The notes beneath the pieces were generated by a model. That model was not told where the DNA came from, made no database searches, and saw nothing but the letters and a program-made list of their open reading frames with translations. The position numbers and the translations under genes were made by a program. A stretch of DNA of 64,000 nucleotides from Clostridium sp. CAG:433 (lineage in GTDB: Bacteria; Bacillota_I; Bacilli_A; RF39; UBA660). The DNA lies in assembly GCA_000433675.1 (NCBI GenBank), contig FR893564.1:52660-116659 (forward strand), given 5' to 3'. The number at the start of each line of letters is the position of its first letter. The first letter of the stretch is position 1. This document shows positions 1 through 64,000 of the stretch, piece by piece.

Positions 1-201
1 AAGGTTCATGGTGAAATAGTACTTCATTATGATATATATACAAATAAAAATATTATTTTGTTAAAATCAATTTCACCAGAAGAATTATTCTTAGAGGGAC
101 ATGCTACAGAGTTAAATGCATATAAAGGCGTTATGATTAGTAAAGAAAATGCTGATAAAGATATGTTTAAAATTAATTTATTAGATTTATTAAATAAATA
201 G
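1..201 (+). CDS. 3' end of hypothetical protein (partial; start lies upstream of window)
   Basis: Open frame from window edge to TAG at 199-201 (…ELFLEGHATELNAYKGVMISKENADKDMFKINLLDLLNK*); no recognisable domain. Confidence 0.35.
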   Translation, partial: KVHGEIVLHYDIYTNKNIILLKSISPEELFLEGHATELNAYKGVMISKENADKDMFKINLLDLLNK

Positions 202-257
202 TCATTAGACTATTTTTTTTGTCTAAAAAAATACTTAAAACAGGTATAAAAATTAAC

Positions 258-288
258 TTGACAAAATGCTTCGGGGGGGGGGTATACT
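258..288 (+). promoter_or_regulatory. sigma-A-type promoter TTGACA-N19-TATACT with G10 homopolymer in spacer
   Basis: TTGACA at 258-263, ten consecutive G at 273-282, TATACT at 283-288, followed by AGGAGG and ATG at 308. Confidence 0.55.
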
Positions 289-307
289 AACGAAAAGGAG
301 GAGTAAA

Positions 308-964
308 ATGGATAGATTTGAAAGAGCATACAAAAATGAGTTATTAGTTAGATACGCCAAAGAATTAATAGAACTAGACAAAAAAAGAGAGGATAATGAA
401 ACAGATTCTATTGGAACTTCCGATTTTGAATTATTACATTTTTGTGTAAATAATATTGTTTTTAAAACTAACGATTTAGAAAGTTTGTTAGATTCATATT
501 TGTTTTGTGCTGGTAATGAAGAATTAGGACAACATGAAAACGTTTATGGTGATGTTAAAGCAGGAATTAGCGGAGTGTCATTTCCAAATAAAGAAATATC
601 TGTTACATATCATTCATTTCAAATGGTTTTATTTAGGCAAATAGATTACGTTTTATCTCAATCATCAGGTGAAATTCAAAGGGATTTTTTTGAAAGAATT
701 CTAAATGATAGAGAAAAAATTATAGCTAGTGATTTACAAGCTGCAAAAAACCAATCAGTTAGATTAAAAGATAAAGAAAATGCAATCAAAAATAGATATC
801 CTAATCTAACTAGAGAAAATGCTAATCTTCAACATTTTTATGATCAGAATTATACTGGTAGAGAAATAATTGTAGCAAGTAAGCAATTAGAATCTATAGA
901 ATATTTAATTTTTCATTTGGGAGAAGATAGAGTTCAAAATCAAAGTAATGTGCAAAAAAGATAG
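308..964 (+). CDS. hypothetical protein (219 aa)
   Basis: ATG at 308 (MDRFERAYKN…) is preceded by AGGAGG at 8 nt; the tool ORF start at 266 reads through the promoter poly-G and is unlikely to be real. Confidence 0.55.
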   Translation: MDRFERAYKNELLVRYAKELIELDKKREDNETDSIGTSDFELLHFCVNNIVFKTNDLESLLDSYLFCAGNEELGQHENVYGDVKAGISGVSFPNKEISVTYHSFQMVLFRQIDYVLSQSSGEIQRDFFERILNDREKIIASDLQAAKNQSVRLKDKENAIKNRYPNLTRENANLQHFYDQNYTGREIIVASKQLESIEYLIFHLGEDRVQNQSNVQKR

Positions 965-1164
965 TACTTAAAAATAATTATAAATATTGATGATATAAAT
1001 ACTATCTAAAATTTCAAGCACTCATATGAATGCTTGATTTTTTTTGTTCCAACATATTAACTAAAAAATAAAAAAACATAAGAAAAATTAAATCATTATT
1101 TTAGTACTTTTTCTTGCTTTTTATAGAATTTTAGTAATATAATTAACTAAAGGAGGTAAGTGTT

Positions 1165-1578
1165 ATGATATGGTTTATTTTGATATTTGCCTTTTTGATA
1201 ATTGAAGCCTTATCATTTAATTTAATTACTATTTGGTTTGCTTTTGGTAGTTTGTGTGCATTTATTAGTACATATTTTACAGATAATTTAATTATTCAAA
1301 TTGTAGTATTTACATTTTTTACTATTATTTCATTAATATTTACAAAACCATTACTTGATAAATTTATAAATAAAAATGTTACAAAAACAAATATTGATAT
1401 GATAATTGGTAAAATAGGTATAGTTACAAAAGAGATAAATGAGTTATCACCAGGTAGGGTAAAAGTTTCTGGTAAAGACTGGATGGCTATATCAAATAGT
1501 CATATAGATGAAGGCAAAAAAGTAAGGGTACTTAAAATTGAAGGTGCTAAAATAATTGTTAGAGAAGAGGAGAGGTAA
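1165..1578 (+). CDS. NfeD-like membrane protein (short form, C-terminal OB-fold)
   Basis: N-terminal TM helices plus C-terminal beta-rich soluble domain; immediately upstream of an SPFH gene (canonical NfeD-stomatin operon); RBS AAGGAGG. Confidence 0.7.
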   Translation: MIWFILIFAFLIIEALSFNLITIWFAFGSLCAFISTYFTDNLIIQIVVFTFFTIISLIFTKPLLDKFINKNVTKTNIDMIIGKIGIVTKEINELSPGRVKVSGKDWMAISNSHIDEGKKVRVLKIEGAKIIVREEER

Positions 1579-1581
1579 GTT

Positions 1582-2460
1582 ATGCAATTTATTATTTTAA
1601 TTATAGTTTTAATATTGATTATTATTACAAATATTAAAATTGTACCACAATCAAAAACATTCGTTATTGAAAGACTAGGTAGTTATAAATCTACTTGGCA
1701 AACAGGATTACATTTTAAAATTCCATTTATAGAAAGAATAGCAAATAATGTTTCATTAAAAGAAAAGGTAAGAGATTTCGCACCACAACCAGTTATTACA
1801 AAAGATAATGTAACAATGCAAATAGATACAGTTGTTTATTTTCAAATAACTGATCCAAAATTATATACATATGGTGTTGAAAATCCAATAAATGCAATTG
1901 AAACATTAACCGCAACAACACTTCGTAATATTATTGGTGAACTTGAACTTGATGAAACATTAACATCAAGAGATTTAATCAATAATAAAATGTGTTTAAT
2001 ACTAGATGAAGCAACTGATCCATGGGGAATAAAAATAAACAGAGTTGAAGTAAAAAATATTATTCCACCAAGAGATATACAAGAAGCAATGGAAAAACAA
2101 ATGCGTGCTGAAAGAGAAAGAAGAGAAAAAATTCTTCAAGCAGAAGGTGAAAAGAAATCAAGTATATTAATTGCTGAAGGTGAAAAAGAAAGTGCTATCT
2201 TAAGAGCAGAAGCTCAAAAAGAATCACAAATAAAACTTGCTGAAGGTGAAGCAGAAGCAATATTAAAAGTACAAGAAGCAACAGCTGCTGGTATTAAACT
2301 TTTAAAAGAGGCAGGAGCAGACAAATCAGTACTTGCATTAAAACAATTTGAAACATTAGAAAAAGTTGCAGAAGGTCAGGCAACTAAAATAATAATTCCA
2401 TCAGATATGCAAAATATGGCTGGTTTAGTTACAACTGCGAGTGAACTATTAAAAAAATAG
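1582..2460 (+). CDS. SPFH/band-7 (stomatin/flotillin-like) protein
   Basis: N-terminal TM, SPFH core (…VVYFQITDPKLYTYGVENP…), C-terminal A/E-rich coiled coil (AEGEKESAILRAEAQKESQI…). Confidence 0.85.
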   Translation: MQFIILIIVLILIIITNIKIVPQSKTFVIERLGSYKSTWQTGLHFKIPFIERIANNVSLKEKVRDFAPQPVITKDNVTMQIDTVVYFQITDPKLYTYGVENPINAIETLTATTLRNIIGELELDETLTSRDLINNKMCLILDEATDPWGIKINRVEVKNIIPPRDIQEAMEKQMRAERERREKILQAEGEKKSSILIAEGEKESAILRAEAQKESQIKLAEGEAEAILKVQEATAAGIKLLKEAGADKSVLALKQFETLEKVAEGQATKIIIPSDMQNMAGLVTTASELLKK

Positions 2461-2486
2461 AAATGTAAAAAATTTCTATTTTTTTT
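2458..2486 (+). terminator. rho-independent terminator
   Basis: TAGAAAT-gtaaaaa-ATTTCTA hairpin followed by T8. Confidence 0.7.
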
Positions 2487-2567
2487 GTAAATATGTTTAC
2501 ACTAGAAAAATAATGTTTGTTAAGTTTAATTTATTATGCTATAATTAATTTAAAGGTAGGGATTATT

Positions 2568-3662
2568 ATGAATTTTATTAGAGAAAATATATTAAAGATA
2601 GTTACATTTATTGTAATACTTGTAGTTATTATCATTGTTTTTTCATTTGTTTTTAAAGGTACTGGATCATCAAAAGCAAATACATATGCACAAATGGAAG
2701 AAAATTTAAAGAATGCTGCTCAAAGATATGCAACAAAAAATACTAAAGTATTACCAAAAAGTGAAAAAGAACAATCAAAGATAAATACAGATACTTTGGT
2801 TAATGCAGAATATATTAAAGAATTATATTCTATTGATGATGAAAATGTAAAATGTAGTGGTTATGTATTAATAAGCAAAAATGGAGATAGTTATACATAT
2901 ATTCCACATATTAAATGTGGTAAATATTATGAAACTAAGACTATAGCGGATTATATTGAAACAAATGAACAACTTGCTACAGCTGATGATGGATTATATA
3001 AATATGGAGAAAAATATGTTTATAGAGGAGAAAATCCAAAAAACTTTCTAAAAATGGGTGAAAAGTTATATAGAATTATTGAAATAACTGAAGATAATGA
3101 ATTAAAATTAATTTCAACTACAAAATATCAAGATTCATTTGTATGGGATGATAGATACAATATTGAAAAAGACAGAAATTATGGTATAAATGATTATGCA
3201 AAAAGTAGACTAAAAGAAGGATTAGAAGAAGTTTATAAGTCTGATTATTTTACAGAAGGCGAAAAAAGTATAATAATACCACATTCTATATGTATTGGTA
3301 AAAGATATTTAGATGATCAAAGTATTGATGGTAAAACTGAATGTGCAACAGTTTACCCAGATCAAAAAGTAAGTTTAATTAATGTTAGTGAATATATGAG
3401 AGCTAGTTTAGATTCTAATTGTACAAATGCTACAAGCGAATCATGCTCAAACTATAATTATTTTGAAAATATATCTTCATATTTAAAGACAATAACTGCA
3501 GTTGCAGATAATACTTATCAAATATACAAAATAAATTATGGAATAGCGGATGCATCAAATGCATCAACTACAGTTGCTGTTTATCCAGTAGTATATATTG
3601 ATAAAAATACATTATACGCTGCTGGAGATGGAACAGAAGAAAATCCATATACAGTAAGATAG
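2568..3662 (+). CDS. hypothetical membrane-anchored protein
   Basis: ATG at 2568 after GGTAGGGA; N-terminal hydrophobic helix then soluble domain; no recognised motif. Confidence 0.5.
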   Translation: MNFIRENILKIVTFIVILVVIIIVFSFVFKGTGSSKANTYAQMEENLKNAAQRYATKNTKVLPKSEKEQSKINTDTLVNAEYIKELYSIDDENVKCSGYVLISKNGDSYTYIPHIKCGKYYETKTIADYIETNEQLATADDGLYKYGEKYVYRGENPKNFLKMGEKLYRIIEITEDNELKLISTTKYQDSFVWDDRYNIEKDRNYGINDYAKSRLKEGLEEVYKSDYFTEGEKSIIIPHSICIGKRYLDDQSIDGKTECATVYPDQKVSLINVSEYMRASLDSNCTNATSESCSNYNYFENISSYLKTITAVADNTYQIYKINYGIADASNASTTVAVYPVVYIDKNTLYAAGDGTEENPYTVR

Positions 3663-3670
3663 GAAAAAAT

Positions 3671-4432
3671 ATGCAGAGGGTTTTAAAAAAGAATTATACA
3701 TTATATGCAGATTATTCTGGTAAAAGAGTTAAGTTGTATAGTGGTACACTAGAAGAAATTGATGATTTTACAACATATTTTGTAGATAAAAATGCAATAA
3801 GAAAAAGGTTAATAAAGAATGAATTTGGTGAATTCTTAGTTTATATTGAATCATCAAGAGGAAAATATTATAGTGCAATGTATTATAATAATAGAGCTAT
3901 TCTTGATAAAGAAAATTTTAATAGAATTTATGAAAAAATAGAAAAAATAGATAGAGAAAAGATAGAAGAGTTTTTATATAACAAAACAAAGGTAAATGAA
4001 TATTTACATGATAAAAATTCAAAGAATATTCCAATTGTAAATTTATATTTAAATGTAAAAAATAACAAAGATTATAAAGGAATGCTATATCATTATTTAA
4101 AAACAGATTATAAATTATATAGAGAATTTATTATATACTTCTTTGAAAATGAAAACTTGAATACTAATAAAAAAAGTTTATCATATGAAAAAATGAAAGA
4201 AATATCTAGTTTGTTAGATATTGTTTCTAAAGAATACGAAAGTGTTCGAGAAAATCATGAAGAAAAAGAATCTACTTATGATGATTTAGAAGATCGTATA
4301 TATACAATAATGACAAACAGAGAATTAACAACTGATCAAAAAATGAGTGAATTAGATATGTTAGTTGATTCACCAGAAATGGCAAAGAAATATATTTTAA
4401 AATATGAGGATAAATTAACAGAAGAGGTTTAA
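3671..4432 (+). CDS. hypothetical protein
   Basis: 253-aa ORF closely spaced to upstream gene; K/E/Y-rich; no recognised motif. Confidence 0.45.
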   Translation: MQRVLKKNYTLYADYSGKRVKLYSGTLEEIDDFTTYFVDKNAIRKRLIKNEFGEFLVYIESSRGKYYSAMYYNNRAILDKENFNRIYEKIEKIDREKIEEFLYNKTKVNEYLHDKNSKNIPIVNLYLNVKNNKDYKGMLYHYLKTDYKLYREFIIYFFENENLNTNKKSLSYEKMKEISSLLDIVSKEYESVRENHEEKESTYDDLEDRIYTIMTNRELTTDQKMSELDMLVDSPEMAKKYILKYEDKLTEEV

Positions 4433-4464
4433 ATTTTAAACTTCTTTTAATTAGTGGTGATATT

Positions 4465-5355
4465 ATGGAAAAAGAAATAAATAATTTTATAGAATATTTA
4501 AAATATCAAAGAAATTATTCGGATTTTACATGTAATAATTATAAAAAAGATTTAAATGAGTATAATTCGTTTATTTTAAATAATAAAATAAATTATAAAA
4601 ATATGGATTATAATGACGCAAAAGAATATGTAATATATTTAAATAAAAAAAATGATGCAAAATCTACTATATCAAGAAAATTAAGTTCACTTAGAACATT
4701 TTATAAATATTTAGTATTAAATAATAAAGTAAAGTCAAATCCATTTTTACTTGTATCAAGCCCTAAAAAAGAAAAAAGAATACCAAAATTTATAAATTAT
4801 AATAATATGGAAGAAATATTAAATGTTCCTAATATAAAAACAAAAGAAGGACAAAGAGAAAGAGTAATTTTAGAAGTATTATATGCATCAGGAGTCAGAG
4901 TATCAGAACTAGTTAATATAAAATTAAAAGATATTGATTTTAGTAATAAAAATATATTAATATTTGGTAAAGGTAGTAAAGAAAGATTAGTATCATTTGG
5001 GGATTATGCTCTTGAATATATTAATTTATATTTAAAAGAAGGAAGAAACTTATTACTTGATGGTGTTAAAAGTGATTATTTAATTGTTGGTAAAAAAAGT
5101 GAAAAACTTACAACAAGAAGAGTAGAACAGATAATAGATGACATTATAAAAAGAACAAGTATTAAACTAAATATTACTCCTCATATGTTTAGACATACAT
5201 TCGCAACACATTTACTAGATAATGGTTGCGATTTACTTGTTGTTCAAGAGTTACTTGGTCATGCATCATTATCATCAACAGAAATATATACACATGTAAG
5301 TAATGAACATTTAAGAGAAGTATATTTAAAGTGTCATCCTAGAAATAAAAGATAA
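4465..5355 (+). CDS. tyrosine site-specific recombinase, XerC/XerD family
   Basis: C-terminal catalytic region HMFRHTFATHLLDNGCDLLVVQELLGHASLSSTEIYTHV (R..H-x-x-R..H..Y) closely matching Xer recombinases; about 296 aa. Confidence 0.8.
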   Translation: MEKEINNFIEYLKYQRNYSDFTCNNYKKDLNEYNSFILNNKINYKNMDYNDAKEYVIYLNKKNDAKSTISRKLSSLRTFYKYLVLNNKVKSNPFLLVSSPKKEKRIPKFINYNNMEEILNVPNIKTKEGQRERVILEVLYASGVRVSELVNIKLKDIDFSNKNILIFGKGSKERLVSFGDYALEYINLYLKEGRNLLLDGVKSDYLIVGKKSEKLTTRRVEQIIDDIIKRTSIKLNITPHMFRHTFATHLLDNGCDLLVVQELLGHASLSSTEIYTHVSNEHLREVYLKCHPRNKR

Positions 5356-5384
5356 GTTAAAAAGTGTAAAGTAAATGTGTTTAC

Positions 5385-5407
5385 AAATGTAAATACATTT
5401 TTATTTT
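5385..5407 (+). terminator. putative terminator
   Basis: AAATGTA-aa-TACATTT hairpin followed by TTATTTT. Confidence 0.45.
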
Positions 5408-5432
5408 GGTATAATAAAGTAGGGTGAATAAA

Positions 5433-6020
5433 ATGTCAAAATTATATTTTAGATATGGCGCAATGAATTGTGGAAAAAGTTCTGCATTAATGCAAGTTGC
5501 TTATAATTATGAACAAAATAATAAAAAGGTAATTGTAATAAAATCAGAAATAGATACAAAAGGAAATAACTATTTAGAATCAAGAATTGGTCTTAAAAGA
5601 AAGGTAGATATCCTTTTAAAAGAAAATGAATCTATTGAAAAATATTATGATAAGTTAGATGAAATATCATGTATTTTAGTTGATGAAGCACAGTTCTTGA
5701 GTGAAAAACAAGTTGATGAATTATACTATATAACAAAATATTATAATATTCCTGTTATATGTTATGGATTAAAAACAGATTTTCAAAGTAAATTATTTGA
5801 TGGAAGTAGAAGACTTTTAGAATTAGCTGATGAGTTAGATGAATTAATAACTATATGTAGATGCGGTAAAAGGGCAAAATTTAACGCAAGATTTATAAAT
5901 GATAAATTTACATTAAAAGGAGATACTAATTTAATAGATGGTTCAGTTAGTAATGTAAAATATATACCTTTATGTGGTAAATGTTATTTAGAAGAAAAAA
6001 GAAAGTATGAGGAGGAATAA
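5433..6020 (+). CDS. tdk: thymidine kinase
   Basis: LYFRYGAMNCGKSSALMQ P-loop, VDEAQF, C-terminal zinc-ribbon cysteines (CRCGKRA…CGKCY); collinear with E. coli-type Tdk; ATG 5433 has AGGGTG 6 nt upstream. Confidence 0.9.
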   Translation: MSKLYFRYGAMNCGKSSALMQVAYNYEQNNKKVIVIKSEIDTKGNNYLESRIGLKRKVDILLKENESIEKYYDKLDEISCILVDEAQFLSEKQVDELYYITKYYNIPVICYGLKTDFQSKLFDGSRRLLELADELDELITICRCGKRAKFNARFINDKFTLKGDTNLIDGSVSNVKYIPLCGKCYLEEKRKYEEE

Positions 6021-6023
6021 ATT

Positions 6024-8621
6024 ATGAAATATGTATATTCTTTTAAAGAAGGAAATAAAGATATGAGAAATATCCTTGGAGGAAAAGGCGCAAATCTTTG
6101 TGAAATGGCTAAAATTGGTCTTCCTGTTCCAAATGGATTTATAGTAAGTACTGATGCATGTAATAATTATTATGAAAATAATAAAGAGTTAAATGATGAG
6201 ATAGTAAAAGAAATAAATGAAAAACTTGAAGAACTTGAAAAAAGTTCTGGTAAAAAATTAGGTGATAAAGAAAATCCTCTTTTAGTATCTGTTAGAAGTG
6301 GTGCTAGAGCATCTATGCCTGGAATGATGGATACAATATTAAACTTAGGTTTAAATGATGAAATAGTAGAAAGTTTTAGTGAAGAAAATAAAAGATTTAT
6401 ATATGATTCATATAGAAGATTTATACAAATGTTTTCTGATGTTGTTAAAGGATACGATAAAAGTAAATTTGAAAGAGTTTTAGATGAAATAAAAAAAGAA
6501 AAAGGTATTAAATTAGATATAGAATTTACAAAAGAAGATATGAAAGAAATAGTACTTAAATTTAAAGATATCTATAAAGAAATATCAGGAGAAGAATTCC
6601 CACAAGATCCTAAGTATCAATTAATAGAAGCAATAAAAGCCGTATTTAATTCTTGGAATAATGAAAGAGCAAATATATATAGACAAATGAATAATATTCC
6701 ATATTCTTGGGGAACAGCCGTTAATGTTCAGCAAATGGTATATGGTAATTTAAATGAAAAATCAGGTAGTGGTGTAGCATTTTCAAGAAATCCAGCAACT
6801 GGTGAAAATGAATTATTTGGGGAATACCTAATTAATGCACAAGGAGAAGATATAGTTGCGGGAATTAGAACTCCAAATCCAATTAAAACTTTAGAAAATT
6901 ATAACAAAGACTTATATGATGAATTTTATGGATATGCAAAAAAATTAGAAGAGCATTATAAAGATATGCAAGATATGGAATTTACAATAGAAGATGGTAA
7001 ATTATATATACTTCAAACTAGAAATGGAAAAAGAACAGCAAAAGCAGCAGTTAAAATAGCAGTTGATCTTGTAAAAGAAGGATTAATAACAAAAGAAGAA
7101 GCTCTTTTATCGGTAGATGCTAGTACACTTTCACAATTACTTCATAAATCATTTGATGAAGAAGATTTAAAAACAAAAACACCTATTGGAAAAGGCCTTG
7201 CAGCATCCCCTGGTGCAGGAGTAGGTAAAATATACTTTAATTCTAAAGATTTAAAAGATGAAGACTCTATTTTAGTTAGACTTGAAACATCACCAGAAGA
7301 TATTGAAGGAATGAAAAAAGCAAATGGTATATTAACAATTAGAGGTGGTATGACATCACATGCCGCAGTAGTCGCAAGACAAATGGGTGAATGTTGTGTA
7401 AGTGGTTTAAATGATGCATATGCATCGGAAAAAGAAAAAGTATTAAAAATTGGTGATATCATTTTAACTGAAGGAGACTATATTTCAATTGATGGAAATA
7501 CTGGTAATGTATATAAAGGTCAAATAAAAACAAAAGATGCTGTAATAGAAGGCGAATTTGAAGAATTTATGTCTTGGACAAATGAATATTCAAGAATAAT
7601 CGTAAGAGCAAATGCTGATTCAGAAAAAGATGCGTTAAATGCTAAAAGATTAGGAGCTAAAGGTATCGGACTATGTAGGACAGAGCATATGTTCTTTGAA
7701 AAAGAAAGAATATTTAACTTTAGAAGAATGATTTTATCAGAGACAAAAGAAGAAAGAGAAGAAGCATTAAGTAAAATTCTTCCATATCAACAATCAGACT
7801 TTGAAAAATTATTTACAGTAATGAATAATGAAAAAGTTGTTATTAGATATCTTGATCCACCTTTACATGAATTCTTACCAAAAGAAGAAAGTGAAATAAA
7901 AGATCTTGCTAAAAGCCTTAATATATCACTAGAAGAAATTCATGATAGAATTAGTGAATTAAAAGAATTTAATCCAATGATGGGTCATAGAGGAGTAAGA
8001 TTAGATATCACATATCCTGAAATTGCAATTATGCAAACAAAAGCAGTTATAAATGCTGCTGTTAATGTTAAGAAAAATGGTACTAATCCAATAGTTGATA
8101 TTATGATACCTTTAATAGGTGATGATGTTGAACTTAAATATGTAAAAAGTATAATAAAAACAGAAGCAGATAAAATATTAAAAGAAAATAATATTGATAT
8201 TGAATATAAAATAGGAACAATGATTGAGATTCCTCGTGCAATTATAATATCTGATTTACTTGGTAAAGAATGTGACTTCTTTAGTTATGGAACAAATGAT
8301 TTAACACAGTTAACATTTGGTTTCTCAAGAGACGATTCTGGTAAATTCTTAAAAGATTATTATGATAAAAAAATATTTGAAAGTGATCCATTTAAATCAG
8401 TAGATGAAAAAGGTGTATTAAGACTTGTAAATATTTCAAAAGAAAAGGCAAGAAACGCAAATCCTAATATTGAACTTGGTGTATGTGGTGAACATGCTGG
8501 TGATCCAAAATCAATAGAAAACTTTGATAAAATTGGTCTTGATTATGTTTCTTGTTCAGCATTTAGAGTGCCAGGAGCACGACTAGCATCTGCGCAATCA
8601 AATATAAAAAATAGTAAATAG
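6024..8621 (+). CDS. ppdK: pyruvate, phosphate dikinase
   Basis: 865 aa; GGKGANLCEMAKIGLPVP ATP-grasp start, phospho-His motif GGMTSHAAVVARQMG, C-terminal PEP-utilising TIM barrel (CGEHAGDP). Confidence 0.95.
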   Translation: MKYVYSFKEGNKDMRNILGGKGANLCEMAKIGLPVPNGFIVSTDACNNYYENNKELNDEIVKEINEKLEELEKSSGKKLGDKENPLLVSVRSGARASMPGMMDTILNLGLNDEIVESFSEENKRFIYDSYRRFIQMFSDVVKGYDKSKFERVLDEIKKEKGIKLDIEFTKEDMKEIVLKFKDIYKEISGEEFPQDPKYQLIEAIKAVFNSWNNERANIYRQMNNIPYSWGTAVNVQQMVYGNLNEKSGSGVAFSRNPATGENELFGEYLINAQGEDIVAGIRTPNPIKTLENYNKDLYDEFYGYAKKLEEHYKDMQDMEFTIEDGKLYILQTRNGKRTAKAAVKIAVDLVKEGLITKEEALLSVDASTLSQLLHKSFDEEDLKTKTPIGKGLAASPGAGVGKIYFNSKDLKDEDSILVRLETSPEDIEGMKKANGILTIRGGMTSHAAVVARQMGECCVSGLNDAYASEKEKVLKIGDIILTEGDYISIDGNTGNVYKGQIKTKDAVIEGEFEEFMSWTNEYSRIIVRANADSEKDALNAKRLGAKGIGLCRTEHMFFEKERIFNFRRMILSETKEEREEALSKILPYQQSDFEKLFTVMNNEKVVIRYLDPPLHEFLPKEESEIKDLAKSLNISLEEIHDRISELKEFNPMMGHRGVRLDITYPEIAIMQTKAVINAAVNVKKNGTNPIVDIMIPLIGDDVELKYVKSIIKTEADKILKENNIDIEYKIGTMIEIPRAIIISDLLGKECDFFSYGTNDLTQLTFGFSRDDSGKFLKDYYDKKIFESDPFKSVDEKGVLRLVNISKEKARNANPNIELGVCGEHAGDPKSIENFDKIGLDYVSCSAFRVPGARLASAQSNIKNSK

Positions 8622-8625
8622 ATTA

Positions 8626-8659
8626 AAAACTAAGATAGGAATATCTTAGTTTTATATTG
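8626..8659 (+). terminator. putative terminator after ppdK
   Basis: AAAACTAAGATA-ggaa-TATCTTAGTTTT 12-bp stem followed by T-rich run. Confidence 0.55.
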
Positions 8660-8841
8660 AATAAATGGGTAAAATGTATGATTATATATATAAGAAAAAA
8701 TAAAATTAATTCTATGATTCATTATTGGTAATTGAAGATGAAATAGTAAATTAACAATCCAGAAATTAAACGTATTATAAAGTATAAATTAGTATTATTT
8801 TTATTAAAAATATGATACAATTTATCTAAGGTAGGGATTAT

Positions 8842-9078
8842 ATGAAAGATTATATAGATATTATTGATGAAAATAATAATAATGTTAAAGCAGAAATTAT
8901 TATACAGGCAAAAGCAAATGGTAAAAATTATATTGTTTATAAAATTAATTCGGAAATATATGCTTCAAAGTACTTAGAAGATAAGAATGATGAATATTTG
9001 GATTTAGATAATAATTTATCTGAGGATGAATATGAAATGCTTGAAAAATTAATGGAGATTCAAAATGAAAATAAATAG
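8842..9078 (+). CDS. DUF1292-like small acidic protein
   Basis: 78 aa; layout (IDENNNNVKAEIII…KNYIVYKI… acidic tail) typical of Firmicutes DUF1292 proteins. Confidence 0.5.
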   Translation: MKDYIDIIDENNNNVKAEIIIQAKANGKNYIVYKINSEIYASKYLEDKNDEYLDLDNNLSEDEYEMLEKLMEIQNENK

Positions 9079-10888
9079 AAATAATTTAAATAAGAAAGTA
9101 AAAAAATCTAGTATATTAAAAAGTAAAGTTGGCAAAAATTTAATAGAAATTGCTATTGGAGGAACAGTTGTCTTAACTTTATTTTCTCAATTAACAAATA
9201 TTAAACCTAATGAAATTACTCCAAGAGAAGAATATACAATTTCTCAAATTAATCCAGATAAAATAGAAATAAATGATGATACATATTCTATTACTTATTC
9301 AAATCTTGAGGTACTTGATGGGGTAGTTCTTCCAAATGATATAACAGATTTAGATTTGAGATCAAATCTATTACATGATATAAGTGGTATCAAAAATACT
9401 GATAAAATAGAATGGTTAGATATTGAAAATAATTCTATTGACTCTATTGATTTATCAAAATACCCTAGTTTAGAAAATTTACGTATAGAAGGAAATTACA
9501 ATTTATATACAGAAGATTTAGTAAAATATTGTGAATCAAAAAATATATTTTTAGATATTTCAATGAATGACGTTAATAATGTTGAAGTAATAAAAGGGTA
9601 TTTAAATCAATTAGATATTGCTGATAAGAGTGATTTAGAAAAAGAAAGAATAATATACAAATTTGTATTAGATCATATGGAATATGATAAAAAGGCTTTG
9701 AAGGATGATAACTTAGCTTATAAATATAATGATGAAGTACTTGAAAGTGCAATATCAGGAAAAGGGGTATGTGTTAATTATTGTGCATTATTTAATGTAA
9801 TGTGTGAATTATCCGGAATAAATTCTTTTGAAGTTGATGGATATCTTAAATCAACATTTGGTGCTGGTGGACAACATGCTTGGAATATGGTAGAAATCGA
9901 CGGACAATATTTATTTTGTGATTCAACAAATAGTGATAATTATTCAGGGCACTTTTTTTATAATATTGATGAATTATTTGGAAAAAACTTTGATTCTAAA
10001 TTTAATAAAAAAGATTTAAATTCTATTGGTGTTAAATATCAGGAATATTCAGTTGATAATTACGATTATAAAAATCATAAATTGAGTAAGGACGATAAAA
10101 AATATGAAAAAGAAATAGTGGCAAAAAATAGTACAGTTCTTCATCGTGAAGAATCAAAATACAATGATATGCTTAATAATTATAAAAAATCTGATAAATT
10201 TGATAAGATGATTGATAAAATAATAGAAAAAAAGAATCAAGTAGTAAATTCAATAGATTTAACGAGTGAAAATGCAATTAATGTATATAAATATTTAATG
10301 CTTAGTTTAGGTGTTGGTTCAGCAATTTTACTAGGTAAAAAAAGTAAAGATAAAATAGAAAAAAATATAAAGGAAAATAAAATCAAAAAAGAAAAAGTAA
10401 AACCTGTTAGAGTAAAAAAGGATTTTTTAGATAAAATAAAAGTTGCAAAAAAACAAAAAGAACTAAAAAAAGAACAATCTGAAATTAAAGAAAAAGAAAA
10501 CGTTGTTTTCAATAATCCTAAGATTGATTCTAAAAATGAACCTACATTTGAAAATAATGTTGATTATTACAATGAACTTAAACAGAGTATTGATTATATG
10601 TTACAGGTAGAAAAAAGTATGACAAATAATAGTTTTGTTATTAATAAAACACTTGATGAAGAATTAGAATATTATTTATCTACAATGAATATGTCACCAC
10701 AAGAAAGAGCTTTAACTTCGTTAGTTAGAGATTCAATATTGCCATATGAAATTCCTATTGAGAAGATGACACAAGTTCAAAGAGATTCATTAAAAGCACA
10801 AATTCGATTAGAACAAAATATATCATTATGTATAAAAGAGTTACAAGAACAAGGTTATGAAATTAATACTTCAATAAAAAGAGCATAA
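9065..10888 (+). CDS. leucine-rich-repeat plus transglutaminase-like cysteine protease domain protein with K-rich C-terminal region
   Basis: LRR-like DLRSNLLHDISGIKNTDKIEWLDIENNSIDSIDLS; transglutaminase-core triad context GVCVNYCALF … QHAWNMVEIDGQYLFCDST (Cys/His/Asp); N-terminal TM. Confidence 0.6.
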   Translation: MKINRNNLNKKVKKSSILKSKVGKNLIEIAIGGTVVLTLFSQLTNIKPNEITPREEYTISQINPDKIEINDDTYSITYSNLEVLDGVVLPNDITDLDLRSNLLHDISGIKNTDKIEWLDIENNSIDSIDLSKYPSLENLRIEGNYNLYTEDLVKYCESKNIFLDISMNDVNNVEVIKGYLNQLDIADKSDLEKERIIYKFVLDHMEYDKKALKDDNLAYKYNDEVLESAISGKGVCVNYCALFNVMCELSGINSFEVDGYLKSTFGAGGQHAWNMVEIDGQYLFCDSTNSDNYSGHFFYNIDELFGKNFDSKFNKKDLNSIGVKYQEYSVDNYDYKNHKLSKDDKKYEKEIVAKNSTVLHREESKYNDMLNNYKKSDKFDKMIDKIIEKKNQVVNSIDLTSENAINVYKYLMLSLGVGSAILLGKKSKDKIEKNIKENKIKKEKVKPVRVKKDFLDKIKVAKKQKELKKEQSEIKEKENVVFNNPKIDSKNEPTFENNVDYYNELKQSIDYMLQVEKSMTNNSFVINKTLDEELEYYLSTMNMSPQERALTSLVRDSILPYEIPIEKMTQVQRDSLKAQIRLEQNISLCIKELQEQGYEINTSIKRA

Positions 10889-10899
10889 GCTCTTTTTTA
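10877..10899 (+). terminator. rho-independent terminator overlapping stop codon
   Basis: AAAGAGC-ataa-GCTCTTTTTT. Confidence 0.65.
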
Positions 10900-10927
10900 T
10901 TTGGTTATACTAAAAATGGTGAAGAAT

Positions 10928-11812
10928 ATGAATAATATAATAGTAATTGGTGATTTAAATTATAATTTAAATATTTTTTTAAATACATTTTTAAAAGAAA
11001 ATAATGAGTATACAATAAATAATATAACCAAAAGTATAGGAAATATATTAAATGTACCAATAGTTTTAAGTAAATATGATTTAAATGTATATTATTTTTC
11101 ATGTGTAGGAAATGATATTGAAGGAAAAGAAATAATTAATTTTCTTCATTCAAATAAAATAAAGTCTGATTATGTAAATATATTAAATAAAAAAACAAAT
11201 AATAAATATGTAATTAGAAATACAAAGAATAATTCAAAAACAATTCTTTCTTTAAAAAATAATGATAAATATGAATTAATAAGAAGTATTAATTTTATTC
11301 CAAATGTAGTTTACAGTACAATTTATAATTCAGAGTTTATATTAAATATAAAAAGTAAATTTAGAAGTACAAAGATAATAACTGATTTAAAGGAAATAAG
11401 TGAAGAGTCAATAAAGGTATGTAAATTATCAGACTATGTAATAATTGCACTTAAATATGCACAAGTACTTACAGGAATAAATTTAAATATTGCAAATAAA
11501 AATAGTATAATTGAATTATATAGTAGGACAAAAAGACTATTTTCTGGTAAAATAATAATATATATTGAAGAAGTAGGATGTTTGTTTCAAAATAATAATT
11601 TAATTAGCATAATCCCTAAGATGGGAGATAAAAATAAAGTATCAAAAAGTAGTTATGATATGTTTATTTCTACATTTATATATTGTATTAATAAAGATTA
11701 TACATTAGATAAAACAGTAAAAATATCAACGATATCTAAATTTTTATCAGATAATGGAAAACAAACATTCAATATAAAAGAGGTACTTGATATTTATGAA
11801 AAAAATAATTGA
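10928..11812 (+). CDS. PfkB/ribokinase-like carbohydrate kinase family protein (divergent)
   Basis: IIVIGDLNYN start and CVGNDIEGKEIINFLHSNKIKSDYV resemble the PfkB N-terminus; start codon uncertain (tool ORF begins at a TTG at 10901). Confidence 0.4.
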   Translation: MNNIIVIGDLNYNLNIFLNTFLKENNEYTINNITKSIGNILNVPIVLSKYDLNVYYFSCVGNDIEGKEIINFLHSNKIKSDYVNILNKKTNNKYVIRNTKNNSKTILSLKNNDKYELIRSINFIPNVVYSTIYNSEFILNIKSKFRSTKIITDLKEISEESIKVCKLSDYVIIALKYAQVLTGINLNIANKNSIIELYSRTKRLFSGKIIIYIEEVGCLFQNNNLISIIPKMGDKNKVSKSSYDMFISTFIYCINKDYTLDKTVKISTISKFLSDNGKQTFNIKEVLDIYEKNN

Positions 11813-12065
11813 TCCATTTATAGATTTTTTACCTAGTATAGATTTACATGGTATGGATAGAGTATGTGCTAGAATAAAAACAGAAGAATTTATAAATGAT
11901 AGTATAAAATTAAAAAATAAAAGAGTAGTTATTATTCATGGAATTGGACAAGGAATAGTAAAAGATGAAGTATATAAATGTTTAAGAAGAAATAAGAATG
12001 TTATTAATTTTAAACTTAATGTTCCAAATATTGGAAGTACCACAGTTGATCTAAAAATAGATTAA
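11796..12065 (+). CDS. Smr-domain protein
   Basis: IDLHGM…VVIIHGIGQG…LRRNKNV matches the Smr signature (LDLHG…IHGKG). Confidence 0.6.
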   Translation: MKKIIDPFIDFLPSIDLHGMDRVCARIKTEEFINDSIKLKNKRVVIIHGIGQGIVKDEVYKCLRRNKNVINFKLNVPNIGSTTVDLKID

Positions 12066-12109
12066 CTTTTTTTATATCTATGTTATAATTTTGATGTAAT
12101 GTATGGAAT

Positions 12110-12185
12110 GCTGAAATAGCTCAATTGGTAGAGCAACTGAATCGTAATCAGTAGGTTGCGGGTTCAATTCCTGCTTTCAGCACCA
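12110..12185 (+). tRNA. tRNA-Thr (anticodon CGT)
   Basis: Manual cloverleaf: acceptor GCTGAAA/TTTCAGC, D-arm AGCTCAATTGGTAGAGC, anticodon stem ACTGA/TCAGT with loop ATCGTAA, T-arm GCGGGTTCAATTCCTGC, encoded CCA end. Confidence 0.85.
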
Positions 12186-12252
12186 TTGACGAATCTGTTC
12201 GAACTATTCGAACTTTAAATATATGAATCAATCAGAAATGATTGATTTTTTC
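12181..12252 (+). repeat. direct repeat copy A (tRNA 3' end plus downstream; att site of element 1)
   Basis: caccaTtgacgaatctgttcgaactattcgaactttaaatatatgaatcaatca…tgattgatttttt is repeated almost exactly at 21333-21405. Confidence 0.75.
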
Positions 12253-12258
12253 GTTTTT
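12226..12258 (+). terminator. terminator hairpin downstream of tRNA-Thr
   Basis: AATCAATCA-gaaa-TGATTGATT followed by TTTTTCGTTTTTT. Confidence 0.6.
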
Positions 12259-12279
12259 TGAAAAAATCATAGAAAGGAT

Positions 12280-12558
12280 TTGTCTATGGTAAATATTATT
12301 AAAGAAGAAATTGAAATTGAAGAATCTTTAGAATCGAGGTTAAGAGTAATATGTGATTTTTGTAATACTACACCAATAATAGAAAATGGAAGTATTAGAA
12401 GAATTGATAAAACTAATTTAACTTATATTGAACCACATAGAATATATATTAAAAACAATTTATATCTAGCATTTAATTATTCAAGTGATATATATGTTAA
12501 TAACCTAGGTAAGAAGATTAAATTATCAGAACTTGAAGATTATATAAAACAAGCATAG
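12280..12558 (+). CDS. hypothetical small protein
   Basis: 92-aa ORF inside element 1 between att and recombinase; no motif recognised. Confidence 0.35.
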   Translation: MSMVNIIKEEIEIEESLESRLRVICDFCNTTPIIENGSIRRIDKTNLTYIEPHRIYIKNNLYLAFNYSSDIYVNNLGKKIKLSELEDYIKQA

Positions 12559-12751
12559 GTCTTGACTTTTGAAATAAAAACTATTATTATAAGTAACCAA
12601 TAAATGACAAGCAGTATCCGTCTTTTATTAGAAAGCGAGGTACATCTATGGTCAAATATACAATTCATTTAAATAAAATAAATAATAGAAATATTAGAGG
12701 AGTCAAGAGTATTACTTGTTAGTGCTTTTGTCTCCTCTTTTTTCGTATTAA

Positions 12752-14707
<1,956 letters not shown>

Positions 14708-14867
14708 ACAAACGAACACATTTTGTTGAAATTATATTTCAATGAAAGTGGGAAAAGTTTGTTTCATAAATATAAAAAATAAATAGTATTTAATTTTTAT
14801 ATTTAATAATTATCGTGGTACGTTATGAAATTACATTTGTAATTTTGTAAGTAGCGATAGATAATTA

Positions 14868-14930
14868 TGGATTCTAAGGATTTTATCCTTAGCCCCCGAA
14901 TTTTGGCTTAGCCGAAATACCTAGGGGGTT
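14868..14930 (+). other. candidate oriT (inverted repeats upstream of MobV gene)
   Basis: CTAAGGAT-tttat-CCTTAG hairpin then CCCCC…GGGGG-flanked GC-rich IR in otherwise AT-rich DNA, directly 5' of relaxase gene. Confidence 0.3.
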
Positions 14931-14977
14931 AAACATTTTGGATGAATCCCAAATCGTTTAAAAAGGAGGCACATTTA

Positions 14978-16360
14978 ATGGATAAAGGTATGCCATATTC
15001 ACTACATCTTGGTAGTGATAAGAATAAAAAAAATTCAGTAAGAGCAAGTGCTAAAAATAATGTAAGTGGAACTACTTCTAAAAGTAACAATGCTATTCAA
15101 AATGCTAAACAATTATCAAGAGTTGATAAACATAATTATAGAAAATATGATTATAATCAAGAAGATATTTATATAGTAAAAGGATCTAATTCTCTTTATG
15201 AAGATGTAAAAAAATTATATTTAGATTTATTTGAAGAAGCAAGAATCAAGTATAATGAAAAGCAAAGGGAAACAAGAAAGATTAATGATTATTTTTCTCA
15301 TATATCAGATAATTCTAAAAATGATTTAGCCTGTGAATTTATTATAGAACTTGGAAATAAAAAATATTGGAATACAAAAGATATGAACTTTAAAAAGAAA
15401 ATGACTAATGTTTACAAACAACAAGTAGATGATTTAGAAATGTTAGTTCCTAATTTTAAAATAGCAAGTGCAATTATTCACTTTGATGAATCATCACCAC
15501 ATATGCATATTGTAGGAGTTCCAATTAAAGAAAAAAATAAATATGGTATGGAATTACAAGTTGGTAAATCAGATGTATTTACAAAAGATTCTTTAAAAGT
15601 ATTACAAGATAAAATGAGAATACTTTGTATTGAAGAATTTAATAAAGAATATGGATTAGATAATATTCTTAAAAGAAAACGAAAAGGAAGAAATTATGAT
15701 TATCTTGTTAGTGATATGGATAACTATGTTGAAATGCAAGAAGCAATAGAAAGACATCAAATGAATATTGATAAAGTAAATGAAAGTTCAAAAGAACTAG
15801 AAAAAAATACAAATAATATAAAAGATATAGTTAATGATTTAAAGAACGTTCCTTTATCAAAAAATAATTATATTCTAAAACAAGAAGATAAAGATAAATT
15901 AGAAGATTATTTAGATAGAGTAGATAAAACAAATAATGATTATAAAACTATACATGATTTATCAGTGTCATTAAAAGATATATCTACTGAATTATCAGAA
16001 AGTAAAGAAACAATAAAAATATTACAAGAATCAAATAATGCTTTAGAATTAAGAAATACTAATTTAAAAAATGAAAATGCTAAATTAAAAGAGAAAAATA
16101 AAATACTCCAAAAAGAATTAGATAATATTAAGGAATTATTTGAAAAGATAAAAAATAAACTTAATGATTTATATCATTTCTTTGTTAATAAAATGTGGGG
16201 AGATAACGAAAAAAGAGATAAGTATTATCCCGTTGCTTATGAATTATATAAAAAGAATATTTTAGATGAAGAACAAATGAAAGATATATTAGAAACAAAA
16301 AAAAGATCTACTGAAATAGATAGAGGTTCTAAATCAAAAAATGATGATTTTGAATTATAA
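14978..16360 (+). CDS. MobV/Mob_Pre family relaxase
   Basis: HFDESSPHMHIVGVPI (HxDExxPHxH motif III of MobV relaxases), long C-terminal coiled coil; ATG 14978 has AGGAGG 8 nt upstream. Confidence 0.8.
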   Translation: MDKGMPYSLHLGSDKNKKNSVRASAKNNVSGTTSKSNNAIQNAKQLSRVDKHNYRKYDYNQEDIYIVKGSNSLYEDVKKLYLDLFEEARIKYNEKQRETRKINDYFSHISDNSKNDLACEFIIELGNKKYWNTKDMNFKKKMTNVYKQQVDDLEMLVPNFKIASAIIHFDESSPHMHIVGVPIKEKNKYGMELQVGKSDVFTKDSLKVLQDKMRILCIEEFNKEYGLDNILKRKRKGRNYDYLVSDMDNYVEMQEAIERHQMNIDKVNESSKELEKNTNNIKDIVNDLKNVPLSKNNYILKQEDKDKLEDYLDRVDKTNNDYKTIHDLSVSLKDISTELSESKETIKILQESNNALELRNTNLKNENAKLKEKNKILQKELDNIKELFEKIKNKLNDLYHFFVNKMWGDNEKRDKYYPVAYELYKKNILDEEQMKDILETKKRSTEIDRGSKSKNDDFEL

Positions 16361-16442
16361 TGTAAAATAATTGTATAAAATCATCGTATAAGGTTATGAT
16401 TTTTACATTAAATATGTTATACTAAATAAAAGGGTAGTTGAT

Positions 16443-17336
16443 GTGTTCGTGAAAGTAATTAATGAAGATTTTAACGTGATTGAAACGCCAGCAAATGTAG
16501 AACAAATTATTAATTACATAAAAGATAGTTTAGGAAAAATGAATCTTGATAATAGCATTTTGAATGAGTTATTGTTAAATATGGATAATATAAACATTCA
16601 AATTATTGATGGTGAAACCTATTCTATTAAATTACCTAATGGTTCTTTAAGGCAAAATAAAATTTCAAATGAAGTTGGTGCGCTTAAAACAAATATGGTA
16701 ATAAATGCAAATGATGAAGAATTAAACATAATACCCGGTATAGTAATGAGAAAAAACTTCAATAATCATCAATTAATTCATGAAATTTTACATGGAATAT
16801 CATCTAGACAACATAATTTATATAATGAAGATGGTATTACATATACAAAAACAGGGACAAAAATTGATTATTATGATAACTCATTAAATGATTATCCAAA
16901 TGTAACAAATCTTTCTTCAGAAGGGTTGAATGAAGGTATAACTGAATATCTTACATCATTGTTAACAAATGAGTATAACGGAAATTATGCATCTCAGGTT
17001 GTTATTTCGAGTTTATTTATGACAAGCAATAATAATTTGTTGAATGCATATTTTATGAATGATTGCTCTGGTCTTGAAAAATTTTATGATGATGTCGAGG
17101 AAAAACAAACATTGATTACTAGACAAGATTTTATTAATTTAACATCTAAAGGTTATGATTTTGATTTAATTTCAAAAATTATCGCAGCTGGAATTGAATA
17201 TAATAGAGTACATGGAAAAGAAATGACTGAGGAAAAATTAGGCAGTTTAACACAATATTTAGATAATAATATGATTCTAGACTCAGGTTCATGGAAAGAT
17301 TTGATAGCTAATTATCAAACTAATAAAACTTTGTGA
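16443..17336 (+). CDS. putative zincin-like metallopeptidase (HExxH), paralog family member
   Basis: HEILH motif followed by LNEGITEYL; distant similarity to ORFs at 22980 and 34898. Confidence 0.45.
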   Translation: MFVKVINEDFNVIETPANVEQIINYIKDSLGKMNLDNSILNELLLNMDNINIQIIDGETYSIKLPNGSLRQNKISNEVGALKTNMVINANDEELNIIPGIVMRKNFNNHQLIHEILHGISSRQHNLYNEDGITYTKTGTKIDYYDNSLNDYPNVTNLSSEGLNEGITEYLTSLLTNEYNGNYASQVVISSLFMTSNNNLLNAYFMNDCSGLEKFYDDVEEKQTLITRQDFINLTSKGYDFDLISKIIAAGIEYNRVHGKEMTEEKLGSLTQYLDNNMILDSGSWKDLIANYQTNKTL

Positions 17337-17456
17337 ACTAAGGAAAAATTGAATACTGATTTTGACTATGCAAAAGTAATTGAAGATTAAATTGAAAAAT
17401 GAGGTATTATATATGAATGATAATTTAAAAGATGAAATGTTTGATTATATCAAAAA

Positions 17457-18482
17457 ATGTCAGATGGTGAAAGTGATAGTATTAAAAATATTTATGATAA
17501 ATTTTGCAAAAATAAAATTGAAAAAATAGATTTGTTTAAATTACAAGAGGAAATTGAAAATGAATGTGAAAAGTATGGAATAATATTAGATTATTCTAAA
17601 TATGATAGTGCAATTGTCGGATTGCCTTATGATATTAGTTTTGTAAAAATAAGTAATATAAACAATATAGATAAGGATGTGAATAAAATGGAAGAATTTA
17701 AAATTAATAATAATGTATCTTTTGAAGATGAAGAAACAAAGATAGAATATCAAAAATATTTAGACAAAATAAATGAGTATAATAAAAAAATAGCAAATGG
17801 AGAAACTCCAGAAAAGGATTTATCTTCAATAATGGATGAATTCAAAGGGAAATTTATTGTTAGACCTCAAAATGGAGAACCACAAGTAAAATCAACAAAT
17901 GATTTAGATGATTTGATTAAAAAAATAGATGATAAGTTGAATATACATTCTGAAAATAAATCTATAGACGAGCAAATTAAAGATATTGATGATAGGATAG
18001 CAGATCTTGAAAAAATAGAAAATGATTCTACAAATTTTATTCCTGATTCTTTAAAAGATTTCATTTCATTTGATAGTGAAGGATATGTTTTTCCTAATCA
18101 GAAATTACCGGTTGAACTAGAAATTGAATATGATAATTTTACTCATAATTATTATAATAGTGAAGAAAATAAAATTGTTAATAGCATTGTGAATAAAATT
18201 GTTGAACTACCATATAATGTAGAAACAACAATTGCTCAATTAATAAACTATAATCCAAAAGAAGGATTTGTTGATCCTTTGACACAGGGTGTAATTAGTA
18301 ATGCTGTTGAAAAAAAATGCAAAAACAATAATATTAATATAATTGAAATTAGAGATGGTTTTGGCGGATTAGCATATAATTATAAAATTAAAAAAGTTAT
18401 AAATGAATCAAAAGATGATGGAACACCATATGCAAAAGAATATGATAAAATTTATGAAAACACCACTCAAGAAGAGAAATAA
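17457..18482 (+). CDS. hypothetical acidic protein
   Basis: 341-aa ORF; a possible upstream start at 17413 lies in another frame (see findings). Confidence 0.4.
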   Translation: MSDGESDSIKNIYDKFCKNKIEKIDLFKLQEEIENECEKYGIILDYSKYDSAIVGLPYDISFVKISNINNIDKDVNKMEEFKINNNVSFEDEETKIEYQKYLDKINEYNKKIANGETPEKDLSSIMDEFKGKFIVRPQNGEPQVKSTNDLDDLIKKIDDKLNIHSENKSIDEQIKDIDDRIADLEKIENDSTNFIPDSLKDFISFDSEGYVFPNQKLPVELEIEYDNFTHNYYNSEENKIVNSIVNKIVELPYNVETTIAQLINYNPKEGFVDPLTQGVISNAVEKKCKNNNINIIEIRDGFGGLAYNYKIKKVINESKDDGTPYAKEYDKIYENTTQEEK

Positions 18483-18888
18483 GGATATAATAAAATATTA
18501 TTGGATTTAGAAGAAAAGATAGGTATAGATGAAAAATAAAAATAAAAAATAAAAATGGTATTTCCATTTCATTTTCTTTTTGTTATAATTTATATAGGTT
18601 GATTCATATGAATCGTTATTGCCGAGAAAAAGTTGTAGACCTCTACGTCGTCGGCACCAGATTGATAGGAAACTCGAACTATAAAAGATTCGAGTTTTAA
18701 AATACTTAATTTTATGCTTAGGTATTTATAAAATTAAAATAATTATGTCAATTTAGAAAACACACTTGCAAATTGACATACCAATTAGCGTGTGTATACA
18801 TAATTTGAGTAAGAATAATTTATAAATATAAGCATTAAAACTGCAATAAATATGATAAAATATATAACAAAGTTTTGGTGGTGTTATT

Positions 18889-21150
18889 ATGCAAGAAAGC
18901 AAATATTTCTATAATGGCATACCTTTATCTAAATATTGTAAAGATAATAATATTAATATAAGCACTATACGAGCAAGAATATGGAAAAAGAAACAAAGTA
19001 AAAAATATGAAAACTATACAGAACAAGAAATTGTAGATATGGTTATAGAGGCTTATGGTAGTGCTATTAAATATATATATAAAGGGATATCTTTAAGACA
19101 ATATTGCTTAGATAATGGTATTAATATAGGAACTATTAATTCTAGAATAAATAATCTACGAAAGAAAAATGAAAATCTGTCAAATGATGAATTAGTAATT
19201 TTAGCAATGGAAGAGTTTGATAATCAAAATTTTAGATTTTTTTATAAAGGTGTACCTTTAAAGGAATATTGTGAAAGTCATCCAGAAATAAATTACAATA
19301 CTATTAGAACATACATTAACAGAGAAAAAGAAAAGAATCCAGAATTATCTGATGAGGAACTAATTAAACAATATTTAGATAAAGAGCATAAAGGAATTTA
19401 TAAATATTACTATTTGGGAATTCCACTAAAACAATATTGTGATGAAAATAATTTGAATTATAGAAACGTAATTACATATATGAGTAGATATAGAAATACT
19501 GATAACTTTAAAGGCTTAAGTGATGATGAGTTTGTTGAGGCAATTATGGACCAATATCAACCCTTTGAGTCCAAATATCTATATAATGGACTAACTTTAA
19601 GAGAATATTGTGTTCAAAATGATTTGTCATATTATAGTGTAGTATCTTTTGTAAAAAGAAGATTAGCAAAAGACAGTACGAAGAGTATTGACTATTTAAT
19701 CGATGAAGGTATAAAAACAATAAATAGGTATGGAATAATTTACTATTATAAAGGCATACCTTTAAAAGATTATGCCGAGCAAAATGATTTGAATGCAAGT
19801 TCAATTCGTTGTGCTATTTTAAGAAAACAATTAAGAGGTAATAAAACATTACAAGAAATTATTGATGAGTGTGTTGAATCTTATCAAAAATTTTCTATCA
19901 AATATTATTATAATGGGATACCACTCTTAACATTTTGTAACGACATAGGCTTGAATTATAATACAATAATTCAAAAATATTTATATGAATATGCAGATAA
20001 AACTGACATCGGTATAGATGAAGCAATAAAACAAATTGTAGATTATTATATAGAACACCCACCAATAAAAACTAAATATTACTTCAATGATCAATCATTA
20101 ACAAAATTTTGTGATGTAAACGGTTATCCTTATCTAGCAATTTGGAGAAGAATTAAGACACTACAGTCTAAAGATGATTCATTAGATAATGAACAAATTA
20201 TAGCTTTAGCAATAAAAAAATATGAAGATAGATTACAAATAGGTAAAATAAACGAAATTTTTGATAAACTAAAAAATTCCAAGATATGTGATGTTAATGA
20301 AATAAAAAGTATATGTGAATTTTTAAAAGTTGATTTTGAAAATGTAACAGATTTAGTTAATATGGATTTTTCATATAACCAAGCAATTAATATGATATGG
20401 TATTTTTCAGATAAAAAAACTAGTAATAATTATAAAATGATTACTGATAAGAAAATAAAAGATATTTTTATTTTAGTTGATAATTTAAGAAGTTCCAATA
20501 AGGACATTGAGCAGTTTGAATTATATGATTTAATAGGAATATATAAAAGTGAGTTATATGATTCAAGAAGTGAAATATTATTAAGACAAAAAAGATATAT
20601 TTATAAAACAATATATTCATTATGTAGTAGCTATGAAATTAAAGTTAATAATAGTAATTATGAAGATTTTGAAAGCGAGATTAAGTATTATTTATTAATG
20701 GTAATAAATAGAATTAATTTAAACGAAAATGGGCAAATAATTAAATATATGGATTTGACCGTTAAAGGTTATTTTAGAACTTATCTAAAAAAATATAAGA
20801 AGCAAAATAATAGTTTATCATTAGATGATGCTAAATACTCTAGTGATAAAGGCACAAGAAGAGAAAAATCAAAAATTGACTATATTTCTGATCCTAAGAA
20901 TCCGTATGATAAAACTGAAAATACCTCATTTAGTTCAGATATGATGAAAGTATTACAATCATTATCTCCAGAGGATTTATCCCTTATTATGTTAAAATAT
21001 CAAGAAAATTATAGTGATGATGAATTGGTAAGCCATTTCGATTTAACACTTGATGAAATAAAACAAAAAGAAATTGAAATATTATCATTATTAAAAAATA
21101 ATGATAATATAAAAGTCTTAAAAAAAACTAAAAATGATAATAAAAAATGA
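18889..21150 (+). CDS. protein with eight tandem ~55-aa HTH-like repeats and sigma-70-like C-terminal region
   Basis: Repeats of Y(Y/F)YKGIPLKEYCExNNLNYNTIRTYI…; C-terminus LSPEDLSLIMLKYQENYSDDELVSHFDLTLDEIKQKE resembles sigma region 4. Confidence 0.5.
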   Translation: MQESKYFYNGIPLSKYCKDNNINISTIRARIWKKKQSKKYENYTEQEIVDMVIEAYGSAIKYIYKGISLRQYCLDNGINIGTINSRINNLRKKNENLSNDELVILAMEEFDNQNFRFFYKGVPLKEYCESHPEINYNTIRTYINREKEKNPELSDEELIKQYLDKEHKGIYKYYYLGIPLKQYCDENNLNYRNVITYMSRYRNTDNFKGLSDDEFVEAIMDQYQPFESKYLYNGLTLREYCVQNDLSYYSVVSFVKRRLAKDSTKSIDYLIDEGIKTINRYGIIYYYKGIPLKDYAEQNDLNASSIRCAILRKQLRGNKTLQEIIDECVESYQKFSIKYYYNGIPLLTFCNDIGLNYNTIIQKYLYEYADKTDIGIDEAIKQIVDYYIEHPPIKTKYYFNDQSLTKFCDVNGYPYLAIWRRIKTLQSKDDSLDNEQIIALAIKKYEDRLQIGKINEIFDKLKNSKICDVNEIKSICEFLKVDFENVTDLVNMDFSYNQAINMIWYFSDKKTSNNYKMITDKKIKDIFILVDNLRSSNKDIEQFELYDLIGIYKSELYDSRSEILLRQKRYIYKTIYSLCSSYEIKVNNSNYEDFESEIKYYLLMVINRINLNENGQIIKYMDLTVKGYFRTYLKKYKKQNNSLSLDDAKYSSDKGTRREKSKIDYISDPKNPYDKTENTSFSSDMMKVLQSLSPEDLSLIMLKYQENYSDDELVSHFDLTLDEIKQKEIEILSLLKNNDNIKVLKKTKNDNKK

Positions 21151-21332
21151 ATTTTAAATATTGTAATTCTATGTTAATTGATATATAGCTATATTGAAAT
21201 GTGCCTAAGAAACTTTTGACCTTAGGTCTTTTTATTTCGTTTTATAAATTTTTATGATATACTTATATCGATTAACGTTATTACTTACTATTATTTGTTG
21301 TCTAAAAAGTTGTCGTACTTCTTCCTTTAGGG

Positions 21333-21405
21333 CACCAGTGACGAATCTGTTCGAACTATTCGAACTTTTATATATGAATCAATCATTTTTGATTGATTTT
21401 TTTTT
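21333..21405 (+). repeat. direct repeat copy B (att site of element 1, includes tRNA 3'-end remnant)
   Basis: caccaGtgacgaatctgttcgaactattcgaacttttatatatgaatcaatca…tgattgattttttttt; preceded by tttagggcacca resembling the tRNA end ctttcagcacca. Confidence 0.75.
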
Positions 21406-21602
21406 ATCATCGTATAAAGAGTATGTAATTTTTTTATGACTATATTTATTAAAAATATGTCCATATTTTATAAATAAAAAATATTTTAATTGATGATAGA
21501 CAACTAATATACATAATAATATTTCATATTTTTCTGATATTAAATACAATTATAGATATTTTTAAATTTAATGATATAATAAATTAGAAAGAAGATGATG
21601 TT

Positions 21603-22370
21603 ATGGTACCTACAATAAAATTTAGAGAAATGACTTTACAGGAAAATATAGATATAATTAAATGGGCGTTTTATGAACAAAATGGTTCACTTTCTGTTCA
21701 TGATTTTACAGTTGGTTATTTTACAGAATTATCTGTTTTCGATAATAATACTCCACAAGAGGAAGTATATAAAAAAATAGAAGAAGTTGTTACTAAAGAA
21801 TATAATAAATATTTAGATAAAATTAAAAGTGAAACAAAAAGATATAATGATATTTGGAAAAAATATAATAACAAATATTTTTCAATGTTATCAACTTATT
21901 TTGAAATTGAATGGCCTAACATTGATGTGATAGAAGGAACTGTAGGTTTGATTCCAGTTTTCCCTAGATATTTAGATAAATTTTCTTTTTCGATTAGTAC
22001 AGATGTTGAAGAATGGAAATTAATTGAAACTTCTTCTCACGAAACATTACATTTTATATGGTTTGAAAAATGGAAACAAATTCATCCTGAAACTCCAAAA
22101 AGAGAATATGATTCACCATATATAACATGGGAATATAGTGAAATGGTAACTGATCCTATTTTGAACAATAAACCTTTTTCAGAAATTTTTGATAATATAT
22201 TTATTGAACGTGGGTATGATAGTTTTTATGAACTTACAGATAATGGTAATTTAGTAATGGATAATTTAAGAAATATTTATAGTGAAAATATTTCTGTTGA
22301 GGACAAGATGAATAAAGGATTTGAATATGTAAAAAATATTTTGGAATCAACCAATAATAATATAAAATAA
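21603..22370 (+). CDS. hypothetical protein
   Basis: 255-aa ORF with ATG and upstream AGAAAGAAG; no motif recognised. Confidence 0.45.
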   Translation: MVPTIKFREMTLQENIDIIKWAFYEQNGSLSVHDFTVGYFTELSVFDNNTPQEEVYKKIEEVVTKEYNKYLDKIKSETKRYNDIWKKYNNKYFSMLSTYFEIEWPNIDVIEGTVGLIPVFPRYLDKFSFSISTDVEEWKLIETSSHETLHFIWFEKWKQIHPETPKREYDSPYITWEYSEMVTDPILNNKPFSEIFDNIFIERGYDSFYELTDNGNLVMDNLRNIYSENISVEDKMNKGFEYVKNILESTNNNIK

Positions 22371-22979
22371 GTTGGCAATTATATGAATATTTATTTAAAT
22401 AGAATTGGAAATTAGTTTAAAAAATCAAAATAAAATTTCTATTGAACATATAATATAATTTTAAAAAAATAGGTTAAATACCTATTTTTTAATTTATAAT
22501 GTTTTTTATATAGTTTAATTCATATTAAACATTATTACTAAAAAGTTATTTGGGAAAAATTTTTACTTTAATTTTCTTTGATATAGTAGAAAAGGTATAA
22601 TCAAATTTTTCATAGAAATTGACAAAAAAATACTTGTGTGTTAGTATAACGATCATCTTTTTTTTAGATGAAAATTTTATTATGGGATTTTTAGTTTTAC
22701 GGTTAAGTACATACCAACTTTAATAAATAGAATGGTGGCATATTTTATAAATTATTGTTATTTTTTTATTTGATAAAATTCATTTAATATTAATCTTTTT
22801 TTGTAAAGTGTTATAAATATCTATGATGCTCCAACTATGTAGTAATTATATTGCTAAATAAGCATTAATTTAATAAAAAAGAAAACATTATTATGAAGAT
22901 GAGAAAGAAATATGAAAAAATAATAGCGATATGAAGATATAATTTTGTATGACATAATGATTGAATAGGTGGGATATTA

Positions 22980-23927
22980 ATGAAAGATAGAATTATGAAA
23001 TTAGATAAAAATATTCAAGAATACATAGGCTTAGGTTTAAGAGCGGGATTATTTAATAAAAATAATCTTGAGAGGATAGTATCAAGATTAGAACGTGTTA
23101 ATTTTTCTGTAGATAATAACAATCCTGGAGATGCACAAACGGAATCTATAAGGGATAGAAATAATCCAAGAATATCATATGGATTAAATGTAAAAATGAA
23201 TGAAAGAAGAACATTAAATTCAGGAAGATATTATTTTAAAGACGAGGTATTATTTCATGAATTAACACATTGCATTAACGGTATTTATGAAAATTTTATG
23301 GAAAATTTATCTTTATGGTTTGATTTAGATAAAATGTTTGAAAATAATTTTAGTGTTAAGAGTGATGCAATAGAGTCTATGGCAAATGATCCAAATTATA
23401 GACAAAAGTCTTATTCATGGTTAGTTTTAGATGAATTTGTTGCGCAGTATGTTGCACAATTATTGGTTGAAACAAAATATAATAAAAAAATATATGTTAA
23501 TGAAAGCAAACTAATAAGACAATCAAACCCTTCAATAAATGTAAACAATAATTTTGCAGATTATCATGAATTTTATGATATTGTAATTAATTTTATAAAG
23601 CCAATATATGGTAATGATTTAAATAAATTTATTGCTGACTCGTTAGATTCAACAGTTATAAATAAAATATTTAGTTATTATAAAAATGAACCAAGTGGTT
23701 TTGTAAAATTATATAGTTTACTGGGTGAAATGGGAAATATAGGATTTGCAGTTGCATCTCCTAATTTTACTGAAGTTCAGCGAGCAACTGATTATGATAT
23801 GATTGCTAGAGATTCTCATAATTTTTATTTACATTATAATGAGGTACTAAAAATAATAAATATTATTCTTGATAGAAAATCATATATTCCTGGTATTGAA
23901 GGTAATTTTGGAGGATTAAAACAATAG
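22980..23927 (+). CDS. putative zincin-like metallopeptidase (HExxH), paralog of 34898..35857
   Basis: LFHELTHCINGIYE motif; N-terminal GLGLRAGLFNKNNLERIVSRLERV matches YLGTKIGLFNNLNIERVVSRLERV of the 34898 ORF. Confidence 0.55.
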   Translation: MKDRIMKLDKNIQEYIGLGLRAGLFNKNNLERIVSRLERVNFSVDNNNPGDAQTESIRDRNNPRISYGLNVKMNERRTLNSGRYYFKDEVLFHELTHCINGIYENFMENLSLWFDLDKMFENNFSVKSDAIESMANDPNYRQKSYSWLVLDEFVAQYVAQLLVETKYNKKIYVNESKLIRQSNPSINVNNNFADYHEFYDIVINFIKPIYGNDLNKFIADSLDSTVINKIFSYYKNEPSGFVKLYSLLGEMGNIGFAVASPNFTEVQRATDYDMIARDSHNFYLHYNEVLKIINIILDRKSYIPGIEGNFGGLKQ

Positions 23928-24033
23928 TCAAATATTATAAAAATATTTTATAATAAGAATTAATTTATAGGTGATAACATGACAAATTTAGATATTAAAA
24001 ATATTACTTGAAAACTTGTTTTTTTATATATAG

Positions 24034-24061
24034 AATCAATCAGAAACGATTGATTTTTTTT
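24034..24061 (+). terminator. third copy of the tRNA-Thr-associated terminator hairpin
   Basis: GAATCAATCA-gaaac-GATTGATT followed by T9; about 40 bp resemble the distal part of the element-1 att repeats. Confidence 0.55.
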
Positions 24062-24382
24062 GTTATAATTAAAAAAAGTAAAAGAATTTATGGAAAATAA
24101 AATTGATATCATGATTGAAGATTCTTCAACTAAAATTAATGAATTAGTAAAAATAGTTAAAGTGTTATATTATGATACAAGATATAATAGAAATATTGAA
24201 AACGAAAATATTATTAGAGTATATAGTTGGTATGATATTTACATGAAAATAAATGAAATAAAAAAATTATGAGTAACTCAAATTTTTTTAGGGCAATATG
24301 AAAACTACTTCCATTAAATTGAAAGTAGTTTTATTAATTTAAAAATACATTTGTATAATCATTATTGCAAGTGTAAAAAATT

Positions 24383-24901
24383 TTAATCATTATTTTTATT
24401 AAATATTTTTCTGATTAGTTTTTTTGCCCCATTTTCTTGTTTGGATCCAGCAGGATATTCAACACCTTCAGGTAAATTCATTTTTAAATCGTCATGTTTA
24501 AACCAATAAACATCTCTTAAAGAATCAAATTTAAATTCAAGTAATTCAAGTTGGGATATCATATTAATATTTTTTTTCTTTTGTTTTGGCGACATAGAAT
24601 TAAATTTCTCAGCAATTGCGTTCATTTCGTCTGCAATACTTTGAGCTAGTGCAATATGTTCTTCATCAGATAAATCTTTAACTTCATTATAATCTATCAT
24701 CCAATCAATATTTTTAAAGAATTCAATATCTTCTGGTTTATTAAATTCTTTAAAGTCATATCTATTACTATCATCAACCACAAAAATACCAAAACCAAAA
24801 CTCTTCATAAAAACAGATGCAGGTATTGGTAAATCACAATGATTTAAGAAAGTAATATCATTCATTTGAACATAAGCCGCATTATCAGTAATTATTTTCA
24901 T
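24383..24901 (-). CDS. hypothetical protein, tandem paralog A
   Basis: 172 aa; shares MKII(T/C)DN…YVQ, FF(K/S)N(I/L)D…Y(N/D), RD(V/A)(Y/L)WFK…LPxxxEYP with the ORF at 25136. Confidence 0.5.
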   Translation of the reverse strand: MKIITDNAAYVQMNDITFLNHCDLPIPASVFMKSFGFGIFVVDDSNRYDFKEFNKPEDIEFFKNIDWMIDYNEVKDLSDEEHIALAQSIADEMNAIAEKFNSMSPKQKKKNINMISQLELLEFKFDSLRDVYWFKHDDLKMNLPEGVEYPAGSKQENGAKKLIRKIFNKNND

Positions 24902-25135
24902 GCATTAAAACCTCCTTCAATTAGGTTATATAATAGCATAATTTTATTTACGTTTCAATACTTATATTTATTGACCTTTAAAAAATTTGATTAAAAATTC
25001 TTTTTATGATAGTATATATGACAATTTAAAAAAGGTGGGGTTTAAATGGCTACAAAAATACAAAAACTCTTCAAAGATTAAATAAAAACTAATAAATCAA
25101 AAAAACTACTTTTAAGGTAGTTTTTATTAAAATGA

Positions 25136-25636
25136 TTAAGAAATCTTTTTTTGTTCTCTTTTAGTCAATAATCTTGAAAGTCTTTTTACTTTTTTGTCGC
25201 TTTTAATTTCTGTTTTTTCATTATCATCATATTCTATAGGGTATTCAATATTATCTGGTAATTCAAATTTTAAATATTTTTGTTTAAACCAAAGTGCATC
25301 CCTTAATGAATATATTTTGTATTCTTGTTTCAAAATATCATTTTTATTACTTTTTTCAGAATCAGTATTTTCCATTTTTATTTTTTCTAAATTTGCTTTT
25401 TGTATTAATTTAATTACATCATCTTCATCTATATTCTTTATATCATCATAATTAACTATAAAATCTAAATTACTAAAGAACTCTATATCTTTTGGACTAC
25501 TAAAAAGTTCAAATTCATATATATTTTCATCATTGATATTTATAAGTTTTAGATGATCAACATTTTCAGTATTATTTATTACAAAAGCAATATCTTTTTT
25601 TTGTACATATATACCATTATCACATATAATCTTCAA
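25136..25636 (-). CDS. hypothetical protein, tandem paralog B
   Basis: 166 aa; paralog of 24383..24901. Confidence 0.5.
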   Translation of the reverse strand: MKIICDNGIYVQKKDIAFVINNTENVDHLKLININDENIYEFELFSSPKDIEFFSNLDFIVNYDDIKNIDEDDVIKLIQKANLEKIKMENTDSEKSNKNDILKQEYKIYSLRDALWFKQKYLKFELPDNIEYPIEYDDNEKTEIKSDKKVKRLSRLLTKREQKKIS

Positions 25637-25802
25637 TTTTTTTACCTTCTTTCAAACTATTATATAATACCACAAATTTAAAAATAAATGTAGTAAATAA
25701 AATCTAAAAAATATGTAAAATTTTGTTTGCCCAAATTATTTGACAATTCTTATGACTTGTGCTATTATAATGGTCGTTATTTTCGAAGAGGGGGAGTCTT
25801 TT

Positions 25803-28043
25803 ATGGAAGAAACTAGAAAATCAACTGTAATTAGGGATTTAATAATAAAAATATTTCTAATACTTTTATTTGTATTTTTAATAACAATATTATTTCCTAT
25901 GCCTAACTTAACTGCATTTTATGATTCTGTATTTAATAATAACGTACAAAGCATGAAAGATGCTGCAGATAGTTATTTTACTAAAGATAGAATGCCTGAA
26001 AAAGTAGGAGATTCAGTAAAATTAACACTTCAAGATATGCTTGATAAAAAATTAATTTTACCATTCTTAGATAAAGATGGTAACGAATGTGATACTAAAA
26101 AATCATATGTTAAAGTAACAAAAGAAGAAAAAGAATACAAGCTAGAGGTTCATTTATCATGTCCTAATAAGGAAGATTATATTATTGAACCAATTGGATG
26201 TTATAATTTTTGTCCAGAACAAACAGTAAATTGTAATTGTTCATGTAGTGGTGCACAAGAAGAACAACCAACAACATCAGATGATGGTAAGGTTACTGTA
26301 AATAAAACAAATCCAACACCAAGTAATAATAATGATGGTGGTAAATACAAATTACAATATTTATATACAAGAACATTAACTGATATAAATTGGAATACTG
26401 GTAATTATCAATCAAATAAAGAAGACGAAAATGATAATGTAAGATTAGTAGATACTAAAACACAATATACAGGTCAAAAGAAAGTATCTGCTGGATCAAC
26501 ACAATATAAACATGTAAAATATGCTTATAAAGATAATTGGTCAGTAGTAACAGATTGGACTGATGAAGTTAAACCTATAACAGATAAGTTCAAATTATAT
26601 GCAACAAGAACATTATATACAGGTTATAAAAAAGTAACTAAAGATGTAATGAATTATAAACATATAAAATATGGTTATAGAGATAACTGGGTAATTGATA
26701 CAGGTTGGACTTATGATGTGATCCCAGAAACAACAAAAATTAAATTATATGCAACAAGAACATTATATACAGGTTATAAACCATATGTTGAAGAAACAAC
26801 GCAATATAAACATGTTAAATATGCAAATAAAGATACATGGACTGAAACAGGATGGTCAACAACTAAAAGAACTGAAAATAGTAATACTAAGTTAGTTGAT
26901 ACTAGATATACAGTTAGAAAAACAGTTAAAACAACTAAAGGTTCTTGGTCAGATTGGATAAAAGAAGGTGTTTGGAGAGATTCAAAACCTGCTGATTCAA
27001 GTACTAAACAATGGTATGGACCATATAATGAAAAAACTATAAGTACTTGGAAAACACTATATGATTCATGGAGTACAACAGAATTACAACAACCTATTTC
27101 AGGTAATAGAAGATATGAACTTTTAACTCAACATCCAGATGAATGTACAGATGCATGTAATGGTAATTCTACTGTAATGAGATATTATTACAGAGTATAT
27201 GAACTTCAAGAATCTAAACAATATATGTATTACTATAGAACATATTCTGAAACATCATCTACATCAACAGATGAAAAGGTTGTATCAAATCCAAAATCAT
27301 ATACAGATAATGGATATACAATTGTAAAAACAGAATATAAGTATAAAATAAAATCAAGTGATAATGAGATTGTTGATACAAAGTGGACAAATTCGAAAAC
27401 ATCACCATCAGGTTATGTATATGCTAATGAAAAGAAAGTAACTAAAACAACTAAATATAAAGCATTAGATAAATGGGTTACAAGTAAAGAAAAATTAGGT
27501 GAATATACATCTTACGTAAAAACTAAAAAACAATATAAATATAAAAGAAATAACCCAGAGAAATATGTTATTGGTACAATATGGACTACATCAAAAACAT
27601 CACCATCAGGTTATGAATATACTGGTGAATATACAAAGACAACAAAAACAACTTATGAACCATATAATAAATGGGTTACTAATAAAGACAAATTAGGTGA
27701 ATATACATACTATATAACAACAAAAACTCAATATAAATATAAACAAAATAATCCAGAAAAATATATTGAATCAACAATATGGACAGATTCAATAAATCCA
27801 CCTGCTGGATATACATATACTGGAGAATATAAAACAAATAGTTCAACATCATATGTAGATTTAGGTTACTGGGTTGATGATATAAAAGACTTAGGTGAAT
27901 ATACACATAATGTTAAAACTAGAAAATTATATAGATATAAATATAGAACAGTAATAACAAAAACTGAAAGCAGATGGTTTGACAAAAATCCTGGTGGAGA
28001 CTGGGTATATGCAAATCAAACAAGAAAAGTGAGAGTAAACTAA
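25803..28043 (+). CDS. large membrane-anchored repetitive protein (Cys-rich segment plus two families of ~50-aa Y/K/T-rich repeats)
   Basis: ATG 25803 after GGGGGAG; N-terminal TM; CYNFCPEQTVNCNCSCSG; repeats YKHVKYAYKDNW…KLYATRTLYTGYK (exact 39-bp DNA repeats at 26592 and 26742) and KWTNSKTSPSGY…LGEYT…KTQYKYK. Confidence 0.55.
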   Translation: MEETRKSTVIRDLIIKIFLILLFVFLITILFPMPNLTAFYDSVFNNNVQSMKDAADSYFTKDRMPEKVGDSVKLTLQDMLDKKLILPFLDKDGNECDTKKSYVKVTKEEKEYKLEVHLSCPNKEDYIIEPIGCYNFCPEQTVNCNCSCSGAQEEQPTTSDDGKVTVNKTNPTPSNNNDGGKYKLQYLYTRTLTDINWNTGNYQSNKEDENDNVRLVDTKTQYTGQKKVSAGSTQYKHVKYAYKDNWSVVTDWTDEVKPITDKFKLYATRTLYTGYKKVTKDVMNYKHIKYGYRDNWVIDTGWTYDVIPETTKIKLYATRTLYTGYKPYVEETTQYKHVKYANKDTWTETGWSTTKRTENSNTKLVDTRYTVRKTVKTTKGSWSDWIKEGVWRDSKPADSSTKQWYGPYNEKTISTWKTLYDSWSTTELQQPISGNRRYELLTQHPDECTDACNGNSTVMRYYYRVYELQESKQYMYYYRTYSETSSTSTDEKVVSNPKSYTDNGYTIVKTEYKYKIKSSDNEIVDTKWTNSKTSPSGYVYANEKKVTKTTKYKALDKWVTSKEKLGEYTSYVKTKKQYKYKRNNPEKYVIGTIWTTSKTSPSGYEYTGEYTKTTKTTYEPYNKWVTNKDKLGEYTYYITTKTQYKYKQNNPEKYIESTIWTDSINPPAGYTYTGEYKTNSSTSYVDLGYWVDDIKDLGEYTHNVKTRKLYRYKYRTVITKTESRWFDKNPGGDWVYANQTRKVRVN

Positions 28044-28091
28044 TTACTTTCATTTTTTTTTATGATAAAATAATTATTACGGAGGCATAAT

Positions 28092-30251
28092 ATGGTAATA
28101 AGTGTACTTGTAGAAATATCATTTAATAATAAAGAAAAGACTTTTGATTATTTAGTTCCTAAAGATATAGAAGATAAAATAGAGATAGGAAAAAGAGTAT
28201 TAGTACCATTTGGTAAACAAAATCTAGAAGGATTTATAATTGATATAAAGAAAAATAGTGAATATGATTTAAAGGAAATAACTAGTATTATAGATGAAGA
28301 ACCAATACTTAATGAAGAACTTTTAAATCTTGGAAAAGAACTAAAAAAAGACTTAGTATGTAATTTAATATCAATATATCAAGCAATGCTTCCGTCAGGT
28401 TATAAAGCAAGTGCTAAAACTAATATTAATGTAAAAAAAGAAAAATATGTAAAATTAGCAAATATAAAAGAAGCTCAAGAATTTATAACTACATCAAAAG
28501 CACAAAAACAAATTGAAATAGTAGAAGATTTATTAAAAAATAAAATATCATTAAAATCAAAATATCAATCAAATATAATAAAAGTATTAAAAGATAAAGG
28601 CATTGTAATAGAAGACGAAAAAGAAAAATATAGGTTAGATAATAGTTATAAAATAGAGCCTCTTTTAAAATTAAATGAATACCAAGAAGAAGCATTAAAT
28701 CAAATAGAAAATAGTAAAAAAGATGTAATTCTTTTAAATGGTGTTACTGGATCTGGTAAAACAGAAATATATATGCATTTAATAAATAAACAAATTTCTT
28801 TAGGAAAAACAGCAATAATGCTTGTTCCTGAAATAAGTTTAACACCTCAAATTATTAATAGATTTAAAGTACATTTTGGAAATAAAATAGCAGTCTTTCA
28901 TAGTGCACTTTCTGAAAGTGAAAAATATGATGAATACAGAAAAATAAGAAGAGGAGAAGTATCTATTGTAATAGGTGCTAGAAGTGCAATATTTACACCA
29001 CTTAAAAATATTGGAATAATAATAATTGATGAAGAACATTCTAGTACATATAAACAAGAACATAATCCTAGATACAACGCAATAGATGTTGCAACTATTA
29101 GAGGTAAATATCATAATGCAAAGGTGGTACTAGGAAGTGCAACACCTCAAATAGAAAGTTATGCAAGAGGTAAAAAAGGTTATTATGAACTTGTATCATT
29201 AACAAAAAGAGCAAATAATGCAAGTTTACCAAATGTAACAATAGTTGATATGAAAAATGAGGTAAAAAAAGGTAATAGTTTATTTTCAGAAATATTAATA
29301 GAAAAAATGAGGGAAAAACTAGAAAATAATGAACAAGTAATATTATTTTTAAATAGAAGAGGCTTTTCAAGTTATCAATTATGTAGTTCATGCGGTGAAG
29401 TTATTAAATGTCCTAATTGTGATATAACACTTACATATCATAAGACTAGTGGTATGAATAGATGTCATTATTGTGGATATGCAGAAAAGAAAAAAGACAT
29501 ATGTCCAAAATGCAAGAATGAATCATTAAAAGATTTTGGTCAAGGTACAGAAAAAGTAGAAGAAGAAATAAAGAAGATATTTCAGAGTTACAGAACAGTT
29601 AGAATGGATATAGATACAACTACGAAAAAAGGTGCCCACGAAAAAATAATAAATTCATTTTTAAATCATGAATATGATATTTTAGTTGGTACACAAATGA
29701 TAGCGAAAGGTCTTGATTTTCCTCTTGTTTCGTTAGTTGGAGTAATAAATGCTGATACAATACTTAATTTTCCAGATTTTAGAAGTAGTGAAAGAACATA
29801 TCAAATGCTTAGTCAAGTATCTGGAAGAGCAGGTAGAGGAAACATAAAAGGCGATGTAATAATTCAGACATTTAATCCTGATAATTATAGTATTGAACTA
29901 TCTAAAACACATAATTATGTAGATTTCTTTAATAAAGAAATAAAAATAAGAAAGGATTTAAAATATCCACCATATTATTTTATTAGTCTAATAAAGATTG
30001 GTAGTAAAGATTATAATTTATCACTTAGTGAATCAAAAAAAATCGCAAATTATATAAAAGAAAATATAAGTGAAGATATGATTGTATTAGGTCCATCAGT
30101 ATCTGGTGTATCAAGAGTAAATAAAATATATTATTTTCAAATAATTATAAAATTTAGGAATAAAGAAAAAATGAGAGAAATATTAAATAATGTATCGGAT
30201 TTAGAAAATAATAATAAAGTTAGCATTAGTATTGATATAAATCCATGTTAA
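28092..30251 (+). CDS. priA: primosomal protein N' (PriA helicase)
   Basis: Walker A LNGVTGSGKTEIY, DEEH box IIIDEEHSS, Cys4 zinc fingers CSSCGEVIKCPNCD…CHYCG…CPKC, helicase C motifs; 719 aa. Confidence 0.9.
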   Translation: MVISVLVEISFNNKEKTFDYLVPKDIEDKIEIGKRVLVPFGKQNLEGFIIDIKKNSEYDLKEITSIIDEEPILNEELLNLGKELKKDLVCNLISIYQAMLPSGYKASAKTNINVKKEKYVKLANIKEAQEFITTSKAQKQIEIVEDLLKNKISLKSKYQSNIIKVLKDKGIVIEDEKEKYRLDNSYKIEPLLKLNEYQEEALNQIENSKKDVILLNGVTGSGKTEIYMHLINKQISLGKTAIMLVPEISLTPQIINRFKVHFGNKIAVFHSALSESEKYDEYRKIRRGEVSIVIGARSAIFTPLKNIGIIIIDEEHSSTYKQEHNPRYNAIDVATIRGKYHNAKVVLGSATPQIESYARGKKGYYELVSLTKRANNASLPNVTIVDMKNEVKKGNSLFSEILIEKMREKLENNEQVILFLNRRGFSSYQLCSSCGEVIKCPNCDITLTYHKTSGMNRCHYCGYAEKKKDICPKCKNESLKDFGQGTEKVEEEIKKIFQSYRTVRMDIDTTTKKGAHEKIINSFLNHEYDILVGTQMIAKGLDFPLVSLVGVINADTILNFPDFRSSERTYQMLSQVSGRAGRGNIKGDVIIQTFNPDNYSIELSKTHNYVDFFNKEIKIRKDLKYPPYYFISLIKIGSKDYNLSLSESKKIANYIKENISEDMIVLGPSVSGVSRVNKIYYFQIIIKFRNKEKMREILNNVSDLENNNKVSISIDINPC

Positions 30252-30277
30252 TAAAGGGAAAAATCATAAAAATAATA

Positions 30278-30306
30278 TTTACACTTTATTTATGGTATGT
30301 TATAAT
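30278..30306 (+). promoter_or_regulatory. sigma-A promoter upstream of rpsB
   Basis: TTTACA-N17-TATAAT with about 100-nt leader. Confidence 0.6.
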
Positions 30307-30414
30307 AATTTTGGCTTTGAAAAAACACAGATATTGATTTACAAACCATGTGCTCATATGGGTGGAGAGTAAAAAAGATATATCTGGAAGAAAAACAAAA
30401 GGAGGAATGAATTT

Positions 30415-31365
30415 ATGGCAGTAGTTTCAATGGGATATTTATTAGAAGCTGGTGTTCATTTTGGTCATCAAACAAAAAGATGGAATCCAAAAATGAAAGA
30501 ATATATCTTCACTGCAAGAGAAGGTATATATATTATCGATTTACAAAAAACAGTTAAAAAAATCGAAGAAGCATATGTTGCTTTAAGAGAAATCGCACAA
30601 AATGGTGGAAAGGTTATCTTTGTTGGTACAAAGAAACAAGCTCAAGAAGCATCTATGGAAGAAGCAATTAGATCAGATAGTTACTATGTAACAGAAAGAT
30701 GGCTTGGAGGAACTTTAACAAACTTCAGAACTATCAAAAGAAGAATAGGATACTTAGATCAAGTTGAAAAAATGGAAGCAAATGGAACTTTAGATGTTCT
30801 ACCTAAAAAAGAAGTTATTAAAATTAAGAAAGAATATGACAAGTTAAATTCTTATTTCTGTGGAATTAGAAATATGAAAAAATTACCTGATGCTATGATC
30901 ATTACTGATCCAAAGAAAGAATATATAGCAATCAAAGAAGCAAGAAAACTTGGAATACCTGTATTTGGTATTGTTGATACTAACTGTGATCCAGATTTAG
31001 TTGATTATGTAATACCTGCAAATGATGATGCTGTAAGAGCTGTTAAAATCATTTTAGGAGTACTTGCTAATGCAATTAATGAAGGTACAGATAGAGAAAT
31101 GGTAGACTTTTTAACTGATGACGATAAAAACAAAAATGCTAATAAAGAATCAAAAAAAGAATCTAAAAAAAGCGAAACTAAAGAAGTAAAAGCAGAAGCT
31201 AAAAAAGAAGAAGTTAAAGAAACTGTTGAAGAAATCAAAGCCGAAGATAAAGAAGATTTATCTAAAAAAACAGTTGCTGAACTAAAAGAAATGGCTAAAG
31301 CTGAAGGTATCGAAGGATACAGCAAACTTAAGAAAAGTGAACTTTTAGAAATTTTAAATAAATAG
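30415..31365 (+). CDS. rpsB: 30S ribosomal protein S2 with K/E-rich C-terminal extension ending in a Rho_N/SAP-like motif
   Basis: [27 protein letters not shown] canonical S2 start; 316 aa versus typical ~240-260; tail …[31 protein letters not shown]. Confidence 0.9.
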
Positions 31366-31388
31366 TAATCTAAAAGGAGGATATATAA

Positions 31389-32258
31389 ATGAATACAAGT
31401 TTAATTAAAGAATTAAGAGATTTATCAGGTGCTGGATTAATGGATTGTAAAAAAGCACTTGAAGCTAGTAATAATGATATCGATGAAGCAATCGATTATC
31501 TAAGAAAAAAAGGTATTAGTAAAGCTGCTAAAAAAGCAGATAGAGTAGCAGCAGAAGGATTAAGTACAGTTGTTATTGATGGAAATAATGCATCAATAGT
31601 TGAAGTTAACTGTGAAACAGACTTCGTTGCTAAGAATGAAAAATTTGTAAATTTAGTAAATAAAATTGCTGATTTAATCGTTAAAAACGATGTTAAAACA
31701 ATGGAAGAAGCAATGAGTTTAAGTACTGAAGAAGGTACTTTAAACGATACTATAGTTAATTTTACAGCAACTATAGGAGAAAAAATTAGTTTTAGAAGAT
31801 TTGCAAGACTTTCAAAAACTGATTCACAAAACTTTGGAAGTTATATCCACATGGGTGGTAGAATCGCTGTATTAACTTTATTAGAAGGTGCAGACGAAGA
31901 AACTGCTAAAGATGTATCAATGCATGCTGCAGCTATGAGACCATCATATGTAAAAAGAGAAGATGTTCCAGCAGAAGAAGTTGAAAGAGAAACATCAGTA
32001 TTAAAAGAACAAGCTATGAATGAAGGAAAACCTGCTGAAATAGCTGAAAAAATGGTTAATGGTCGTATAAATAAATTCTATAAAGAAATTTGTTTAGAAG
32101 AACAAGACTTCGTTAAAGATTCTGATATGACTGTTGGTGCCTTTGTTAAATCTAAAAACGGTTCTATAGTTAATATGGTACGTTTTGAAGTTGGTGAAGG
32201 AATCGAAAAGAAAGAAGAAAACTTTGCTGAAGAAGTAATGAACCAAATAAAAGGATAA
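31389..32258 (+). CDS. tsf: elongation factor Ts
   Basis: IKELRDLSGAGLMDCKKAL UBA-like N-terminus and dimerisation core; 289 aa. Confidence 0.9.
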   Translation: MNTSLIKELRDLSGAGLMDCKKALEASNNDIDEAIDYLRKKGISKAAKKADRVAAEGLSTVVIDGNNASIVEVNCETDFVAKNEKFVNLVNKIADLIVKNDVKTMEEAMSLSTEEGTLNDTIVNFTATIGEKISFRRFARLSKTDSQNFGSYIHMGGRIAVLTLLEGADEETAKDVSMHAAAMRPSYVKREDVPAEEVERETSVLKEQAMNEGKPAEIAEKMVNGRINKFYKEICLEEQDFVKDSDMTVGAFVKSKNGSIVNMVRFEVGEGIEKKEENFAEEVMNQIKG

Positions 32259-32266
32259 TAATATAG

Positions 32267-32299
32267 GAGAAATAAGAAATTATTTCTCTTTTTCTTTTT
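32267..32299 (+). terminator. rho-independent terminator after tsf
   Basis: GAGAAATA-agaaat-TATTTCTC followed by TTTTTCTTTTT. Confidence 0.75.
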
Positions 32300-32360
32300 A
32301 ATGTAGTACTTGAAGAAAAAAATAATATATAGTAAAATATAACTATATTGAAAGGAAAAA

Positions 32361-32912
32361 ATGAAAATGGATGAAATTATTTTAGAAGCAAATGAAAAAA
32401 TGGAAAAAACTATTGAAAATCTTTTAGAAAGATTTAAAACAATAAGAGCAGGTAGAGCAAATCCTGCAATATTAGATGGCGTAAAGGTAGAATATTATGG
32501 TACACCAACACCACTTAATCAATTAGCAACCGTATCTGTACCAGAAGCAAGAAGACTTCAAATTAAACCATTTGATAAATCTTGTCTTGCTAATATTGAA
32601 AAGGCTATATTTGAAGCTGATTTAGGATTAACTCCTAATAATACTGGAGAACTTATATTTATTGCTATTCCAGAACTTACTGAAGATAGAAGAAGAGAAT
32701 TTGTTAAACAAGCAAAAACTCTTGCTGAAGAAGCTAAAATAGCACTTAGAAATATTAGACAAGATGCTAATAATGCAATTAAAAAAGATGAAGAAATAAA
32801 CGAAGATATGGAAAAGTCTTTAATGAATGAAGTACAGGATTTAATTAATGATTTTAATAAAAAAGTAGATGAAAAATTAAAAGAAAAAGAAGAAGAATTA
32901 ATGACAATATAA
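32361..32912 (+). CDS. frr: ribosome recycling factor
   Basis: ILDGVKVEYYGTPTPLNQLATVSVPEARRLQIKPFD; 183 aa. Confidence 0.9.
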   Translation: MKMDEIILEANEKMEKTIENLLERFKTIRAGRANPAILDGVKVEYYGTPTPLNQLATVSVPEARRLQIKPFDKSCLANIEKAIFEADLGLTPNNTGELIFIAIPELTEDRRREFVKQAKTLAEEAKIALRNIRQDANNAIKKDEEINEDMEKSLMNEVQDLINDFNKKVDEKLKEKEEELMTI

Positions 32913-32931
32913 TTCTTCTTTAGGAGAATTT

Positions 32932-33627
32932 ATGAAAGAAAAAGTTAAAATTGTAGTAGTCTTAGTAGTAATATTATTTATATTTTTAGGAATATTCTTT
33001 ATGGGGAAAAAGGTATCTTTAAATAATTATCTAAATAAAACAAATAAATATTCAAATAAAATAAATTATACAACTGGAATAACACTTAATATAGAAAGCT
33101 TAGATAAACAATCAAAAATTGAATATACTATCGCTAGAACTAAAGGTATTAAGAATATTATAATTAGTAAGTATGACGATGAAGAACTTACTAGTAGTAT
33201 TAATAAATATTTAGTAAAAGAAAATGGTAAAACAAAATGTTATACAAAAGATAGTAGTTCAAATAAAGTATCTTGTGATGCTAAAGAAGATTTTAAAATT
33301 GATTATAAGAAATTAAAGAAAAATATAATTAAAATAAAAAAAGTAGATAATGAAGTAATTAATAAGGTTAGTTATAAAAAGTATACTGTATCTATGAAAA
33401 AAAGCGATGCATATAATTTAATATATGATAAAGATGTTATGGATGAAAAAAAATTAAACGGAACAGTAGATGTTCAAATATTAGTTGATAAATCCACAAA
33501 TTTTATTTATGAAATAGATTATGTAATTGATAATTTAAATTCAGATAGTAATAATAAAATAAAATATAGTGTACAAATAAACAATTTTGATTTTAACAAT
33601 AATAATGAAATTAATTTACCTTTTTAG
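32932..33627 (+). CDS. hypothetical membrane-anchored protein
   Basis: N-terminal TM (VVVLVVILFIFLGIFFMG), K/N-rich soluble part. Confidence 0.45.
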   Translation: MKEKVKIVVVLVVILFIFLGIFFMGKKVSLNNYLNKTNKYSNKINYTTGITLNIESLDKQSKIEYTIARTKGIKNIIISKYDDEELTSSINKYLVKENGKTKCYTKDSSSNKVSCDAKEDFKIDYKKLKKNIIKIKKVDNEVINKVSYKKYTVSMKKSDAYNLIYDKDVMDEKKLNGTVDVQILVDKSTNFIYEIDYVIDNLNSDSNNKIKYSVQINNFDFNNNNEINLPF

Positions 33628-33660
33628 AAAAAAAGTGCATTTTATAGGCACTTTTTTTAT
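33628..33660 (+). terminator. putative terminator
   Basis: AAAAGTGC-attttatag-GCACTTTTTTT. Confidence 0.55.
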
Positions 33661-33695
33661 TTTCTATCATAAATTAAAGTAGAGGAGTGATAAGA

Positions 33696-34226
33696 ATGTC
33701 TAATTATAAAGAAATTGTAACTAAGGCAGTAATAGGTAAAGGTAAAAAGTATTTCAAAAATAAGTATAGTGTTAAAAGTGAAGTTGTTCCAAGTACAATA
33801 TTAGGTTGCTGGATAATTAATCATAAATTTAAAGGATATGTACAAGGTGATGATGTAGTAGTTGATGGTTCATTTGATATAAATATATGGTATTCATATG
33901 ATAATGATACAAAAACAAATGTTATTAATGAAACAATTAAATATAATGAACTTATTAATGTTAAAACAAAACTTGATGTAGATTTTAATGATTCAGAAAT
34001 TATTGTTAGAGTACTTAAACAACCAAGTTGCGGTAATGTACAAATAAATGGTAATACTATAGATTTTGATATAGAAAAGGAACTTGGTATAGAAGTTGTT
34101 GGCGATACAAAAGTTAAAATAATGGTTGAAGATGATGAAGATAAATGGGAAGTATTTGATGATAATGTAACTGATGAAACACTAGAAGAAATAGATAATG
34201 AAGTAAATGAGGACTTTTTAGAGTAG
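33696..34226 (+). CDS. hypothetical protein
   Basis: ATG 33696 with GAGGAGTG upstream; acidic C-terminus; family not recognised. Confidence 0.45.
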   Translation: MSNYKEIVTKAVIGKGKKYFKNKYSVKSEVVPSTILGCWIINHKFKGYVQGDDVVVDGSFDINIWYSYDNDTKTNVINETIKYNELINVKTKLDVDFNDSEIIVRVLKQPSCGNVQINGNTIDFDIEKELGIEVVGDTKVKIMVEDDEDKWEVFDDNVTDETLEEIDNEVNEDFLE

Positions 34227-34263
34227 TTGTCAACAAAAATAGTTGACACTACTTCTTTTTTTT
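34223..34263 (+). terminator. rho-independent terminator
   Basis: AGTAGTTGTCAAC-aaaaat-AGTTGACACTACT followed by T8. Confidence 0.7.
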
Positions 34264-34271
34264 AGTATAAT
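34243..34271 (+). promoter_or_regulatory. rpsP promoter whose -35 lies within the upstream terminator stem
   Basis: TTGACA 34243-34248, 17-nt spacer, TATAAT 34266-34271. Confidence 0.5.
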
Positions 34272-34305
34272 TGACTTACAGTGAGTGGAAAAGGAGGAGT
34301 TAAAT

Positions 34306-34572
34306 ATGGCAGTTAAGATTAGATTAAAAAGAATGGGAGCTAAAAAAAGACCATTCTACAGAGTTGTAATCGCTGATTCAAGAAGCCCAAGAGATGGTAA
34401 AACAATCGATGAAATTGGTTACTATAATCCAATTGATGGTGAAATCAAAATTAAAGAAGAAGATGCTTTAAAATGGTTAAGAAATGGTGCTATCGCAACT
34501 GATACAGCTAAAAACGTATTATCTAAAGCAGGAATTATGACTAAATTCCATGAAGAAAAGAGCGGTAAATAA
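34306..34572 (+). CDS. rpsP: 30S ribosomal protein S16
   Basis: [31 protein letters not shown]; AGGAGG 7 nt upstream of ATG 34306. Confidence 0.9.
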
Positions 34573-34574
34573 TA

Positions 34575-34817
34575 ATGACTTTAGTAGAATTAACAGAAAT
34601 GATTGTTAAAAGTCTTGTTAGTGATCCAGATTCTATTTCAGTAAAAGAATTTCCTAATGATGATGAAATAATTATAGAAGTAGTTGTTAAAGAGGAAGAT
34701 ATGGGTTCTGTAATAGGAAGAGAAGGAAAGATTGCTAATTCTATTAGAACTGTAGTTCAAGCAAGTTCTTATTTAAAAGATAATAAAAGAGTAAAGATTA
34801 ATATCAGTTCTTTTTAA
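34575..34817 (+). CDS. KH-domain RNA-binding protein (YlqC-like)
   Basis: …VIGREGKIANSIRTVV KH GxxG motif; conserved position after rpsP. Confidence 0.8.
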   Translation: MTLVELTEMIVKSLVSDPDSISVKEFPNDDEIIIEVVVKEEDMGSVIGREGKIANSIRTVVQASSYLKDNKRVKINISSF

Positions 34818-34837
34818 AGATATTAATCTTTTTTTTT
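34816..34837 (+). terminator. putative terminator
   Basis: AAGAT-atta-ATCTT followed by T9. Confidence 0.5.
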
Positions 34838-34897
34838 GCTTTTTTTCTTTATTTGTGGTAGAATAACAAAGCTTTAAAAATTAAAGGGGGAATTTTT

Positions 34898-35857
34898 ATG
34901 AATAGCATGTTAGATTTTAGAATAAGAAAATTACATCCAAAAATGCAAGAATATGTATATTTAGGTACAAAAATAGGGCTATTCAATAATTTAAATATAG
35001 AAAGAGTTGTTAGTAGACTTGAAAGAGTAGAAATTGGAATTAACAATAATATGAATTCATATGCACATACTCTTCCTATTAGAACTGAAGATGAAAATGG
35101 AAATTATGTAAGTAAAGGAATAAATATAGATATTAATAAAGATAAAGTAGACTCAAAAATGAGACAAGGTTTATTTTATTTTGAAGATGAAATATTATTC
35201 CATGAATTTTCTCATGCAGTTAATGGTATATACGAAGAATGGTTCGAAAAATTAATGCTTGGATATGATGTAGATGAAAAATTTATATCTACAAGTCCTA
35301 CAAAAGAAGATATGGTAAAAAATTTGTCAAATAATCCTGAATTTAGACAAATTAAATATGCTGGAATATTATTAGATGATTTTGTATCACAAACAATAGC
35401 CCAAAAGATGATAAATTATAAATATGAAAGAAATATATATCCTGATAGAGAAAGAATTTTTGAATTGTCAGAACCACCAATTAAATGTAATTGTAGTCTT
35501 AATGGTTGTTGGCAGTTTGAAAATGTTGCTAAAAAGTTTATAGAATCAATGTATGGTGTATGTGATGTTGATCAATTTTGTATTGATGCAATAGATAAAG
35601 GAATAATAAATAAAATCTTTTCAAAATATATGAAAAGAAAAAGAGGTTTTATAGATTTATATAAAATATTAGGATATATGGGAAATGTTTCATTTTCTGT
35701 TATTAGTAAAAATTTAGATGAATATACAAAAGCAACAGATAGAGATATGGCCGCAAGAAATCCAAAAAAATTATTCCGTTCAATAAAAGAATTAAATGGT
35801 ATATTAGATAAAAATGCAGAAATTGAAAAAGTAAAAATGGGATTTGGTGCGTTTTAA
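34898..35857 (+). CDS. putative zincin-like metallopeptidase (HExxH), paralog of 22980..23927
   Basis: LFHEFSHAVNGIYEEW motif; collinear similarity to the 22980 ORF over most of its length. Confidence 0.55.
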   Translation: MNSMLDFRIRKLHPKMQEYVYLGTKIGLFNNLNIERVVSRLERVEIGINNNMNSYAHTLPIRTEDENGNYVSKGINIDINKDKVDSKMRQGLFYFEDEILFHEFSHAVNGIYEEWFEKLMLGYDVDEKFISTSPTKEDMVKNLSNNPEFRQIKYAGILLDDFVSQTIAQKMINYKYERNIYPDRERIFELSEPPIKCNCSLNGCWQFENVAKKFIESMYGVCDVDQFCIDAIDKGIINKIFSKYMKRKRGFIDLYKILGYMGNVSFSVISKNLDEYTKATDRDMAARNPKKLFRSIKELNGILDKNAEIEKVKMGFGAF

Positions 35858-35929
35858 TTAATAAAAGAAGTAGATTAGTATTAAATCTATTTTTTTTATG
35901 ATATAATTATTTAGAAGGATAGTGATAAC

Positions 35930-38900
35930 ATGGGAAAATATAAAGTAATAGATGGTAATGAAGCATGCGCACATATATCTTATATGTTTACTGAAATAGC
36001 AGGTATATATCCAATAACACCTGCATCACCAATGAGTGAATATATAGATAAGTGGAGCACTGAAGGAAGACTTAACCTATTTAATAATAAAGTTAAATTA
36101 ATAGAAATGCAAAGTGAAGCAGGGGCAATAGCGCTTGTACACGGTTCACTTCAAACAGGTTCACTTGCTAGTACATATACAGCAAGTCAAGGACTTCTTT
36201 TAATGATACCTTCAATGTATAAAATAGCAGGTGAAATGCTTCCTTGTGTAATAAATGTTGCATCAAGAACTATCGCAACACATGCTTTAAGTATATTTGG
36301 AGATCATTCTGATATATATGCATCAAGAAGTACAGGATTTTGCTTTTTAGCGTCTTCTTCCGTAGAAGATACAATATATATGACACTTGCATCTTACTTA
36401 AGTACATTAAAAGGGAAACTACCTTTTGTTAATTTCTTTGATGGTTTTAGAACAAGTCATGAACTAAATAAAGTATATGTTCCAGATATGTCTGAAATAA
36501 AAGGTCTTGTACCATTTAAAGCTATAGATAACTTTAGAAAAGAAAGTATGATATCAAAAAAACAAATAAAAGGTACAACACAAAATGATGATGTATATTT
36601 TCAAAATTTGGAAGCAAGAAATAAATATTATGATAAGATGCCTGATGTAGTAAATGAATGCATGGAAAAAATAAATAAAAAATTTAAAACAGATTATAAA
36701 CCATTCAATTATTATGGTGATGAAAATGCAGAAAAAGTAATAGTTGCGATGGGTTCTGTTTGTGATGCATTAAAAGAACTTGTAGATGTACTTAATGCTA
36801 AGGGAGAAAAAGTAGGTGTACTAATAGTTCATTTATTTAGACCATTCTCTAAAAAATATTTCTTAGAAGCATTACCTAAAAAGGTACGTAAAATAGCAGT
36901 ATTAGATAGAGCAAAAGAAGCAGGAGCAGTTGGTGAACCACTATATGAAGATGTAGTAAATATATTTAATGATGTAAAAAATAAACCATTTATAATAGGT
37001 GGAAGATATGGAATATCTAGTAAAGATACTAATTTAGAAGATTTATATGCAGTATTTAAAAACTTAGATAGTAATGAGCCTATTAACTCATTTACAATAG
37101 GAATAGTAGATGATGTTACAGGTAAAAGTTTAAAACCATGTAAAATAAAAAGCGATAAGAAAAATATTGAAATGCTTATATATGGATATGGTTCAGATGG
37201 TATGATTTCAGCATCTAAAGATATTATTAAAACAATTGGAACAGAGACTGAAGCTTTTGTACAAGGATATTTTGAATATGATTCTAAAAAGAGTGGTGGA
37301 ATTACTGTATCACACTTAAGAATAGGAAAAGAAAAAATAAATATGCCATATTATATAACAAATCCACATATTGTAGTATGTACTAAAGATGTATACTTAG
37401 AAAAGTATGATATGTTATCAAAAATAAGAAAAAATGGTATATTTATATTAGTAACAGATAAAACTGAACAAGAAATAAAGAATGCTATATCAAATAAAAT
37501 AAAATATGAACTTGCAAAAAAGAATGTTAAATTTTATATAATTGATGCATATAAGATTGCTAAAGAAAATAATATTCTAAATAAAATAAGTATGATAATG
37601 GAAAATGCTATTGTATATATAACTAAAGTACTTCCACATGCTGAATTTACAAATGATCAAAAAGAAAGTATTAAACTTCATTTTGCTAAAAAAGGTGATG
37701 AAATAGTAAATAATAATATTAATGCTATAAAAGATATTGAAAGTAAAATTGTTAAAGTAGAAGTAGATGAACTTTGGAAAAATCTAAGTTATTCAGAAGA
37801 AAAATATACTGGAATTATAGATAATATTATTCATTTAAAAGGTAATGATTTAACAGTAAAAGACTTTGAAAAACACGAAAGTGGAGTATTTCCTGTTAAT
37901 ACATCAAATTTAGAAAAAAGAAATATAGCTCAAGTTTTACCAAGATGGGTAAAAGAAAATTGTATAGAGTGTAATCAATGTTCTATAGTTTGTCCACATG
38001 GAGTAATAAGACCAAAATTAATGACAGAAGAAGAAATTAAGAAAAATAAAAATGTAGTAGTTATACCATGTATGGGTAATGATGAATATAAATATGCACT
38101 TGAAATTAGTTATGAAAATTGTACAGGATGTGGTTTATGTGCAAATACATGTCCTGGTAAACTTGGTGCAAAAGCATTAATTATGACAGACCATAAAGAA
38201 GTAGAAAGAATAAATAATGAAATAAAAAATATAACTAATAAAAAATTATATTTAGAATCTACTATAAAAGGTGTAGCATTTAATGAACCATTATTTAAAT
38301 ATTCAGGTGCATGTGCAGGATGCGGTGAAACACCTTACTTAAAATTATTAACACAAATATATAAAGATGGACTTATAATTGCAAATGCAACTGGATGTTC
38401 ATCAATATACGGTGGAAGTCTTCCAACAAATCCATACAATGTGTCTTGGTCAAATTCATTATTTGAAGATAATGCAGAATATGGATTAGGTATGAGAATA
38501 ACTATGGATCTTGCTAAAGAAAAGATTACTAATATAATGAAAGAAAAATTAAAAGGTAGACTTGGAATAAAAAATATAGAAATGTTTAATAAATGGTTAG
38601 TAAATAAAGACAATTATAATATTACTAAAGAAATAATGGAAAATATTAACTATGATGAAGTAAAAGAACTTGAACCATTAAAAGGATATATTATGTCAAA
38701 AGATGTTTGGATAGTAGGTGGAGATGGTTGGAGTTATGATATAGGATTTGGTGGAATAGACCATATTATGGCATCAGGAGAAGATGTAAATATATTAGTA
38801 CTTGATACAGAAGTATACTCAAACACTGGTGGTCAAGCAAGTAAATCAACTGAAAAAGGTGCAGTTGCTAAATTTGCTAATGATGGTAAAAAAACATCTA

Positions 38901-39331
38901 AAAAAGATTTAGCAAGAATGATGATGGGATACCCTAATGTATATGTTGCTCAAATAAGTTTAGGAGCAAATATGAATCAAGCAATAAAAGCATTAAGAGA
39001 TGCTGGAAGTCATAAAGGACCATCACTAGTAATTGCATATTCACCTTGTATTAATCATGGTATAAAAAAAGGAATGGGTAATTCTATTGAAGAAGAAAGA
39101 TTAGCAGTAAAATCAGGTTATTTTCCAATATTTAGATATGATGGTGAAAAAGAAGAATTTACATTAGATTTTAAATCACCAGACTTTGATTTATATGATA
39201 ACTTCTTAGATGGAGAAAATAGATATACAATGATTAAAACTGTTAGTCCAAAACTAGCTAAAGAATTATTAACAGAAAATAAAAAAGAAGCAATTAAAAG
39301 ATTTGAATATTATAAGAATTTAAGTAATTAA
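35930..39331 (+). CDS. por: pyruvate:ferredoxin (flavodoxin) oxidoreductase
   Basis: 1133 aa; MGKYKVIDGNEACAHISYMFTEIAGIYPITPASPMSE; two 4Fe-4S motifs (CIECNQCSIVCP, CTGCGLCANTCP); TPP-binding GGDGW. Confidence 0.95.
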   Translation: MGKYKVIDGNEACAHISYMFTEIAGIYPITPASPMSEYIDKWSTEGRLNLFNNKVKLIEMQSEAGAIALVHGSLQTGSLASTYTASQGLLLMIPSMYKIAGEMLPCVINVASRTIATHALSIFGDHSDIYASRSTGFCFLASSSVEDTIYMTLASYLSTLKGKLPFVNFFDGFRTSHELNKVYVPDMSEIKGLVPFKAIDNFRKESMISKKQIKGTTQNDDVYFQNLEARNKYYDKMPDVVNECMEKINKKFKTDYKPFNYYGDENAEKVIVAMGSVCDALKELVDVLNAKGEKVGVLIVHLFRPFSKKYFLEALPKKVRKIAVLDRAKEAGAVGEPLYEDVVNIFNDVKNKPFIIGGRYGISSKDTNLEDLYAVFKNLDSNEPINSFTIGIVDDVTGKSLKPCKIKSDKKNIEMLIYGYGSDGMISASKDIIKTIGTETEAFVQGYFEYDSKKSGGITVSHLRIGKEKINMPYYITNPHIVVCTKDVYLEKYDMLSKIRKNGIFILVTDKTEQEIKNAISNKIKYELAKKNVKFYIIDAYKIAKENNILNKISMIMENAIVYITKVLPHAEFTNDQKESIKLHFAKKGDEIVNNNINAIKDIESKIVKVEVDELWKNLSYSEEKYTGIIDNIIHLKGNDLTVKDFEKHESGVFPVNTSNLEKRNIAQVLPRWVKENCIECNQCSIVCPHGVIRPKLMTEEEIKKNKNVVVIPCMGNDEYKYALEISYENCTGCGLCANTCPGKLGAKALIMTDHKEVERINNEIKNITNKKLYLESTIKGVAFNEPLFKYSGACAGCGETPYLKLLTQIYKDGLIIANATGCSSIYGGSLPTNPYNVSWSNSLFEDNAEYGLGMRITMDLAKEKITNIMKEKLKGRLGIKNIEMFNKWLVNKDNYNITKEIMENINYDEVKELEPLKGYIMSKDVWIVGGDGWSYDIGFGGIDHIMASGEDVNILVLDTEVYSNTGGQASKSTEKGAVAKFANDGKKTSKKDLARMMMGYPNVYVAQISLGANMNQAIKALRDAGSHKGPSLVIAYSPCINHGIKKGMGNSIEEERLAVKSGYFPIFRYDGEKEEFTLDFKSPDFDLYDNFLDGENRYTMIKTVSPKLAKELLTENKKEAIKRFEYYKNLSN

Positions 39332-39343
39332 GAGGAGGAACAA

Positions 39344-39607
39344 ATGAGAGAAGTTAAACCAAATACAACATGGAGACATTTTAAAGGAGCAACAGCACAT
39401 GTTATAACAGTTGCTAAACACTCTGAAACAGGTGAAGAATTAGTTATATATGAATGTACAAATAGTGAAAATACTAATCATAAAAATGGAATATATGCTA
39501 GACCACTTGATATGTTTTTAAGTGAAGTAGATCATGATAAATATCCAGATGTAAAACAAAAATATAGATTTGAATTACAAGAAATAAAAAGTGTAGTTAA
39601 AAAATAA
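39344..39607 (+). CDS. DUF1653-family protein
   Basis: WRHFKG…[11 protein letters not shown]…YARPLDMF…KYRF pattern typical of DUF1653. Confidence 0.5.
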
Positions 39608-39820
39608 TAACTACACTTTTTTCATATTTTAAGTCAAAAAAAGAGCCGTCCCCCCTGAAGGGCAGCTCTATAAAAAAGAATAAAAAGGGGTTGGCTAGTG
39701 TGATACTAGCACCAATTCGCCATTTGGGAATTGGTAGCATATATATTACTTATAAATAGGTAATTTGTCAAGTACTTTTTAAAAAATATGTTATAATATT
39801 TTTAAAGGATGTGAATAGTT

Positions 39821-41779
39821 TTGGCTGAGTTAACAAATATAAAAGGTATTGGACCTAAAACAGTAAGTACATTAAATAAACTTGGAATAAATAATGTTAA
39901 TGATTTAATAAATGATTATCCATATAGATACGAAATATTAAAACAAACTTCTTTATATGAAGAAAAAGTAGTAGTATCTGGAATTATAGAAACTATTCCA
40001 ACTATTAGTTACTTTAAAAATATGAATAGATTATCATTTAAGTTTAATACAAGTAATAATTTAGTAAATGTTGTAATATTTAATAGAGCTTTTTTAAAAC
40101 CTAATTTATTAATTGGAAAATATATAACTGTAATAGGTAAATATGATACTAAAAGTAATACAATAAATGCAGCAGATATAAAGTTATTTGATTTAGGTGA
40201 TAGAACATTAATAGAGCCTATTTATCATTTAGTAAAAGGTATAAATAATAAGTCATTAAATAAATATATAAATGAAGCATTAAATGAATGTAACGTTATA
40301 GATTATATACCAGAAGAAATAATAAATAAGTATAATTTTATAGATAAAAAAGAAGCACTTAGAATAATTCATAATCCAAAAAAAGGATTAAAGGATGCGA
40401 TAAATAGATGTAAATATGAAGAACTATTTATATTTATGATGAAAATAAATGCACTAAAAAGAAAAAACAATAATTTAAATATTGGCTATGAAAAAGATAT
40501 TGATATAACTAAAATTAATGAATTTATAAATGGATTACCATTTGAATTAACTGTTCATCAAAAAGAAGCATTAAATGATATATTTAAGGATTTAAAAAGT
40601 AATAAAAGAATGAATAGATTATTAGAAGGTGATGTTGGTTCAGGTAAAACAATAGTAGCATTAATAAGTATGTATGCGTTATATTTAAGTGGATATCAAA
40701 GTGCACTTATGGTTCCAACTGAAGTATTAGCTAATCAACATTATGAAAATTTTAAAAATCTATTAGAAGGATATAATATAGAAATTGCACTTCTAACAGG
40801 AAGTACTAAAAAAAGTGAAAAAAATCAAATATATGAAGATATAAAATCAGGTAAGATAAATATGGTAATAGGAACTCATGCCATAATAGAAGATGATATA
40901 AAATATAATAATTTAGGACTAGTAATAACAGATGAACAACATAGATTTGGAGTTAACCAGAGAAATAACTTAAGAAACAAAGGTAATATGCCTGATGTAC
41001 TTTATATGAGTGCAACTCCAATACCAAGAACATATGCTCTTACTATATATGGAGATATGGATATATCTATAATAAATACAATGCCTAGTGGAAGAAAAAA
41101 GATAATAACTAAAGTATTTGATAATAGTGATATTAAAAAGGTACTTGTAAAAATAAAACAAGAATTAGATTTAGGTCATCAAATATATATAGTATCTCCA
41201 TTAATAGAAGATTCAGAAGAAGAAATGGAAGATACTAAGAAACTAGAAAAGAAGTTTAAATTAGCATTTAAAAACTATAATATAGGTGTTATGCATGGTA
41301 GACTTTCGCCTAAAGAAAAAAATAAAGTTATGGATGACTTTGTAAATAAAAAAATAGATATATTAATAAGTACTACTGTAATAGAAGTTGGAGTAGATGT
41401 TAAAAATGCAACTATGATAGTTATATTTGATGCATATAAATTTGGACTTGCAACACTTCATCAATTAAGAGGTAGAGTAGGAAGAAATAGTGAACAATCC
41501 TACTGCGTTTTAATGACTAATAGAGAGACTGAAAGACTTAATATAATGGAAAATGTAAGTGATGGATTTACACTTGCTGAAGAAGATTTAAAACTAAGAG
41601 GATCAGGTGATTTATTTGGTATAAAACAAAGTGGTGATATGAGTTTTAAACTAGCAAATATTCAAAAAGATTATGAACTTTTGATAAAGGCTAAAGCTGA
41701 TTCTGAAGAAGTATTAGATAATATTGATAAATATGAAGTTTTAAAAAATATGTTAAAAGAAAGTATAAATATGGATTAA
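39821..41779 (+). CDS. recG: ATP-dependent DNA helicase RecG
   Basis: Wedge-domain N-terminus, Walker A LEGDVGSGKT, ITDEQHRFGV, helicase motifs V/VI (QLRGRVGR); apparent TTG start. Confidence 0.85.
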   Translation: MAELTNIKGIGPKTVSTLNKLGINNVNDLINDYPYRYEILKQTSLYEEKVVVSGIIETIPTISYFKNMNRLSFKFNTSNNLVNVVIFNRAFLKPNLLIGKYITVIGKYDTKSNTINAADIKLFDLGDRTLIEPIYHLVKGINNKSLNKYINEALNECNVIDYIPEEIINKYNFIDKKEALRIIHNPKKGLKDAINRCKYEELFIFMMKINALKRKNNNLNIGYEKDIDITKINEFINGLPFELTVHQKEALNDIFKDLKSNKRMNRLLEGDVGSGKTIVALISMYALYLSGYQSALMVPTEVLANQHYENFKNLLEGYNIEIALLTGSTKKSEKNQIYEDIKSGKINMVIGTHAIIEDDIKYNNLGLVITDEQHRFGVNQRNNLRNKGNMPDVLYMSATPIPRTYALTIYGDMDISIINTMPSGRKKIITKVFDNSDIKKVLVKIKQELDLGHQIYIVSPLIEDSEEEMEDTKKLEKKFKLAFKNYNIGVMHGRLSPKEKNKVMDDFVNKKIDILISTTVIEVGVDVKNATMIVIFDAYKFGLATLHQLRGRVGRNSEQSYCVLMTNRETERLNIMENVSDGFTLAEEDLKLRGSGDLFGIKQSGDMSFKLANIQKDYELLIKAKADSEEVLDNIDKYEVLKNMLKESINMD

Positions 41780-41880
41780 AGATATTGACTTTTAAATTAA
41801 AATATTTTATTATTAATATAGCGTAACGATATGTTACGTAACACACACTTTTACGGATATGTGTGAAAGTGTAACCAAAA

Positions 41881-41916
41881 CCCCCTGAAGGAGCCGAAAG
41901 GCTCCACTTTTTGTTT
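41881..41916 (+). terminator. rho-independent terminator after recG
   Basis: CCCCCTGAAG GGAGCC-gaaa-GGCTCC ACTTTTTGTTT. Confidence 0.7.
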
Positions 41917-41951
41917 GATTTATAAGGGTTTTCTATAAATATGGTAGAACG

Positions 41952-41972
41952 CTACCCATCATCTACCCATCA
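41952..41972 (+). repeat. direct repeat (left att) of element 2
   Basis: CTACCCATCATCTACCCATCA; matches 53201-53221 with one mismatch. Confidence 0.7.
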
Positions 41973-42003
41973 TAATCTATGGTTTATATAAGTTTAATAT
42001 AGT

Positions 42004-43146
42004 TTATTTGGAAGACTTTTCATTAAAGTCTTTTTCTAATGTGTCAAAGAATTTTGGTACATTTGCAAGATCTTTTTTAAACATATGAGTATAAGTTTCT
42101 AGTGTTTCAGTAGTTTCAGAATGGCCTAAAAAGTTAGATACAGCAGTTATTGGAGCAGAGCCAGATATTAAGGCTGATGCACATGAATGTCTAAAGTCAT
42201 GTAATCTAATTCTTCTTACTCCAGCTTTTTCAGCATATTTATCTCTATAGAAATACATTCTACCTGTAGCCATTGGAACATCATCACCAAGTACAAACCA
42301 AGTTTGTTTGAATTTTGCTATTCGTTCATTTGATTTTTTTAGTTCTGCTAAGTCATTTAGTAGAGTAGTTGCGATTGGAATTGTTCTATTTGATGCTTCT
42401 GTTTTAGTGCTAGAAATATACCATTCTGTACTAGCATTAGAATTAGAGGGATTTAATACTTGTTGAGAAACAGTTAAAAGTTTATTTTTAAAGTCTATAT
42501 GTTTCCATTGTAATCCTCTTGCTTCAGACCTTCTTAATCCACAATAATATAATAATTCAAAGAAACATTTATATCTTAAATCATCAACTACTGAAATAAA
42601 TTTAAAGAATTCTTCAGGTTCGTAAAAATCCATTTCTTTCTTCAATGCCCCTGGAGTTTTAAAAGGCTCTAATTTATTATAAAATTTTCTTAAATTAAAA
42701 TCCCATTGTTTTTCAGCAAAGTTAATGACTTGCTTTATAAATTTTTGAATATCTGTTTTATATCTATCACAGAGATTTGTTTTATTAATTTGTGCTCTCC
42801 ATTTTTGATATAAATCCCAATCTAAGTTTACTAATTCTACATTATCTAGTAATCCCATATATTTGATTCTATCTCTATATGTCTTAAGAGTAGAATCTTT
42901 TATTTTATCTTTCTGATATTCATAATATATAGTGTAGGCTTCTTTAAATGTCATATGTGGATTTACTTCAACATCTTTATATTTATTTAAATATGCTTTT
43001 TCAGCCTGTATTGCTTCTTCTTCAGTCATATATGCTTGTGATTGATATTGATGTCTTTTACCATCTAAACCTTTACTATATTGTATAAATACCCAAGATC
43101 TTCCATCTTTTGTTATTTTATTTTCTTTAAGTTGTCTTACGGACAT
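42004..43146 (-). CDS. tyrosine integrase (phage-integrase family)
   Basis: C-terminal RLHDFRHSCAS…LGHSETTETLETYTHM catalytic motifs; 380 aa; adjacent to att repeat. Confidence 0.85.
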   Translation of the reverse strand: MSVRQLKENKITKDGRSWVFIQYSKGLDGKRHQYQSQAYMTEEEAIQAEKAYLNKYKDVEVNPHMTFKEAYTIYYEYQKDKIKDSTLKTYRDRIKYMGLLDNVELVNLDWDLYQKWRAQINKTNLCDRYKTDIQKFIKQVINFAEKQWDFNLRKFYNKLEPFKTPGALKKEMDFYEPEEFFKFISVVDDLRYKCFFELLYYCGLRRSEARGLQWKHIDFKNKLLTVSQQVLNPSNSNASTEWYISSTKTEASNRTIPIATTLLNDLAELKKSNERIAKFKQTWFVLGDDVPMATGRMYFYRDKYAEKAGVRRIRLHDFRHSCASALISGSAPITAVSNFLGHSETTETLETYTHMFKKDLANVPKFFDTLEKDFNEKSSK

Positions 43147-43294
43147 TTCATTCCTCCTTTTCTTATCCGTAAAATATCGACATACATCTATATTTTACCA
43201 TTTATTTATATATTTTTTTATATTTATCTTGTTTATCATTTTTTATTAAGAAAAAAGACCAACAATAGAGTTGATCTTTTAATAATTTGAAACG

Positions 43295-43879
43295 TTATTT
43301 TTTATTTTTGGTATTAATCTGTTTTTTTACATCTTCTTGCATTTTTATTAATTTATTGTGTACATATACATTAGCAATATCAATTTCTTCAGAATTTGGT
43401 GTTTTTAGTATTTTATCGCAGTTTGGACAATAATTTTGAGCAGTTCCATAATAATAATTTCCATAGGAACTTCTTTTAATTAATTCTCCTTTGCATTTGT
43501 TACATATTGGTCTAAAGTTTTTGATTGTTATTTCATTATATAACTCAGAGTAATTCCAAGCATATCTAATACCTTCATAAATATCATCATTATAATCTTC
43601 ATACCATTTTTTAATATTACTAGCATCGTTTATTTTAACAATAATTAATAAAATAGCAAATATTATTATACCTACTATTAACAATACCCATAATGGAATA
43701 TTAATATTAAGTATAAAAACGATACTATTGAATATCCATTTTAAAAAAGATAGTATTCCTTCTAATATGTTGATATCTTGTAGTTTAGAAGTTATTATTC
43801 CTCCAACTACAGTCACTATAACTGGTAATAAAAACCAAATCCAAATAGATTTAAAAATTTTTTTCATATGATAAATCAC
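43295..43879 (-). CDS. hypothetical membrane protein with C-terminal zinc ribbon
   Basis: Three predicted TM helices then CNKCKG…CPNCDK. Confidence 0.4.
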   Translation of the reverse strand: MIYHMKKIFKSIWIWFLLPVIVTVVGGIITSKLQDINILEGILSFLKWIFNSIVFILNINIPLWVLLIVGIIIFAILLIIVKINDASNIKKWYEDYNDDIYEGIRYAWNYSELYNEITIKNFRPICNKCKGELIKRSSYGNYYYGTAQNYCPNCDKILKTPNSEEIDIANVYVHNKLIKMQEDVKKQINTKNKK

Positions 43880-43911
43880 CTTTCGAAATGTTGTTTACAT
43901 AGATAATTATA

Positions 43912-45360
43912 TCATAATTCAAAGTCATCTGATTTATCTCGTTCATATTTTTTATTAACTTTTTTACTTAAATCTTTAAAAGCAGAGTAATCGTATTTCT
44001 GATTTTTATCAACATCAAATCCTAGCGTTCTTTTTAGTGCTTTATATAAATCTATTGCTATATTTTTAACATTACTAATAATTGTATCGATATTTTCTTT
44101 TAATTCAGTTAATTCATTTCTTAATGAACTAATTATTGTGTTTTGATATTTTATAGTATCATCTTTTTCTTTAATAATTAAATTTTGATTTTCGATTATT
44201 TTATCTTTTTCTATTAATGTTTTACCTGATTTAAGATTTTTAATTTCAGTATTTAATTTATCAATTTGTTTCTGTTTGGATTCTAATTTTATTTCATTTT
44301 GTTCTATTATTTTTGATTTATTCAAATTATCTTTAGTTATTTCTTTTGAGTATTTAGATAGATTATTTATATCTTTTTCTTTATATCCAATTATTTTGCT
44401 TTTTTCAGGATTTAGAAGAGGATTTGTATCTACATCAGATATTTTCTCTTTATATGATATTTCAACTTCATTTAGGGCTTTATTCTTATTTAATTCAAGT
44501 TCCATTAGTTTGTTTTCTTCCTGTAGTTCTTCTAAATATTTTTCTGCTTTTGTTTGATGATATTTATTTCCTCCAATTTGACCTCTATCAAGATTAAAAC
44601 CTTTAGATGTTATAAATTTATTATAATCATCTTGTATTTTAGCAAATGATGTTTTAAAGCCTTTATCCTTCCAAAACTGATCACAATTTAGAAATTTTCC
44701 TTTTTCTATTGAATATAAATTTTTACCGTTTTCATCTTTCTTTTGAATAGGTATTAACTTTTCTTTTCCGTCTTTTCCTATATAAGATTTTAATATTTGA
44801 TGACCATTACTATCTGTTTCAAATACTTTTCTATGAACTTCATTCACTACTGGAGTAAAATAAAAATGCATATGTGGAGTATCTTCATCAAAATGAATAG
44901 CAGAGTAGACTACGTTTTCCTTTCCAACTAAATTACTTAAAAATTCATGTGAATATTTAAAATAGTTTAATACTTGTTCTGGAATATCATTTGGATTATT
45001 AATAACTACTTTATTAATAGGTTCTCCTTTATGTTCTCCAGTTAAATATTTTCTTCCTGTATCTTCAAATTTCATTCCTAATGATTTAAAGAATTCTTGT
45101 CCACTTGTTATTATGCATCCATTTAATAAATTGATATTTTTGTTGCTCTTGTTAAATTCTACATTATTTTTATAGAGAGTTTTATATGTTGAACTAGCTA
45201 AATTAGTACTACATAATGGAATAAATTCAATGTTATATTTAGTTCTATTTGTATCATAATTACCTGTACCAATTCTATCAGTAAGTTCTTTACTAAGACC
45301 ACCAATATCTGAAGATTTAATTTTGTTTGTTATAGTTAAAACCTGTTTTCCATCAAACAT
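43912..45360 (-). CDS. MobV/Mob_Pre family relaxase (paralog of the 14978 gene)
   Basis: HFDEDTPHMHFYFTPVV motif III; coiled-coil C-terminus ending …DDFEL like the element-1 relaxase. Confidence 0.8.
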   Translation of the reverse strand: MFDGKQVLTITNKIKSSDIGGLSKELTDRIGTGNYDTNRTKYNIEFIPLCSTNLASSTYKTLYKNNVEFNKSNKNINLLNGCIITSGQEFFKSLGMKFEDTGRKYLTGEHKGEPINKVVINNPNDIPEQVLNYFKYSHEFLSNLVGKENVVYSAIHFDEDTPHMHFYFTPVVNEVHRKVFETDSNGHQILKSYIGKDGKEKLIPIQKKDENGKNLYSIEKGKFLNCDQFWKDKGFKTSFAKIQDDYNKFITSKGFNLDRGQIGGNKYHQTKAEKYLEELQEENKLMELELNKNKALNEVEISYKEKISDVDTNPLLNPEKSKIIGYKEKDINNLSKYSKEITKDNLNKSKIIEQNEIKLESKQKQIDKLNTEIKNLKSGKTLIEKDKIIENQNLIIKEKDDTIKYQNTIISSLRNELTELKENIDTIISNVKNIAIDLYKALKRTLGFDVDKNQKYDYSAFKDLSKKVNKKYERDKSDDFEL

Positions 45361-45625
45361 TTATATAAATCCTTTAATATATTTATGACATTGTGACATT
45401 AATAATATGTGTGGCTTTGAGGAATTGGTCATTTATGACCTATCTCACTAGGGCATAGCCCAAAAGTGAGTTAAGGGAATCCCTTAAAAACCCATTCTTG
45501 TTTAAGCAAAGACTTAAGGTGATTTAAGTCTAAGCAATAAACAAGTGATTATTTATTAAAAAATAAATAATCAGAAGATGAGCCATTATCGCCACTTTCA
45601 TTGCTACGCAACAAAACGTGCCACA
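45361..45625 (-). other. candidate oriT/promoter region upstream of relaxase
   Basis: Several short inverted repeats (CTCACT…AGTGAG; GACTTAA…TTAAGTC) in the 265-bp region 5' of the relaxase gene. Confidence 0.25.
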
Positions 45626-46582
45626 TTATTCATCTTCATTTTGTGAAGGCTCTATAAATGTAGCATGATATAATCTACTATCAGCAGTTCTACATTTAGT
45701 AATATGAACACCTTCACTTTCTAAAAGTTCAATACTATTATTTAGTAATCTTCCGAATCTTTTAGGTGACATTGGTATATTAGCTTTTAATACTATATCA
45801 GTACAGGTAAAATCAATTTCTTTTTGACTAGCAACATATTTTATAAACGATGTTAGTTCAAAAGATAATTCATCTTCCTCAATAGAATTTATTTTACGAA
45901 ATATAAGGTTATCTAATTTTTTTAATTGAATATCTATTTCTGAAAAATCTCTATTTATTGTTTGTAATTTAACATATTTTTTATTTGCTTTATTTTCAAT
46001 TAAAGTTATTCTTCCATCAACAGTTGCATCTAGTGCAATACTTCCTAATGTTTTACCGGTTTTATTTAGATGATGTGTAACTAAAAAAGTTACATTATAT
46101 TTATCACAATAAGTTCTTAATTTTGGAAATATTTGCTGTGATACATCTTGATAATTATTAATATCATATTGGACTCCAAAATCAATATCTTTTAACATAT
46201 CTAAAATTATAAGTTTGCCGTTATATTCTTCAGCAAATGTTTTTATATCATATTCTAAATCATTTAAAGATATATTTGCTTTATTCTGTCTATCAATTAT
46301 AAATAAAGAGTCTTTTTTTGCTGATAGTTCCATGAATTCTAGGCGTTCCTTTAATTGAATTTTATCTGATTCTGTGGTAACATATAAAACAGGTGAGGGA
46401 TTTACTTTGTATCCTAAAAATGGTGTTCCGTTAATAACGGAGCAGGAAAGTTGCAGTGCCAACATAGACTTTCCTACTTTTGGATTAGATACTAAGAGAT
46501 ACACACCTTTAGACTTCATTATATTATTTATGATGATGTCTTTTTTTATGTTTGTATCTATTTGTTCTATTGGTTTAAGCAA
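45626..46582 (-). CDS. RecA-fold ATPase (RepA/AAA_25-like)
   Basis: P-loop GVYLLVSNPKVGKSMLALQL; layout typical of mobile-element replication/primase-associated ATPases. Confidence 0.5.
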   Translation of the reverse strand: MLKPIEQIDTNIKKDIIINNIMKSKGVYLLVSNPKVGKSMLALQLSCSVINGTPFLGYKVNPSPVLYVTTESDKIQLKERLEFMELSAKKDSLFIIDRQNKANISLNDLEYDIKTFAEEYNGKLIILDMLKDIDFGVQYDINNYQDVSQQIFPKLRTYCDKYNVTFLVTHHLNKTGKTLGSIALDATVDGRITLIENKANKKYVKLQTINRDFSEIDIQLKKLDNLIFRKINSIEEDELSFELTSFIKYVASQKEIDFTCTDIVLKANIPMSPKRFGRLLNNSIELLESEGVHITKCRTADSRLYHATFIEPSQNEDE

Positions 46583-46829
46583 TTCTAATATCTCCTTTCA
46601 AATTTTTACTTTTTGACTCTAAATAGTCAATATCAATATTTAAATACTTAATAACTTCTTGCATAGGAACAGCATTCTTAGGAACATAATATCCTTCTTT
46701 TTCTAAGTCATTTTTAATTTTACTTTTAATAGCTAGTGCTGAATTTCTTCCTATGTTTGCTAATTTCATTAAATCTGATAAATTGCACCATTGTTGTGCG
46801 ATTAATTTTAAAGTTTCATCTACGGTCAT
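46575..46829 (-). CDS. hypothetical small protein (possible DNA-binding)
   Basis: 84 aa, overlaps start of ATPase gene by 8 nt. Confidence 0.3.
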   Translation of the reverse strand: MTVDETLKLIAQQWCNLSDLMKLANIGRNSALAIKSKIKNDLEKEGYYVPKNAVPMQEVIKYLNIDIDYLESKSKNLKGDIRIA

Positions 46830-46841
46830 ATTCCACCTCCT

Positions 46842-47174
46842 TTATCTTTCTAATTCTTTGTATTTCTTGTGTTTCAAATCAACTAAGTTTTTAAATTCAT
46901 CAGTTGGTTGTATTGAAACATTAAGACCAAGATATGAATCTTTATCTACACATTCTTCTAAATTATAAAAATGTGCATAATCATATTTTTCTAATTCTTT
47001 AGAACTTTTAATAGTTTCTTCTCTAGTATTTTGGTTTATTAATAATCTTCTAAGTGATTTAGTTAAGTCATAACAGATTAAACAATATAATCCTTTAGCA
47101 CTTAATGATAAATCAGGATTATCTAAAACATCTTTTCTTACTAAAGTGAAATATTTTTGATCCACTTTTAACAC
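46842..47174 (-). CDS. hypothetical small protein
   Basis: 110 aa; first gene of the leftward operon, divergent from the XRE gene. Confidence 0.3.
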   Translation of the reverse strand: MLKVDQKYFTLVRKDVLDNPDLSLSAKGLYCLICYDLTKSLRRLLINQNTREETIKSSKELEKYDYAHFYNLEECVDKDSYLGLNVSIQPTDEFKNLVDLKHKKYKELER

Positions 47175-47511
47175 CTCCTTTACTAATTTTAAAAGGGTAG
47201 AGCTCTACTTGAACTATTGCTCTTTGTGAAATTTTAGTTATTTCATAACTCCCGTGCCAATAGGGTATTCTGCCTTACTTTTTTTACTTAATGGCTTATC
47301 GGCGATTTCCACTAAGACTAAGTTTTCAAAGAACTATTTTTGAATGTAGAACGATGATATCGTTCATAAATTCAACTACATAATATCAAACCTAAATAAA
47401 CATGTCAATACATTTTGAACGATTTTTTCGTTCTTTTTTATTTACATTAAATTTTTATTATGGTAAAATGGATATAGATACCAGAAAAACGGTGAAAGAG
47501 AGGAATCTTTT

Positions 47512-48033
47512 ATGGCTAATAGTGATTTAAAAAATGTTATTGAGAATGCAAGAAAGGCACAAGGATATTCACAAAGACAATTAGCAAAACAAATAGGATT
47601 AAGTCAAAGTACATATAACGATACAATTAATGGAAAAATAAAAAAAGTTGATGTTGAGATTTTAAGAAAAATAGCAGAAGGCTTAAATCTTTCTTTAGAT
47701 TATTTATTAAAATTTTCTGGTTATGGTGATGTATATAGTTACATGAACGCCGAAAAATATTCAAATAAATCTACAAAAGATTTTGTTGAAATGTTAGACA
47801 AATATGAAAAATTTAAAATGGATATATTAGATTGGGATTATCAAAAAAGACAAAAGGCATTTGAGTTACAAGATTATATAAACAACATAAAAACTGAAAT
47901 AAGAATCATTTCAGCTGGAGGAGTTAGAAGAATGACTGATGAAGAACTTCTTCAAAATTTAGATGGAATGTATGAAATAACTAAGAAAATTGCTAAAAAG
48001 TATGATTATAGCAAATTACCGAAGGATTTATAG
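47512..48033 (+). CDS. XRE-family HTH transcriptional regulator
   Basis: HTH_3 motif SQRQLAKQIGLSQSTYNDTINGK. Confidence 0.7.
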   Translation: MANSDLKNVIENARKAQGYSQRQLAKQIGLSQSTYNDTINGKIKKVDVEILRKIAEGLNLSLDYLLKFSGYGDVYSYMNAEKYSNKSTKDFVEMLDKYEKFKMDILDWDYQKRQKAFELQDYINNIKTEIRIISAGGVRRMTDEELLQNLDGMYEITKKIAKKYDYSKLPKDL

Positions 48034-48044
48034 GAGGGTTAGTA

Positions 48045-48899
48045 ATGATAAAAGGAAAACCATTTGTAAAGTGGGCAGGTGGAAAAAGACAAATAATAGA
48101 TAAATTAAAAGAATATGTTCCATACGAGTTTAACACTTATTATGAACCATTTATAGGTGGTGGAGCATTATTATTTGAACTTTCACCTAAAAAAGCGGTT
48201 ATTAATGATTATAACAAAGAACTTATGAATGTATATGAATGTATTAAAGATGAAAAAAAATTCGAGGCAATGTGTAGAGAATTAAATCACCATGAAACTG
48301 AACATTCAGAAGAATACTATTATGAAGTTAGAAATATTGATAAAGATAAGAAGAAGTTTAATAAGTTAGCAGATTATAAAAGAGCAGCTCGTACTATTTA
48401 TTTAAATAAAGCTTGCTTTAACGGATTATATAGAGTTAATAGTAAAAATGAATTTAATGTACCATTTGGCAAGAAAACTAAAGTAAATACTTATGAAGGA
48501 CAAAATTTGGGTATTATATGTGGCTATTTAAATTATAATGACATTAAGTTATTATCAGTTGATTTTGAAGAGGCTGTAAAAGATGCCAAAAAAGGCGATT
48601 TTGTTTATTTTGATCCACCTTACGATTCTGATACTTCTACATTTAATAGTTATACTGAAGATGGTTTTGGAAAAGAAGAACAAAAAAGGCTTGCTAAAGT
48701 ATTTAAAGAATTATCTGATAGAGGATGCTATGTAATGCTTTCTAATCACAATACAACTTTAATAAATGAGTTATATAAAGATTTTCATATACATGTAATT
48801 GAGGCTAAAAGAAACATAAATGCTAATGGAAAGAAAAGGGGAAAAGTAGAAGAAGTTATTATAACAAACTTTGAAAATAAAAAAGGTTTTGAAGAATAG
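48045..48899 (+). CDS. Dam-family N6-adenine DNA methyltransferase (DpnM-like, GATC)
   Basis: FVKWAGGKRQ, YYEPFIGGGALLFEL, NGLYRVNSKNEFNVPFG, GDFVYFDPPY, YVMLSNHN…ELYKDFHIHVIEAKR – collinear with DpnM as recalled from memory; 284 aa. Confidence 0.85.
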   Translation: MIKGKPFVKWAGGKRQIIDKLKEYVPYEFNTYYEPFIGGGALLFELSPKKAVINDYNKELMNVYECIKDEKKFEAMCRELNHHETEHSEEYYYEVRNIDKDKKKFNKLADYKRAARTIYLNKACFNGLYRVNSKNEFNVPFGKKTKVNTYEGQNLGIICGYLNYNDIKLLSVDFEEAVKDAKKGDFVYFDPPYDSDTSTFNSYTEDGFGKEEQKRLAKVFKELSDRGCYVMLSNHNTTLINELYKDFHIHVIEAKRNINANGKKRGKVEEVIITNFENKKGFEE

Positions 48900-48915
48900 T
48901 TAAGGAGGTGGCAAT

Positions 48916-49683
48916 ATGTTTAAGAAACCATATTATGAAACAGATGGTTTTAAATTGATAAAAGGAGATTCATTTAAAGAATTAAAAAAGATTGAACCTA
49001 AATCAATAGACATGATTTTTGCAGATCCTCCTTATTTTTTATCTGGAGATGGTATAAGTTGTAGTGCAGGTAAAATGGTAAGTGTAAAAAAAGGTGAATG
49101 GGATGAAAAAATAAATATTGATAAAAAACATAAGTTTAATCGAAACTGGATTAAATTGTGTTACAATATTTTAAAAGATGAAGGAACAATATGGATTAGT
49201 GGAACAATGCATAATATTTACTCAATAGGTATGGCATTGGAACAAGAAGGCTTTAAAATAATAAATAATATAACTTGGAAAAAATTAAATCCACCACCGA
49301 ATATAAGCTGTCGTGCATTTGTTCACTCGACAGAAACAATTTTATGGGCAAAAAAAGATATTAAAAAAGCAAAACATAAATTTAATTATTCCTTGATGAA
49401 AGAGTTAAATGATAATAAACAAATGAAAGATGTTTGGGAGTCATCATTAACTAAACCTAGTGAGAAAAAACAAGGAAAACATCCAACTCAAAAACCTATT
49501 GCCATATTAGAAAGAATAATATTAGCATCTACAGATGAAGGAGATTTAATTTTAGATCCGTTTAATGGAAGTGGAACAACAGGAATTGTAGCGAATAAAT
49601 TAAATAGAAAATATATAGGAATAGAACAAGAAAAAGAATATTTAGATTTAACTATTAGAAGAAAGGAAGAAAATGATGAATAG
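48916..49683 (+). CDS. second N6/N4 DNA methyltransferase (DpnA-like, beta class)
   Basis: IFADPPYFLSGDG motif IV near the N-terminus, …HPTQKPIAILERII…, C-terminal FNGSGTTG (motif I). Confidence 0.8.
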   Translation: MFKKPYYETDGFKLIKGDSFKELKKIEPKSIDMIFADPPYFLSGDGISCSAGKMVSVKKGEWDEKINIDKKHKFNRNWIKLCYNILKDEGTIWISGTMHNIYSIGMALEQEGFKIINNITWKKLNPPPNISCRAFVHSTETILWAKKDIKKAKHKFNYSLMKELNDNKQMKDVWESSLTKPSEKKQGKHPTQKPIAILERIILASTDEGDLILDPFNGSGTTGIVANKLNRKYIGIEQEKEYLDLTIRRKEENDE

Positions 49684-50533
49684 AAATTTTAATGATTGGT
49701 TAAGTAAATTTAAAGCAAGTATTTCAAATTATAGTTATTATGTTGATTTTAACAAGATATATGGAAATGTAGACAAAATAAAAATTGAACTTAATATTTT
49801 AAATTCTTTAATTGGTAGTCAAAATATAGAAGAAGAATTTAGAAATATTATTTTTAAATATCCTGAAACATTGGAGTGTATTCCAGTTTTATTGGCAGTT
49901 AGATCAAATGAAATTTTTGTTAAAGATGAATTTGATGAATATTTATTCAAATTTAATAAAATGGTTTATTCAATTGATGATTATGTAAAATTCATGAAAG
50001 AAACTGGGTTATTTGATTTATTAGAAAATCATTTGATAAATAATTTATATGATTATGTTTTAGGTGTTGAAGTAGGCTTAGATTCAAATGGTAGAAAAAA
50101 TCGTGGTGGACATTTAATGGAAGATTTAGTAGAAAGTTATATTGTAAAAGCTGGATATGAAAAGAATGTTAATTATTTTAAAGAAATGTATTTAAGTGAC
50201 ATTGAAAAAAGATGGGGATTAGATTTATCTGCGATGTCTGGTGATAATACTTCTACAAAAAGATTTGATTTTGTTATTAAAACTGATAATCAGGTATATG
50301 TTATAGAAACTAATTTTTATGCTTCAGGTGGTTCGAAATTAAATGAAACAGCAAGAAGTTATAAAATGTTAGCAGAAGAATCAAAAAAAGTTGGTGGAGT
50401 AACATTTATATGGTTCACAGATGGAAAAGGTTGGAATAGTGCAAGAAAGAATCTTGAGGAAACATTTAATGAATTAGATACTTTATATTCAATAAATGAT
50501 TTGGAAAATGGTGTGTTAAATAATTTGGAGTGA
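49673..50533 (+). CDS. probable DpnII/MboI-like restriction endonuclease
   Basis: Third gene of a two-methylase cassette in the order of S. pneumoniae dpnM-dpnA-dpnB; 286 aa; overlaps upstream gene by 11 nt; no motif recognised by eye. Confidence 0.5.
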   Translation: MMNRNFNDWLSKFKASISNYSYYVDFNKIYGNVDKIKIELNILNSLIGSQNIEEEFRNIIFKYPETLECIPVLLAVRSNEIFVKDEFDEYLFKFNKMVYSIDDYVKFMKETGLFDLLENHLINNLYDYVLGVEVGLDSNGRKNRGGHLMEDLVESYIVKAGYEKNVNYFKEMYLSDIEKRWGLDLSAMSGDNTSTKRFDFVIKTDNQVYVIETNFYASGGSKLNETARSYKMLAEESKKVGGVTFIWFTDGKGWNSARKNLEETFNELDTLYSINDLENGVLNNLE

Positions 50534-50539
50534 TAAGCA

Positions 50540-52297
50540 GTGAATAATAGAATAATTAATAGTTATGTAGAAAATTTTTGTGGACAAAACGATTTTGATT
50601 CAAATAAATTTTTGTTATTTTCTACATATCAAATTTGTAAAAAACATAATTTAGATGAAAATATGTTAATTGATTGTGTTGTAGAAGGTGGAGGAGATGG
50701 TGGATTAGACTCTATTGTTGCATTAGTAGATAAAAAATATATATATTCTTTAGATGAATTTAATGAGTATGCTGAACAAATTAATGAAAACTCAAGAATA
50801 GATTTATACTTTATACAAGCAAAAGAAACAAATGGCATAAAAGAAACAGCATTTATGAAAATTAAAGATGTATTTGAAAAGTTGTTAGTTTCCAACAGTA
50901 TAACAGAAGAATTAAGAATACAATATAATCAAGTGTTAATAGAAAAATTCGAGTTAATAAATGAAATAATTATTAAATCATCTCCTAAAACAAATAATAT
51001 ATATATTAATGTTGCATATGCATATACAGGAAATTTAGATAAAGATAGTATTTCAATAGGAACTAAAAATCAAATTAATTCTATAAAAAAACTAGTTAGC
51101 GATACAACATATATAAATGAAGCAAATATATCCGTTGATATTTTTGATAGTAATAAATTAATTAACATAGCTAATAAAAGCATACAAAAAGATTATATAA
51201 TAAAATATAAAACGATTTTTAAAATGAATTATAGATCAGATAGTGAAAATGGTTTTGTTATGAATATGTCTATAAAGGATTATTATAATTTAATAACACA
51301 AGATAATGAAATTATCGATGTATTATTTGAAGGTAATATTCGTGATTTTGAAGGTCAAACAGTTGAGGTGAATAAAAATATAAAAAACACACTTGAAGAA
51401 GTTTATGATGCAGATTTTTGGTGGCTAAATAACGGCATAACTATGATAGTTGATTCGTATACTCCATTGCCAAATGATAGTGCGAAGGTTGTAAATCCTA
51501 TAATAGTTAATGGACTTCAAACTTCATATACAATATTTAATTATTTTAAAGAAAATATTGATAAGCTAGAAAATGAAGACAGAAACATATTACTTAAAAT
51601 AGTTAATACTGATAGCATAAATATCTCTGATATGATTATATCATCAACAAATAGGCAAAATGCTGTTAAACCAGCACAACTAAAAGCTACAGATCCGATA
51701 CAAAAAGACATAGAACAATTATTGTTGAAAAATGGTATATATTATGAAAGAAGAAAAAATTATTATAAAAACAGAGGAATTGATAAACATAAAATAGTGA
51801 CATTAGAAAACTTAGCTCAATATCTAGAATCAATTTATTATGGTAATTGCAGTGGAGCACGTAATAATCCAACTACATTATTAAAAAGTGAAAAACTTTA
51901 TAACAAATTATTTAATAATAGTATAAATCCTAATATATATACTATAACATCTGAAGTCGCTCTAAAAACATTAGAATGTTTAAGAAAAATCAAAAAAAAT
52001 AATGATGATATTTTTAACAAAAAACATTCTGTTTCATTAGATATATTTAAATTTTATATTATGAGAATGATTGTATTATGTTTATGTGGTAACAACATAA
52101 GTGAAAACTACTTAGAAATAGATTTAGAAAAAATAGATTATGATTTAACAGTAAATATTATTAATAAATTAGAATCTATAGTATCAGATATAAAAGATGA
52201 TAACGATAATATCATTAATATTTCTAAATCAAAAGAATTAGATAATAAAATTAATTCAGAAGATTTGTCTGAAATATGCTTAAAAGTAACTACTTAA
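50540..52297 (+). CDS. AIPR-like abortive-infection protein
   Basis: N-terminal VVEGGGDGGLDSIVAL resembling the AIPR GDGG(I/L)D signature; 585 aa; directly downstream of an RM cassette. Confidence 0.5.
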   Translation: MNNRIINSYVENFCGQNDFDSNKFLLFSTYQICKKHNLDENMLIDCVVEGGGDGGLDSIVALVDKKYIYSLDEFNEYAEQINENSRIDLYFIQAKETNGIKETAFMKIKDVFEKLLVSNSITEELRIQYNQVLIEKFELINEIIIKSSPKTNNIYINVAYAYTGNLDKDSISIGTKNQINSIKKLVSDTTYINEANISVDIFDSNKLINIANKSIQKDYIIKYKTIFKMNYRSDSENGFVMNMSIKDYYNLITQDNEIIDVLFEGNIRDFEGQTVEVNKNIKNTLEEVYDADFWWLNNGITMIVDSYTPLPNDSAKVVNPIIVNGLQTSYTIFNYFKENIDKLENEDRNILLKIVNTDSINISDMIISSTNRQNAVKPAQLKATDPIQKDIEQLLLKNGIYYERRKNYYKNRGIDKHKIVTLENLAQYLESIYYGNCSGARNNPTTLLKSEKLYNKLFNNSINPNIYTITSEVALKTLECLRKIKKNNDDIFNKKHSVSLDIFKFYIMRMIVLCLCGNNISENYLEIDLEKIDYDLTVNIINKLESIVSDIKDDNDNIINISKSKELDNKINSEDLSEICLKVTT

Positions 52298-52351
52298 TAA
52301 CATATATGTATATAATGTCATAATGTCATTAGTTAAAAAATATTAGGAGGT

Positions 52352-53026
52352 TTGGATATGAAAATGAGAAGTCAAATTATAATTGATTTAATTAATAATA
52401 AAATAAATATTACTCAAGCTATGGATACTTTAAAAATATTATTAAATGATATAGACAATCCAGAAATTAAAAATTGGTTGCTAAAAGAAATTGACGGTTA
52501 TAATCAAGATGATGATATTCCAAAATATAGAATTGTTCCAGCAACTATCACTGGAGAATATCTTGCAAGTTATGGAAGGATTCATGCAAAAAAACACCCA
52601 ATACCTATCGATCCACAATATATAGCTGATTGGAATTCAGTAAAAATTTTTGCTGGAATAAATGAAATATACCAATTTTCATTAGCAGAACAAAAAGAAG
52701 ACAGTCATCACTTATCAATATCATTACATCCAGTTTTAGTCAATCAAATAGCAATGATCGATGGCGAAGTGTTAGAAGCACATCAAGATTTATCAATTTA
52801 TGCTTATACTAATATAATAGGAAAATTAAAAGAAATAATACTTGATATTTTATTAAAATTAGAAAAAGAATATGGAAATTTAGATAGCTATTATATTGAA
52901 TTTGAGAATGATGAAAAAGAAAAGCAAACAATAAATTATATTATTAGCATAATAGACAATTCAATTAAATTTGGAGATAAGAATACTATAAAAAATTCTA
53001 ATATTGGTGATGAAAATGAAAATTAA
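52352..53026 (+). CDS. hypothetical protein (possible Abi-associated component)
   Basis: 224 aa; RBS AGGAGG; last protein-sized gene before right att. Confidence 0.4.
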   Translation: MDMKMRSQIIIDLINNKINITQAMDTLKILLNDIDNPEIKNWLLKEIDGYNQDDDIPKYRIVPATITGEYLASYGRIHAKKHPIPIDPQYIADWNSVKIFAGINEIYQFSLAEQKEDSHHLSISLHPVLVNQIAMIDGEVLEAHQDLSIYAYTNIIGKLKEIILDILLKLEKEYGNLDSYYIEFENDEKEKQTINYIISIIDNSIKFGDKNTIKNSNIGDENEN

Positions 53027-53183
53027 AATTGGAAAGAAAAATAAATTTAAAAATGTAAATATGGGTAATAACAATATAATTAACGAAGATAAAAACAATA
53101 AATCAAATATTATCATAGATATAATTGTCGGAATAATAGTTGCAGTTATTGGAGCTATAATTATAAAATTGTTAAAAATATAA
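53016..53183 (+). CDS. small membrane peptide (55 aa), translationally coupled
   Basis: ATG at 53016 overlaps the stop region of the upstream ORF; MKIKIGKKNKFKNVNMGNNNIINEDKNNKSNIIIDIIVGIIVAVIGAIIIKLLKI has a C-terminal TM helix; below the size cutoff of the ORF track. Confidence 0.4.
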   Translation: MKIKIGKKNKFKNVNMGNNNIINEDKNNKSNIIIDIIVGIIVAVIGAIIIKLLKI

Positions 53184-53200
53184 ATAGCTGACAAGTATTT

Positions 53201-53221
53201 CTACCCATCAGCTACCCATCA
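53201..53221 (+). repeat. direct repeat (right att) of element 2
   Basis: CTACCCATCAGCTACCCATCA. Confidence 0.7.
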
Positions 53222-53293
53222 AATTCATGTAAATTTATCAATTTTTGATTAAATTTTATTAAACTTAAAATGAGTTATATGTCGATATTACGT

Positions 53294-53317
53294 GGCTTTT
53301 CAACAAGCCTCTTTTTT
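53294..53317 (+). terminator. rho-independent terminator
   Basis: GGCTT-ttcaaca-AAGCC followed by TCTTTTTT. Confidence 0.6.
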
Positions 53318-53327
53318 AATATAATAG

Positions 53328-53360
53328 CCCCCTGAAGAGAGCGAAAGCTCTCATTTTTTT
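53328..53360 (+). terminator. rho-independent terminator (CCCCCTGAAG-type)
   Basis: CCCCCTGAAG AGAGC-gaa-AGCTCTC ATTTTTTT. Confidence 0.7.
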
Positions 53361-53547
53361 ATTTAATTTATTTGTGAAAAATTGAAATAAATTGTTTTTT
53401 ATAAAAATGACTTTTATAAATTATATTATTTATTTTAGACAAGTTATTGCTGATTTACAAATATTATTATACATTAAAGTCAGAAAGTATATACCTATTA
53501 TGGCTTTGGGAATTATGGTATAATTAATTTGTATTGAAGGTGATAAA

Positions 53548-53994
53548 ATGTTGAATATGTCAAATAGTGAACAAAAAAATGTAAATAGTGAAAATAATAC
53601 ATTAATTATAAATAATAAAAATTATGAAATAGATAAAATAGAAATCTGTGGTAAATACAATATTGAATTAGTAACTAAAAATTCAAATATAACATTATAT
53701 CTAGATTTAAATAAAGACGTTATTGCCTCATTAGTTTTAAATGAAAAAACTAATATTTCTGATAAAATAAGTAAAGACCAAAATATAAAAATAGAAAATA
53801 TTAGTTATACATTTTATATTGAAAATGAATTATATATAACAAAAATAAATGATAATGGGTATAAAATTGAATTATCAATGCCTAATATAGAATTATTAAT
53901 TCCGCCATTTGATGAAATAAATAAATCAAGAAATGATACTAATAAATCATTTTTAAAAAATATTTACTTAAATGTCGTTATTGAATTAAAATAA
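53548..53994 (+). CDS. hypothetical protein
   Basis: 148-aa N/K-rich ORF upstream of the Type IIG RM gene. Confidence 0.35.
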   Translation: MLNMSNSEQKNVNSENNTLIINNKNYEIDKIEICGKYNIELVTKNSNITLYLDLNKDVIASLVLNEKTNISDKISKDQNIKIENISYTFYIENELYITKINDNGYKIELSMPNIELLIPPFDEINKSRNDTNKSFLKNIYLNVVIELK

Positions 53995-54190
53995 AAATAT
54001 AAATAAATCAAAAATTTATACTTGATAATCTTTATGTTCAAAATTTTAAGTGGTATAATAAAACTATACTTTTTTCTTAGAAATATAGTTTTTATATAAA
54101 AATAAAAAGTAGTTGATATAAAGTGAATTTAAGTAACTAAATGTAGATTCATAAAAAATATAAGATAAACAATCAGTTAGGAGTACAGAC

Positions 54191-56926
54191 ATGAACATAT
54201 TAGATTTAATCGATTATTTAAAAAAAATGGGTTATAAATTTCACAATTTAGATACAAATGAACCTTTTTTAAAAATAAATGGAACAAAAATTATTTTTAA
54301 TATAGTTAATAAAAAATATAAAGTAGAGGGTATTTCTGTAGGACATGAAAGAATCCTAGATTTAACAAGGCCTGAAAATTACAGCGTTGTAATGTTTTTG
54401 ATAAAACTATTAAAAAAAGGTTATTCGAAAAATGTAATTTCATTAGAAAAAAGGTGGCAATTAGGACATAATGATAGTGGATCACTTGATGTTATGTTAA
54501 AAAATCCTATTAATAATGATATTTACATGATAGAAATAAAATCTCAATCAGAAATAAATAAATACGTAAATTTAAATAACGAAAAAAAATTAAAACAAGT
54601 TTTTTCTTATGCAATTCAGGAAAAAACAACTAAAATAATATCTTTTTATTCTTATGATTTTTCTGAAAATAAGGATATGTTTTACAATGTATATACAGAA
54701 GATATATTAAAAGAATCCCAAAATGTAGATGACTTTTTTGAAAGATGGAATAAAGTATTTGATAAAAGCGATTATATTTCTAATAACAAAATATTTAATT
54801 CAAGACAATCAGTTAAAAAATATAGTCAATTAGAGAATATTACAAATAATGATACAAAAACCTTATTTAATCAATTTGCGACAATATTAAGATTACATTC
54901 TATTTCTGATAAGCCCAATGCTTTTATTAAGATGATTAATTTGTTTTTGGCTAAAATAAATGATGAAATTACATCTGATAAAAAATTTGAAGTAAAGGAT
55001 AATGCAGGAAATATACATACTTTAAATGGTATGAAGTTCCAATATATTAGGGGTATAGATACTCCAGTATCTTTTATGAAAAGACTTAATGAGTTATATA
55101 AAGAAGGAATGAAAGAATACTTAAATAAAGATGTAATTGATTATAATGATGAAGAAATCGATGATTTATTACCAGACAATGTAGAAAATAGAAAACTTAT
55201 TGTAGAAACATTTGATAATCTAAGACTTAAGAAAAATAATAATTTTACATTTATTGATGTATTTGATGATGAAACATTCTATCTTAATTTTGAGGTTGTA
55301 AAAAGTGTTGTTGAACTTCTTGAAAATTATAGATTTAAGTATGATACGAAACATCAATTTTTAGGAGACTTTTTTGAAGAATTATTAAATACCAGTTTAA
55401 AACAAGAAGCTGGTCAGTTCTTTACACCTTATCCAATTGTTGATTTTATGGTTGATTCATTACCATATGAAAAACTTATTAAGAAGAATGTAGATTTAGG
55501 AAGAATTAATTTTATCCCTTCTGTTATCGATTATGCGTGTGGAGCAGGACACTTTTTAATAAGCAGTATGGCAAAAACACAAGAAATAATTAAAAAAATG
55601 AAAAATGAAAATTATAATTTTAACGAATTACAAACTAAAAAAATAAATGCATATATTGATGATCCATATTCATGGGTAAACAAAAGAAATTGTGTTGGAA
55701 TTGAAAAGGATTACAGACTTGCCAAAACAACTAAAATAGCAACGTTTCTTAATGGAGATGGTAATGCTGAAATAATTAGTGGAGACGGAATTAACAAATT
55801 TAATTCTAAGGATTATGAAAATACAATTTTAAATTCAAGTAAAAATAAAATTGAAAAGTTTGATTTTGTTATATCAAATCCACCATATTCAATAGATGGA
55901 TTTATGAGAAATTTTTCAAAGAATGGAATTACTCCAGAATCAGGCGATTTTTCATTATTAAAAAAATTAAATTATACAGATTCTGCAATAGAAACATTTT
56001 TTGTTGAAAGAACAGAACAACTTTTAGTTAATAATGGATATTGTGCAATTGTATTGCCACAATCTATTCTATCAAATTCAAAATATGAAAATATGAGAAG
56101 ATTCATGTTTAAAAATTTTGAAATAAAAGCTTTAGTTATGACATCAGATATTACTTTTTCAGGAACAACAACATCACCAGTTATATTATTTTTAAAGAAG
56201 ACAAAAGTACCAAATAAGCATTACAAAACATTAGTAGTAGGATCACCAAAATACATGAAACCAACTGGAAGTAAAATGAAAGATCAGGAAATTAAATTTC
56301 TTGGTTATGAATTTAGTACAAATAGGGCAAAGTCAGGAATTACTATAAAAGATAATTCAATATTATCAAAAATATCACCTATAATAAATAATTTTATTTC
56401 TAACGATGAAATAAATATACCTAAAAATTTATCTAATTTAGTGTATAGTAAATATTTTGATGATATATTATTAAATTCTTCTAAAGAATATTGCGGAGAT
56501 ATATATCCAAAATATAATCTTAATGAGGGTAAACCATTATCTAATTATTGCAAGATTAATTGTAGAACAACAGAGGATTTCGATAAAATGCCATCTGATT
56601 ATCTTGAAATAGGGGGCTTATCTACATTACAAACTAGTGAAAAAAAGAAAACAACTAATAGATTCTGCAAAAAAGGTGATATTCTAGTCTCTAGTTTATG
56701 TCCAAAAAGAAATCAAATTAAAATAGCAGATAAAGATTATATGGTTACAACAGCAATACATGTATTATCTGATTTTGAAAGTGAAGAGATAAAAGAAAAA
56801 ATTTATGAAAAAATTAGATCTGATGAAGTTTTAGAACAAATGAATTCTTTACTTGATGGTTTTAAAATCACTTATGCTAAAATTTCAGATGCAAATTTAA
56901 TTAATAATATATTAATTAATATATAA
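54191..56926 (+). CDS. Type IIG restriction-modification enzyme (fused PD-(D/E)xK nuclease plus gamma-class N6-adenine methyltransferase plus target-recognition domain)
   Basis: N-terminal D…EIK (SLDVMLKN…IYMIEIKSQ), GQFFTPYPIVDFMV, VIDYACGAGHFLIS (motif I), FVISNPPYS (motif IV), about 340-aa C-terminal region; 911 aa. Confidence 0.7.
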   Translation: MNILDLIDYLKKMGYKFHNLDTNEPFLKINGTKIIFNIVNKKYKVEGISVGHERILDLTRPENYSVVMFLIKLLKKGYSKNVISLEKRWQLGHNDSGSLDVMLKNPINNDIYMIEIKSQSEINKYVNLNNEKKLKQVFSYAIQEKTTKIISFYSYDFSENKDMFYNVYTEDILKESQNVDDFFERWNKVFDKSDYISNNKIFNSRQSVKKYSQLENITNNDTKTLFNQFATILRLHSISDKPNAFIKMINLFLAKINDEITSDKKFEVKDNAGNIHTLNGMKFQYIRGIDTPVSFMKRLNELYKEGMKEYLNKDVIDYNDEEIDDLLPDNVENRKLIVETFDNLRLKKNNNFTFIDVFDDETFYLNFEVVKSVVELLENYRFKYDTKHQFLGDFFEELLNTSLKQEAGQFFTPYPIVDFMVDSLPYEKLIKKNVDLGRINFIPSVIDYACGAGHFLISSMAKTQEIIKKMKNENYNFNELQTKKINAYIDDPYSWVNKRNCVGIEKDYRLAKTTKIATFLNGDGNAEIISGDGINKFNSKDYENTILNSSKNKIEKFDFVISNPPYSIDGFMRNFSKNGITPESGDFSLLKKLNYTDSAIETFFVERTEQLLVNNGYCAIVLPQSILSNSKYENMRRFMFKNFEIKALVMTSDITFSGTTTSPVILFLKKTKVPNKHYKTLVVGSPKYMKPTGSKMKDQEIKFLGYEFSTNRAKSGITIKDNSILSKISPIINNFISNDEINIPKNLSNLVYSKYFDDILLNSSKEYCGDIYPKYNLNEGKPLSNYCKINCRTTEDFDKMPSDYLEIGGLSTLQTSEKKKTTNRFCKKGDILVSSLCPKRNQIKIADKDYMVTTAIHVLSDFESEEIKEKIYEKIRSDEVLEQMNSLLDGFKITYAKISDANLINNILINI

Positions 56927-56958
56927 AAAATAACTAGTTCTTTTTTGAACTAGTTATT

Positions 56959-57519
56959 TTAATAATCAAATAGTTTACAATTATAGTCAAATAATAAATC
57001 ATTAATAGTAGATATTTTATAAATTTTATTAATAAAACAAAATCTAATTATTAAATCATAACGATTATTCTTTGGTAATGAATACGATGCACTATTTAAA
57101 AGTGTATCAATTTCTTGTTCATTAAGTTCAAGTGATAATCCTAAAAGAATAACAGTTTCTTTACTTGGATGATATTTTTTATCATTTCTTATTTTTGAAA
57201 ATAATCTTCTATCAATATGTACTTTATTATAAACATCACTATCTTTTAAATTTCTATCATCTATCATTTTAAAAAGAGTTGTTTGAAAGTCACTATATTT
57301 GTTTTCATTGTTTTCAATATATTTATCTATACTAGAATCATTTATTTCATTAGTAATATCAATTGATGAAATACTGTAGTATTCATTTTCTTCAAATTCA
57401 TCATTTTTAGATACGTCTTTTATTCTTGTTATAAAGTTTTTAAAAAGTTTTTTTCTGTTACTATTTTTGTATAAATTTTCTTCTAAATATTGTTTAAGTT
57501 CTTCTTTCATATATATCAT
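56959..57519 (-). CDS. hypothetical protein
   Basis: 186-aa ORF convergent with the RM gene; no motif recognised. Confidence 0.4.
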   Translation of the reverse strand: MIYMKEELKQYLEENLYKNSNRKKLFKNFITRIKDVSKNDEFEENEYYSISSIDITNEINDSSIDKYIENNENKYSDFQTTLFKMIDDRNLKDSDVYNKVHIDRRLFSKIRNDKKYHPSKETVILLGLSLELNEQEIDTLLNSASYSLPKNNRYDLIIRFCFINKIYKISTINDLLFDYNCKLFDY

Positions 57520-57626
57520 CCCCTTTCATGAACTATTATACCATATAGTATATATTTGTCGCTTATTTGGCGACCAATTTTAAATTTTATTTTGATAATA
57601 TATTGGTGAAAAGAGGAGTGAGAATA

Positions 57627-58217
57627 ATGAAAAAAGAAGTAACAGATATTGTTTTTTTACTTGATAGAAGCGGTTCAATGTCAGGATTGGAAAATGATAC
57701 CATAAAAAGTTATAATAATTATTTAGAAAGGATGAAAAGTCAAAATGTAAGAGTAACAACAGTATTATTTGATGATAAGTATGAAATGATTACAGAACAA
57801 ACAGATATTAAAAATGTAAAAAAGATGGATAAAAGAACATATTACACAAGAGGAAGTACTGCACTATTAGATGCGATTGGTAAGACTATAAAATACTTAG
57901 ATAATATAAATCCAAAAAAAGTTTTATTTATTATAACAACAGATGGATATGAAAATTCATCTATAGAGTATAGTAAGAATATGATAAAAAAGTTAATTGA
58001 AAGTCATAATAATTGGGAATTTATATTTTTAGGTGCTGATATTGATTCATATACAGAGGCTTGTTCTATAGGTATAAAAGAAAATAGAATTTCAAATTAT
58101 TGTAAATCTAAAAATGGGGTAAAAAAAGTTTTTGATAGGTTAAAAAATTTATCAGAGATGTATTACGAAAGTAATTGCATTTCAGAAGATTGGAATGATG
58201 GATTAGAGGATGATTAA
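57627..58217 (+). CDS. von Willebrand factor A domain protein (TerY-like, about 196 aa)
   Basis: MIDAS motif DIVFLLDRSGSMSG plus downstream T and D (ITTDGYENS); RBS AGAGGAG. Confidence 0.7.
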   Translation: MKKEVTDIVFLLDRSGSMSGLENDTIKSYNNYLERMKSQNVRVTTVLFDDKYEMITEQTDIKNVKKMDKRTYYTRGSTALLDAIGKTIKYLDNINPKKVLFIITTDGYENSSIEYSKNMIKKLIESHNNWEFIFLGADIDSYTEACSIGIKENRISNYCKSKNGVKKVFDRLKNLSEMYYESNCISEDWNDGLEDD

Positions 58218-58360
58218 AATATAAGGAAAAACAAAATCTCAATAAAATGAGATTTTTTTAGTATTTTTATATAATGTAGTAATATTGTAGTAAAATTGTA
58301 GAAATATGTTGACAATGAATTTTTCTGGTGATATATTTAATTCAGGAGGTTGAGAAATTT

Positions 58361-58798
58361 ATGGGTAATGTAAGTGAAAAAATGACAAAAGAAGAATTAT
58401 TGGAGTTATTTAGTAAGTATGATTTAGTTGAGTTAACTGCGATGAATACAGTTTTAAATTATGCAAAAGATGTTGATACAATGGAAGCAGAAACTGTAAT
58501 TAGAAAAGTATTTAATGATGCGGATGATGAAGTTAGTGAAGATTATGGACTTTTTATGCGTCATTATACACCTTCAATGTCTATGATCAATAAAAAATCA
58601 GATTTATTAACTAAGAAAGAGGCAAAATATTTATTAGAATTTGCAAATGATGCTAAAAAATATTTTGAAGATATTAAATTATCTAAACCTGATGCTAATG
58701 TTGAACATGAATTACTTGAACTATACAAAATAACAGATTCATTAAATTCAATAGCATCAAGAAATGTTATAAAATTAAATTTAAGAAAAAAGGAATAA
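58361..58798 (+). CDS. hypothetical protein (146 aa)
   Basis: ATG 58361 with AGGAGG upstream; helical, no motif recognised; 19 nt upstream of the DinJ-NUDIX gene. Confidence 0.45.
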   Translation: MGNVSEKMTKEELLELFSKYDLVELTAMNTVLNYAKDVDTMEAETVIRKVFNDADDEVSEDYGLFMRHYTPSMSMINKKSDLLTKKEAKYLLEFANDAKKYFEDIKLSKPDANVEHELLELYKITDSLNSIASRNVIKLNLRKKE

Positions 58799-58817
58799 TG
58801 TATTGTGAGGTAAAAAA

Positions 58818-59408
58818 ATGGAAAATAAAACAAGCGCTATTAACATACAAGTAGATAGTAATGTAAAAAAAGAAGCAACAGACGTATTAACTGAACTTGG
58901 TTTATCAATGAGTTCTGCAATAAATTTATTTTTAAAACAAGTTGTTAAAAAAAATGGTATTCCATTTGAAATAACTAATGTATCACCTAAGAAAAAAATA
59001 CTAGATGTTGTGTGTGGATTAATTATGAAAGATGGGAAATGCTTAATTGCACAAAGAAAAAAAGAGGATCATTTATATGGTAAATGGGAATTTCCAGGTG
59101 GAAGAAGAGTAGGTCTTGAAGATGAAAAGAAAACTCTTGATAGAGCATTTACTGAAGTACTTGGAATTAATACAAAAATAAATGATTATATTACACATAG
59201 TATATGTGAATATCCAGGTCATATAGTAGACTTAAAATTATATGAATGTGATTATATAAGTGGTGATTTTAAATTAAATATTCATTCAGATTATAAATGG
59301 GTAGCAATTGAAGAACTATTAGATTATGATTTAGCAGATGCAGACGTTATCTTAACTAAATTCTTAATAAAAAAATATATAGAAGATGCTAAAGAAAATA
59401 ATAAATAA
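58818..59408 (+). CDS. RelB/DinJ antitoxin-like domain fused to MutT/NUDIX-like domain
   Basis: N-terminal INIQVDSNVKKEATDVLTELGLSMSSAINLFLKQVV (DinJ/RelB ribbon-helix-helix type); GKWEFPGGRRVGLEDEKKTLDRAFTEVLGI matches the MutT Nudix box but with RAF…EV in place of REL…EE. Confidence 0.55.
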   Translation: MENKTSAINIQVDSNVKKEATDVLTELGLSMSSAINLFLKQVVKKNGIPFEITNVSPKKKILDVVCGLIMKDGKCLIAQRKKEDHLYGKWEFPGGRRVGLEDEKKTLDRAFTEVLGINTKINDYITHSICEYPGHIVDLKLYECDYISGDFKLNIHSDYKWVAIEELLDYDLADADVILTKFLIKKYIEDAKENNK

Positions 59409-59422
59409 AGGAGTGCATAAAA

Positions 59423-59728
59423 ATGGTGGATTTTAGAAAATTACAAAAAGATGTTTATCAAAATAAAGTTGATAAAGGATTTAATACAACAGATGTAAAT
59501 AAGGAGTTTTGTTTAACATACGCAGAACTTGCAGAAGCATATGATGCTTGGCTTAAGAAAAAAGATGATGTTGGCGAAGAACTTGCAGATGTTGTTATAT
59601 TTACAATGGGATTATCAGAAATATTAGGTGTAGACTTAGAAAGTGAAATAATTAATAAAATTAATAAAAACTCTAAAAGAGTTTATAAGACTGTAGATGG
59701 AGTTTTAATGAAAGTAAAATCAGAATAA
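59423..59728 (+). CDS. MazG-like nucleotide pyrophosphohydrolase domain protein (small)
   Basis: 101 aa; LTYAELAEAYDAW…EELADVVIFTMGLSEILGVDL typical MazG/NTP-PPase helices. Confidence 0.55.
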   Translation: MVDFRKLQKDVYQNKVDKGFNTTDVNKEFCLTYAELAEAYDAWLKKKDDVGEELADVVIFTMGLSEILGVDLESEIINKINKNSKRVYKTVDGVLMKVKSE

Positions 59729-59794
59729 TATAAAATAAATTAAACAAAAAAATATAAAATATTAAAATTAGTAGAAGAATAGAGAAAAATTACT

Positions 59795-60406
59795 ATGGAT
59801 GAATTAAAATTTGATAAAATAGTTAAATCTAATTTAGAAGATATTGCAATAATTGAATATGGAATAATTGAAGGAAATAATACAATTGTTTTTATAAAAT
59901 CTGGACAAAATGGTTCAATATATGGTTATAACAATAAATATATTAAAATGGCTAAAAGATTAAATAAAAAATATAAGTGTACAGTAATATGTTCATCAAA
60001 TCCATTTGATGGAAACAATCCTCTTGATAATGCATTTACTGTAATAGAAAAATATACATCAAAGTTTGAAGATTATAAAGTGTATTATTTAGGTTTTTCA
60101 AATGGTGCATTGATAGGGGCATATTTTGGTATAAATTATCCTAAAATAAAAAGAATGTTACTTGTAAATATGCCTTTAATTTATGATATAAATTTAATAA
60201 AAAATAATCTTAATAATTTTAATAATGAAAAAATAACAATTGTATATGGATCACTTGATTATTCTATTAATTCACTTGAAAATATTAAGGATATTAAGTC
60301 AAATAGAATGGATATTAAAGTTGTTCCAAATGAAGATCATTATTTTAGTAAAGATGAAGAAGATTTTTACTCTTTACCTGAAAAATATTTGTTTTATAAA
60401 GAATAA
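59795..60406 (+). CDS. alpha/beta-hydrolase-like protein
   Basis: GFSNG (GxSxG nucleophile elbow) after beta-strand YYLGF; 203 aa. Confidence 0.45.
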   Translation: MDELKFDKIVKSNLEDIAIIEYGIIEGNNTIVFIKSGQNGSIYGYNNKYIKMAKRLNKKYKCTVICSSNPFDGNNPLDNAFTVIEKYTSKFEDYKVYYLGFSNGALIGAYFGINYPKIKRMLLVNMPLIYDINLIKNNLNNFNNEKITIVYGSLDYSINSLENIKDIKSNRMDIKVVPNEDHYFSKDEEDFYSLPEKYLFYKE

Positions 60407-60511
60407 AACTTATGAATATGAAAATAGAACCAAAAATTCTATTTTTTTAATATAAAAAATATATTCCAAAAATATTGTTTAATCATAAACTATATTGGGA
60501 GAGTAATATAT

Positions 60512-61509
60512 ATGAATAACATAAATAAGGATTTTTGTTGTGATGATTTTTCAAAGGCAAAGAAAATACTAGAAGGCGCAAATAGTTGTAAATATTGTTA
60601 TGTATTAGGTCCAACAGGACCACAAGGTGGTCCAGGCCCAATTGGTCCACAAGGAGAAATCGGTCCAAAAGGTGACATGGGTCTTCAAGGACCTAAGGGT
60701 GATAGAGGAGATATTGGTCCAACAGGACCTAAAGGAGAAAATGGACCTACTACAATTACAGTAGAATCAACTTCTTTAGCAGAAGTAACAAATACTGGAA
60801 CCAATAAGGATGTTATTTTAAATTTCAAAATACCAAAAGGCGCAACTGGTGAAATGTGCCCTAAGGGTGAAAAAGGCGATATAGGACCTAGAGGACTTCC
60901 TGGTGAAATAGGTATTAGTCAGGCTATTACAATAGATGGGACAGAAACAATAGAACCAAACGAACTTGCAGAAGTGCAAGATGATTTTGAAAGTAATATT
61001 CATCATTTGACATTCTATATACCAAAAGGAGAAAAGGGTGAAAAGGGTGATCAAGGAGAAGTGGGACCAAGAGGACCCGCAGGACCTGCCCCAGATGTTG
61101 CATATGGTGAAAGATATTTAGATTTAGAACAAGAATTAGTTTTAACAAAGGATCGAGATACAGTAGTTCCTTTAAATTTAGGGGGACCTGCATTTTTACA
61201 TATTTTGATACTGAAAACACTATTGAAATAAAACAAAATGGTTTCTATTTAATATCATATTTCTTTAGTGCATCACCTAGTGAGGACTGTAAGATAACAG
61301 CTATGGTAAAATATAATGATTTATTATTCCAGGCATGTAATGTAACAACTGACATGAAAGCAAATACTATTGGAAATATTACTAATACAATAATAGGAGC
61401 ATTAAATGATGGAGACAAGGTTACATTATGTGTAAGGTCATCAGTAAATACAACATTAACATTTGATGGAAGCACTAGCGCTAATCTAGTATTAGTAAGA
61501 ATTCACTAA
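60512..61509 (+). pseudogene. BclA-like collagen-triple-helix-repeat protein, frameshifted between collagen region and C1q/TNF-like C-terminal domain
   Basis: GPTGPQGGPGPIGPQGEIGPKGDMGLQGPKGDRGDIGPTGPKGENGP and GEKGEKGDQGEVGPRGPAGP repeats in frame A (60512..61231); C-terminal domain (…FDTENTIEIKQNGFYLISYFFSASPSEDCKITAMVKYNDLL…VRIH) continues in the -1 frame to 61509; switch region contains G5 and T5 runs. Confidence 0.5.
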
Positions 61510-61671
61510 TTAAAAGGCTTATATAATGAAATATAAGTCTTCTTTTTTTGCAATTTGATTTTGTATTTTTTTAAGCATATGATTATTGTTTTTATAATAA
61601 TCATAATATGTACCCTTGATTATTTTATTAATTAATGTTATTATAAATACGCTTTTATAAGGGGGATTTTT

Positions 61672-62694
61672 ATGGGAATAATATCTAATTTTGAAGGACA
61701 AAGTCAAATAAGAAATTTATTAAATAATGAGAATTATGATAAAGAAAAAGCGGATCAATTCTTAAAAAATAATGCTAGTATACCTATGTCTTCAGAATTA
61801 TTCTATGATACAGATAGATATATCAGAATGCAACAAAGTAAAATACAAGAAACGGATGCAGTATTTAAGTCCCCAAAATTATCACCAGAATTAAAAAAGG
61901 TTTTAATGTGTGAAAAGTTACCATTTAGAACTAAGACAAAAGATATGATAAGATATAATTTGATACAGGATTATCTAGATCGTGTCCTTTATACAACACA
62001 TTCTTCATGCATATATGATAATATAAAATATTATAATGCTGTTCCTGAAAGAAATATTCAATATGTTAGAGGTTATTTTGAATATAATGGAATAGATCTA
62101 AATAATAAAAAATCAATCGGGGATATATTTTGCAATTATGGTAATCCATATAAAGATCCAGATGGTATAAAACGCGATTTTGAAAAAATTGATAACCTTA
62201 TTGAAGATAAAAGAAATAGTGCATTAGGAAGATATGGAGAACTTGAAATATATAATATGTTAAAAGAAAATTTAAAACTAGAAGAAGAAATAAAGTGGGT
62301 TTCCAAAGATGTTGGAGATTTATTTGGCTATGATATTATAATTAGTAATGTAATGACAGGTGAAGTTAAATTAATCGAAGTTAAGACATCCTATAATAAT
62401 GGAGGCGAATTAACTTTATCTTTAAATGAATATAATAAACTACAAGAATCAATTAAAAATGGTATTGAATATGAAATGTACAAAGTTGAATATGTGAATG
62501 GTGAAAGAAAATTATTTAAAGTAACACATGATCATGATGAATATTATACTGTAGAAAATTTAATTACTGGCATCAAGAGTAATATGTTCTTTGATCAAAG
62601 TAGAATTAATCCAGAAAAAAAAGGAATATGCTTAAAACTTTCTGATTTGCCTTTAGTAGCATACTCTAATTATGTACCTAGAAAGGAACTATAA
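61672..62694 (+). CDS. hypothetical protein with C-terminal DUF3883-like (PD-(D/E)xK-fold) domain
   Basis: …KWVSKDVGDLFGYDIIISNVMTGEVKLIEVKTS… (GYDI…IEVK signature); paralog of the ORF starting at 63341. Confidence 0.45.
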   Translation: MGIISNFEGQSQIRNLLNNENYDKEKADQFLKNNASIPMSSELFYDTDRYIRMQQSKIQETDAVFKSPKLSPELKKVLMCEKLPFRTKTKDMIRYNLIQDYLDRVLYTTHSSCIYDNIKYYNAVPERNIQYVRGYFEYNGIDLNNKKSIGDIFCNYGNPYKDPDGIKRDFEKIDNLIEDKRNSALGRYGELEIYNMLKENLKLEEEIKWVSKDVGDLFGYDIIISNVMTGEVKLIEVKTSYNNGGELTLSLNEYNKLQESIKNGIEYEMYKVEYVNGERKLFKVTHDHDEYYTVENLITGIKSNMFFDQSRINPEKKGICLKLSDLPLVAYSNYVPRKEL

Positions 62695-62695
62695 T

Positions 62696-63328
62696 ATGGA
62701 AAAACAAGTATTATATCATATACATAAAATCGAGGGTAAGGATAGTACGGGTAAGTTTTGGAAAGAAAATAAAGAGATAAAAGTGGATGATAAGTTTAAA
62801 AATGGAATGCTTAAAAGATATAATGAATTTACAACTAAAACTTCAATTTTAGATGTAGATGGCAATATAATTGATAAGAATATACATGATTATTTAGCAA
62901 GAGTTTTATTTAAATTAAATAGTGGTAGAACTTTTTCAAAACAAGAACTAGAAGAAATTTTAAAATTATCATATCGTGCTTCCTATTATGGAAATATGTT
63001 TAAAAGAGAAACAGCATTAGAAAATTATAGAAAAGATAATGTTAGTACATTGCCCAGTAGATTACATACAATTTATTTAACTGATGAAAAAGGAATAGAT
63101 TATTGGGTAAATGCTTTACAAACAGATAATTATACACTATATAGAGTAGAAGCAAGTGGTGAAATATTTAAAACAAATGAACAATTAATACCAGAAGAGA
63201 TGTTAAGTTATAAAGATGTTTATGAAAGTGCATATAATTATTGGCATCCAAACTTTAAACATGTACCAGATTATACAAATGAATATTTGGTAAAAGGAAA
63301 AGTAAAAGTACTTGAAAAAATAAAATAG
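62696..63328 (+). CDS. hypothetical protein
   Basis: ATG 62696 just after stop of the upstream gene; no motif recognised. Confidence 0.4.
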   Translation: MEKQVLYHIHKIEGKDSTGKFWKENKEIKVDDKFKNGMLKRYNEFTTKTSILDVDGNIIDKNIHDYLARVLFKLNSGRTFSKQELEEILKLSYRASYYGNMFKRETALENYRKDNVSTLPSRLHTIYLTDEKGIDYWVNALQTDNYTLYRVEASGEIFKTNEQLIPEEMLSYKDVYESAYNYWHPNFKHVPDYTNEYLVKGKVKVLEKIK

Positions 63329-63340
63329 ATGAGGTAAAAC

Positions 63341-64000
63341 GTGGATAATATAGCAAAAAAAGAATGTCAAAATGATGTAATAAACTTACTTCAAGAAAAA
63401 GAATATAATGAGGATGGAGTAAGGATGTTTTTTAGAAATTTTGTCAACATAGAAGTAGAAGAACAATTAAAAGATGAAGTAAATAAATATAAAGAAAAAC
63501 AAAAAAGAAGAATAATCGATGTATATAATGCATTTAATGAAGATACTCCTAATGAAATAAAGAAAATAAAAATGGTAGAAAGATTACCATTTAGAACAGC
63601 ATTAAGAGATTATGAAAGATATTTTAAAATACAGTGCATATTATCAAAATTGTTATATAATGGTACTCATGATTTTAATGTATATAAAGTGATACCATAT
63701 TATGAAGCAATTAGTTTAGATGATATAGAAAAAATAAAAGAATATTTAGAAAATAATGGCATATATTTAAAAAATGAAAACTTTATTAAAGATAAATTAT
63801 GCAATTATGGAGAGCTATATAAAGATGAAGATGGAATAAAAAAGGATTTTGATAGATTGTCCCATCATCACGAATATATATTAAAGGAAAATTCAGATTT
63901 AATTATTAGAAGATATAGTGAATTATGTATATATAATATGCTTAAAAATAATTTAAAAAGTTATGAAGAAATAAAATGGGGTTCCAAAGATGTTTGTGAT
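63341..64000 (+). CDS. hypothetical protein, paralog of 61672..62694 (partial, runs off window end)
   Basis: GTG start with GAGGT RBS; …LPFRTALRDYERY…NYGELYKDEDGIKKDFDRL…IKWGSKDVCD is collinear with the 61672 protein. Confidence 0.45.
   Translation, partial: MDNIAKKECQNDVINLLQEKEYNEDGVRMFFRNFVNIEVEEQLKDEVNKYKEKQKRRIIDVYNAFNEDTPNEIKKIKMVERLPFRTALRDYERYFKIQCILSKLLYNGTHDFNVYKVIPYYEAISLDDIEKIKEYLENNGIYLKNENFIKDKLCNYGELYKDEDGIKKDFDRLSHHHEYILKENSDLIIRRYSELCIYNMLKNNLKSYEEIKWGSKDVCD

What the first reader, a model, noticed from the sequence alone, without database searches (positions are those of the whole stretch)
57627..60406. Uncharacterised accessory cluster: TerY-like vWA, a 146-aa unknown, DinJ/RelB-domain::degenerate-NUDIX fusion, MazG-like, and an alpha/beta hydrolase
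Five same-strand genes have short intergenic gaps (19 nt and 14 nt around the fusion gene). The first is a ~196-aa vWA protein with an intact MIDAS motif, the size of TerY proteins found in defence and stress islands. The second is a 146-aa helical unknown. The third has a textbook DinJ/RelB antitoxin N-terminus fused to a MutT-type NUDIX domain. In that domain the Nudix box reads GKWEFPGG…RAFTEVLGI, so two of the three REUXEE glutamates appear replaced. This points to a binding or sensor role, or to altered chemistry, rather than canonical hydrolysis. The fourth is a small MazG-type NTP pyrophosphohydrolase and the fifth is a GxSxG hydrolase. An antitoxin DNA-binding domain fused to a NUDIX domain, next to a second nucleotide-pool enzyme, is not an arrangement I can assign to any described toxin-antitoxin or phage-defence system. 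The unknown upstream gene could be the cognate toxin. Alternatively NUDIX/MazG could reverse or degrade a nucleotide or ADP-ribose signal. The cluster sits in an accessory tract between a Type IIG RM gene and a collagen-like gene, so it is a good candidate for a novel TA or defence module.
Basis: partly seen in the sequence, partly recalled or inferred. Interest (0 to 1): 0.7.

Follow-up and report, generated by a model that had tools for sequence, protein, structure and literature searches.

The report
Pseudo-Nudix repressor operon with MazG enzyme
A small conserved operon in common gut bacteria pairs a DNA-binding protein, whose fused Nudix domain has lost its catalytic residues and probably acts as a nucleotide sensor, with a MazG-type nucleotide-cleaning enzyme and an unknown helical protein; it looks like a self-regulated nucleotide-pool module, not a toxin-antitoxin or five-gene defence system.

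Summary
The five ORFs exist as described, and the RelB/DinJ::NUDIX fusion is real: it occurs in hundreds of independent assemblies. Its Nudix box reads R-A-F-x-E-V. None of 147 distinct fusion sequences keeps the first catalytic Glu.

The five genes are not one unit. Across about 12 related gut Bacilli lineages only three travel together:
- the fusion (RN);
- the MazG-like gene (M);
- the 145-aa helical unknown (U).

U lies before RN here but after M in most other species. Some lineages add a canonical Nudix hydrolase and a dCMP-type deaminase.

Every operon is preceded by an invariant triple direct repeat (TGTAG, 11-bp phase) abutting the -35 box. In the window it sits at 58275-58301, upstream of U. 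In two lineages the same operator-promoter drives M alone.

The vWA gene is cut off by a terminator. The 203-aa gene is species-specific.

Best reading: RN is a ribbon-helix-helix repressor with a pseudo-Nudix ligand sensor, analogous to NrtR, that controls a nucleotide (probably pyrimidine dNTP) sanitation operon. No RelE-like toxin gene is present, the antitoxin tail is missing, and there is no consistent defence context. U's role is unknown. This is a new variant of a known kind, of moderate interest.

The parts
58275..58301 (+). Candidate operator: three direct repeats TGTAGTAATAT / TGTAGTAAAAT / TGTAG in 11-bp phase, ending 7 nt before the -35 box.
   Evidence: The TGTAG cores are invariant in 12 lineages whose DNA upstream of the first repeat cannot be aligned. 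The motif occurs once per fusion locus in 403 kb and always precedes the first gene of the operon. It occurs once in the 64-kb window. In a metagenome-wide scan, every hit that is followed by TTGAC precedes this operon.
58309..58337 (+). Operon promoter: TTGACA, 17-nt spacer, TATATT, with an extended -10 TG. The Shine-Dalgarno sequence AGGAGG is at 58344-58349.
   Evidence: It is the best promoter match in 56800-61800, at 11 of 12 positions plus the TG. The -35, the extended -10 and the Shine-Dalgarno sequence are conserved across lineages.
58361..58798 (+). U: a 145-aa acidic, all-helical protein of an orphan family. It is the first gene of the operon in this species.
   Evidence: It is homologous to the gene found downstream of the MazG-like gene in other lineages (41% identity over 97 aa to the L001 copy). 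A family HMM detects it in nearly all operons. No Pfam family, name or fold match was found. The AlphaFold2 model has pLDDT 74.
58818..59408 (+). RN: a RelB/DinJ ribbon-helix-helix domain (residues ~5-58) fused to a MutT/NudG-type Nudix domain (~59-190) with a degenerate Nudix box (RAFTEVLGI).
   Evidence: In 147 distinct fusion sequences the REU position is Ala or Val and never Glu. By contrast, 129 of 138 non-fusion relatives have RE..EE. Purifying selection is strong: amino-acid identity is 83-96% while third-codon-position identity is 56-82%.
59423..59728 (+). M: a 101-aa MazG-like all-alpha NTP pyrophosphohydrolase, the likely regulated effector.
   Evidence: It hits PF12643 at 9.4e-7 and phrog_3301 'pyrophosphatase' at 2.4e-12. 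The ExxE...EExxD residues are invariant. It lies immediately downstream of RN in nearly all fusion loci. In L065, L122 and L093 the operator-promoter drives it alone.
59795..60406 (+). 203-aa protein with a GFSNG motif. It is probably co-transcribed here but is found only in this species and is not part of the conserved module.
   Evidence: No hairpin lies between the MazG-like gene and this gene, and a terminator-like hairpin follows it. It is present only in conspecific loci. Pfam hits are sub-threshold.
60420..60449 (+). AT-rich hairpin plus U-run, the likely terminator of the transcription unit.
   Evidence: -5.9 kcal/mol, z -4.4, and 0 of 200 shuffles fold as well.
58233..58259 (+). AT-rich hairpin plus U7, the likely terminator of the vWA gene. 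It marks the left boundary of the operon.
   Evidence: -7.8 kcal/mol, z -3.9, and 0 of 200 shuffles fold as well.
57627..58217 (+). vWA protein with a MIDAS motif. It is a separate unit, paired divergently with the 186-aa gene at 56959-57519 (- strand).
   Evidence: It is absent next to the operon in all other lineages except L025, where the pair lies 1.3 kb downstream.

Best explanation
The unit is a self-regulated nucleotide-pool operon, not a five-gene cluster. Its conserved parts are an operator, a promoter, RN, the MazG-like gene and U.

Shown:
- RN carries a RelB/DinJ-type ribbon-helix-helix DNA-binding domain.
- RN's toxin-binding tail has been replaced by a MutT/NudG-type Nudix domain that has lost two of the three Nudix-box catalytic glutamates.
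- The whole protein is nevertheless under strong purifying selection.

Inferred:
- RN dimers bind cooperatively to the three phased TGTAG repeats that abut the -35 box and control the operon promoter. Repression is the more likely mode.
- The pseudo-Nudix domain binds a nucleotide without hydrolysing it and changes DNA binding. The operon is then switched when that nucleotide accumulates.
- The regulated output is the MazG-like NTP pyrophosphohydrolase, which keeps its metal-binding residues. In some lineages a canonical Nudix hydrolase and a dCMP-type deaminase are added.
- Together these enzymes would convert an unwanted or surplus (d)NTP to the monophosphate and onward. The likely substrate is a pyrimidine such as dCTP or a modified dCTP.

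U is a conserved but fast-evolving acidic helical partner. Its role is not established; it may modulate RN or the MazG-like enzyme.

The logic parallels NrtR, in which a perturbed Nudix domain serves as the effector sensor of a transcription factor.
For: 1. Linkage. RN and the MazG-like gene are adjacent in every full-length fusion locus from about 12 lineages. U is adjacent in all but one, despite changes in gene order (U-RN-M, RN-M-U, U-RN-M-U, RN-Nudix-M-U, RN-Nudix-U-M-U).
2. Operator. An invariant triple TGTAG repeat in 11-bp phase lies directly upstream of the -35 box in all lineages. It sits before whichever gene comes first. The flanking DNA cannot be aligned. A metagenome-wide pattern scan finds it with a promoter only at this operon.
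3. Regulated output. In L065, L122 and L093 the same operator-promoter drives the MazG-like gene alone.
4. Pseudo-enzyme. None of 147 fusion sequences has Glu at the REU position, and the box degenerates further (G to N/K/D/H) in some lineages, several of which also carry a canonical Nudix in the operon. The nearest standalone relatives (48% identity) have a canonical REILEE box.
5. Constraint. RN shows 83-96% amino-acid identity against 56-82% third-position identity.
6. Pyrimidine hint. The best NCBIfam and PDB matches of the Nudix domain are NudG, a pyrimidine (d)NTP / CTP pyrophosphohydrolase (2.7e-24; 2rrk 1.5e-17). The MazG-like protein has weak PDB matches to dCTP pyrophosphatase 1 (E 0.063). 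A PF00383 deaminase follows the operon's Nudix gene after 8-9 nt in L060 and L091.
7. Precedent. NrtR proteins with perturbed Nudix signatures bind ADP-ribose, lack catalysis and regulate transcription (PMC2330246).
Against: - No experiment exists. DNA binding by RN, the sign of regulation and the ligand are all inferred.
- The repeats lie upstream of the -35 box rather than over it, so activation is not excluded.
- The AlphaFold2 model of RN was unusable (pLDDT 53), so retention of the ligand pocket was judged from sequence only.
- U is unexplained.
- The deaminase and canonical Nudix genes occur in only a minority of lineages.
- The MazG-like matches to dCTPases are not significant.
- The Nudix domain also matches PADLOC's candidate defence family PDC-S07 (1.7e-34).
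- In this species the operon lies beside a defence island.
Confidence: 0.55

Rival explanations
1. A novel toxin-antitoxin-like or anti-phage module. RN would be an antitoxin-derived regulator holding a harmful effector in check. The effector would be either the MazG-like enzyme depleting nucleotides or U. A phage-derived nucleotide sensed by the pseudo-Nudix domain would release it, causing nucleotide depletion, destruction of phage-modified dNTPs or growth arrest.
For: The DNA-binding domain is of the RelB/DinJ antitoxin type. The Nudix domain matches the PADLOC candidate defence family PDC-S07 at 1.7e-34. In this species the operon lies downstream of a strain-variable island carrying DpnII RM, AIPR, AbiTii and a type IIG-like enzyme. 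U evolves fast, as proteins at a host-parasite interface often do. Some lineages add a deaminase, which recalls nucleotide-depletion defences (from general knowledge).
Against: The toxin-binding tail of RelB is absent and no RelE/YafQ/ParE-type gene is present. In other lineages the operon sits among housekeeping or envelope genes. It appears fixed in the species rather than accessory: the identical RN is indexed in 1322 blocks. No copies were found in the phage, plasmid or IMG/VR collections. U is duplicated or lost without loss of RN and the MazG-like gene, and the MazG-like gene occurs alone behind the operator with no RN at the locus. Both are hard to reconcile with an unneutralised toxin. 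PDC-S07 is itself an untested candidate.
Confidence: 0.17
2. RN is a bifunctional enzyme-repressor. Its atypical Nudix box would still catalyse hydrolysis of a special substrate using other acidic residues, for example the conserved E101-D102-E103 loop. RN would then both clean the pool and autoregulate.
For: The x5-E and the middle Glu of the box (E113) are mostly retained. An invariant acidic stretch, L-E-D-E, precedes the Nudix helix. The domain is under strong constraint. Some NrtR members with intact signatures are active enzymes (PMC2330246).
Against: The residues equivalent to MutT E53 and E57 are hydrophobic in essentially all members. The box degenerates further (the Gly is lost, and E113 is Asp in one lineage) in several lineages that also carry a canonical Nudix paralogue. 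In NrtR, perturbed signatures go with barely detectable activity.
Confidence: 0.12
3. One reading: all five genes (vWA, U, RN, MazG-like, 203-aa hydrolase) form one functional accessory system.
For: All five are on the same strand and close together. The block is conserved in four strains of this species. The vWA/186-aa pair recurs 1.3 kb from the operon in one other lineage, L025. The 203-aa gene is probably co-transcribed here.
Against: A terminator and a separate promoter-operator lie between the vWA gene and U. The vWA gene is absent from the neighbourhood in 10 of the 11 other lineages examined, and the 203-aa gene from all of them.
Confidence: 0.05

Closest known systems
NrtR (Nudix-related transcriptional regulators; PMC2330246)
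   Same: A Nudix domain with a perturbed catalytic signature is fused to a DNA-binding domain. The gene sits beside the metabolic genes it controls. An operator recurs upstream of the target operon. The proposed logic is the same: a metabolite binds the dead Nudix domain and modulates DNA binding.
   Different: NrtR has an N-terminal ADP-ribose-pyrophosphatase-type Nudix domain and a C-terminal winged-helix domain. RN has an N-terminal RelB/DinJ ribbon-helix-helix domain and a C-terminal MutT/NudG-type Nudix domain. RN's operator is a triple direct repeat rather than the NrtR motif. Its targets are NTP pyrophosphohydrolases rather than NAD genes. RN is therefore an independent, convergent fusion.
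RelB/DinJ type II antitoxins
   Same: The N-terminal 58 residues are a typical DinJ/RelB ribbon-helix-helix (TIGR02384 above its cut-off; PDB DinJ 9lew at 4.2e-7). The nearest standalone relatives are 64-66% identical. The protein is probably an autoregulator.
   Different: The C-terminal toxin-neutralising segment is replaced by a Nudix domain. There is no RelE/YafQ/ParE-type partner gene. The putative operator is made of direct repeats.
MutT/NudG Nudix hydrolases (E. coli NudG, PDB 2rrk)
   Same: The match covers the whole domain, including GKWEFPGG, the Arg of the box and the C-terminal L-A-x-A-D motif.
   Different: The box reads R-A-F-x-E-V where the canonical form is R-E-U-x-E-E. The domain is probably non-catalytic and is fused to a DNA-binding domain.
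Small MazG-like house-cleaning NTP pyrophosphohydrolases (PF12643; SSO3215 1vmg; DCTPP1/RS21-C6; phage MazZ)
   Same: It is an all-alpha protein of about 100 aa with invariant ExxE...EExxD metal-binding motifs.
   Different: Similarity to characterised members is only weak (best PDB E-value 1e-3). The substrate is unknown. Here it is placed under a dedicated Nudix-derived regulator.
PADLOC PDC-S07 (candidate single-gene defence Nudix)
   Same: The Nudix domain of RN matches the model strongly (116 bits).
   Different: PDC-S07 is a standalone protein of about 135 aa and is an unvalidated candidate. RN is a fusion with a degenerate box in a conserved operon.

Membership tests
Type II antitoxin RelB/DinJ | N-terminal ribbon-helix-helix DNA-binding domain | tested here: met
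   Pfam RelB 6.8e-14 at residues 6-61. TIGR02384 scores 70.8 bits against a cut-off of 45.65. PDB DinJ 9lew matches at 4.2e-7.
Type II antitoxin RelB/DinJ | C-terminal toxin-binding/neutralising segment | tested here: not met
   The profile match ends at position 57 of 82. Residues 59-196 are a Nudix domain.
Type II antitoxin RelB/DinJ | Adjacent cognate RelE/YafQ/ParE-type toxin gene | tested here: not met
   No such ORF is found on either strand in 57500-60500. The neighbours are U (no family) and the MazG-like gene. The same holds in about 12 lineages.
Type II antitoxin RelB/DinJ | Neutralises a toxic partner | not testable with these tools
   This needs toxicity and rescue assays.
Nudix hydrolase (MutT/NudG type) | Nudix fold domain | tested here: met
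   NUDIX_4 8.8e-13, NF007834 2.7e-24 (below its equivalog cut-off) and PDB 2rrk 1.5e-17 over residues 59-181.
Nudix hydrolase (MutT/NudG type) | Catalytic Nudix box GX5EX7REUXEEXGU | tested here: not met
   The box reads RAFTEVLGI. None of 147 distinct fusion sequences has Glu after the Arg, and the second Glu of the EE pair is Val, Ile or Leu in nearly all of them.
Nudix hydrolase (MutT/NudG type) | Pyrophosphohydrolase activity | not testable with these tools
   This needs an enzyme assay.
NrtR family | Nudix-like effector domain with a perturbed signature fused to a DNA-binding domain | tested here: met
   This criterion is architectural only.
NrtR family | C-terminal winged-helix DNA-binding domain and an ADPR-pyrophosphatase-type Nudix domain | tested here: not met
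   The DNA-binding domain is an N-terminal ribbon-helix-helix. The closest Nudix relatives are NudG and MutT. No winged-helix family was hit.
NrtR family | Effector-modulated binding to operators upstream of target genes | tested here: inconclusive
   A conserved candidate operator was found. Binding and the effector were not tested.
MazG-like all-alpha NTP pyrophosphohydrolase (PF12643) | Family HMM match above the curated cut-off | tested here: met
   29.4 bits against a cut-off of 27. phrog_3301 'pyrophosphatase' matches at 2.4e-12.
MazG-like all-alpha NTP pyrophosphohydrolase (PF12643) | Metal-binding ExxE ... ExxD motifs | tested here: met
   E35, E38, E52, E53 and D56 are invariant in 10 lineages. 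They align to SSO3215.
PADLOC PDC-S07 candidate defence system | HMM match and standalone single-gene Nudix of ~135 aa | tested here: not met
   The HMM match is met (1.7e-34). However, the protein is a 196-aa fusion inside a conserved operon. The defence phenotype of PDC-S07 is itself not established.
TerY-type vWA (first gene) | vWA domain with a MIDAS motif, in a ter operon or a TerY-phosphatase-kinase context | tested here: not met
   The VWA domain and the DxSxS motif are present. No NCBIfam name was returned. No ter, phosphatase or kinase neighbours are present; the partner is a 186-aa protein with a sub-threshold HTH hit.
alpha/beta hydrolase (fifth gene) | Family HMM match and a Ser-Asp-His triad | tested here: inconclusive
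   A GFSNG motif is present, but Hydrolase_4 scores 15.2 bits and Abhydrolase_1 scores 13.9 bits, both below their cut-offs. No PDB match was found.

The most novel reading that the evidence does not exclude
The operon is an inducible anti-phage nucleotide filter. The pseudo-Nudix domain of RN would detect a phage-made non-canonical pyrimidine dNTP, such as a 5-modified dCTP or dUTP. RN would then de-repress the MazG-like enzyme, plus the Nudix hydrolase and deaminase where present, to destroy that precursor or drain dCTP. The fast-evolving acidic U protein would act as the interface with phage counter-measures.
Probability: 0.1. Interest if true: 0.75.

Novelty: new variant of a known kind. 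Interest (0 to 1): 0.45.

Why it matters
If correct, this is a second, independently evolved case after NrtR of a dead Nudix enzyme turned into the sensor of a transcription factor. Here it is built on an antitoxin-type ribbon-helix-helix domain and coupled to nucleotide-cleaning enzymes.

It comes with a sharply defined operator, so the hypothesis can be tested directly by gel shifts with candidate nucleotides.

It also flags a likely annotation error. NCBI names these proteins 'type II toxin-antitoxin system RelB/DinJ family antitoxin', although they lack both the toxin-binding tail and a toxin partner gene.

The organism group (Clostridium sp. CAG:433 and relatives) is very common in human and animal gut metagenomes. 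A clade-wide regulated nucleotide-sanitation operon, with its orphan partner U, is therefore relevant to the physiology of these uncultured, small-genome Bacilli.

Tried and rejected
- Megablast of 57000-61500 against the phage and plasmid collections found no match.
- An IMG/VR scan with the fusion alignment found only standalone or unrelated Nudix domains. The apparent two-domain hit L043 is a large high-GC phage protein.
- AlphaFold2 of the fusion from a shallow alignment (all members >80% identical) gave pLDDT 53, which is unusable, so no fold search was run on it.
- A profile-profile test of whether U is a degenerate MazG-like domain gave probability 0.2%, so that idea was rejected.
- A profile search for U relatives in 5.8 billion proteins found only 158 clusters, all in this clade and none with a name or Pfam family.
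- At 50% clustering of 1.84 billion representatives, only one full-length RelB::Nudix cluster exists. Several longer or N-terminally extended Nudix relatives from that search were read and none carries a RelB N-terminus.
- Literature searches for Nudix with RHH, RelB, DinJ or MazG found nothing on this fusion.
- U as a toxin and the five-gene unit were both considered and rejected on the comparative evidence given above.


Full report
**Observation**

The window has about 24% G+C and looks chromosomal. The 145-aa protein is identical to 'unknown [Clostridium sp. CAG:433]'.

Domain scans give the following.
- The first gene is a generic VWA protein with DRSGS MIDAS residues.
- The 145-aa protein has no family in Pfam, NCBIfam, PADLOC or PHROGs.
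- The third protein has a RelB/DinJ ribbon-helix-helix domain at residues 5-61 and a MutT/NudG-type Nudix domain at residues 59-186.
- The fourth protein is a MazG-like protein just above Pfam's cut-off.
- The 203-aa protein has only sub-threshold alpha/beta-hydrolase hits around GFSNG.

The residue-by-residue alignment to NudG (PDB 2rrk) shows the box RELREELGI replaced by RAFTEVLGI. This confirms the loss of the residues equivalent to MutT E53 and E57.

**The fusion is real, narrow and constrained**

The identical protein is indexed in 1322 blocks of the assembly collection, and more than 500 clusters at 90% identity are full length. An exhaustive search of 1.84 billion representatives at 50% identity finds only one full-length two-domain cluster. 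The next-best hits are standalone Nudix proteins (48% identity, canonical REILEE box) and standalone RelB proteins (64-66% identity).

Among all sequences gathered, 147 distinct fusion proteins never have Glu after the box Arg. In contrast, 129 of 138 non-fusion relatives have RE..EE.

Between lineages RN keeps 83-96% amino-acid identity, while third codon positions are only 56-82% identical. The degenerate domain is therefore maintained by selection and is not decaying.

**What travels together**

I compared neighbourhoods from four metagenomic look-ups, 14 GTDB species loci and 75 metagenome loci.
- The MazG-like gene (M) lies immediately after RN in nearly all lineages.
- The gene downstream of M elsewhere (138-290 aa, no Pfam) is homologous to the window's upstream 145-aa gene U, at 41% identity over 97 aa.
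- The longer forms of that gene contain two tandem units.
- Gene order varies: U-RN-M, RN-M-U, U-RN-M-U, RN-Nudix-M-U and RN-Nudix-U-M-U.
- Most conspecific strains carry a second U copy between M and the 203-aa gene. The window strain lacks it.
- The vWA gene appears near the operon in only one other lineage, L025.
- The 203-aa gene appears only in this species.
- A sub-clade adds a canonical Nudix hydrolase with an REIKEE box. In L060 and L091 a PF00383 dCMP/cytidine deaminase follows it after 8-9 nt.

**Operator and transcription unit**

Aligning the DNA upstream of the first gene of each operon shows three invariant TGTAG cores in 11-bp phase. They are followed by TTGAC, an extended -10 box and a GAGG Shine-Dalgarno sequence. 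Upstream of the first repeat the sequences are unrelated.

In the window the repeats lie at 58275-58301, and the promoter at 58309-58337 is the best in the region. They precede U, not RN. This fixes the U start at the ATG at 58361.

The motif occurs once per fusion locus in 403 kb and once in the window. A pattern scan of the metagenome collection returned 75 loci. Every hit followed by a -35 box precedes this operon, and the remaining hits are unrelated microsatellite-like arrays.

In L065, L122 and L093 the same operator-promoter drives M alone, with no RN or U at the locus. This points to M as the regulated output.

Hairpins with U-runs lie after the vWA gene (58233-58259) and after the 203-aa gene (60420-60449). 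There is none between M and the 203-aa gene. The local transcription unit is therefore probably U-RN-M-203aa, and the vWA gene is separate.

**Mechanism**

Shown:
- the domain architecture;
- the loss of the catalytic glutamates;
- retention of the MazG-like metal-binding residues E35, E38, E52, E53 and D56;
- the conserved linkage of the three genes;
- the conserved operator-promoter.

Inferred:
- RN binds the repeats through its ribbon-helix-helix domain. Autoregulation by RHH antitoxins, and RHH binding to tandem repeats, are established behaviours of this fold.
- The pseudo-Nudix domain binds a nucleotide and modulates that binding. NrtR proteins do this with ADP-ribose (PMC2330246).

A pyrimidine dNTP is the best guess for the ligand and substrate, for three reasons.
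- The closest characterised Nudix relative is NudG.
- The MazG-like protein weakly resembles dCTP pyrophosphatases.
- A dCMP-type deaminase joins the operon in two lineages.

This part is weakly supported.

U is acidic (pI 4.3-5.1), helical and evolves fast. It matches no known fold or family. Its role is open.

**Comparison with known systems**

RN works like NrtR but is not a member of that family. It has a different DNA-binding fold, the opposite domain order and a different Nudix subfamily.

RN is annotated as a RelB/DinJ antitoxin but fails two defining features. The toxin-binding tail is missing, and there is no RelE-type partner gene.

RN fails the catalytic signature of Nudix hydrolases. 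It matches PADLOC's PDC-S07 model, but that is an untested standalone candidate.

The defence reading has limited support. In this species the operon sits downstream of a strain-variable island carrying DpnII RM, AIPR, AbiTii and a type IIG-like enzyme. Elsewhere it sits among housekeeping or envelope genes. It is absent from the phage, plasmid and viral collections.

No paper describing the fusion was found.

**Verdict**

The five-gene unit, the toxin role for the unknown gene and the TA/defence label are not supported.

The real feature is a conserved operator-RN-MazG-U operon. It is a new variant of the 'Nudix-derived regulator' theme, of moderate interest. It has a clear experimental path (operator, protein, candidate ligands) and one unexplained component, U.

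Noticed in passing
window 47512-56926: A defence island lies between RecG (39821-41779) and the finding. It carries an HTH_3 protein, two DNA methyltransferases, a DpnII endonuclease, AIPR (50540-52297), AbiTii (52352-53026), a 148-aa unknown and a 911-aa N6_Mtase type IIG-like enzyme. The cargo upstream of the 911-aa gene differs between strains L012-L015 (DpnII+AAA_22, Fic, or TnpV+Nudix).
   Followed up: partly
window 56959-58217; L025 8225-9419: A divergently transcribed pair consists of a 186-aa protein (sub-threshold Xre-type HTH) and a 196-aa vWA protein (phrog_7371, 4e-46). The pair recurs in L025, 1.3 kb downstream of that species' RN-M-U operon. It is probably its own small module of unknown function.
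   Followed up: partly
window 59729-59794 versus L067, L069, L074, L078, L089, L090, L098, L113 and L114: Most conspecific strains carry a second U gene (137 aa, 53% identical to the first) between the MazG-like gene and the 203-aa gene. The window strain has only a 66-nt gap there, so the copy number of U is polymorphic within the species.
   Followed up: partly
L065, L122 and L093 (metagenome loci): The same triple-repeat operator and promoter drive a MazG-like gene alone, followed by a GT2 glycosyltransferase. No RN or U lies within several kb. RN may act in trans or may have been lost.
   Followed up: partly
L060 and L091 (also L073, L092, L106, L107 and L126): Operon variants carry an extra canonical Nudix hydrolase (REIKEE box). 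In L060 and L091 a dCMP/cytidine deaminase (PF00383) follows it after 8-9 nt. In these lineages the RN Nudix box is degraded further, with the GI pair becoming NI, KI, DI or HI.
   Followed up: partly
window 60512-61231: A collagen-like gene varies in length between strains (239, 320 or 332 aa). The longer forms carry a weak BclA_C domain hit. This suggests repeat-number variation in a surface protein.
   Followed up: no
window 61672-63328 and beyond: A NOV_C protein (340 aa) overlaps a DUF2441 protein and is followed in conspecific loci by a second NOV_C paralogue (349 aa, 39% identical). A NOV_C gene also lies near the operon in L004. This is a possible nuclease-type module.
   Followed up: no
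P0128 and P0130: The closest non-fusion relatives of the RN Nudix domain include proteins of about 420 aa. In these a canonical Nudix domain is fused to a long C-terminal region that ends in an HNH-like Cys/His motif. This is a different Nudix fusion and may be restriction-like.
   Followed up: no

What the first reader, a model, noticed from the sequence alone, without database searches (positions are those of the whole stretch)
60512..61509. BclA-like collagen-repeat gene interrupted by a -1 frame change within homopolymer runs
Frame A encodes an N-terminal region, two blocks of GXX collagen-like triplets, and the start of a C-terminal domain, then terminates at 61231. The rest of a C1q/TNF-like C-terminal domain, typical of Bacillus and Clostridium exosporium BclA-like glycoproteins (…FDTENTIEIKQNGFYLISYFF…LVLVRIH), is open in the -1 frame from about 61111 to 61509. 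The overlap where both frames are open contains a G5 run (about 61179) and a T5 run (about 61190). This could be a pseudogene or a sequencing error at a homopolymer. It could also be slipped-strand phase variation or programmed frameshifting of a surface protein.
Basis: seen in the sequence. Interest (0 to 1): 0.5.

Follow-up and report, generated by a model that had tools for sequence, protein, structure and literature searches.

The report
Frameshifted BclA-like collagen gene, common allele
A spore-surface-type collagen-like gene of an uncultured human gut bacterium is cut in two by loss of one T from a TTTTTT run; the broken form is real and is the commonest allele worldwide, one of at least five independent ways this dispensable gene has been knocked out.

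Summary
ORF 60512-61231 (239 aa) encodes a Cys-rich N-terminus, three collagen Gly-X-Y blocks and the first strands of a BclA-type C1q/TNF jelly-roll domain. The other 103 codons run in the -1 frame to 61509.

The lesion is the T5 run at 61193-61197, not the G5 run. Intact alleles at the same locus have T6 and read ...GGPAFFTYFDTENT..., as all homologs do.

It is not a sequencing error. The exact truncated product is indexed in 581 blocks of the assembly collection, including NCBI records for Clostridium sp. CAG:433. Studies that yield T5 in some samples yield T6 in others.

Intact alleles are rare: 32 blocks for the commonest one. In an unselected DNA-pattern scan, none of 8 complete genes was intact. 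Other strains carry different lesions:
- an A8-to-A7 frameshift at codons 16-18
- TCA-to-TAA at codon 14
- a T3-to-T2 frameshift
- a 4-bp deletion

Sister species carry decayed remnants.

Programmed frameshifting has no support: no canonical slippery heptamer, no downstream RNA structure, and in-frame orthologs. Reversible phase variation is neither shown nor excluded, because recombination in this population masks recurrent slippage.

Best reading: a segregating loss-of-function allele of a repeatedly inactivated accessory surface-protein gene. Interest is modest.

The parts
60497..60503 (+). Ribosome-binding site GGGAGAG, 8 nt before the ATG
   Evidence: Read from the sequence. The 5' region is conserved in all related loci.
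60512..61231 (+). Frame-0 ORF of the broken gene: a 239-aa product ending in the out-of-frame tail LHILILKTLLK
   Evidence: The exact product is indexed in 581 blocks of the collection and counted on 316 contigs, including NCBI CDD29855.1 from Clostridium sp. CAG:433.
60512..60607 (+). N-terminal 32-aa Cys-rich region (MNNINKDFCCDDFSKAKKILEGANSCKYCYVL). It has no hydrophobic signal-peptide-like stretch.
   Evidence: It is conserved in full-length homologs P0006, P0014, P0015, P0019 and P0020.
60551..60553 (+). Codon 14 (TCA, Ser). It is TAA (stop) in other strains (L080, L117-L121).
60559..60566 (+). A-tract AAAGAAAA (codons 16-18), in frame here and interrupted by G. Other strains have A8 (in frame) or A7 (frameshift to MNNINKDFCCDDFSKAKKY*).
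60608..60751 (+). Collagen-like block 1, 16 Gly-X-Y triplets
   Evidence: Pfam Collagen match at residues 33-79. Coordinates.
60752..60838 (+). Non-collagen beta module 1 (TITVESTSLAEVTNTGTNKDVILNFKIPK). An 18-nt GQTETV insertion/deletion polymorphism lies after 60763.
60839..60910 (+). Collagen-like block 2, 8 triplets. The Gly position of the third triplet is Cys (TGC 60857-60859). The commonest intact allele has GGC (Gly).
60911..61027 (+). Non-collagen beta module 2, a diverged repeat of module 1. Three strands in the model, pLDDT about 75.
61028..61090 (+). Collagen-like block 3, 7 triplets
61091..61195 (+). First 35 residues of the BclA_C / C1q-TNF-like domain, read in frame 0. This covers the first three beta strands only.
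61177..61179 (+). TTT run, intact here. It is T2 in L115 and L116, an independent -1 frameshift that creates TAG.
61193..61197 (+). The lesion: a T5 run where intact alleles have T6 (GCA TTT TTT ACA = A F F T)
61229..61231 (+). Premature TAA stop of frame 0
61198..61509 (+). The remaining 103 codons and stop of the BclA_C domain in the -1 frame (TYFDTENT...LVLVRIH*), about eight beta strands. Gene callers annotate only its last 68 aa (61303-61509).
   Evidence: The 68-aa piece is counted on 652 contigs, including CDD29856.1 and OKZ82775.1.
61514..61549 (+). Intrinsic terminator after the full-length gene's stop: an 11-bp hairpin (61514-61541) followed by CUUUUUUU
   Evidence: -10.1 kcal/mol, z -2.67. 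No comparable structure follows the premature stop (61228-61300, z -0.77).

Best explanation
**What it is.** The window carries a genuine, heritable loss-of-function allele of a BclA-like collagen gene. The organism is an uncultured, 25% G+C human-gut bacterium that NCBI names Clostridium sp. CAG:433. Assigning it to the RF39 / CAG-433 group of Bacilli is an inference from names.

**How it arose.** One T was lost from a TTTTTT run, GCA TTT TTT ACA becoming GCA TTT TTA CAT. That is an ordinary replication-slippage deletion in a genome with 5.5 A/T runs of six or more bases per kb.

**Consequence.** Translation leaves the frame at codon 229 and stops 11 codons later. The product keeps the N-terminus, the three collagen blocks and three strands of the C-terminal jelly roll. 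It loses about eight strands of that domain. In BclA this domain nucleates trimerisation, so a folded collagen trimer is unlikely; this step is inferred.

**Population picture.** The allele is the majority form of the gene, but it is not fixed. Intact T6 alleles persist at low frequency at the same locus. Other strains have inactivated the gene differently:
- A8 to A7 near the start
- a nonsense codon at position 14
- T3 to T2
- a 4-bp deletion

Sister species hold decayed remnants. The gene is therefore dispensable, or its loss is advantageous, in the gut, and it is being lost repeatedly.

**Shown:** the lesion, that it is real, its frequency, the independent lesions, and the fold. **Inferred:** loss of function, and the selective reason for it.
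For: **Lesion and repair.** Adding one T gives a 332-aa ORF whose junction equals that of all homologs. A contig 99% identical in DNA has T6. The DNA table of 46 loci in the first set shows T5 or T6 at the same position, with GGGGGA unchanged in intact alleles of the same strain group.

**Real, not error.**
- The exact 239-aa product is indexed in 581 blocks, from SPAdes, MEGAHIT and Logan assemblies.
- It is counted on 316 contigs and is in NCBI as CDD29855.1.
- The 68-aa tail ORF is counted on 652 contigs, including a second MAG (OKZ82775.1).
- The same study series give T5 in some samples and T6 in others: MERR22 L139 versus L104, and SAYO22 L106 versus L080.

**Intact alleles at the same locus.** P0122 (332 aa) is listed in 32 blocks with identical neighbours. 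P0128 (338 aa) is also intact.

**Independent lesions.**
- TAA at codon 14 in L080 and L117-L121.
- A7 in L090-L094, L122-L124, L129 and L137.
- T3 to T2 in L115 and L116.
- A 4-bp AACT deletion in L135.
- Decayed copies in the species-representative MAGs UMGS855 (L007) and UMGS1045 (L006), with in-frame stops and Gly-to-Asp, Asn, Ser or Val changes in the triplets.

**Unselected sample.** A DNA-pattern scan of a separate metagenome collection found 10 loci. Seven have T5 (five complete genes, two partial). The three T6 loci are two A7 frameshifts and one 4-bp deletion. None of the 8 complete genes is intact.

**A second degenerative change.** Gly to Cys sits at a Gly-X-Y glycine position in the window allele.

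**Reversion looks rare.** The exact repaired versions of the window, A7, S14*, T2 and two other T5 alleles are absent from about 15 billion proteins.

**Fold.** The C-terminal domain has pLDDT above 90 and target TM 0.81 to BclA 1WCK. The shift falls after strand 3 of about 11.

**Transcription unit.** The terminator follows the full-length stop, not the premature one.

**Precedents.** Most clinical C. difficile isolates carry bclA1 truncated by a premature stop (PMC7893008). M3 group A Streptococcus carries a nonsense mutation in scl1 (PMC5005324).
Against: **No sign of age.** The 312-nt out-of-frame tail shows no secondary decay in 17 T5 alleles, only one singleton nonsynonymous change. It is identical to the tail of some intact alleles. 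The lesion is therefore young, or the tail is still useful.

**High frequency for a young null allele.** Hitchhiking, selection for loss, or recurrent mutation would be needed to explain it.

**T5 and T6 share backgrounds.** They occur on several gene haplotypes, and on two N-terminal backgrounds identical at the protein level: P0136/P0122 and P0137/P0128. A reversible switch would also produce this pattern.

**Homopolymer bias.** Three of the five lesions within the species are single-base losses in homopolymers.

**No expression data.** No read-level, expression or protein data were available. Loss of function is inferred from the fold only.
Confidence: 0.7

Rival explanations
1. Reversible slipped-strand phase variation. 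The T5/T6 run, and in other strains the A7/A8 run near the start codon, would act as contingency tracts. They would switch a surface or spore collagen-like fibre off and on, for example under immune or phage pressure.
For: - The tract length is polymorphic exactly at the frame-determining run.
- T5 and T6 are intermingled on a tree built from the flanks.
- Both states occur on two N-terminal backgrounds identical at the protein level: P0136 (44 contigs) with P0122 (20), and P0137 (36) with P0128 (4).
- A second homopolymer 48 nt into the gene is A7 or A8 in other strains.
- The T5 tail is undecayed.
- The same genome has a G9-G11 variable tract in a promoter spacer elsewhere.
- There is a precedent: CAAAA repeats switch the collagen-like Scl2 of group A Streptococcus (PMC5005324).
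Against: - T6 is short and unremarkable here: 352 A/T runs of six or more in 64 kb.
- The four-gamete test gives no excess. The T run is incompatible with 1 of 2 SNPs within 150 nt and 5 of 10 at 150-500 nt. The SNP-SNP background is 33% and 40%, so recombination alone explains the mosaic.
- The T5/T6 pair that matches at protein level differs at 4-8 sites in the DNA, so it is not a simple switch.
- No repaired partner exists for the dominant T5 haplotype, which is indexed in 581 blocks, nor for the A7, S14* or T2 alleles.
- Two lesions, the nonsense codon and the 4-bp deletion, are not tract changes. This points to tolerated or selected loss rather than a switch.
- In the window the 5' A-tract is interrupted by G.
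Confidence: 0.17
2. Programmed recoding. A fraction of ribosomes would slip -1 on A_UUU_UUA, or RNA polymerase would slip on the T run, so that T5 strains still make a full-length protein (...GGPAFLTYFDTE...).
For: - UUU_UUA is the 3' six-seventh of the HIV-type U_UUU_UUA heptamer (own knowledge).
- A Shine-Dalgarno-like AGGGGG lies upstream at 61180-61185.
- The downstream frame is intact to the normal stop, and the terminator lies after it.
Against: - The heptamer is not canonical: its first base is A.
- No stimulatory structure lies downstream (61199-61290, z -0.47).
- The Shine-Dalgarno-like element is only 6 nt from the heptamer. It is the same GGGGGA Gly-Gly codon pair in in-frame T6 alleles, so it did not co-evolve with the shift.
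- Homologs in other strains and species are in frame or broken elsewhere. No arrangement is conserved.
- A five-base run is far shorter than the runs known to support transcriptional slippage (own knowledge).
Confidence: 0.04
3. The truncated 239-aa protein is itself the selected, functional product: a short isoform that keeps the N-terminal anchor and collagen blocks without the globular head.
For: - The T5 allele is at very high frequency, and its 239-aa product is highly uniform.
- There is a precedent: the small truncated BclA1 polypeptide of C. difficile still localises to the spore surface (PMC7893008).
Against: - Other common alleles destroy the N-terminus instead, through A7 or TAA at codon 14, so no common retained part is being preserved.
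- The window allele also has Cys in place of a triplet glycine.
- Without the trimerising head, collagen folding is doubtful (inference from BclA biology, own knowledge).
Confidence: 0.06
4. Sequencing or assembly error at a homopolymer in this one record.
For: One added base restores a perfect ORF.
Against: - The identical frameshifted product is indexed in 581 blocks of independent assemblies from different pipelines and years and in NCBI records.
- It also appears in an independently held metagenome collection.
- T6 alleles are assembled correctly in other samples of the same studies.
Confidence: 0.01

Closest known systems
BclA / BclA1-3 exosporium collagen-like glycoproteins of Bacillus anthracis and Clostridioides difficile (Pfam Collagen + BclA_C)
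   Same: - Same architecture: a short N-terminal region, Gly-X-Y repeats and a C-terminal C1q/TNF-like jelly roll.
- Target TM 0.81 to 1WCK and 2Z5W.
- No signal peptide.
- Repeat blocks vary in length between strains.
- Natural truncated alleles are common. C. difficile bclA1 carries a premature stop in most clinical isolates (PMC7893008).
   Different: - Only about 16% sequence identity in the head.
- The BclA_C score is below Pfam's cut-off: 27.8 bits against 38.
- Three short collagen blocks are interrupted by two beta modules, rather than one long block.
- The N-terminus is Cys-rich and does not carry the BclA targeting motif.
- The host is an uncultured RF39-type gut bacterium. Its sporulation is only predicted at order level (PMC10868615).
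- Location on a spore is untested.
Scl1/Scl2 collagen-like adhesins of group A Streptococcus
   Same: - Collagen-like surface proteins whose expression is decided by frame. Scl2 is switched by the number of CAAAA repeats after the start codon.
- scl1.3 of M3 strains carries a lineage-wide nonsense mutation (PMC5005324).
- The tract near the 5' end, A7/A8 in other strains here, is placed similarly.
   Different: - NCBIfam Scl1, Scl2 and Lcl models score 48-63 bits against cut-offs of 325-500, through the collagen repeats only.
- There is no signal peptide or LPXTG anchor.
- The globular domain is C-terminal, not N-terminal.
- The tract here is a short mononucleotide run, and reversibility has not been shown.
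Collagen-like phage tail fibres with C1q/TNF-like tips
   Same: - PHROG tail-fibre families match at E 1e-12 to 1e-18.
- Foldseek also finds phage tail or spike knobs, 9K09, 9EUL and 8KE9.
   Different: - The PHROG matches cover the collagen repeats.
- There are no phage structural genes nearby.
- The DNA pattern is absent from 2.9 million viral contigs.
- Close DNA matches are absent from phage and plasmid records.
- More distant homologs lie beside rpsB-tsf, prfA and a D-Ala-D-Ala carboxypeptidase gene.
Programmed -1 frameshift sites (dnaX A_AAA_AAG; HIV U_UUU_UUA)
   Same: The site has UUU_UUA at the shift point and a Shine-Dalgarno-like element upstream.
   Different: - The first base of the heptamer is wrong.
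- The spacing to the Shine-Dalgarno-like element is 6 nt.
- There is no downstream structure.
- The arrangement is not conserved, and in-frame alleles exist.

Membership tests
BclA-like collagen protein (Pfam Collagen PF01391 + BclA_C PF18573) | Collagen Gly-X-Y repeat region | tested here: met
   PF01391 scores 50.3 bits against a cut-off of 27.2. There are three blocks of 16, 8 and 7 triplets.
BclA-like collagen protein (Pfam Collagen PF01391 + BclA_C PF18573) | C-terminal BclA_C domain by sequence | tested here: inconclusive
   The repaired protein scores 27.8 bits (E 2.6e-6) against a curated cut-off of 38, over residues 219-331. Precomputed Pfam hits list PF18573 for most homologs.
BclA-like collagen protein (Pfam Collagen PF01391 + BclA_C PF18573) | C-terminal C1q/TNF jelly-roll fold like the BclA head | tested here: met
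   The model of allele P0001 has pLDDT above 90 in the head. Foldseek finds BxpB and ExsFA (E 4e-9) and BclA 1WCK/2Z5W (target TM 0.81, rmsd 2.8 A), then C1q and TNF heads. In the window itself the domain is split by the frameshift.
BclA-like collagen protein (Pfam Collagen PF01391 + BclA_C PF18573) | N-terminal exosporium-targeting motif, and location on the spore surface of a spore former | not testable with these tools
   The N-terminus is a different, Cys-rich sequence. It resembles the BclA motif recalled from memory only in 'LGPT'. Order RF39 is predicted to be capable of sporulation, with species that differ (PMC10868615). This species was not examined.
Simple-sequence contingency (phase-variable) locus | A repeat tract in the ORF whose length sets the frame, with length polymorphism among strains | tested here: met
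   T5 versus T6 at 61193-61197. Other strains have A7 versus A8 at the position of 60559-66.
Simple-sequence contingency (phase-variable) locus | A tract longer than expected for the genome | tested here: not met
   The window holds 352 A/T runs of six or more in 64 kb (5.5 per kb) and 25 runs of eight or more.
Simple-sequence contingency (phase-variable) locus | Recurrent, reversible switching: both states on one genetic background beyond what recombination explains | tested here: inconclusive
   Both states occur on two protein backgrounds, but the DNA haplotypes differ. Incompatibility of the T run with nearby SNPs (1 of 2; 5 of 10) is no higher than the SNP-SNP background of 33-40%. Repaired partners of the main alleles are absent.
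Simple-sequence contingency (phase-variable) locus | Tract-length heterogeneity among reads within a population | not testable with these tools
   Only consensus contigs were available.
Programmed -1 ribosomal frameshift | Canonical X_XXY_YYZ slippery heptamer | tested here: not met
   The site reads A_UUU_UUA in frame 0.
Programmed -1 ribosomal frameshift | Stimulatory RNA structure 5-9 nt downstream | tested here: not met
   61199-61290 folds at -12.4 kcal/mol, z -0.47; 61 of 200 shuffles fold as well.
Programmed -1 ribosomal frameshift | Two-frame arrangement conserved among orthologs | tested here: not met
   Orthologs are in frame (T6) or broken at other places.
Pseudogene / segregating loss-of-function allele | Disruption of a domain that is intact in relatives, plus independent inactivating lesions in the same gene | tested here: met
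   Within the species there are the T5, A7, TAA14, T2 and 4-bp deletion lesions. Sister species carry decayed remnants. The window allele has Gly to Cys in a triplet.
Pseudogene / segregating loss-of-function allele | Absence of a functional product | not testable with these tools
   No transcript or protein data. This is inferred from the loss of about eight of about eleven strands of the head.

The most novel reading that the evidence does not exclude
The gene could be a true contingency locus of an uncultured, genome-reduced RF39 gut bacterium. Short homopolymers (T5/6 here, A7/8 near the start in other strains) would switch a BclA-like surface or spore fibre off and on. Most cells in human guts would sit in the OFF state. 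This would belong to a wider homopolymer-based phase-variation repertoire that also includes the G9-G11 promoter-spacer tract at 273-282.
Probability: 0.15. Interest if true: 0.5.

Novelty: new member of a known kind. Interest (0 to 1): 0.3.

Why it matters
- **Annotation.** The two 'hypothetical proteins' deposited for this organism (CDD29855.1, 239 aa; CDD29856.1, 68 aa) are halves of one BclA-like gene and should be annotated as a frameshifted gene.
- **Population biology.** A surface or spore collagen-like protein of a prevalent but uncultured human-gut lineage is knocked out in the great majority of strains by at least five independent lesions. C. difficile bclA1 and streptococcal scl1 show the same pattern. 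It suggests the fibre is costly or targeted in the host (by immunity or phage), or that spore-surface functions are eroding in a lineage undergoing reductive evolution.
- **What it does not do.** It reveals no new mechanism.

Tried and rejected
- **Phage and plasmid DNA searches.** blastn of the locus against phage and plasmid records found only short matches over the collagen repeats.
- **PDB sequence profile search.** It was swamped by collagen chains and said nothing about the head. The fold search was needed instead.
- **Tree of flanking DNA.** T5 and T6 are intermingled. I rejected this as evidence of recurrent slippage once the four-gamete control showed 33-63% SNP-SNP incompatibility at the same distances.
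- **dN/dS on the out-of-frame tail.** Only one polymorphism appears among 17 T5 alleles, so there is no power.
- **ON/OFF partners by exact protein look-up.** Two were found at protein level, but their DNA haplotypes differ. None was found for the other alleles.
- **Paralog as a donor.** No second copy lies in the window.
- **Prophage origin.** The neighbours are a DNA methylase, vWA, RelB-NUDIX, MazG-like, NOV_C and DUF2441, an accessory or defence-type island with no virion genes. The DNA pattern is absent from viral contigs.
- **Internal TTG start.** The 'MQGDP...' N-termini of many database homologs could suggest a real shorter isoform. I rejected this. In every such locus I read (L080, L090, L117, L122), the normal ATG and N-terminal coding sequence lie upstream and are broken by TAA or A7. 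AGGA abuts the TTG with no spacing.
- **TGA recoding in L006.** I considered this and set it aside, because the copy also has a broken start and Gly-to-Val changes.
Full report
**1. The observation**

The region was read and translated in all frames. An ORF starts at ATG 60512, preceded by GGGAGAG, and stops at TAA 61229-61231 (239 aa). The frame offset by +2 (that is, -1) is open from 61111 to the stop at 61507-61509. It encodes TYFDTENTIEIKQNGFYLISYFF...LVLVRIH.

The protein has three collagen-like blocks, not two. They hold 16, 8 and 7 Gly-X-Y triplets at 60608-60751, 60839-60910 and 61028-61090. Two related 30-39-residue beta modules separate them, and a 32-residue Cys-rich N-terminus without a hydrophobic stretch precedes them.

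Adding one T to the T5 run gives a 332-aa protein. Pfam Collagen passes its cut-off (50.3 against 27.2 bits). A sub-threshold BclA_C match (27.8 against 38 bits) covers residues 219-331 and so bridges the two frames.

**2. Where the lesion is**

A search of 5.8 billion proteins found thousands of homologs with the same architecture. All close ones read ...LNLGGPAFFTYFDTENT... across the junction, exactly what T6 gives.

A contig 99% identical in DNA (L080) has GCATTTTTTACA where the window has GCATTTTTACA. In 46 loci fetched at this stage, the only frame-relevant difference at this point is T5 versus T6. Intact alleles of the same strain group keep GGGGGA, so the G run is not involved.

**3. 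Not a sequencing error**

- The exact 239-aa product, with its out-of-frame tail LHILILKTLLK, is indexed in 581 blocks of the assembly collection.
- It is counted on 316 contigs and is in NCBI as CDD29855.1 of Clostridium sp. CAG:433.
- The 68-aa ORF that gene callers find in the orphaned tail is counted on 652 contigs. These include CDD29856.1 and OKZ82775.1 from a second MAG.
- The contigs come from SPAdes, MEGAHIT and Logan assemblies of many cohorts.
- Study series that give T5 in one sample give T6 in another: MERR22 L139 versus L104, and SAYO22 L106 versus L080.
- An independent DNA-pattern scan of a separate metagenome collection found the allele again.

**4. What the gene is**

An AlphaFold model of the in-frame allele P0001 gives an all-beta C-terminal domain with pLDDT above 90. 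Foldseek places it with the Bacillus exosporium proteins BxpB and ExsFA. It also matches the BclA head (1WCK, 2Z5W; target TM 0.81, rmsd 2.8 A), followed by C1q and TNF heads and a few phage fibre knobs.

The frameshift falls after the third of about eleven strands. The T5 product therefore lacks most of the head. In BclA the head drives trimerisation (own knowledge of BclA, not tested here).

The matches to NCBIfam Scl1, Scl2 and Lcl models and to PHROG tail-fibre families are collagen-repeat matches far below the curated cut-offs.

The gene is not in a prophage. Its neighbours are a DNA methylase, a vWA protein, a RelB-NUDIX fusion, a MazG-like protein, NOV_C and DUF2441. The DNA pattern is absent from viral contigs. 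More distant homologs sit among housekeeping genes; in one locus two copies lie 5 kb apart, with a GT2-TPR glycosyltransferase gene between them.

The organism has about 25% G+C. Related loci come from MAGs labelled uncultured Bacilli or Tenericutes. GTDB has a family CAG-433 in order RF39 (PMC8035907). That order is predicted to be capable of sporulation, with species that differ (PMC10868615). A spore-surface role is therefore plausible but untested.

**5. Population picture**

Intact T6 alleles exist at the same syntenic locus but are rare. P0122 (332 aa) is listed in 32 blocks. It differs from the repaired window protein only by Gly in place of Cys116. P0128 (338 aa) is on a few contigs.

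Other strains are broken elsewhere:

- TCA to TAA at codon 14 (L080, L117-L121).
- An A8 tract at codons 16-18 shortened to A7 (L090-L094, L122-L124, L129, L137).
- T3 to T2, 14 nt upstream of the T run, giving TAG (L115, L116).
- A 4-bp AACT deletion at codon 86 (L135).

Many database 'proteins' that begin MQGDP... are gene-caller restarts at an internal TTG downstream of the 5' lesions. This was seen in all four such loci I read (L080, L090, L117, L122).

The representative MAGs of two sister species (UMGS855, UMGS1045) hold decayed copies. These have in-frame stops, a 3' deletion or a broken start, and Gly-to-Asp, Asn, Ser or Val substitutions in the triplets.

In the unselected pattern scan, seven of ten loci were T5 (five complete genes, two partial). 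The three T6 loci were two A7 frameshifts and one 4-bp deletion. None of the eight complete genes was intact.

The window allele also carries Cys in place of a triplet glycine (60857-60859).

**6. Phase variation?**

*For.*
- T5 and T6 are intermingled on a tree of flanking DNA.
- Both occur on two protein-identical N-terminal backgrounds.
- The out-of-frame tail is undecayed.
- Three of the five lesions are single-base losses in homopolymers.

*Against, or neutral.*
- A/T runs of six or more occur 5.5 times per kb in this genome.
- The population recombines heavily. The T run is incompatible with 1 of 2 SNPs within 150 nt and 5 of 10 at 150-500 nt, no more than ordinary SNP pairs at the same distances (33% and 40%).
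- The protein-identical T5/T6 pair differs at 4-8 sites in the DNA.
- No repaired partner of the dominant haplotype, or of the A7, TAA or T2 alleles, exists among about 15 billion proteins.
- Two lesions are not tract changes at all.

I conclude that reversible switching is possible but not demonstrated. Only read-level data can settle it.

**7. Programmed recoding?**

- The site reads A_UUU_UUA, which is not a canonical heptamer.
- The downstream 92 nt fold no better than shuffles (z -0.47).
- The upstream AGGGGG is only 6 nt away and is equally present in in-frame alleles.
- Orthologs do not conserve the two-frame arrangement.
- A hairpin directly upstream of the T run (61163-61191, z -2.6) was noted. 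It is not a known stimulator.
- The terminator lies after the full-length stop (61514-61549). That fits a recently broken single gene.

**8. Comparison and verdict**

The gene works like, and by fold belongs with, BclA-type collagen-like proteins. Sequence membership in BclA_C is borderline, and spore location is untested.

The situation closely parallels two known cases. In C. difficile, most clinical isolates carry a premature stop in bclA1 (PMC7893008). In streptococci, scl1 carries a lineage-wide nonsense mutation and scl2 is controlled by repeat number (PMC5005324).

The finding is a real, well-supported, but ordinary kind of event: a segregating frameshift allele of a repeatedly inactivated accessory surface-protein gene. 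Its main value is in annotation and population genetics. Interest is 0.3. The most novel surviving reading is genuine homopolymer phase variation in an uncultured RF39 bacterium, at about 0.15 probability.

Noticed in passing
window 258-288 (G10 at 273-282), upstream of the ATG at 308: A G10 tract is the longest G/C run in this 25% G+C window (the only other run of six or more is a C6 at 39650-39655). It sits in the spacer of a promoter-like TTGACA-N19-TATACT, ahead of a strong RBS and a 218-aa protein of no known family (MDRFERAYK...). In four metagenome contigs encoding the identical protein the tract is G10, G9, G10 and G11. This is a better candidate for phase variation than the T5 run.
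   Followed up: partly
window 60559-60566 and 60551-60553; loci L080, L090-L094, L117-L124, L129, L137: A second mutational hot spot lies at the 5' end of the same gene. The window has AAAGAAAA, in frame. Other strains have A8 together with a TAA at codon 14, or A7, which is a frameshift. Database proteins from these strains start at an internal TTG ('MQGDP...'), a gene-caller artefact.
   Followed up: yes
window 60857-60859; P0002-type alleles (L090-L094): Two different Gly-to-Cys substitutions occupy the glycine positions of adjacent triplets of collagen block 2. The window type reads GEM-CPK-GEK and the P0002 type reads GPK-CEK-GEI. The window-type Cys also occurs in an otherwise intact allele (P0128). 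This may be decay, or an interchain disulfide.
   Followed up: no
window 60752-61027; L089, L105-L116, L117-L124: The gene is modular and mosaic. An 18-nt GQTETV indel lies after 60763. Some strains have whole-block deletions, with gene lengths of 759, 845/846 and 981 nt against 998-1017. Two non-collagen beta modules are diverged repeats of each other.
   Followed up: partly
window 54191-63328; loci L090, L117, L122: The gene lies at the edge of a hypervariable accessory or defence-type island. In the window the island holds an N6-methylase, vWA, RelB-NUDIX, MazG-like, NOV_C and DUF2441. Other strains have a GIY-YIG/Schlafen-like helicase, or an IceA-like nuclease plus a C5-methylase, upstream. 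In those strains DHFR-TetR-ABC transporter follows directly downstream.
   Followed up: partly
window 61163-61191: A hairpin (-11 kcal/mol, z -2.6) ends one base before the T run, giving a terminator-like motif inside the gene. Its significance is unknown.
   Followed up: no
window 58818-59408: A single 196-aa ORF fuses a RelB antitoxin domain (residues 6-61) to a NUDIX hydrolase domain (65-177), followed by a MazG-like gene. The fusion is conserved in all syntenic contigs.
   Followed up: no
L004 6001-7170 and 12388-13167 (reverse strand), 10148-11245: A related MAG carries two collagen/BclA_C-like paralogs about 5 kb apart, with a GT2-TPR glycosyltransferase gene between them. This recalls the glycosyltransferases associated with BclA glycoproteins.
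   Followed up: no

Follow-up and report, generated by a model that had tools for sequence, protein, structure and literature searches.

What does a small, fast-evolving operon do at the border of a phage-defence island when two of its three genes are copies of one another and only one copy keeps a predicted nuclease active site? The question is raised by three genes, termed here A, M and B, near the 3′ edge of a 64,000-nucleotide stretch of Clostridium sp. CAG:433 DNA (the window; Table 1). An initial annotation had described A and B as a duplicated putative nuclease pair flanking an unknown gene. ORF calling and translation confirmed the positions of all three genes within the window. The second copy is, as stated there, truncated by the window edge, and the full 349-codon gene was recovered from contig L001 (positions 11670-12719), which differs from the window at 3 of 701 aligned bases. 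The longest ORF of the middle gene (62672-63328, 218 aa) overlaps A by 23 nt, and its likely start is the ATG at 62696, which yields the 210-aa protein called in all metagenome contigs. With this start, the 1-nt spacing described for both sides of the middle gene holds between A and M, whereas M and B are 12 nt apart.

Table 1. Features of the A-M-B operon and its upstream signals, in window coordinates
Feature	Position	Strand	Description
Hairpin and T-run	61514..61541	+	11-bp stem, 6-nt loop, dG -10.1 kcal/mol, z -2.9 versus shuffles (RNA fold)
Promoter-like site	61616..61644	+	TTGATT-17-TATTAT, extended -10 TG; consensus scan; same sequence as L001 9945-9973
Gene A, 340 aa	61672..62694	+	Helical N-domain, NOV_C domain, beta-rich tail
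N-terminal helical domain of A, aa 1-186	61672..62229	+	Common only to A and B; motifs LPFRT, CNYG.PYK..G...DF
NOV_C (DUF3883) nuclease core of A, aa 192-283	62245..62520	+	Pfam match
Gene M, 210 aa	62696..63328	+	DUF2441 (BC2332-like); start 1 nt after A stop
Gene B, first 220 of 349 codons	63341..64000	+	A paralog; GTG start, GAGG ribosome-binding site

Hairpins flank the operon, one before A and one after B. The upstream hairpin probably terminates a collagen/BclA-like gene and thereby isolates A-M-B; a simple terminator scan of L001 9500-13000, which spans both hairpins, called no terminator because it demands three G-C pairs. Promoter-like sites in the AT-rich L001 stretch numbered 38, compared with 32.1 ± 5.9 in shuffled sequences, so that a consensus match by itself is weak proof of the promoter at 61616. 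The comparative evidence is stronger than the consensus match, as a block shared between genomic contexts starts at this site and the site recurs upstream of M in a relative (L028). The next gene after B encodes a TetR protein and carries its own strong promoter. Rfam matched only a tRNA-Thr across the whole window; at A-M-B it found neither a riboswitch nor a regulatory RNA. This layout suggests that A-M-B is a self-contained three-gene operon.

The C terminus of A had been recognized as DUF3883-like, and a Pfam search bore this out. Residues 192-283, which contain the segment GYDIIISNV…GEVKLIEVKTS singled out by the initial annotation, cover positions 4-90 of the 91 in NOV_C (PF13020, formerly DUF3883) with 47.8 bits against a cut-off of 22.1 (E 1.6e-12). 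A comprises an orphan all-helical N-domain (residues 1 to ~186), a NOV_C domain (~187-277) with the alpha-beta-beta-beta-alpha-beta core fold of PD-(D/E)xK nucleases, and a beta-rich tail (278-320). The predicted active site consists of E190 (codon 62239-62241, just 5′ of the Pfam-matched segment), D221, E236-x-K238 and E253; in the model of A, D221 precedes strand 222-226, E236 and K238 lie in strand 232-240, and E253 lies in helix 251-262. All 21 aligned A-family sequences have an invariant D221, E236, K238 and E253 as well as the GYD…(I/V)EVK motif. The nearest folds are those of the Holliday-junction resolvases Hjc and RecU.

In the literature, only HmaA (PMC11232893) and YenY4I (PMC6765204) are documented to cleave or nick DNA in a metal-dependent manner through NOV_C. 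HmaA, of the Hma system, joins a Snf2 helicase to a NOV_C domain that is required for defence against phage and nicks DNA in the presence of Mn2+, with D1084/E1104/K1106/E1121 as catalytic residues (PMC11232893). A and HmaA have in common a C-terminal NOV_C domain of the PD-(D/E)xK type, the D…E-x-K…E pattern, the placement of these residues in strands and helix, an identical spacing of 17 residues from E-x-K to the next E, and Hjc as closest solved fold. In contrast, HmaA has about 1,190 aa, an N-terminal Snf2 helicase and the partners HmaB/C, whereas A is only 340 aa long, with the orphan helical N-domain, no ATPase and a DUF2441 partner. YenY4I and McaZI are modification-dependent restriction enzymes that combine PUA/DUF3427 with DUF3883 (PMC6765204). 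Like A, they consist of an N-terminal region, used for sensing in their case, and a C-terminal DUF3883 catalytic domain; enzymes of this type stand alone or beside an NTPase or helicase in defence islands, and one A-M cassette (L014) likewise has a helicase. Unlike these enzymes, A has no detectable reader domain of the PUA, SRA or DUF3427 kind, and it lacks the hallmark of Hma, Tiamat and DUF3427-DUF3883 systems, a helicase, ATPase or reader N-terminal to NOV_C. By analogy with the NOV_C domains of HmaA and YenY4I-type enzymes, we infer that A nicks or cuts DNA with the help of Mg2+ or Mn2+.

The best matches of A in PADLOC-DB v2 were PDC-S36 (E 1.8e-14) and Tiamat TmtA (E 1e-6), both over NOV_C. 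The PDC-S36 match is confined to profile positions 135-265 of 280, at residues 162-289 of A, and leaves the N-terminal half of the profile unmatched; for TmtA, only the extreme C terminus of profiles of 1,300-1,800 positions matches, and the N-terminal parts are unrelated. PDC-S36 is itself, to our knowledge, only a putative single-gene defence system, and the literature searched does not mention it. For A-M-B as a unit the PADLOC catalogue has no entry, only domain-level matches. Residues 1-160 of A found no match in Pfam, NCBIfam or PADLOC, and a profile of the N-domain searched against 1.84 billion representative proteins retrieved A, B and their fragments only. The A/B profile matched no sequence in the PDB, and a BFVD fold search found no full-length relative, its only matches being small viral nucleases of the RecU/Hjc type with about 100-200 aa. 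The A family comprises 39 proteins, whose full-length members are at least 61% identical, and a family this small makes the comparative evidence shallow. In the contig collection, 440 blocks index a protein identical to A; the contigs examined derive from metagenomes of the human gut, and a scan of genome contigs gave a single locus, in a Hadza MAG labelled 'uncultured Bacilli bacterium'.

M, initially entered as unknown, matches the Pfam model of DUF2441 above its gathering score, as well as the solved member and prototype of the family, BC2332 of Bacillus cereus (PDB 2AUA). It has the ART fold in common with characterized ADP-ribosyltransferases, its structural neighbours include the ART-fold toxins DarT, ParT, MbcT and RES, and its invariant H, R-E, R, P-S-R, YW and E-Y are the residues conserved in 2AUA. 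M is a DUF2441/BC2332-type protein of ADP-ribosyltransferase fold that keeps the invariant residues of its family. The papers found contain no demonstrated activity for any DUF2441 member and no report of BC2332 pairing with a NOV_C nuclease. M was the only one of the three proteins matched in PHROGs; NCBIfam matched none of them, and PADLOC had no match for M. The gene is often solitary, without A: six homologues (32-72% identity) stand alone in unrelated contexts, one of them at the A-M-B locus behind the same promoter, and some solo M genes adjoin obg, def and ribosomal protein genes.

As had been proposed, A and B are collinear paralogs. The B fragment in the window aligns with A over 222 residues at 40% identity (BLASTP E 2e-44, far beyond chance), and the motifs LPFRT, NYG..YKD.DGIK.DF and IKW.SKDV all fall inside this alignment. 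The nuclease-like domain of B begins just past the window end. In all eight aligned B sequences both metal-binding acids are Asn (motif GYN…IN(V/I)K), both encoded by AAT at codons that are GAT and GAA in A, and the Lys and both flanking Glu are kept; the Asn codon replacing D221 lies at window coordinate 64013, 13 nt beyond the end. Full-length B gave no match to Pfam NOV_C even at E ≤ 10 and reached only E 0.0016 with PDC-S36 of PADLOC. A B deletion variant (P0043) has a precomputed PF13020 match, and homology to the NOV_C domain of A is clear by direct alignment. Judged by its sequence, B is a pseudo-nuclease, an A paralog without both catalytic acids, and the supposed pair of nucleases becomes a predicted nuclease with a pseudo-nuclease.

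Comparison across contigs placed A and M, rather than the two paralogs, in the block that stays together. Wherever A was seen, M came next, 1 nt downstream. The block common to two genomic contexts in blastn starts 56 nt upstream of the A start codon, at the promoter-like site (L001 9945), and ends within one base of the end of the M stop codon; the conserved unit is promoter, A and M, with B optional. One contig has A and M without B (L007), another has a UvrD/GajB-like helicase in the position of B after A and M (L014), and in a third B is truncated and a MqsA/Panacea-type toxin-antitoxin module is inserted beside the cassette (L030). In the syntenic relative L028, M stands alone, A and B are absent, and the same promoter lies directly upstream of the DUF2441 gene. 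The flanks of this contig are 94-95% identical in nucleotides to the A-M-B locus and its M allele only 78%, and the indel boundaries hug the A ORF; the evidence that A and B may be present or absent at one homologous site between intact flanks comes from this one contig. The trees of A and M are incongruent, a sign that recombination has occurred inside the cassette. In the species of the window itself, all 10 contexts shown for a neighbouring gene contain the trio, which looks fixed rather than strain-variable. A hot spot next to recG is strain-variable, unlike the trio. Placement of the A-M pair at two independent chromosomal sites was considered and dropped once blastn had shown that part of the collagen-like gene also survives upstream of the pair in the second context; the two contexts may be rearranged versions of one ancestral locus, and we do not claim mobility.

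In one pair of contigs, dN/dS (pairwise NG86) was 0.63 for A, 0.26 for M and 0.40 for B, compared with 0.02-0.11 for five of six neighbours in the same pair and 0.34 for the sixth, an unannotated 145-aa gene. Segments 101-186 and 278-340 of A gave 0.65-1.7, a range to be read with the noise of this estimate on short segments. The dead core of B had a dN/dS of 0.20 and the B ORF is intact in all full-length contigs, which, together with its overall value, suggests that B is selectively maintained, a reading that rests on a small sampled divergence (at most 11% at the amino-acid level); for the same reasons a plain pseudogene is not favoured. A role of B as essential antitoxin of A was rejected, since A and M occur with B missing (L007), truncated (L030) or replaced by a helicase (L014). 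This dispensability would be as compatible with a decaying copy as with an accessory subunit.

The region 5-14 kb upstream of A-M-B encodes a DpnII restriction-modification system, AbiU, AbiTii and a type IIG enzyme. In tblastn searches that covered 72,556 plasmids together with 50,697 phage records, A had no match in either set, and M had none in phages and one weak match in a Klebsiella plasmid; these searches with A and M found no evidence for a plasmid- or phage-borne cassette. Neighbours listed for the Klebsiella match include an ATPase and HNH pair on the opposite strand, DUF1778, DUF4145 with a DNA helicase, and IS elements. The initial view of a defence or toxin locus in an accessory tract stands in part: the setting is of the defence type and a syntenic relative lacks A and B, but the trio appears fixed in its own species.

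We counted as a conflict signature the adjoining defence genes, the raised dN/dS, the incongruent A and M trees, the alternative third genes and the M-only syntenic relative, and counted the fixation of the trio against such a role. On this basis we tentatively favour, at somewhat under even confidence, a conflict operon, of a defence or abortive-infection type, that would comprise a NOV_C nickase or endonuclease, an ART-like partner and a dispensable dead paralog. The tight coupling of A and M, with 1-nt spacing and A always accompanied by M, would also suit a toxin-antitoxin-like pair for addiction or stress arrest, in which a nuclease toxin is held by M, or an ART toxin by A, and B is a spare or decoy. 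The ART toxins among the structural neighbours of M have partner antitoxins, and a toxin-antitoxin module is inserted right beside the cassette in L030. We nevertheless regard such a pair as unlikely, as M is alone in many genomes and also occurs in phage protein families, which is unlike a dedicated antitoxin and surprising for an unguarded toxin; moreover, M retains enzyme-like invariant residues, and alleles of A and M occur in shuffled combinations, which is unexpected for a cognate binding pair. The shape of the locus also raises the quite unlikely alternative that A is a selfish homing-endonuclease-like gene, inserted between a resident promoter and a resident M as its landing site and spreading by cutting A-less alleles, with B as an older, degenerating copy. 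Homing endonuclease genes pass through a cycle of invasion, decay and loss, which the catalytically dead B, truncated in L030 and absent from L028 and L007, would fit. A is never seen without M, whereas an A-less M stands at the same locus, preceded by the same promoter, with indel boundaries at the A ORF; co-conversion or target-site divergence would give the low identity of the A-less M allele relative to its flanks. Against homing, B is under purifying selection that is strongest in its dead core, the block kept across contexts is promoter, A and M and not A alone, the papers found do not describe NOV_C as a family of homing endonucleases, and the N-domain and tail of A evolve fast, which is typical of arms-race proteins and less so of site-specific homing enzymes.

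The solo M genes among ordinary genes, the resolvases as best fold neighbours of A and the apparent fixation of the trio would even agree with the absence of any conflict role. M would then be a housekeeping or small-molecule ART, for instance one that modifies antibiotics, like Arr, or acts on RNA, like Tpt1. A and B would be DNA-repair or recombination proteins similar to Hjc and RecU that share its transcript by chance, and B would be a non-functional remnant. We consider this very unlikely, given that the A/B family is limited to a tiny clade and its N-domain is found nowhere else among the 1.84 billion representatives, that the dN/dS values of A, M and B exceed those of five of the six compared neighbours by a factor of 3-30, that a close syntenic relative lacks A and B, and that the site borders a defence island.

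In the conflict or defence-type operon that we favour, the fast-evolving N-domain and tail of A would set the trigger or target of the nuclease. As A was never found without M directly downstream, we infer that M works with A as an NAD+-using enzyme, either a second effector or a controller of A. The link between them could be positional rather than functional, since M also stands alone, even at the same locus behind the same promoter, and the incongruent genealogies count against a tight allele-specific partnership. B would probably still bind the ligand of the family but be unable to cut. Since nucleases of the PD-(D/E)xK fold work as dimers, it would most likely pair with A as a regulatory or structural subunit, in the manner of catalytic and non-catalytic paralogs of PD-(D/E)xK-type nucleases such as XPF-ERCC1, Mus81-Eme1 and the alpha2-beta2 archaeal and eukaryotic tRNA-splicing endonucleases; in comparison with these, the A-B heterodimer is putative and B is dispensable in some relatives. 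The DNA ADP-ribosyltransferase DarT among the fold neighbours of M, and the modification dependence of DUF3883 in YenY4I/McaZI, suggest a further 'mark-and-cut' scheme that we consider highly improbable. M would ADP-ribosylate invading or replicating nucleic acid, the N-domain of A would read the adduct and A cleave, and B would be a second reader or the non-cutting half of a heterodimer that turns cutting into nicking. We know of no description of restriction dependent on ADP-ribosylated DNA with writer and reader-nuclease in one operon.

Known NOV_C/DUF3883 defence effectors always carry this domain at the C terminus of a large helicase or ATPase, or in fusion with a reader of modified bases. 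Here, NOV_C sits on a small protein, with an N-domain found nowhere else in the databases searched and hard-wired to a DUF2441 protein, in an abundant, uncultured, low-GC human-gut bacterium. A and B provide a compact natural case of a predicted active nuclease beside a dead paralog that appears to be selectively maintained. DUF2441 has a solved structure with an ADP-ribosyltransferase-like active site, and no function for it is reported in the papers found. If the A-M pairing is functional, it would provide the first testable biological context for DUF2441 and would add the combination of a nuclease and an ADP-ribosyltransferase to the defence repertoire.

The window has a G+C content of about 24%, and three co-oriented genes, A, M and B, run from 61.5 kb to its end (table). 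The initial annotation had taken the 340-aa ORF and the partial ORF from 63341 for collinear paralogs, and alignment of A with the B fragment bears this out (40% identity, 222 residues, E 2e-44). For the gene between them it had proposed 218 aa; the frame is present, but the ATG chosen is an upstream in-frame one within A, and the start in the table is better. Extension past position 64,000, proposed as a check, was possible through L001, a metagenome contig with 3 mismatched positions against the window over 701 bases, and gave the complete second copy, B, of 349 aa. Hairpins followed by T-runs lie 5' of the operon and 3' of B, and the next gene, encoding a TetR protein, has a separate promoter (TTGACA-17-TATACT).

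Features of the A-M-B cassette and its surroundings (window positions unless L001 is named)
Feature	Position	Strand	Remarks
tRNA-Thr(CGU)	12110-12185		only RNA gene found in window
Island: HTH controller
Island: DpnII-type restriction-modification	48045; 48916; 49673		Dam-like MTase; N6_N4 MTase; DpnII REase
Island: AbiU/AIPR	50540
Island: AbiTii	52352
Island: type IIG enzyme	54191		911 aa
Hairpin + T-run	61514-61541	+	5' of operon; z about -2.9
Promoter-like TTGATT-17-TATTAT	61616-61644	+	extended -10; 5' of A
A	61672-62694	+	340 aa; GGGGG ribosome-binding site
M	from ATG 62696	+	best start; 210 aa; 1 nt past stop of A
B	from GTG 63341	+	GAGG site; 12 nt past stop of M; leaves window after 220 codons
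Hairpin + T-run	L001 12718-12738		3' of B; z about -2.9

The proposal of a DUF3883 domain in A proved right: residues 192-283 match Pfam NOV_C (formerly DUF3883), scoring 47.8 bits (cut-off 22.1). The AlphaFold model of A (pLDDT 82) has three parts, namely ten helices to about residue 199, a beta-beta-beta-beta-alpha-beta unit and a beta-rich tail. In this model the last of the ten helices (178-199), which bears E190, is already part of the nuclease fold, and the N-domain was set as residues 1-186. E190, D221, E236, K238 and E253 are invariant across 21 A-family members, and the active-site residues occupy positions mapped in HmaA as D1084, E1104, K1106 and E1121, on which Mn2+-dependent nicking and defence against phage depend (PMC11232893). 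The restriction enzyme YenY4I likewise has DUF3883 as its catalytic domain (PMC6765204). In PADLOC, A matches the candidate PDC-S36 and the C-terminus of Tiamat TmtA, in both cases through the NOV_C part only. The N-domain had no match in Pfam, NCBIfam, PHROGs, PDB sequences or BFVD, and a search of 1.84 billion representative proteins with an A/B N-domain profile recovered 16, comprising A and B cluster representatives followed by truncated B variants and short fragments. A is thus a NOV_C nuclease-fold protein with an orphan N-domain and, as judged from alignment and model, a predicted intact active site.

M is a DUF2441 protein of ADP-ribosyltransferase fold. Its match to the Pfam family scores 35.4 bits (cut-off 25), its model has a pLDDT of 93.5, and a 33-sequence M profile matches PDB 2AUA, the structure of BC2332 from B. 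cereus, with E 2.2e-12. DUF2441 belongs to the Pfam ART clan (PMC7955679), BC2332 is classed in the SCOP ADP-ribosylation superfamily (PMC3000352), and an active-site template match to diphtheria toxin, graded 'certain', is on record (PMC3024214). The invariant H, R-E, R, P-S-R, YW and E-Y of the M family are also present in 2AUA; the literature found reports no activity for DUF2441 members.

B gave no significant NOV_C match in Pfam. Where A reads GYD…IEVK, all eight aligned B-family sequences carry GYN…IN(V/I)K, so that both metal-binding acids are replaced by Asn while the Lys and two flanking Glu are retained; the codon equivalent to D221 would fall at 64013, just outside the window. These substitutions predict that B is a catalytically dead paralog of A. 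Its family is very narrow, with 15 proteins recovered by the search, nine of which cover the whole query at at least 87% identity each, the remainder being truncated or chimeric variants. Chimeric-looking variants on short metagenome contigs, either genuine recombinants or products of misassembly, were seen for both paralogs. P0039 has an A-type NOV_C core (85% identical) with another short N-terminus and a DnaD-like (PF07261) tail, P0040 is a B that runs on into a tail containing …GVDFLGY…, which looks like a reverse-transcriptase/maturase fragment, and in P0052 about 140 first residues of B are fused to unrelated sequence.

In the contig collection, 440 blocks index the A protein in its exact form, and the contigs inspected derive from human-gut metagenome samples. 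Among species-representative genomes the sole match to A is a Hadza MAG, 'uncultured Bacilli bacterium' (80% identical). The order promoter-A-M-B occurs at the window's locus in L001-L006, L012 and L016-L025. In L030, B is interrupted some 120 codons in by a block with an MqsA/Panacea-type module (2584-5844: a 119-aa ORF, a 338-aa MqsA_antitoxin + SocA_Panacea protein and a 236-aa predicted membrane protein), which has the appearance of a toxin-antitoxin-like insertion adjoining the cassette. A and M stand alone in L007, flanked by a DHFR gene and a Zip transporter; at the same place in L014 (6698-8743) and L015 (2298-4343) they are followed, instead of B, by a 681-aa UvrD-family helicase with GajB-like PADLOC matches (E 2e-14). 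In L028, at the same locus as the window with flanks 94-95% identical, the same promoter directly drives M, without A or B. The blastn block common to both contexts starts 56 nt 5' of the A start codon, at the promoter-like site, and ends within one base of the end of the M stop codon. M follows A at 1-nt spacing in every case. The conserved block is promoter, A and M, with B optional. Between L001 and L007, A is 80% and M 66% identical, whereas between L001 and L012 the values are 71% and 90%; together with the incongruence of the A and M trees, these opposing identities indicate that the cassette is a recombining mosaic.

M-like genes (32-72% identity) also occur solo in unrelated places. 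One in another organism (L009 4001-4615, 59% identical to M) lies about 2.4 kb from recG and adjoins a phage-integrase fragment; the family may recurrently settle in the vicinity of recG. The sole plasmid match for M is a DUF2441 gene on Klebsiella pneumoniae plasmid CP067827 (221655-233963), where the neighbours include an ATP-binding protein and HNH endonuclease pair on the opposite strand, DUF1778, a DUF4145 protein with a DNA helicase, and IS elements, in what looks like a defence island.

In the window, a defence island (47512-56926) lies upstream of the trio and directly downstream of recG (39821-41779). Other strains have in the post-recG slot Fic with a 403-aa gene, an 802-aa gene, or nothing before the type IIG block; still others show RsgA-NUDIX-TnpV upstream of that block, with recG outside the stretch covered. 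The order type IIG gene, trio, TetR/ABC genes was the same in all ten of the contexts shown from this species, so within the species the trio is fixed, and variation is confined to comparisons between close relatives (L028, L030). Other features of the region include, at 58818-59728, a RelB-NUDIX fusion (196 aa) matching the PADLOC single-gene candidate PDC-S07 (E 1.7e-34) and, after it, a MazG-like 101-aa gene, both strongly conserved between L001 and L012 (dN/dS 0.02-0.05). A collagen-repeat/BclA-like gene (60512-61509) is in two pieces, ORFs of 239 and 68 aa; it is a single call, BclA_C domain included, in L028 (338 aa) and L013 (335 aa) and has a different split point in L004 and L024, which could reflect frameshift, phase variation or assembly slippage in the repeat. 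GC and AT skew are inverted at about 42-47 kb, over a minus-strand gene block (42004-46582).

Pairwise NG86 dN/dS values between L001 and L012, which come from short segments and are best taken as trends, point to elevated rates in the cassette: 0.63 for A, 0.26 for M and 0.40 for B, compared with 0.02-0.11 for five of the six neighbours and 0.34 for the remaining one, which is unannotated and 145 aa long. Within A, segments 101-186 and 278-340 gave 0.65-1.7 and the nuclease core 0.3-0.4. The B ORF is intact in all full-length contigs and, with 0.40 overall and 0.20 in its predicted dead core, B is still under constraint. A selfish insertion of homing-endonuclease type, in which B would be a decaying copy, appears improbable; a toxin-antitoxin-like pair is slightly less so, though still unlikely, and unrelated housekeeping functions for the genes seem the least probable of these alternatives. 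The cassette has the NOV_C domain alone in common with Hma, Tiamat, PDC-S36 and the DUF3427-DUF3883 enzymes, falls outside each of them for this reason, and is therefore rated outside any named system.

We tentatively favour a role of the A-M-B cassette in conflict or defence, as a real possibility somewhat short of an even chance. Under such a conflict or defence role, A would act as a metal-dependent DNA nickase or endonuclease with specificity or activation set by the variable N-domain and tail, M would be an NAD+-using partner, as effector or controller, and B may serve as a non-cutting subunit or regulator.
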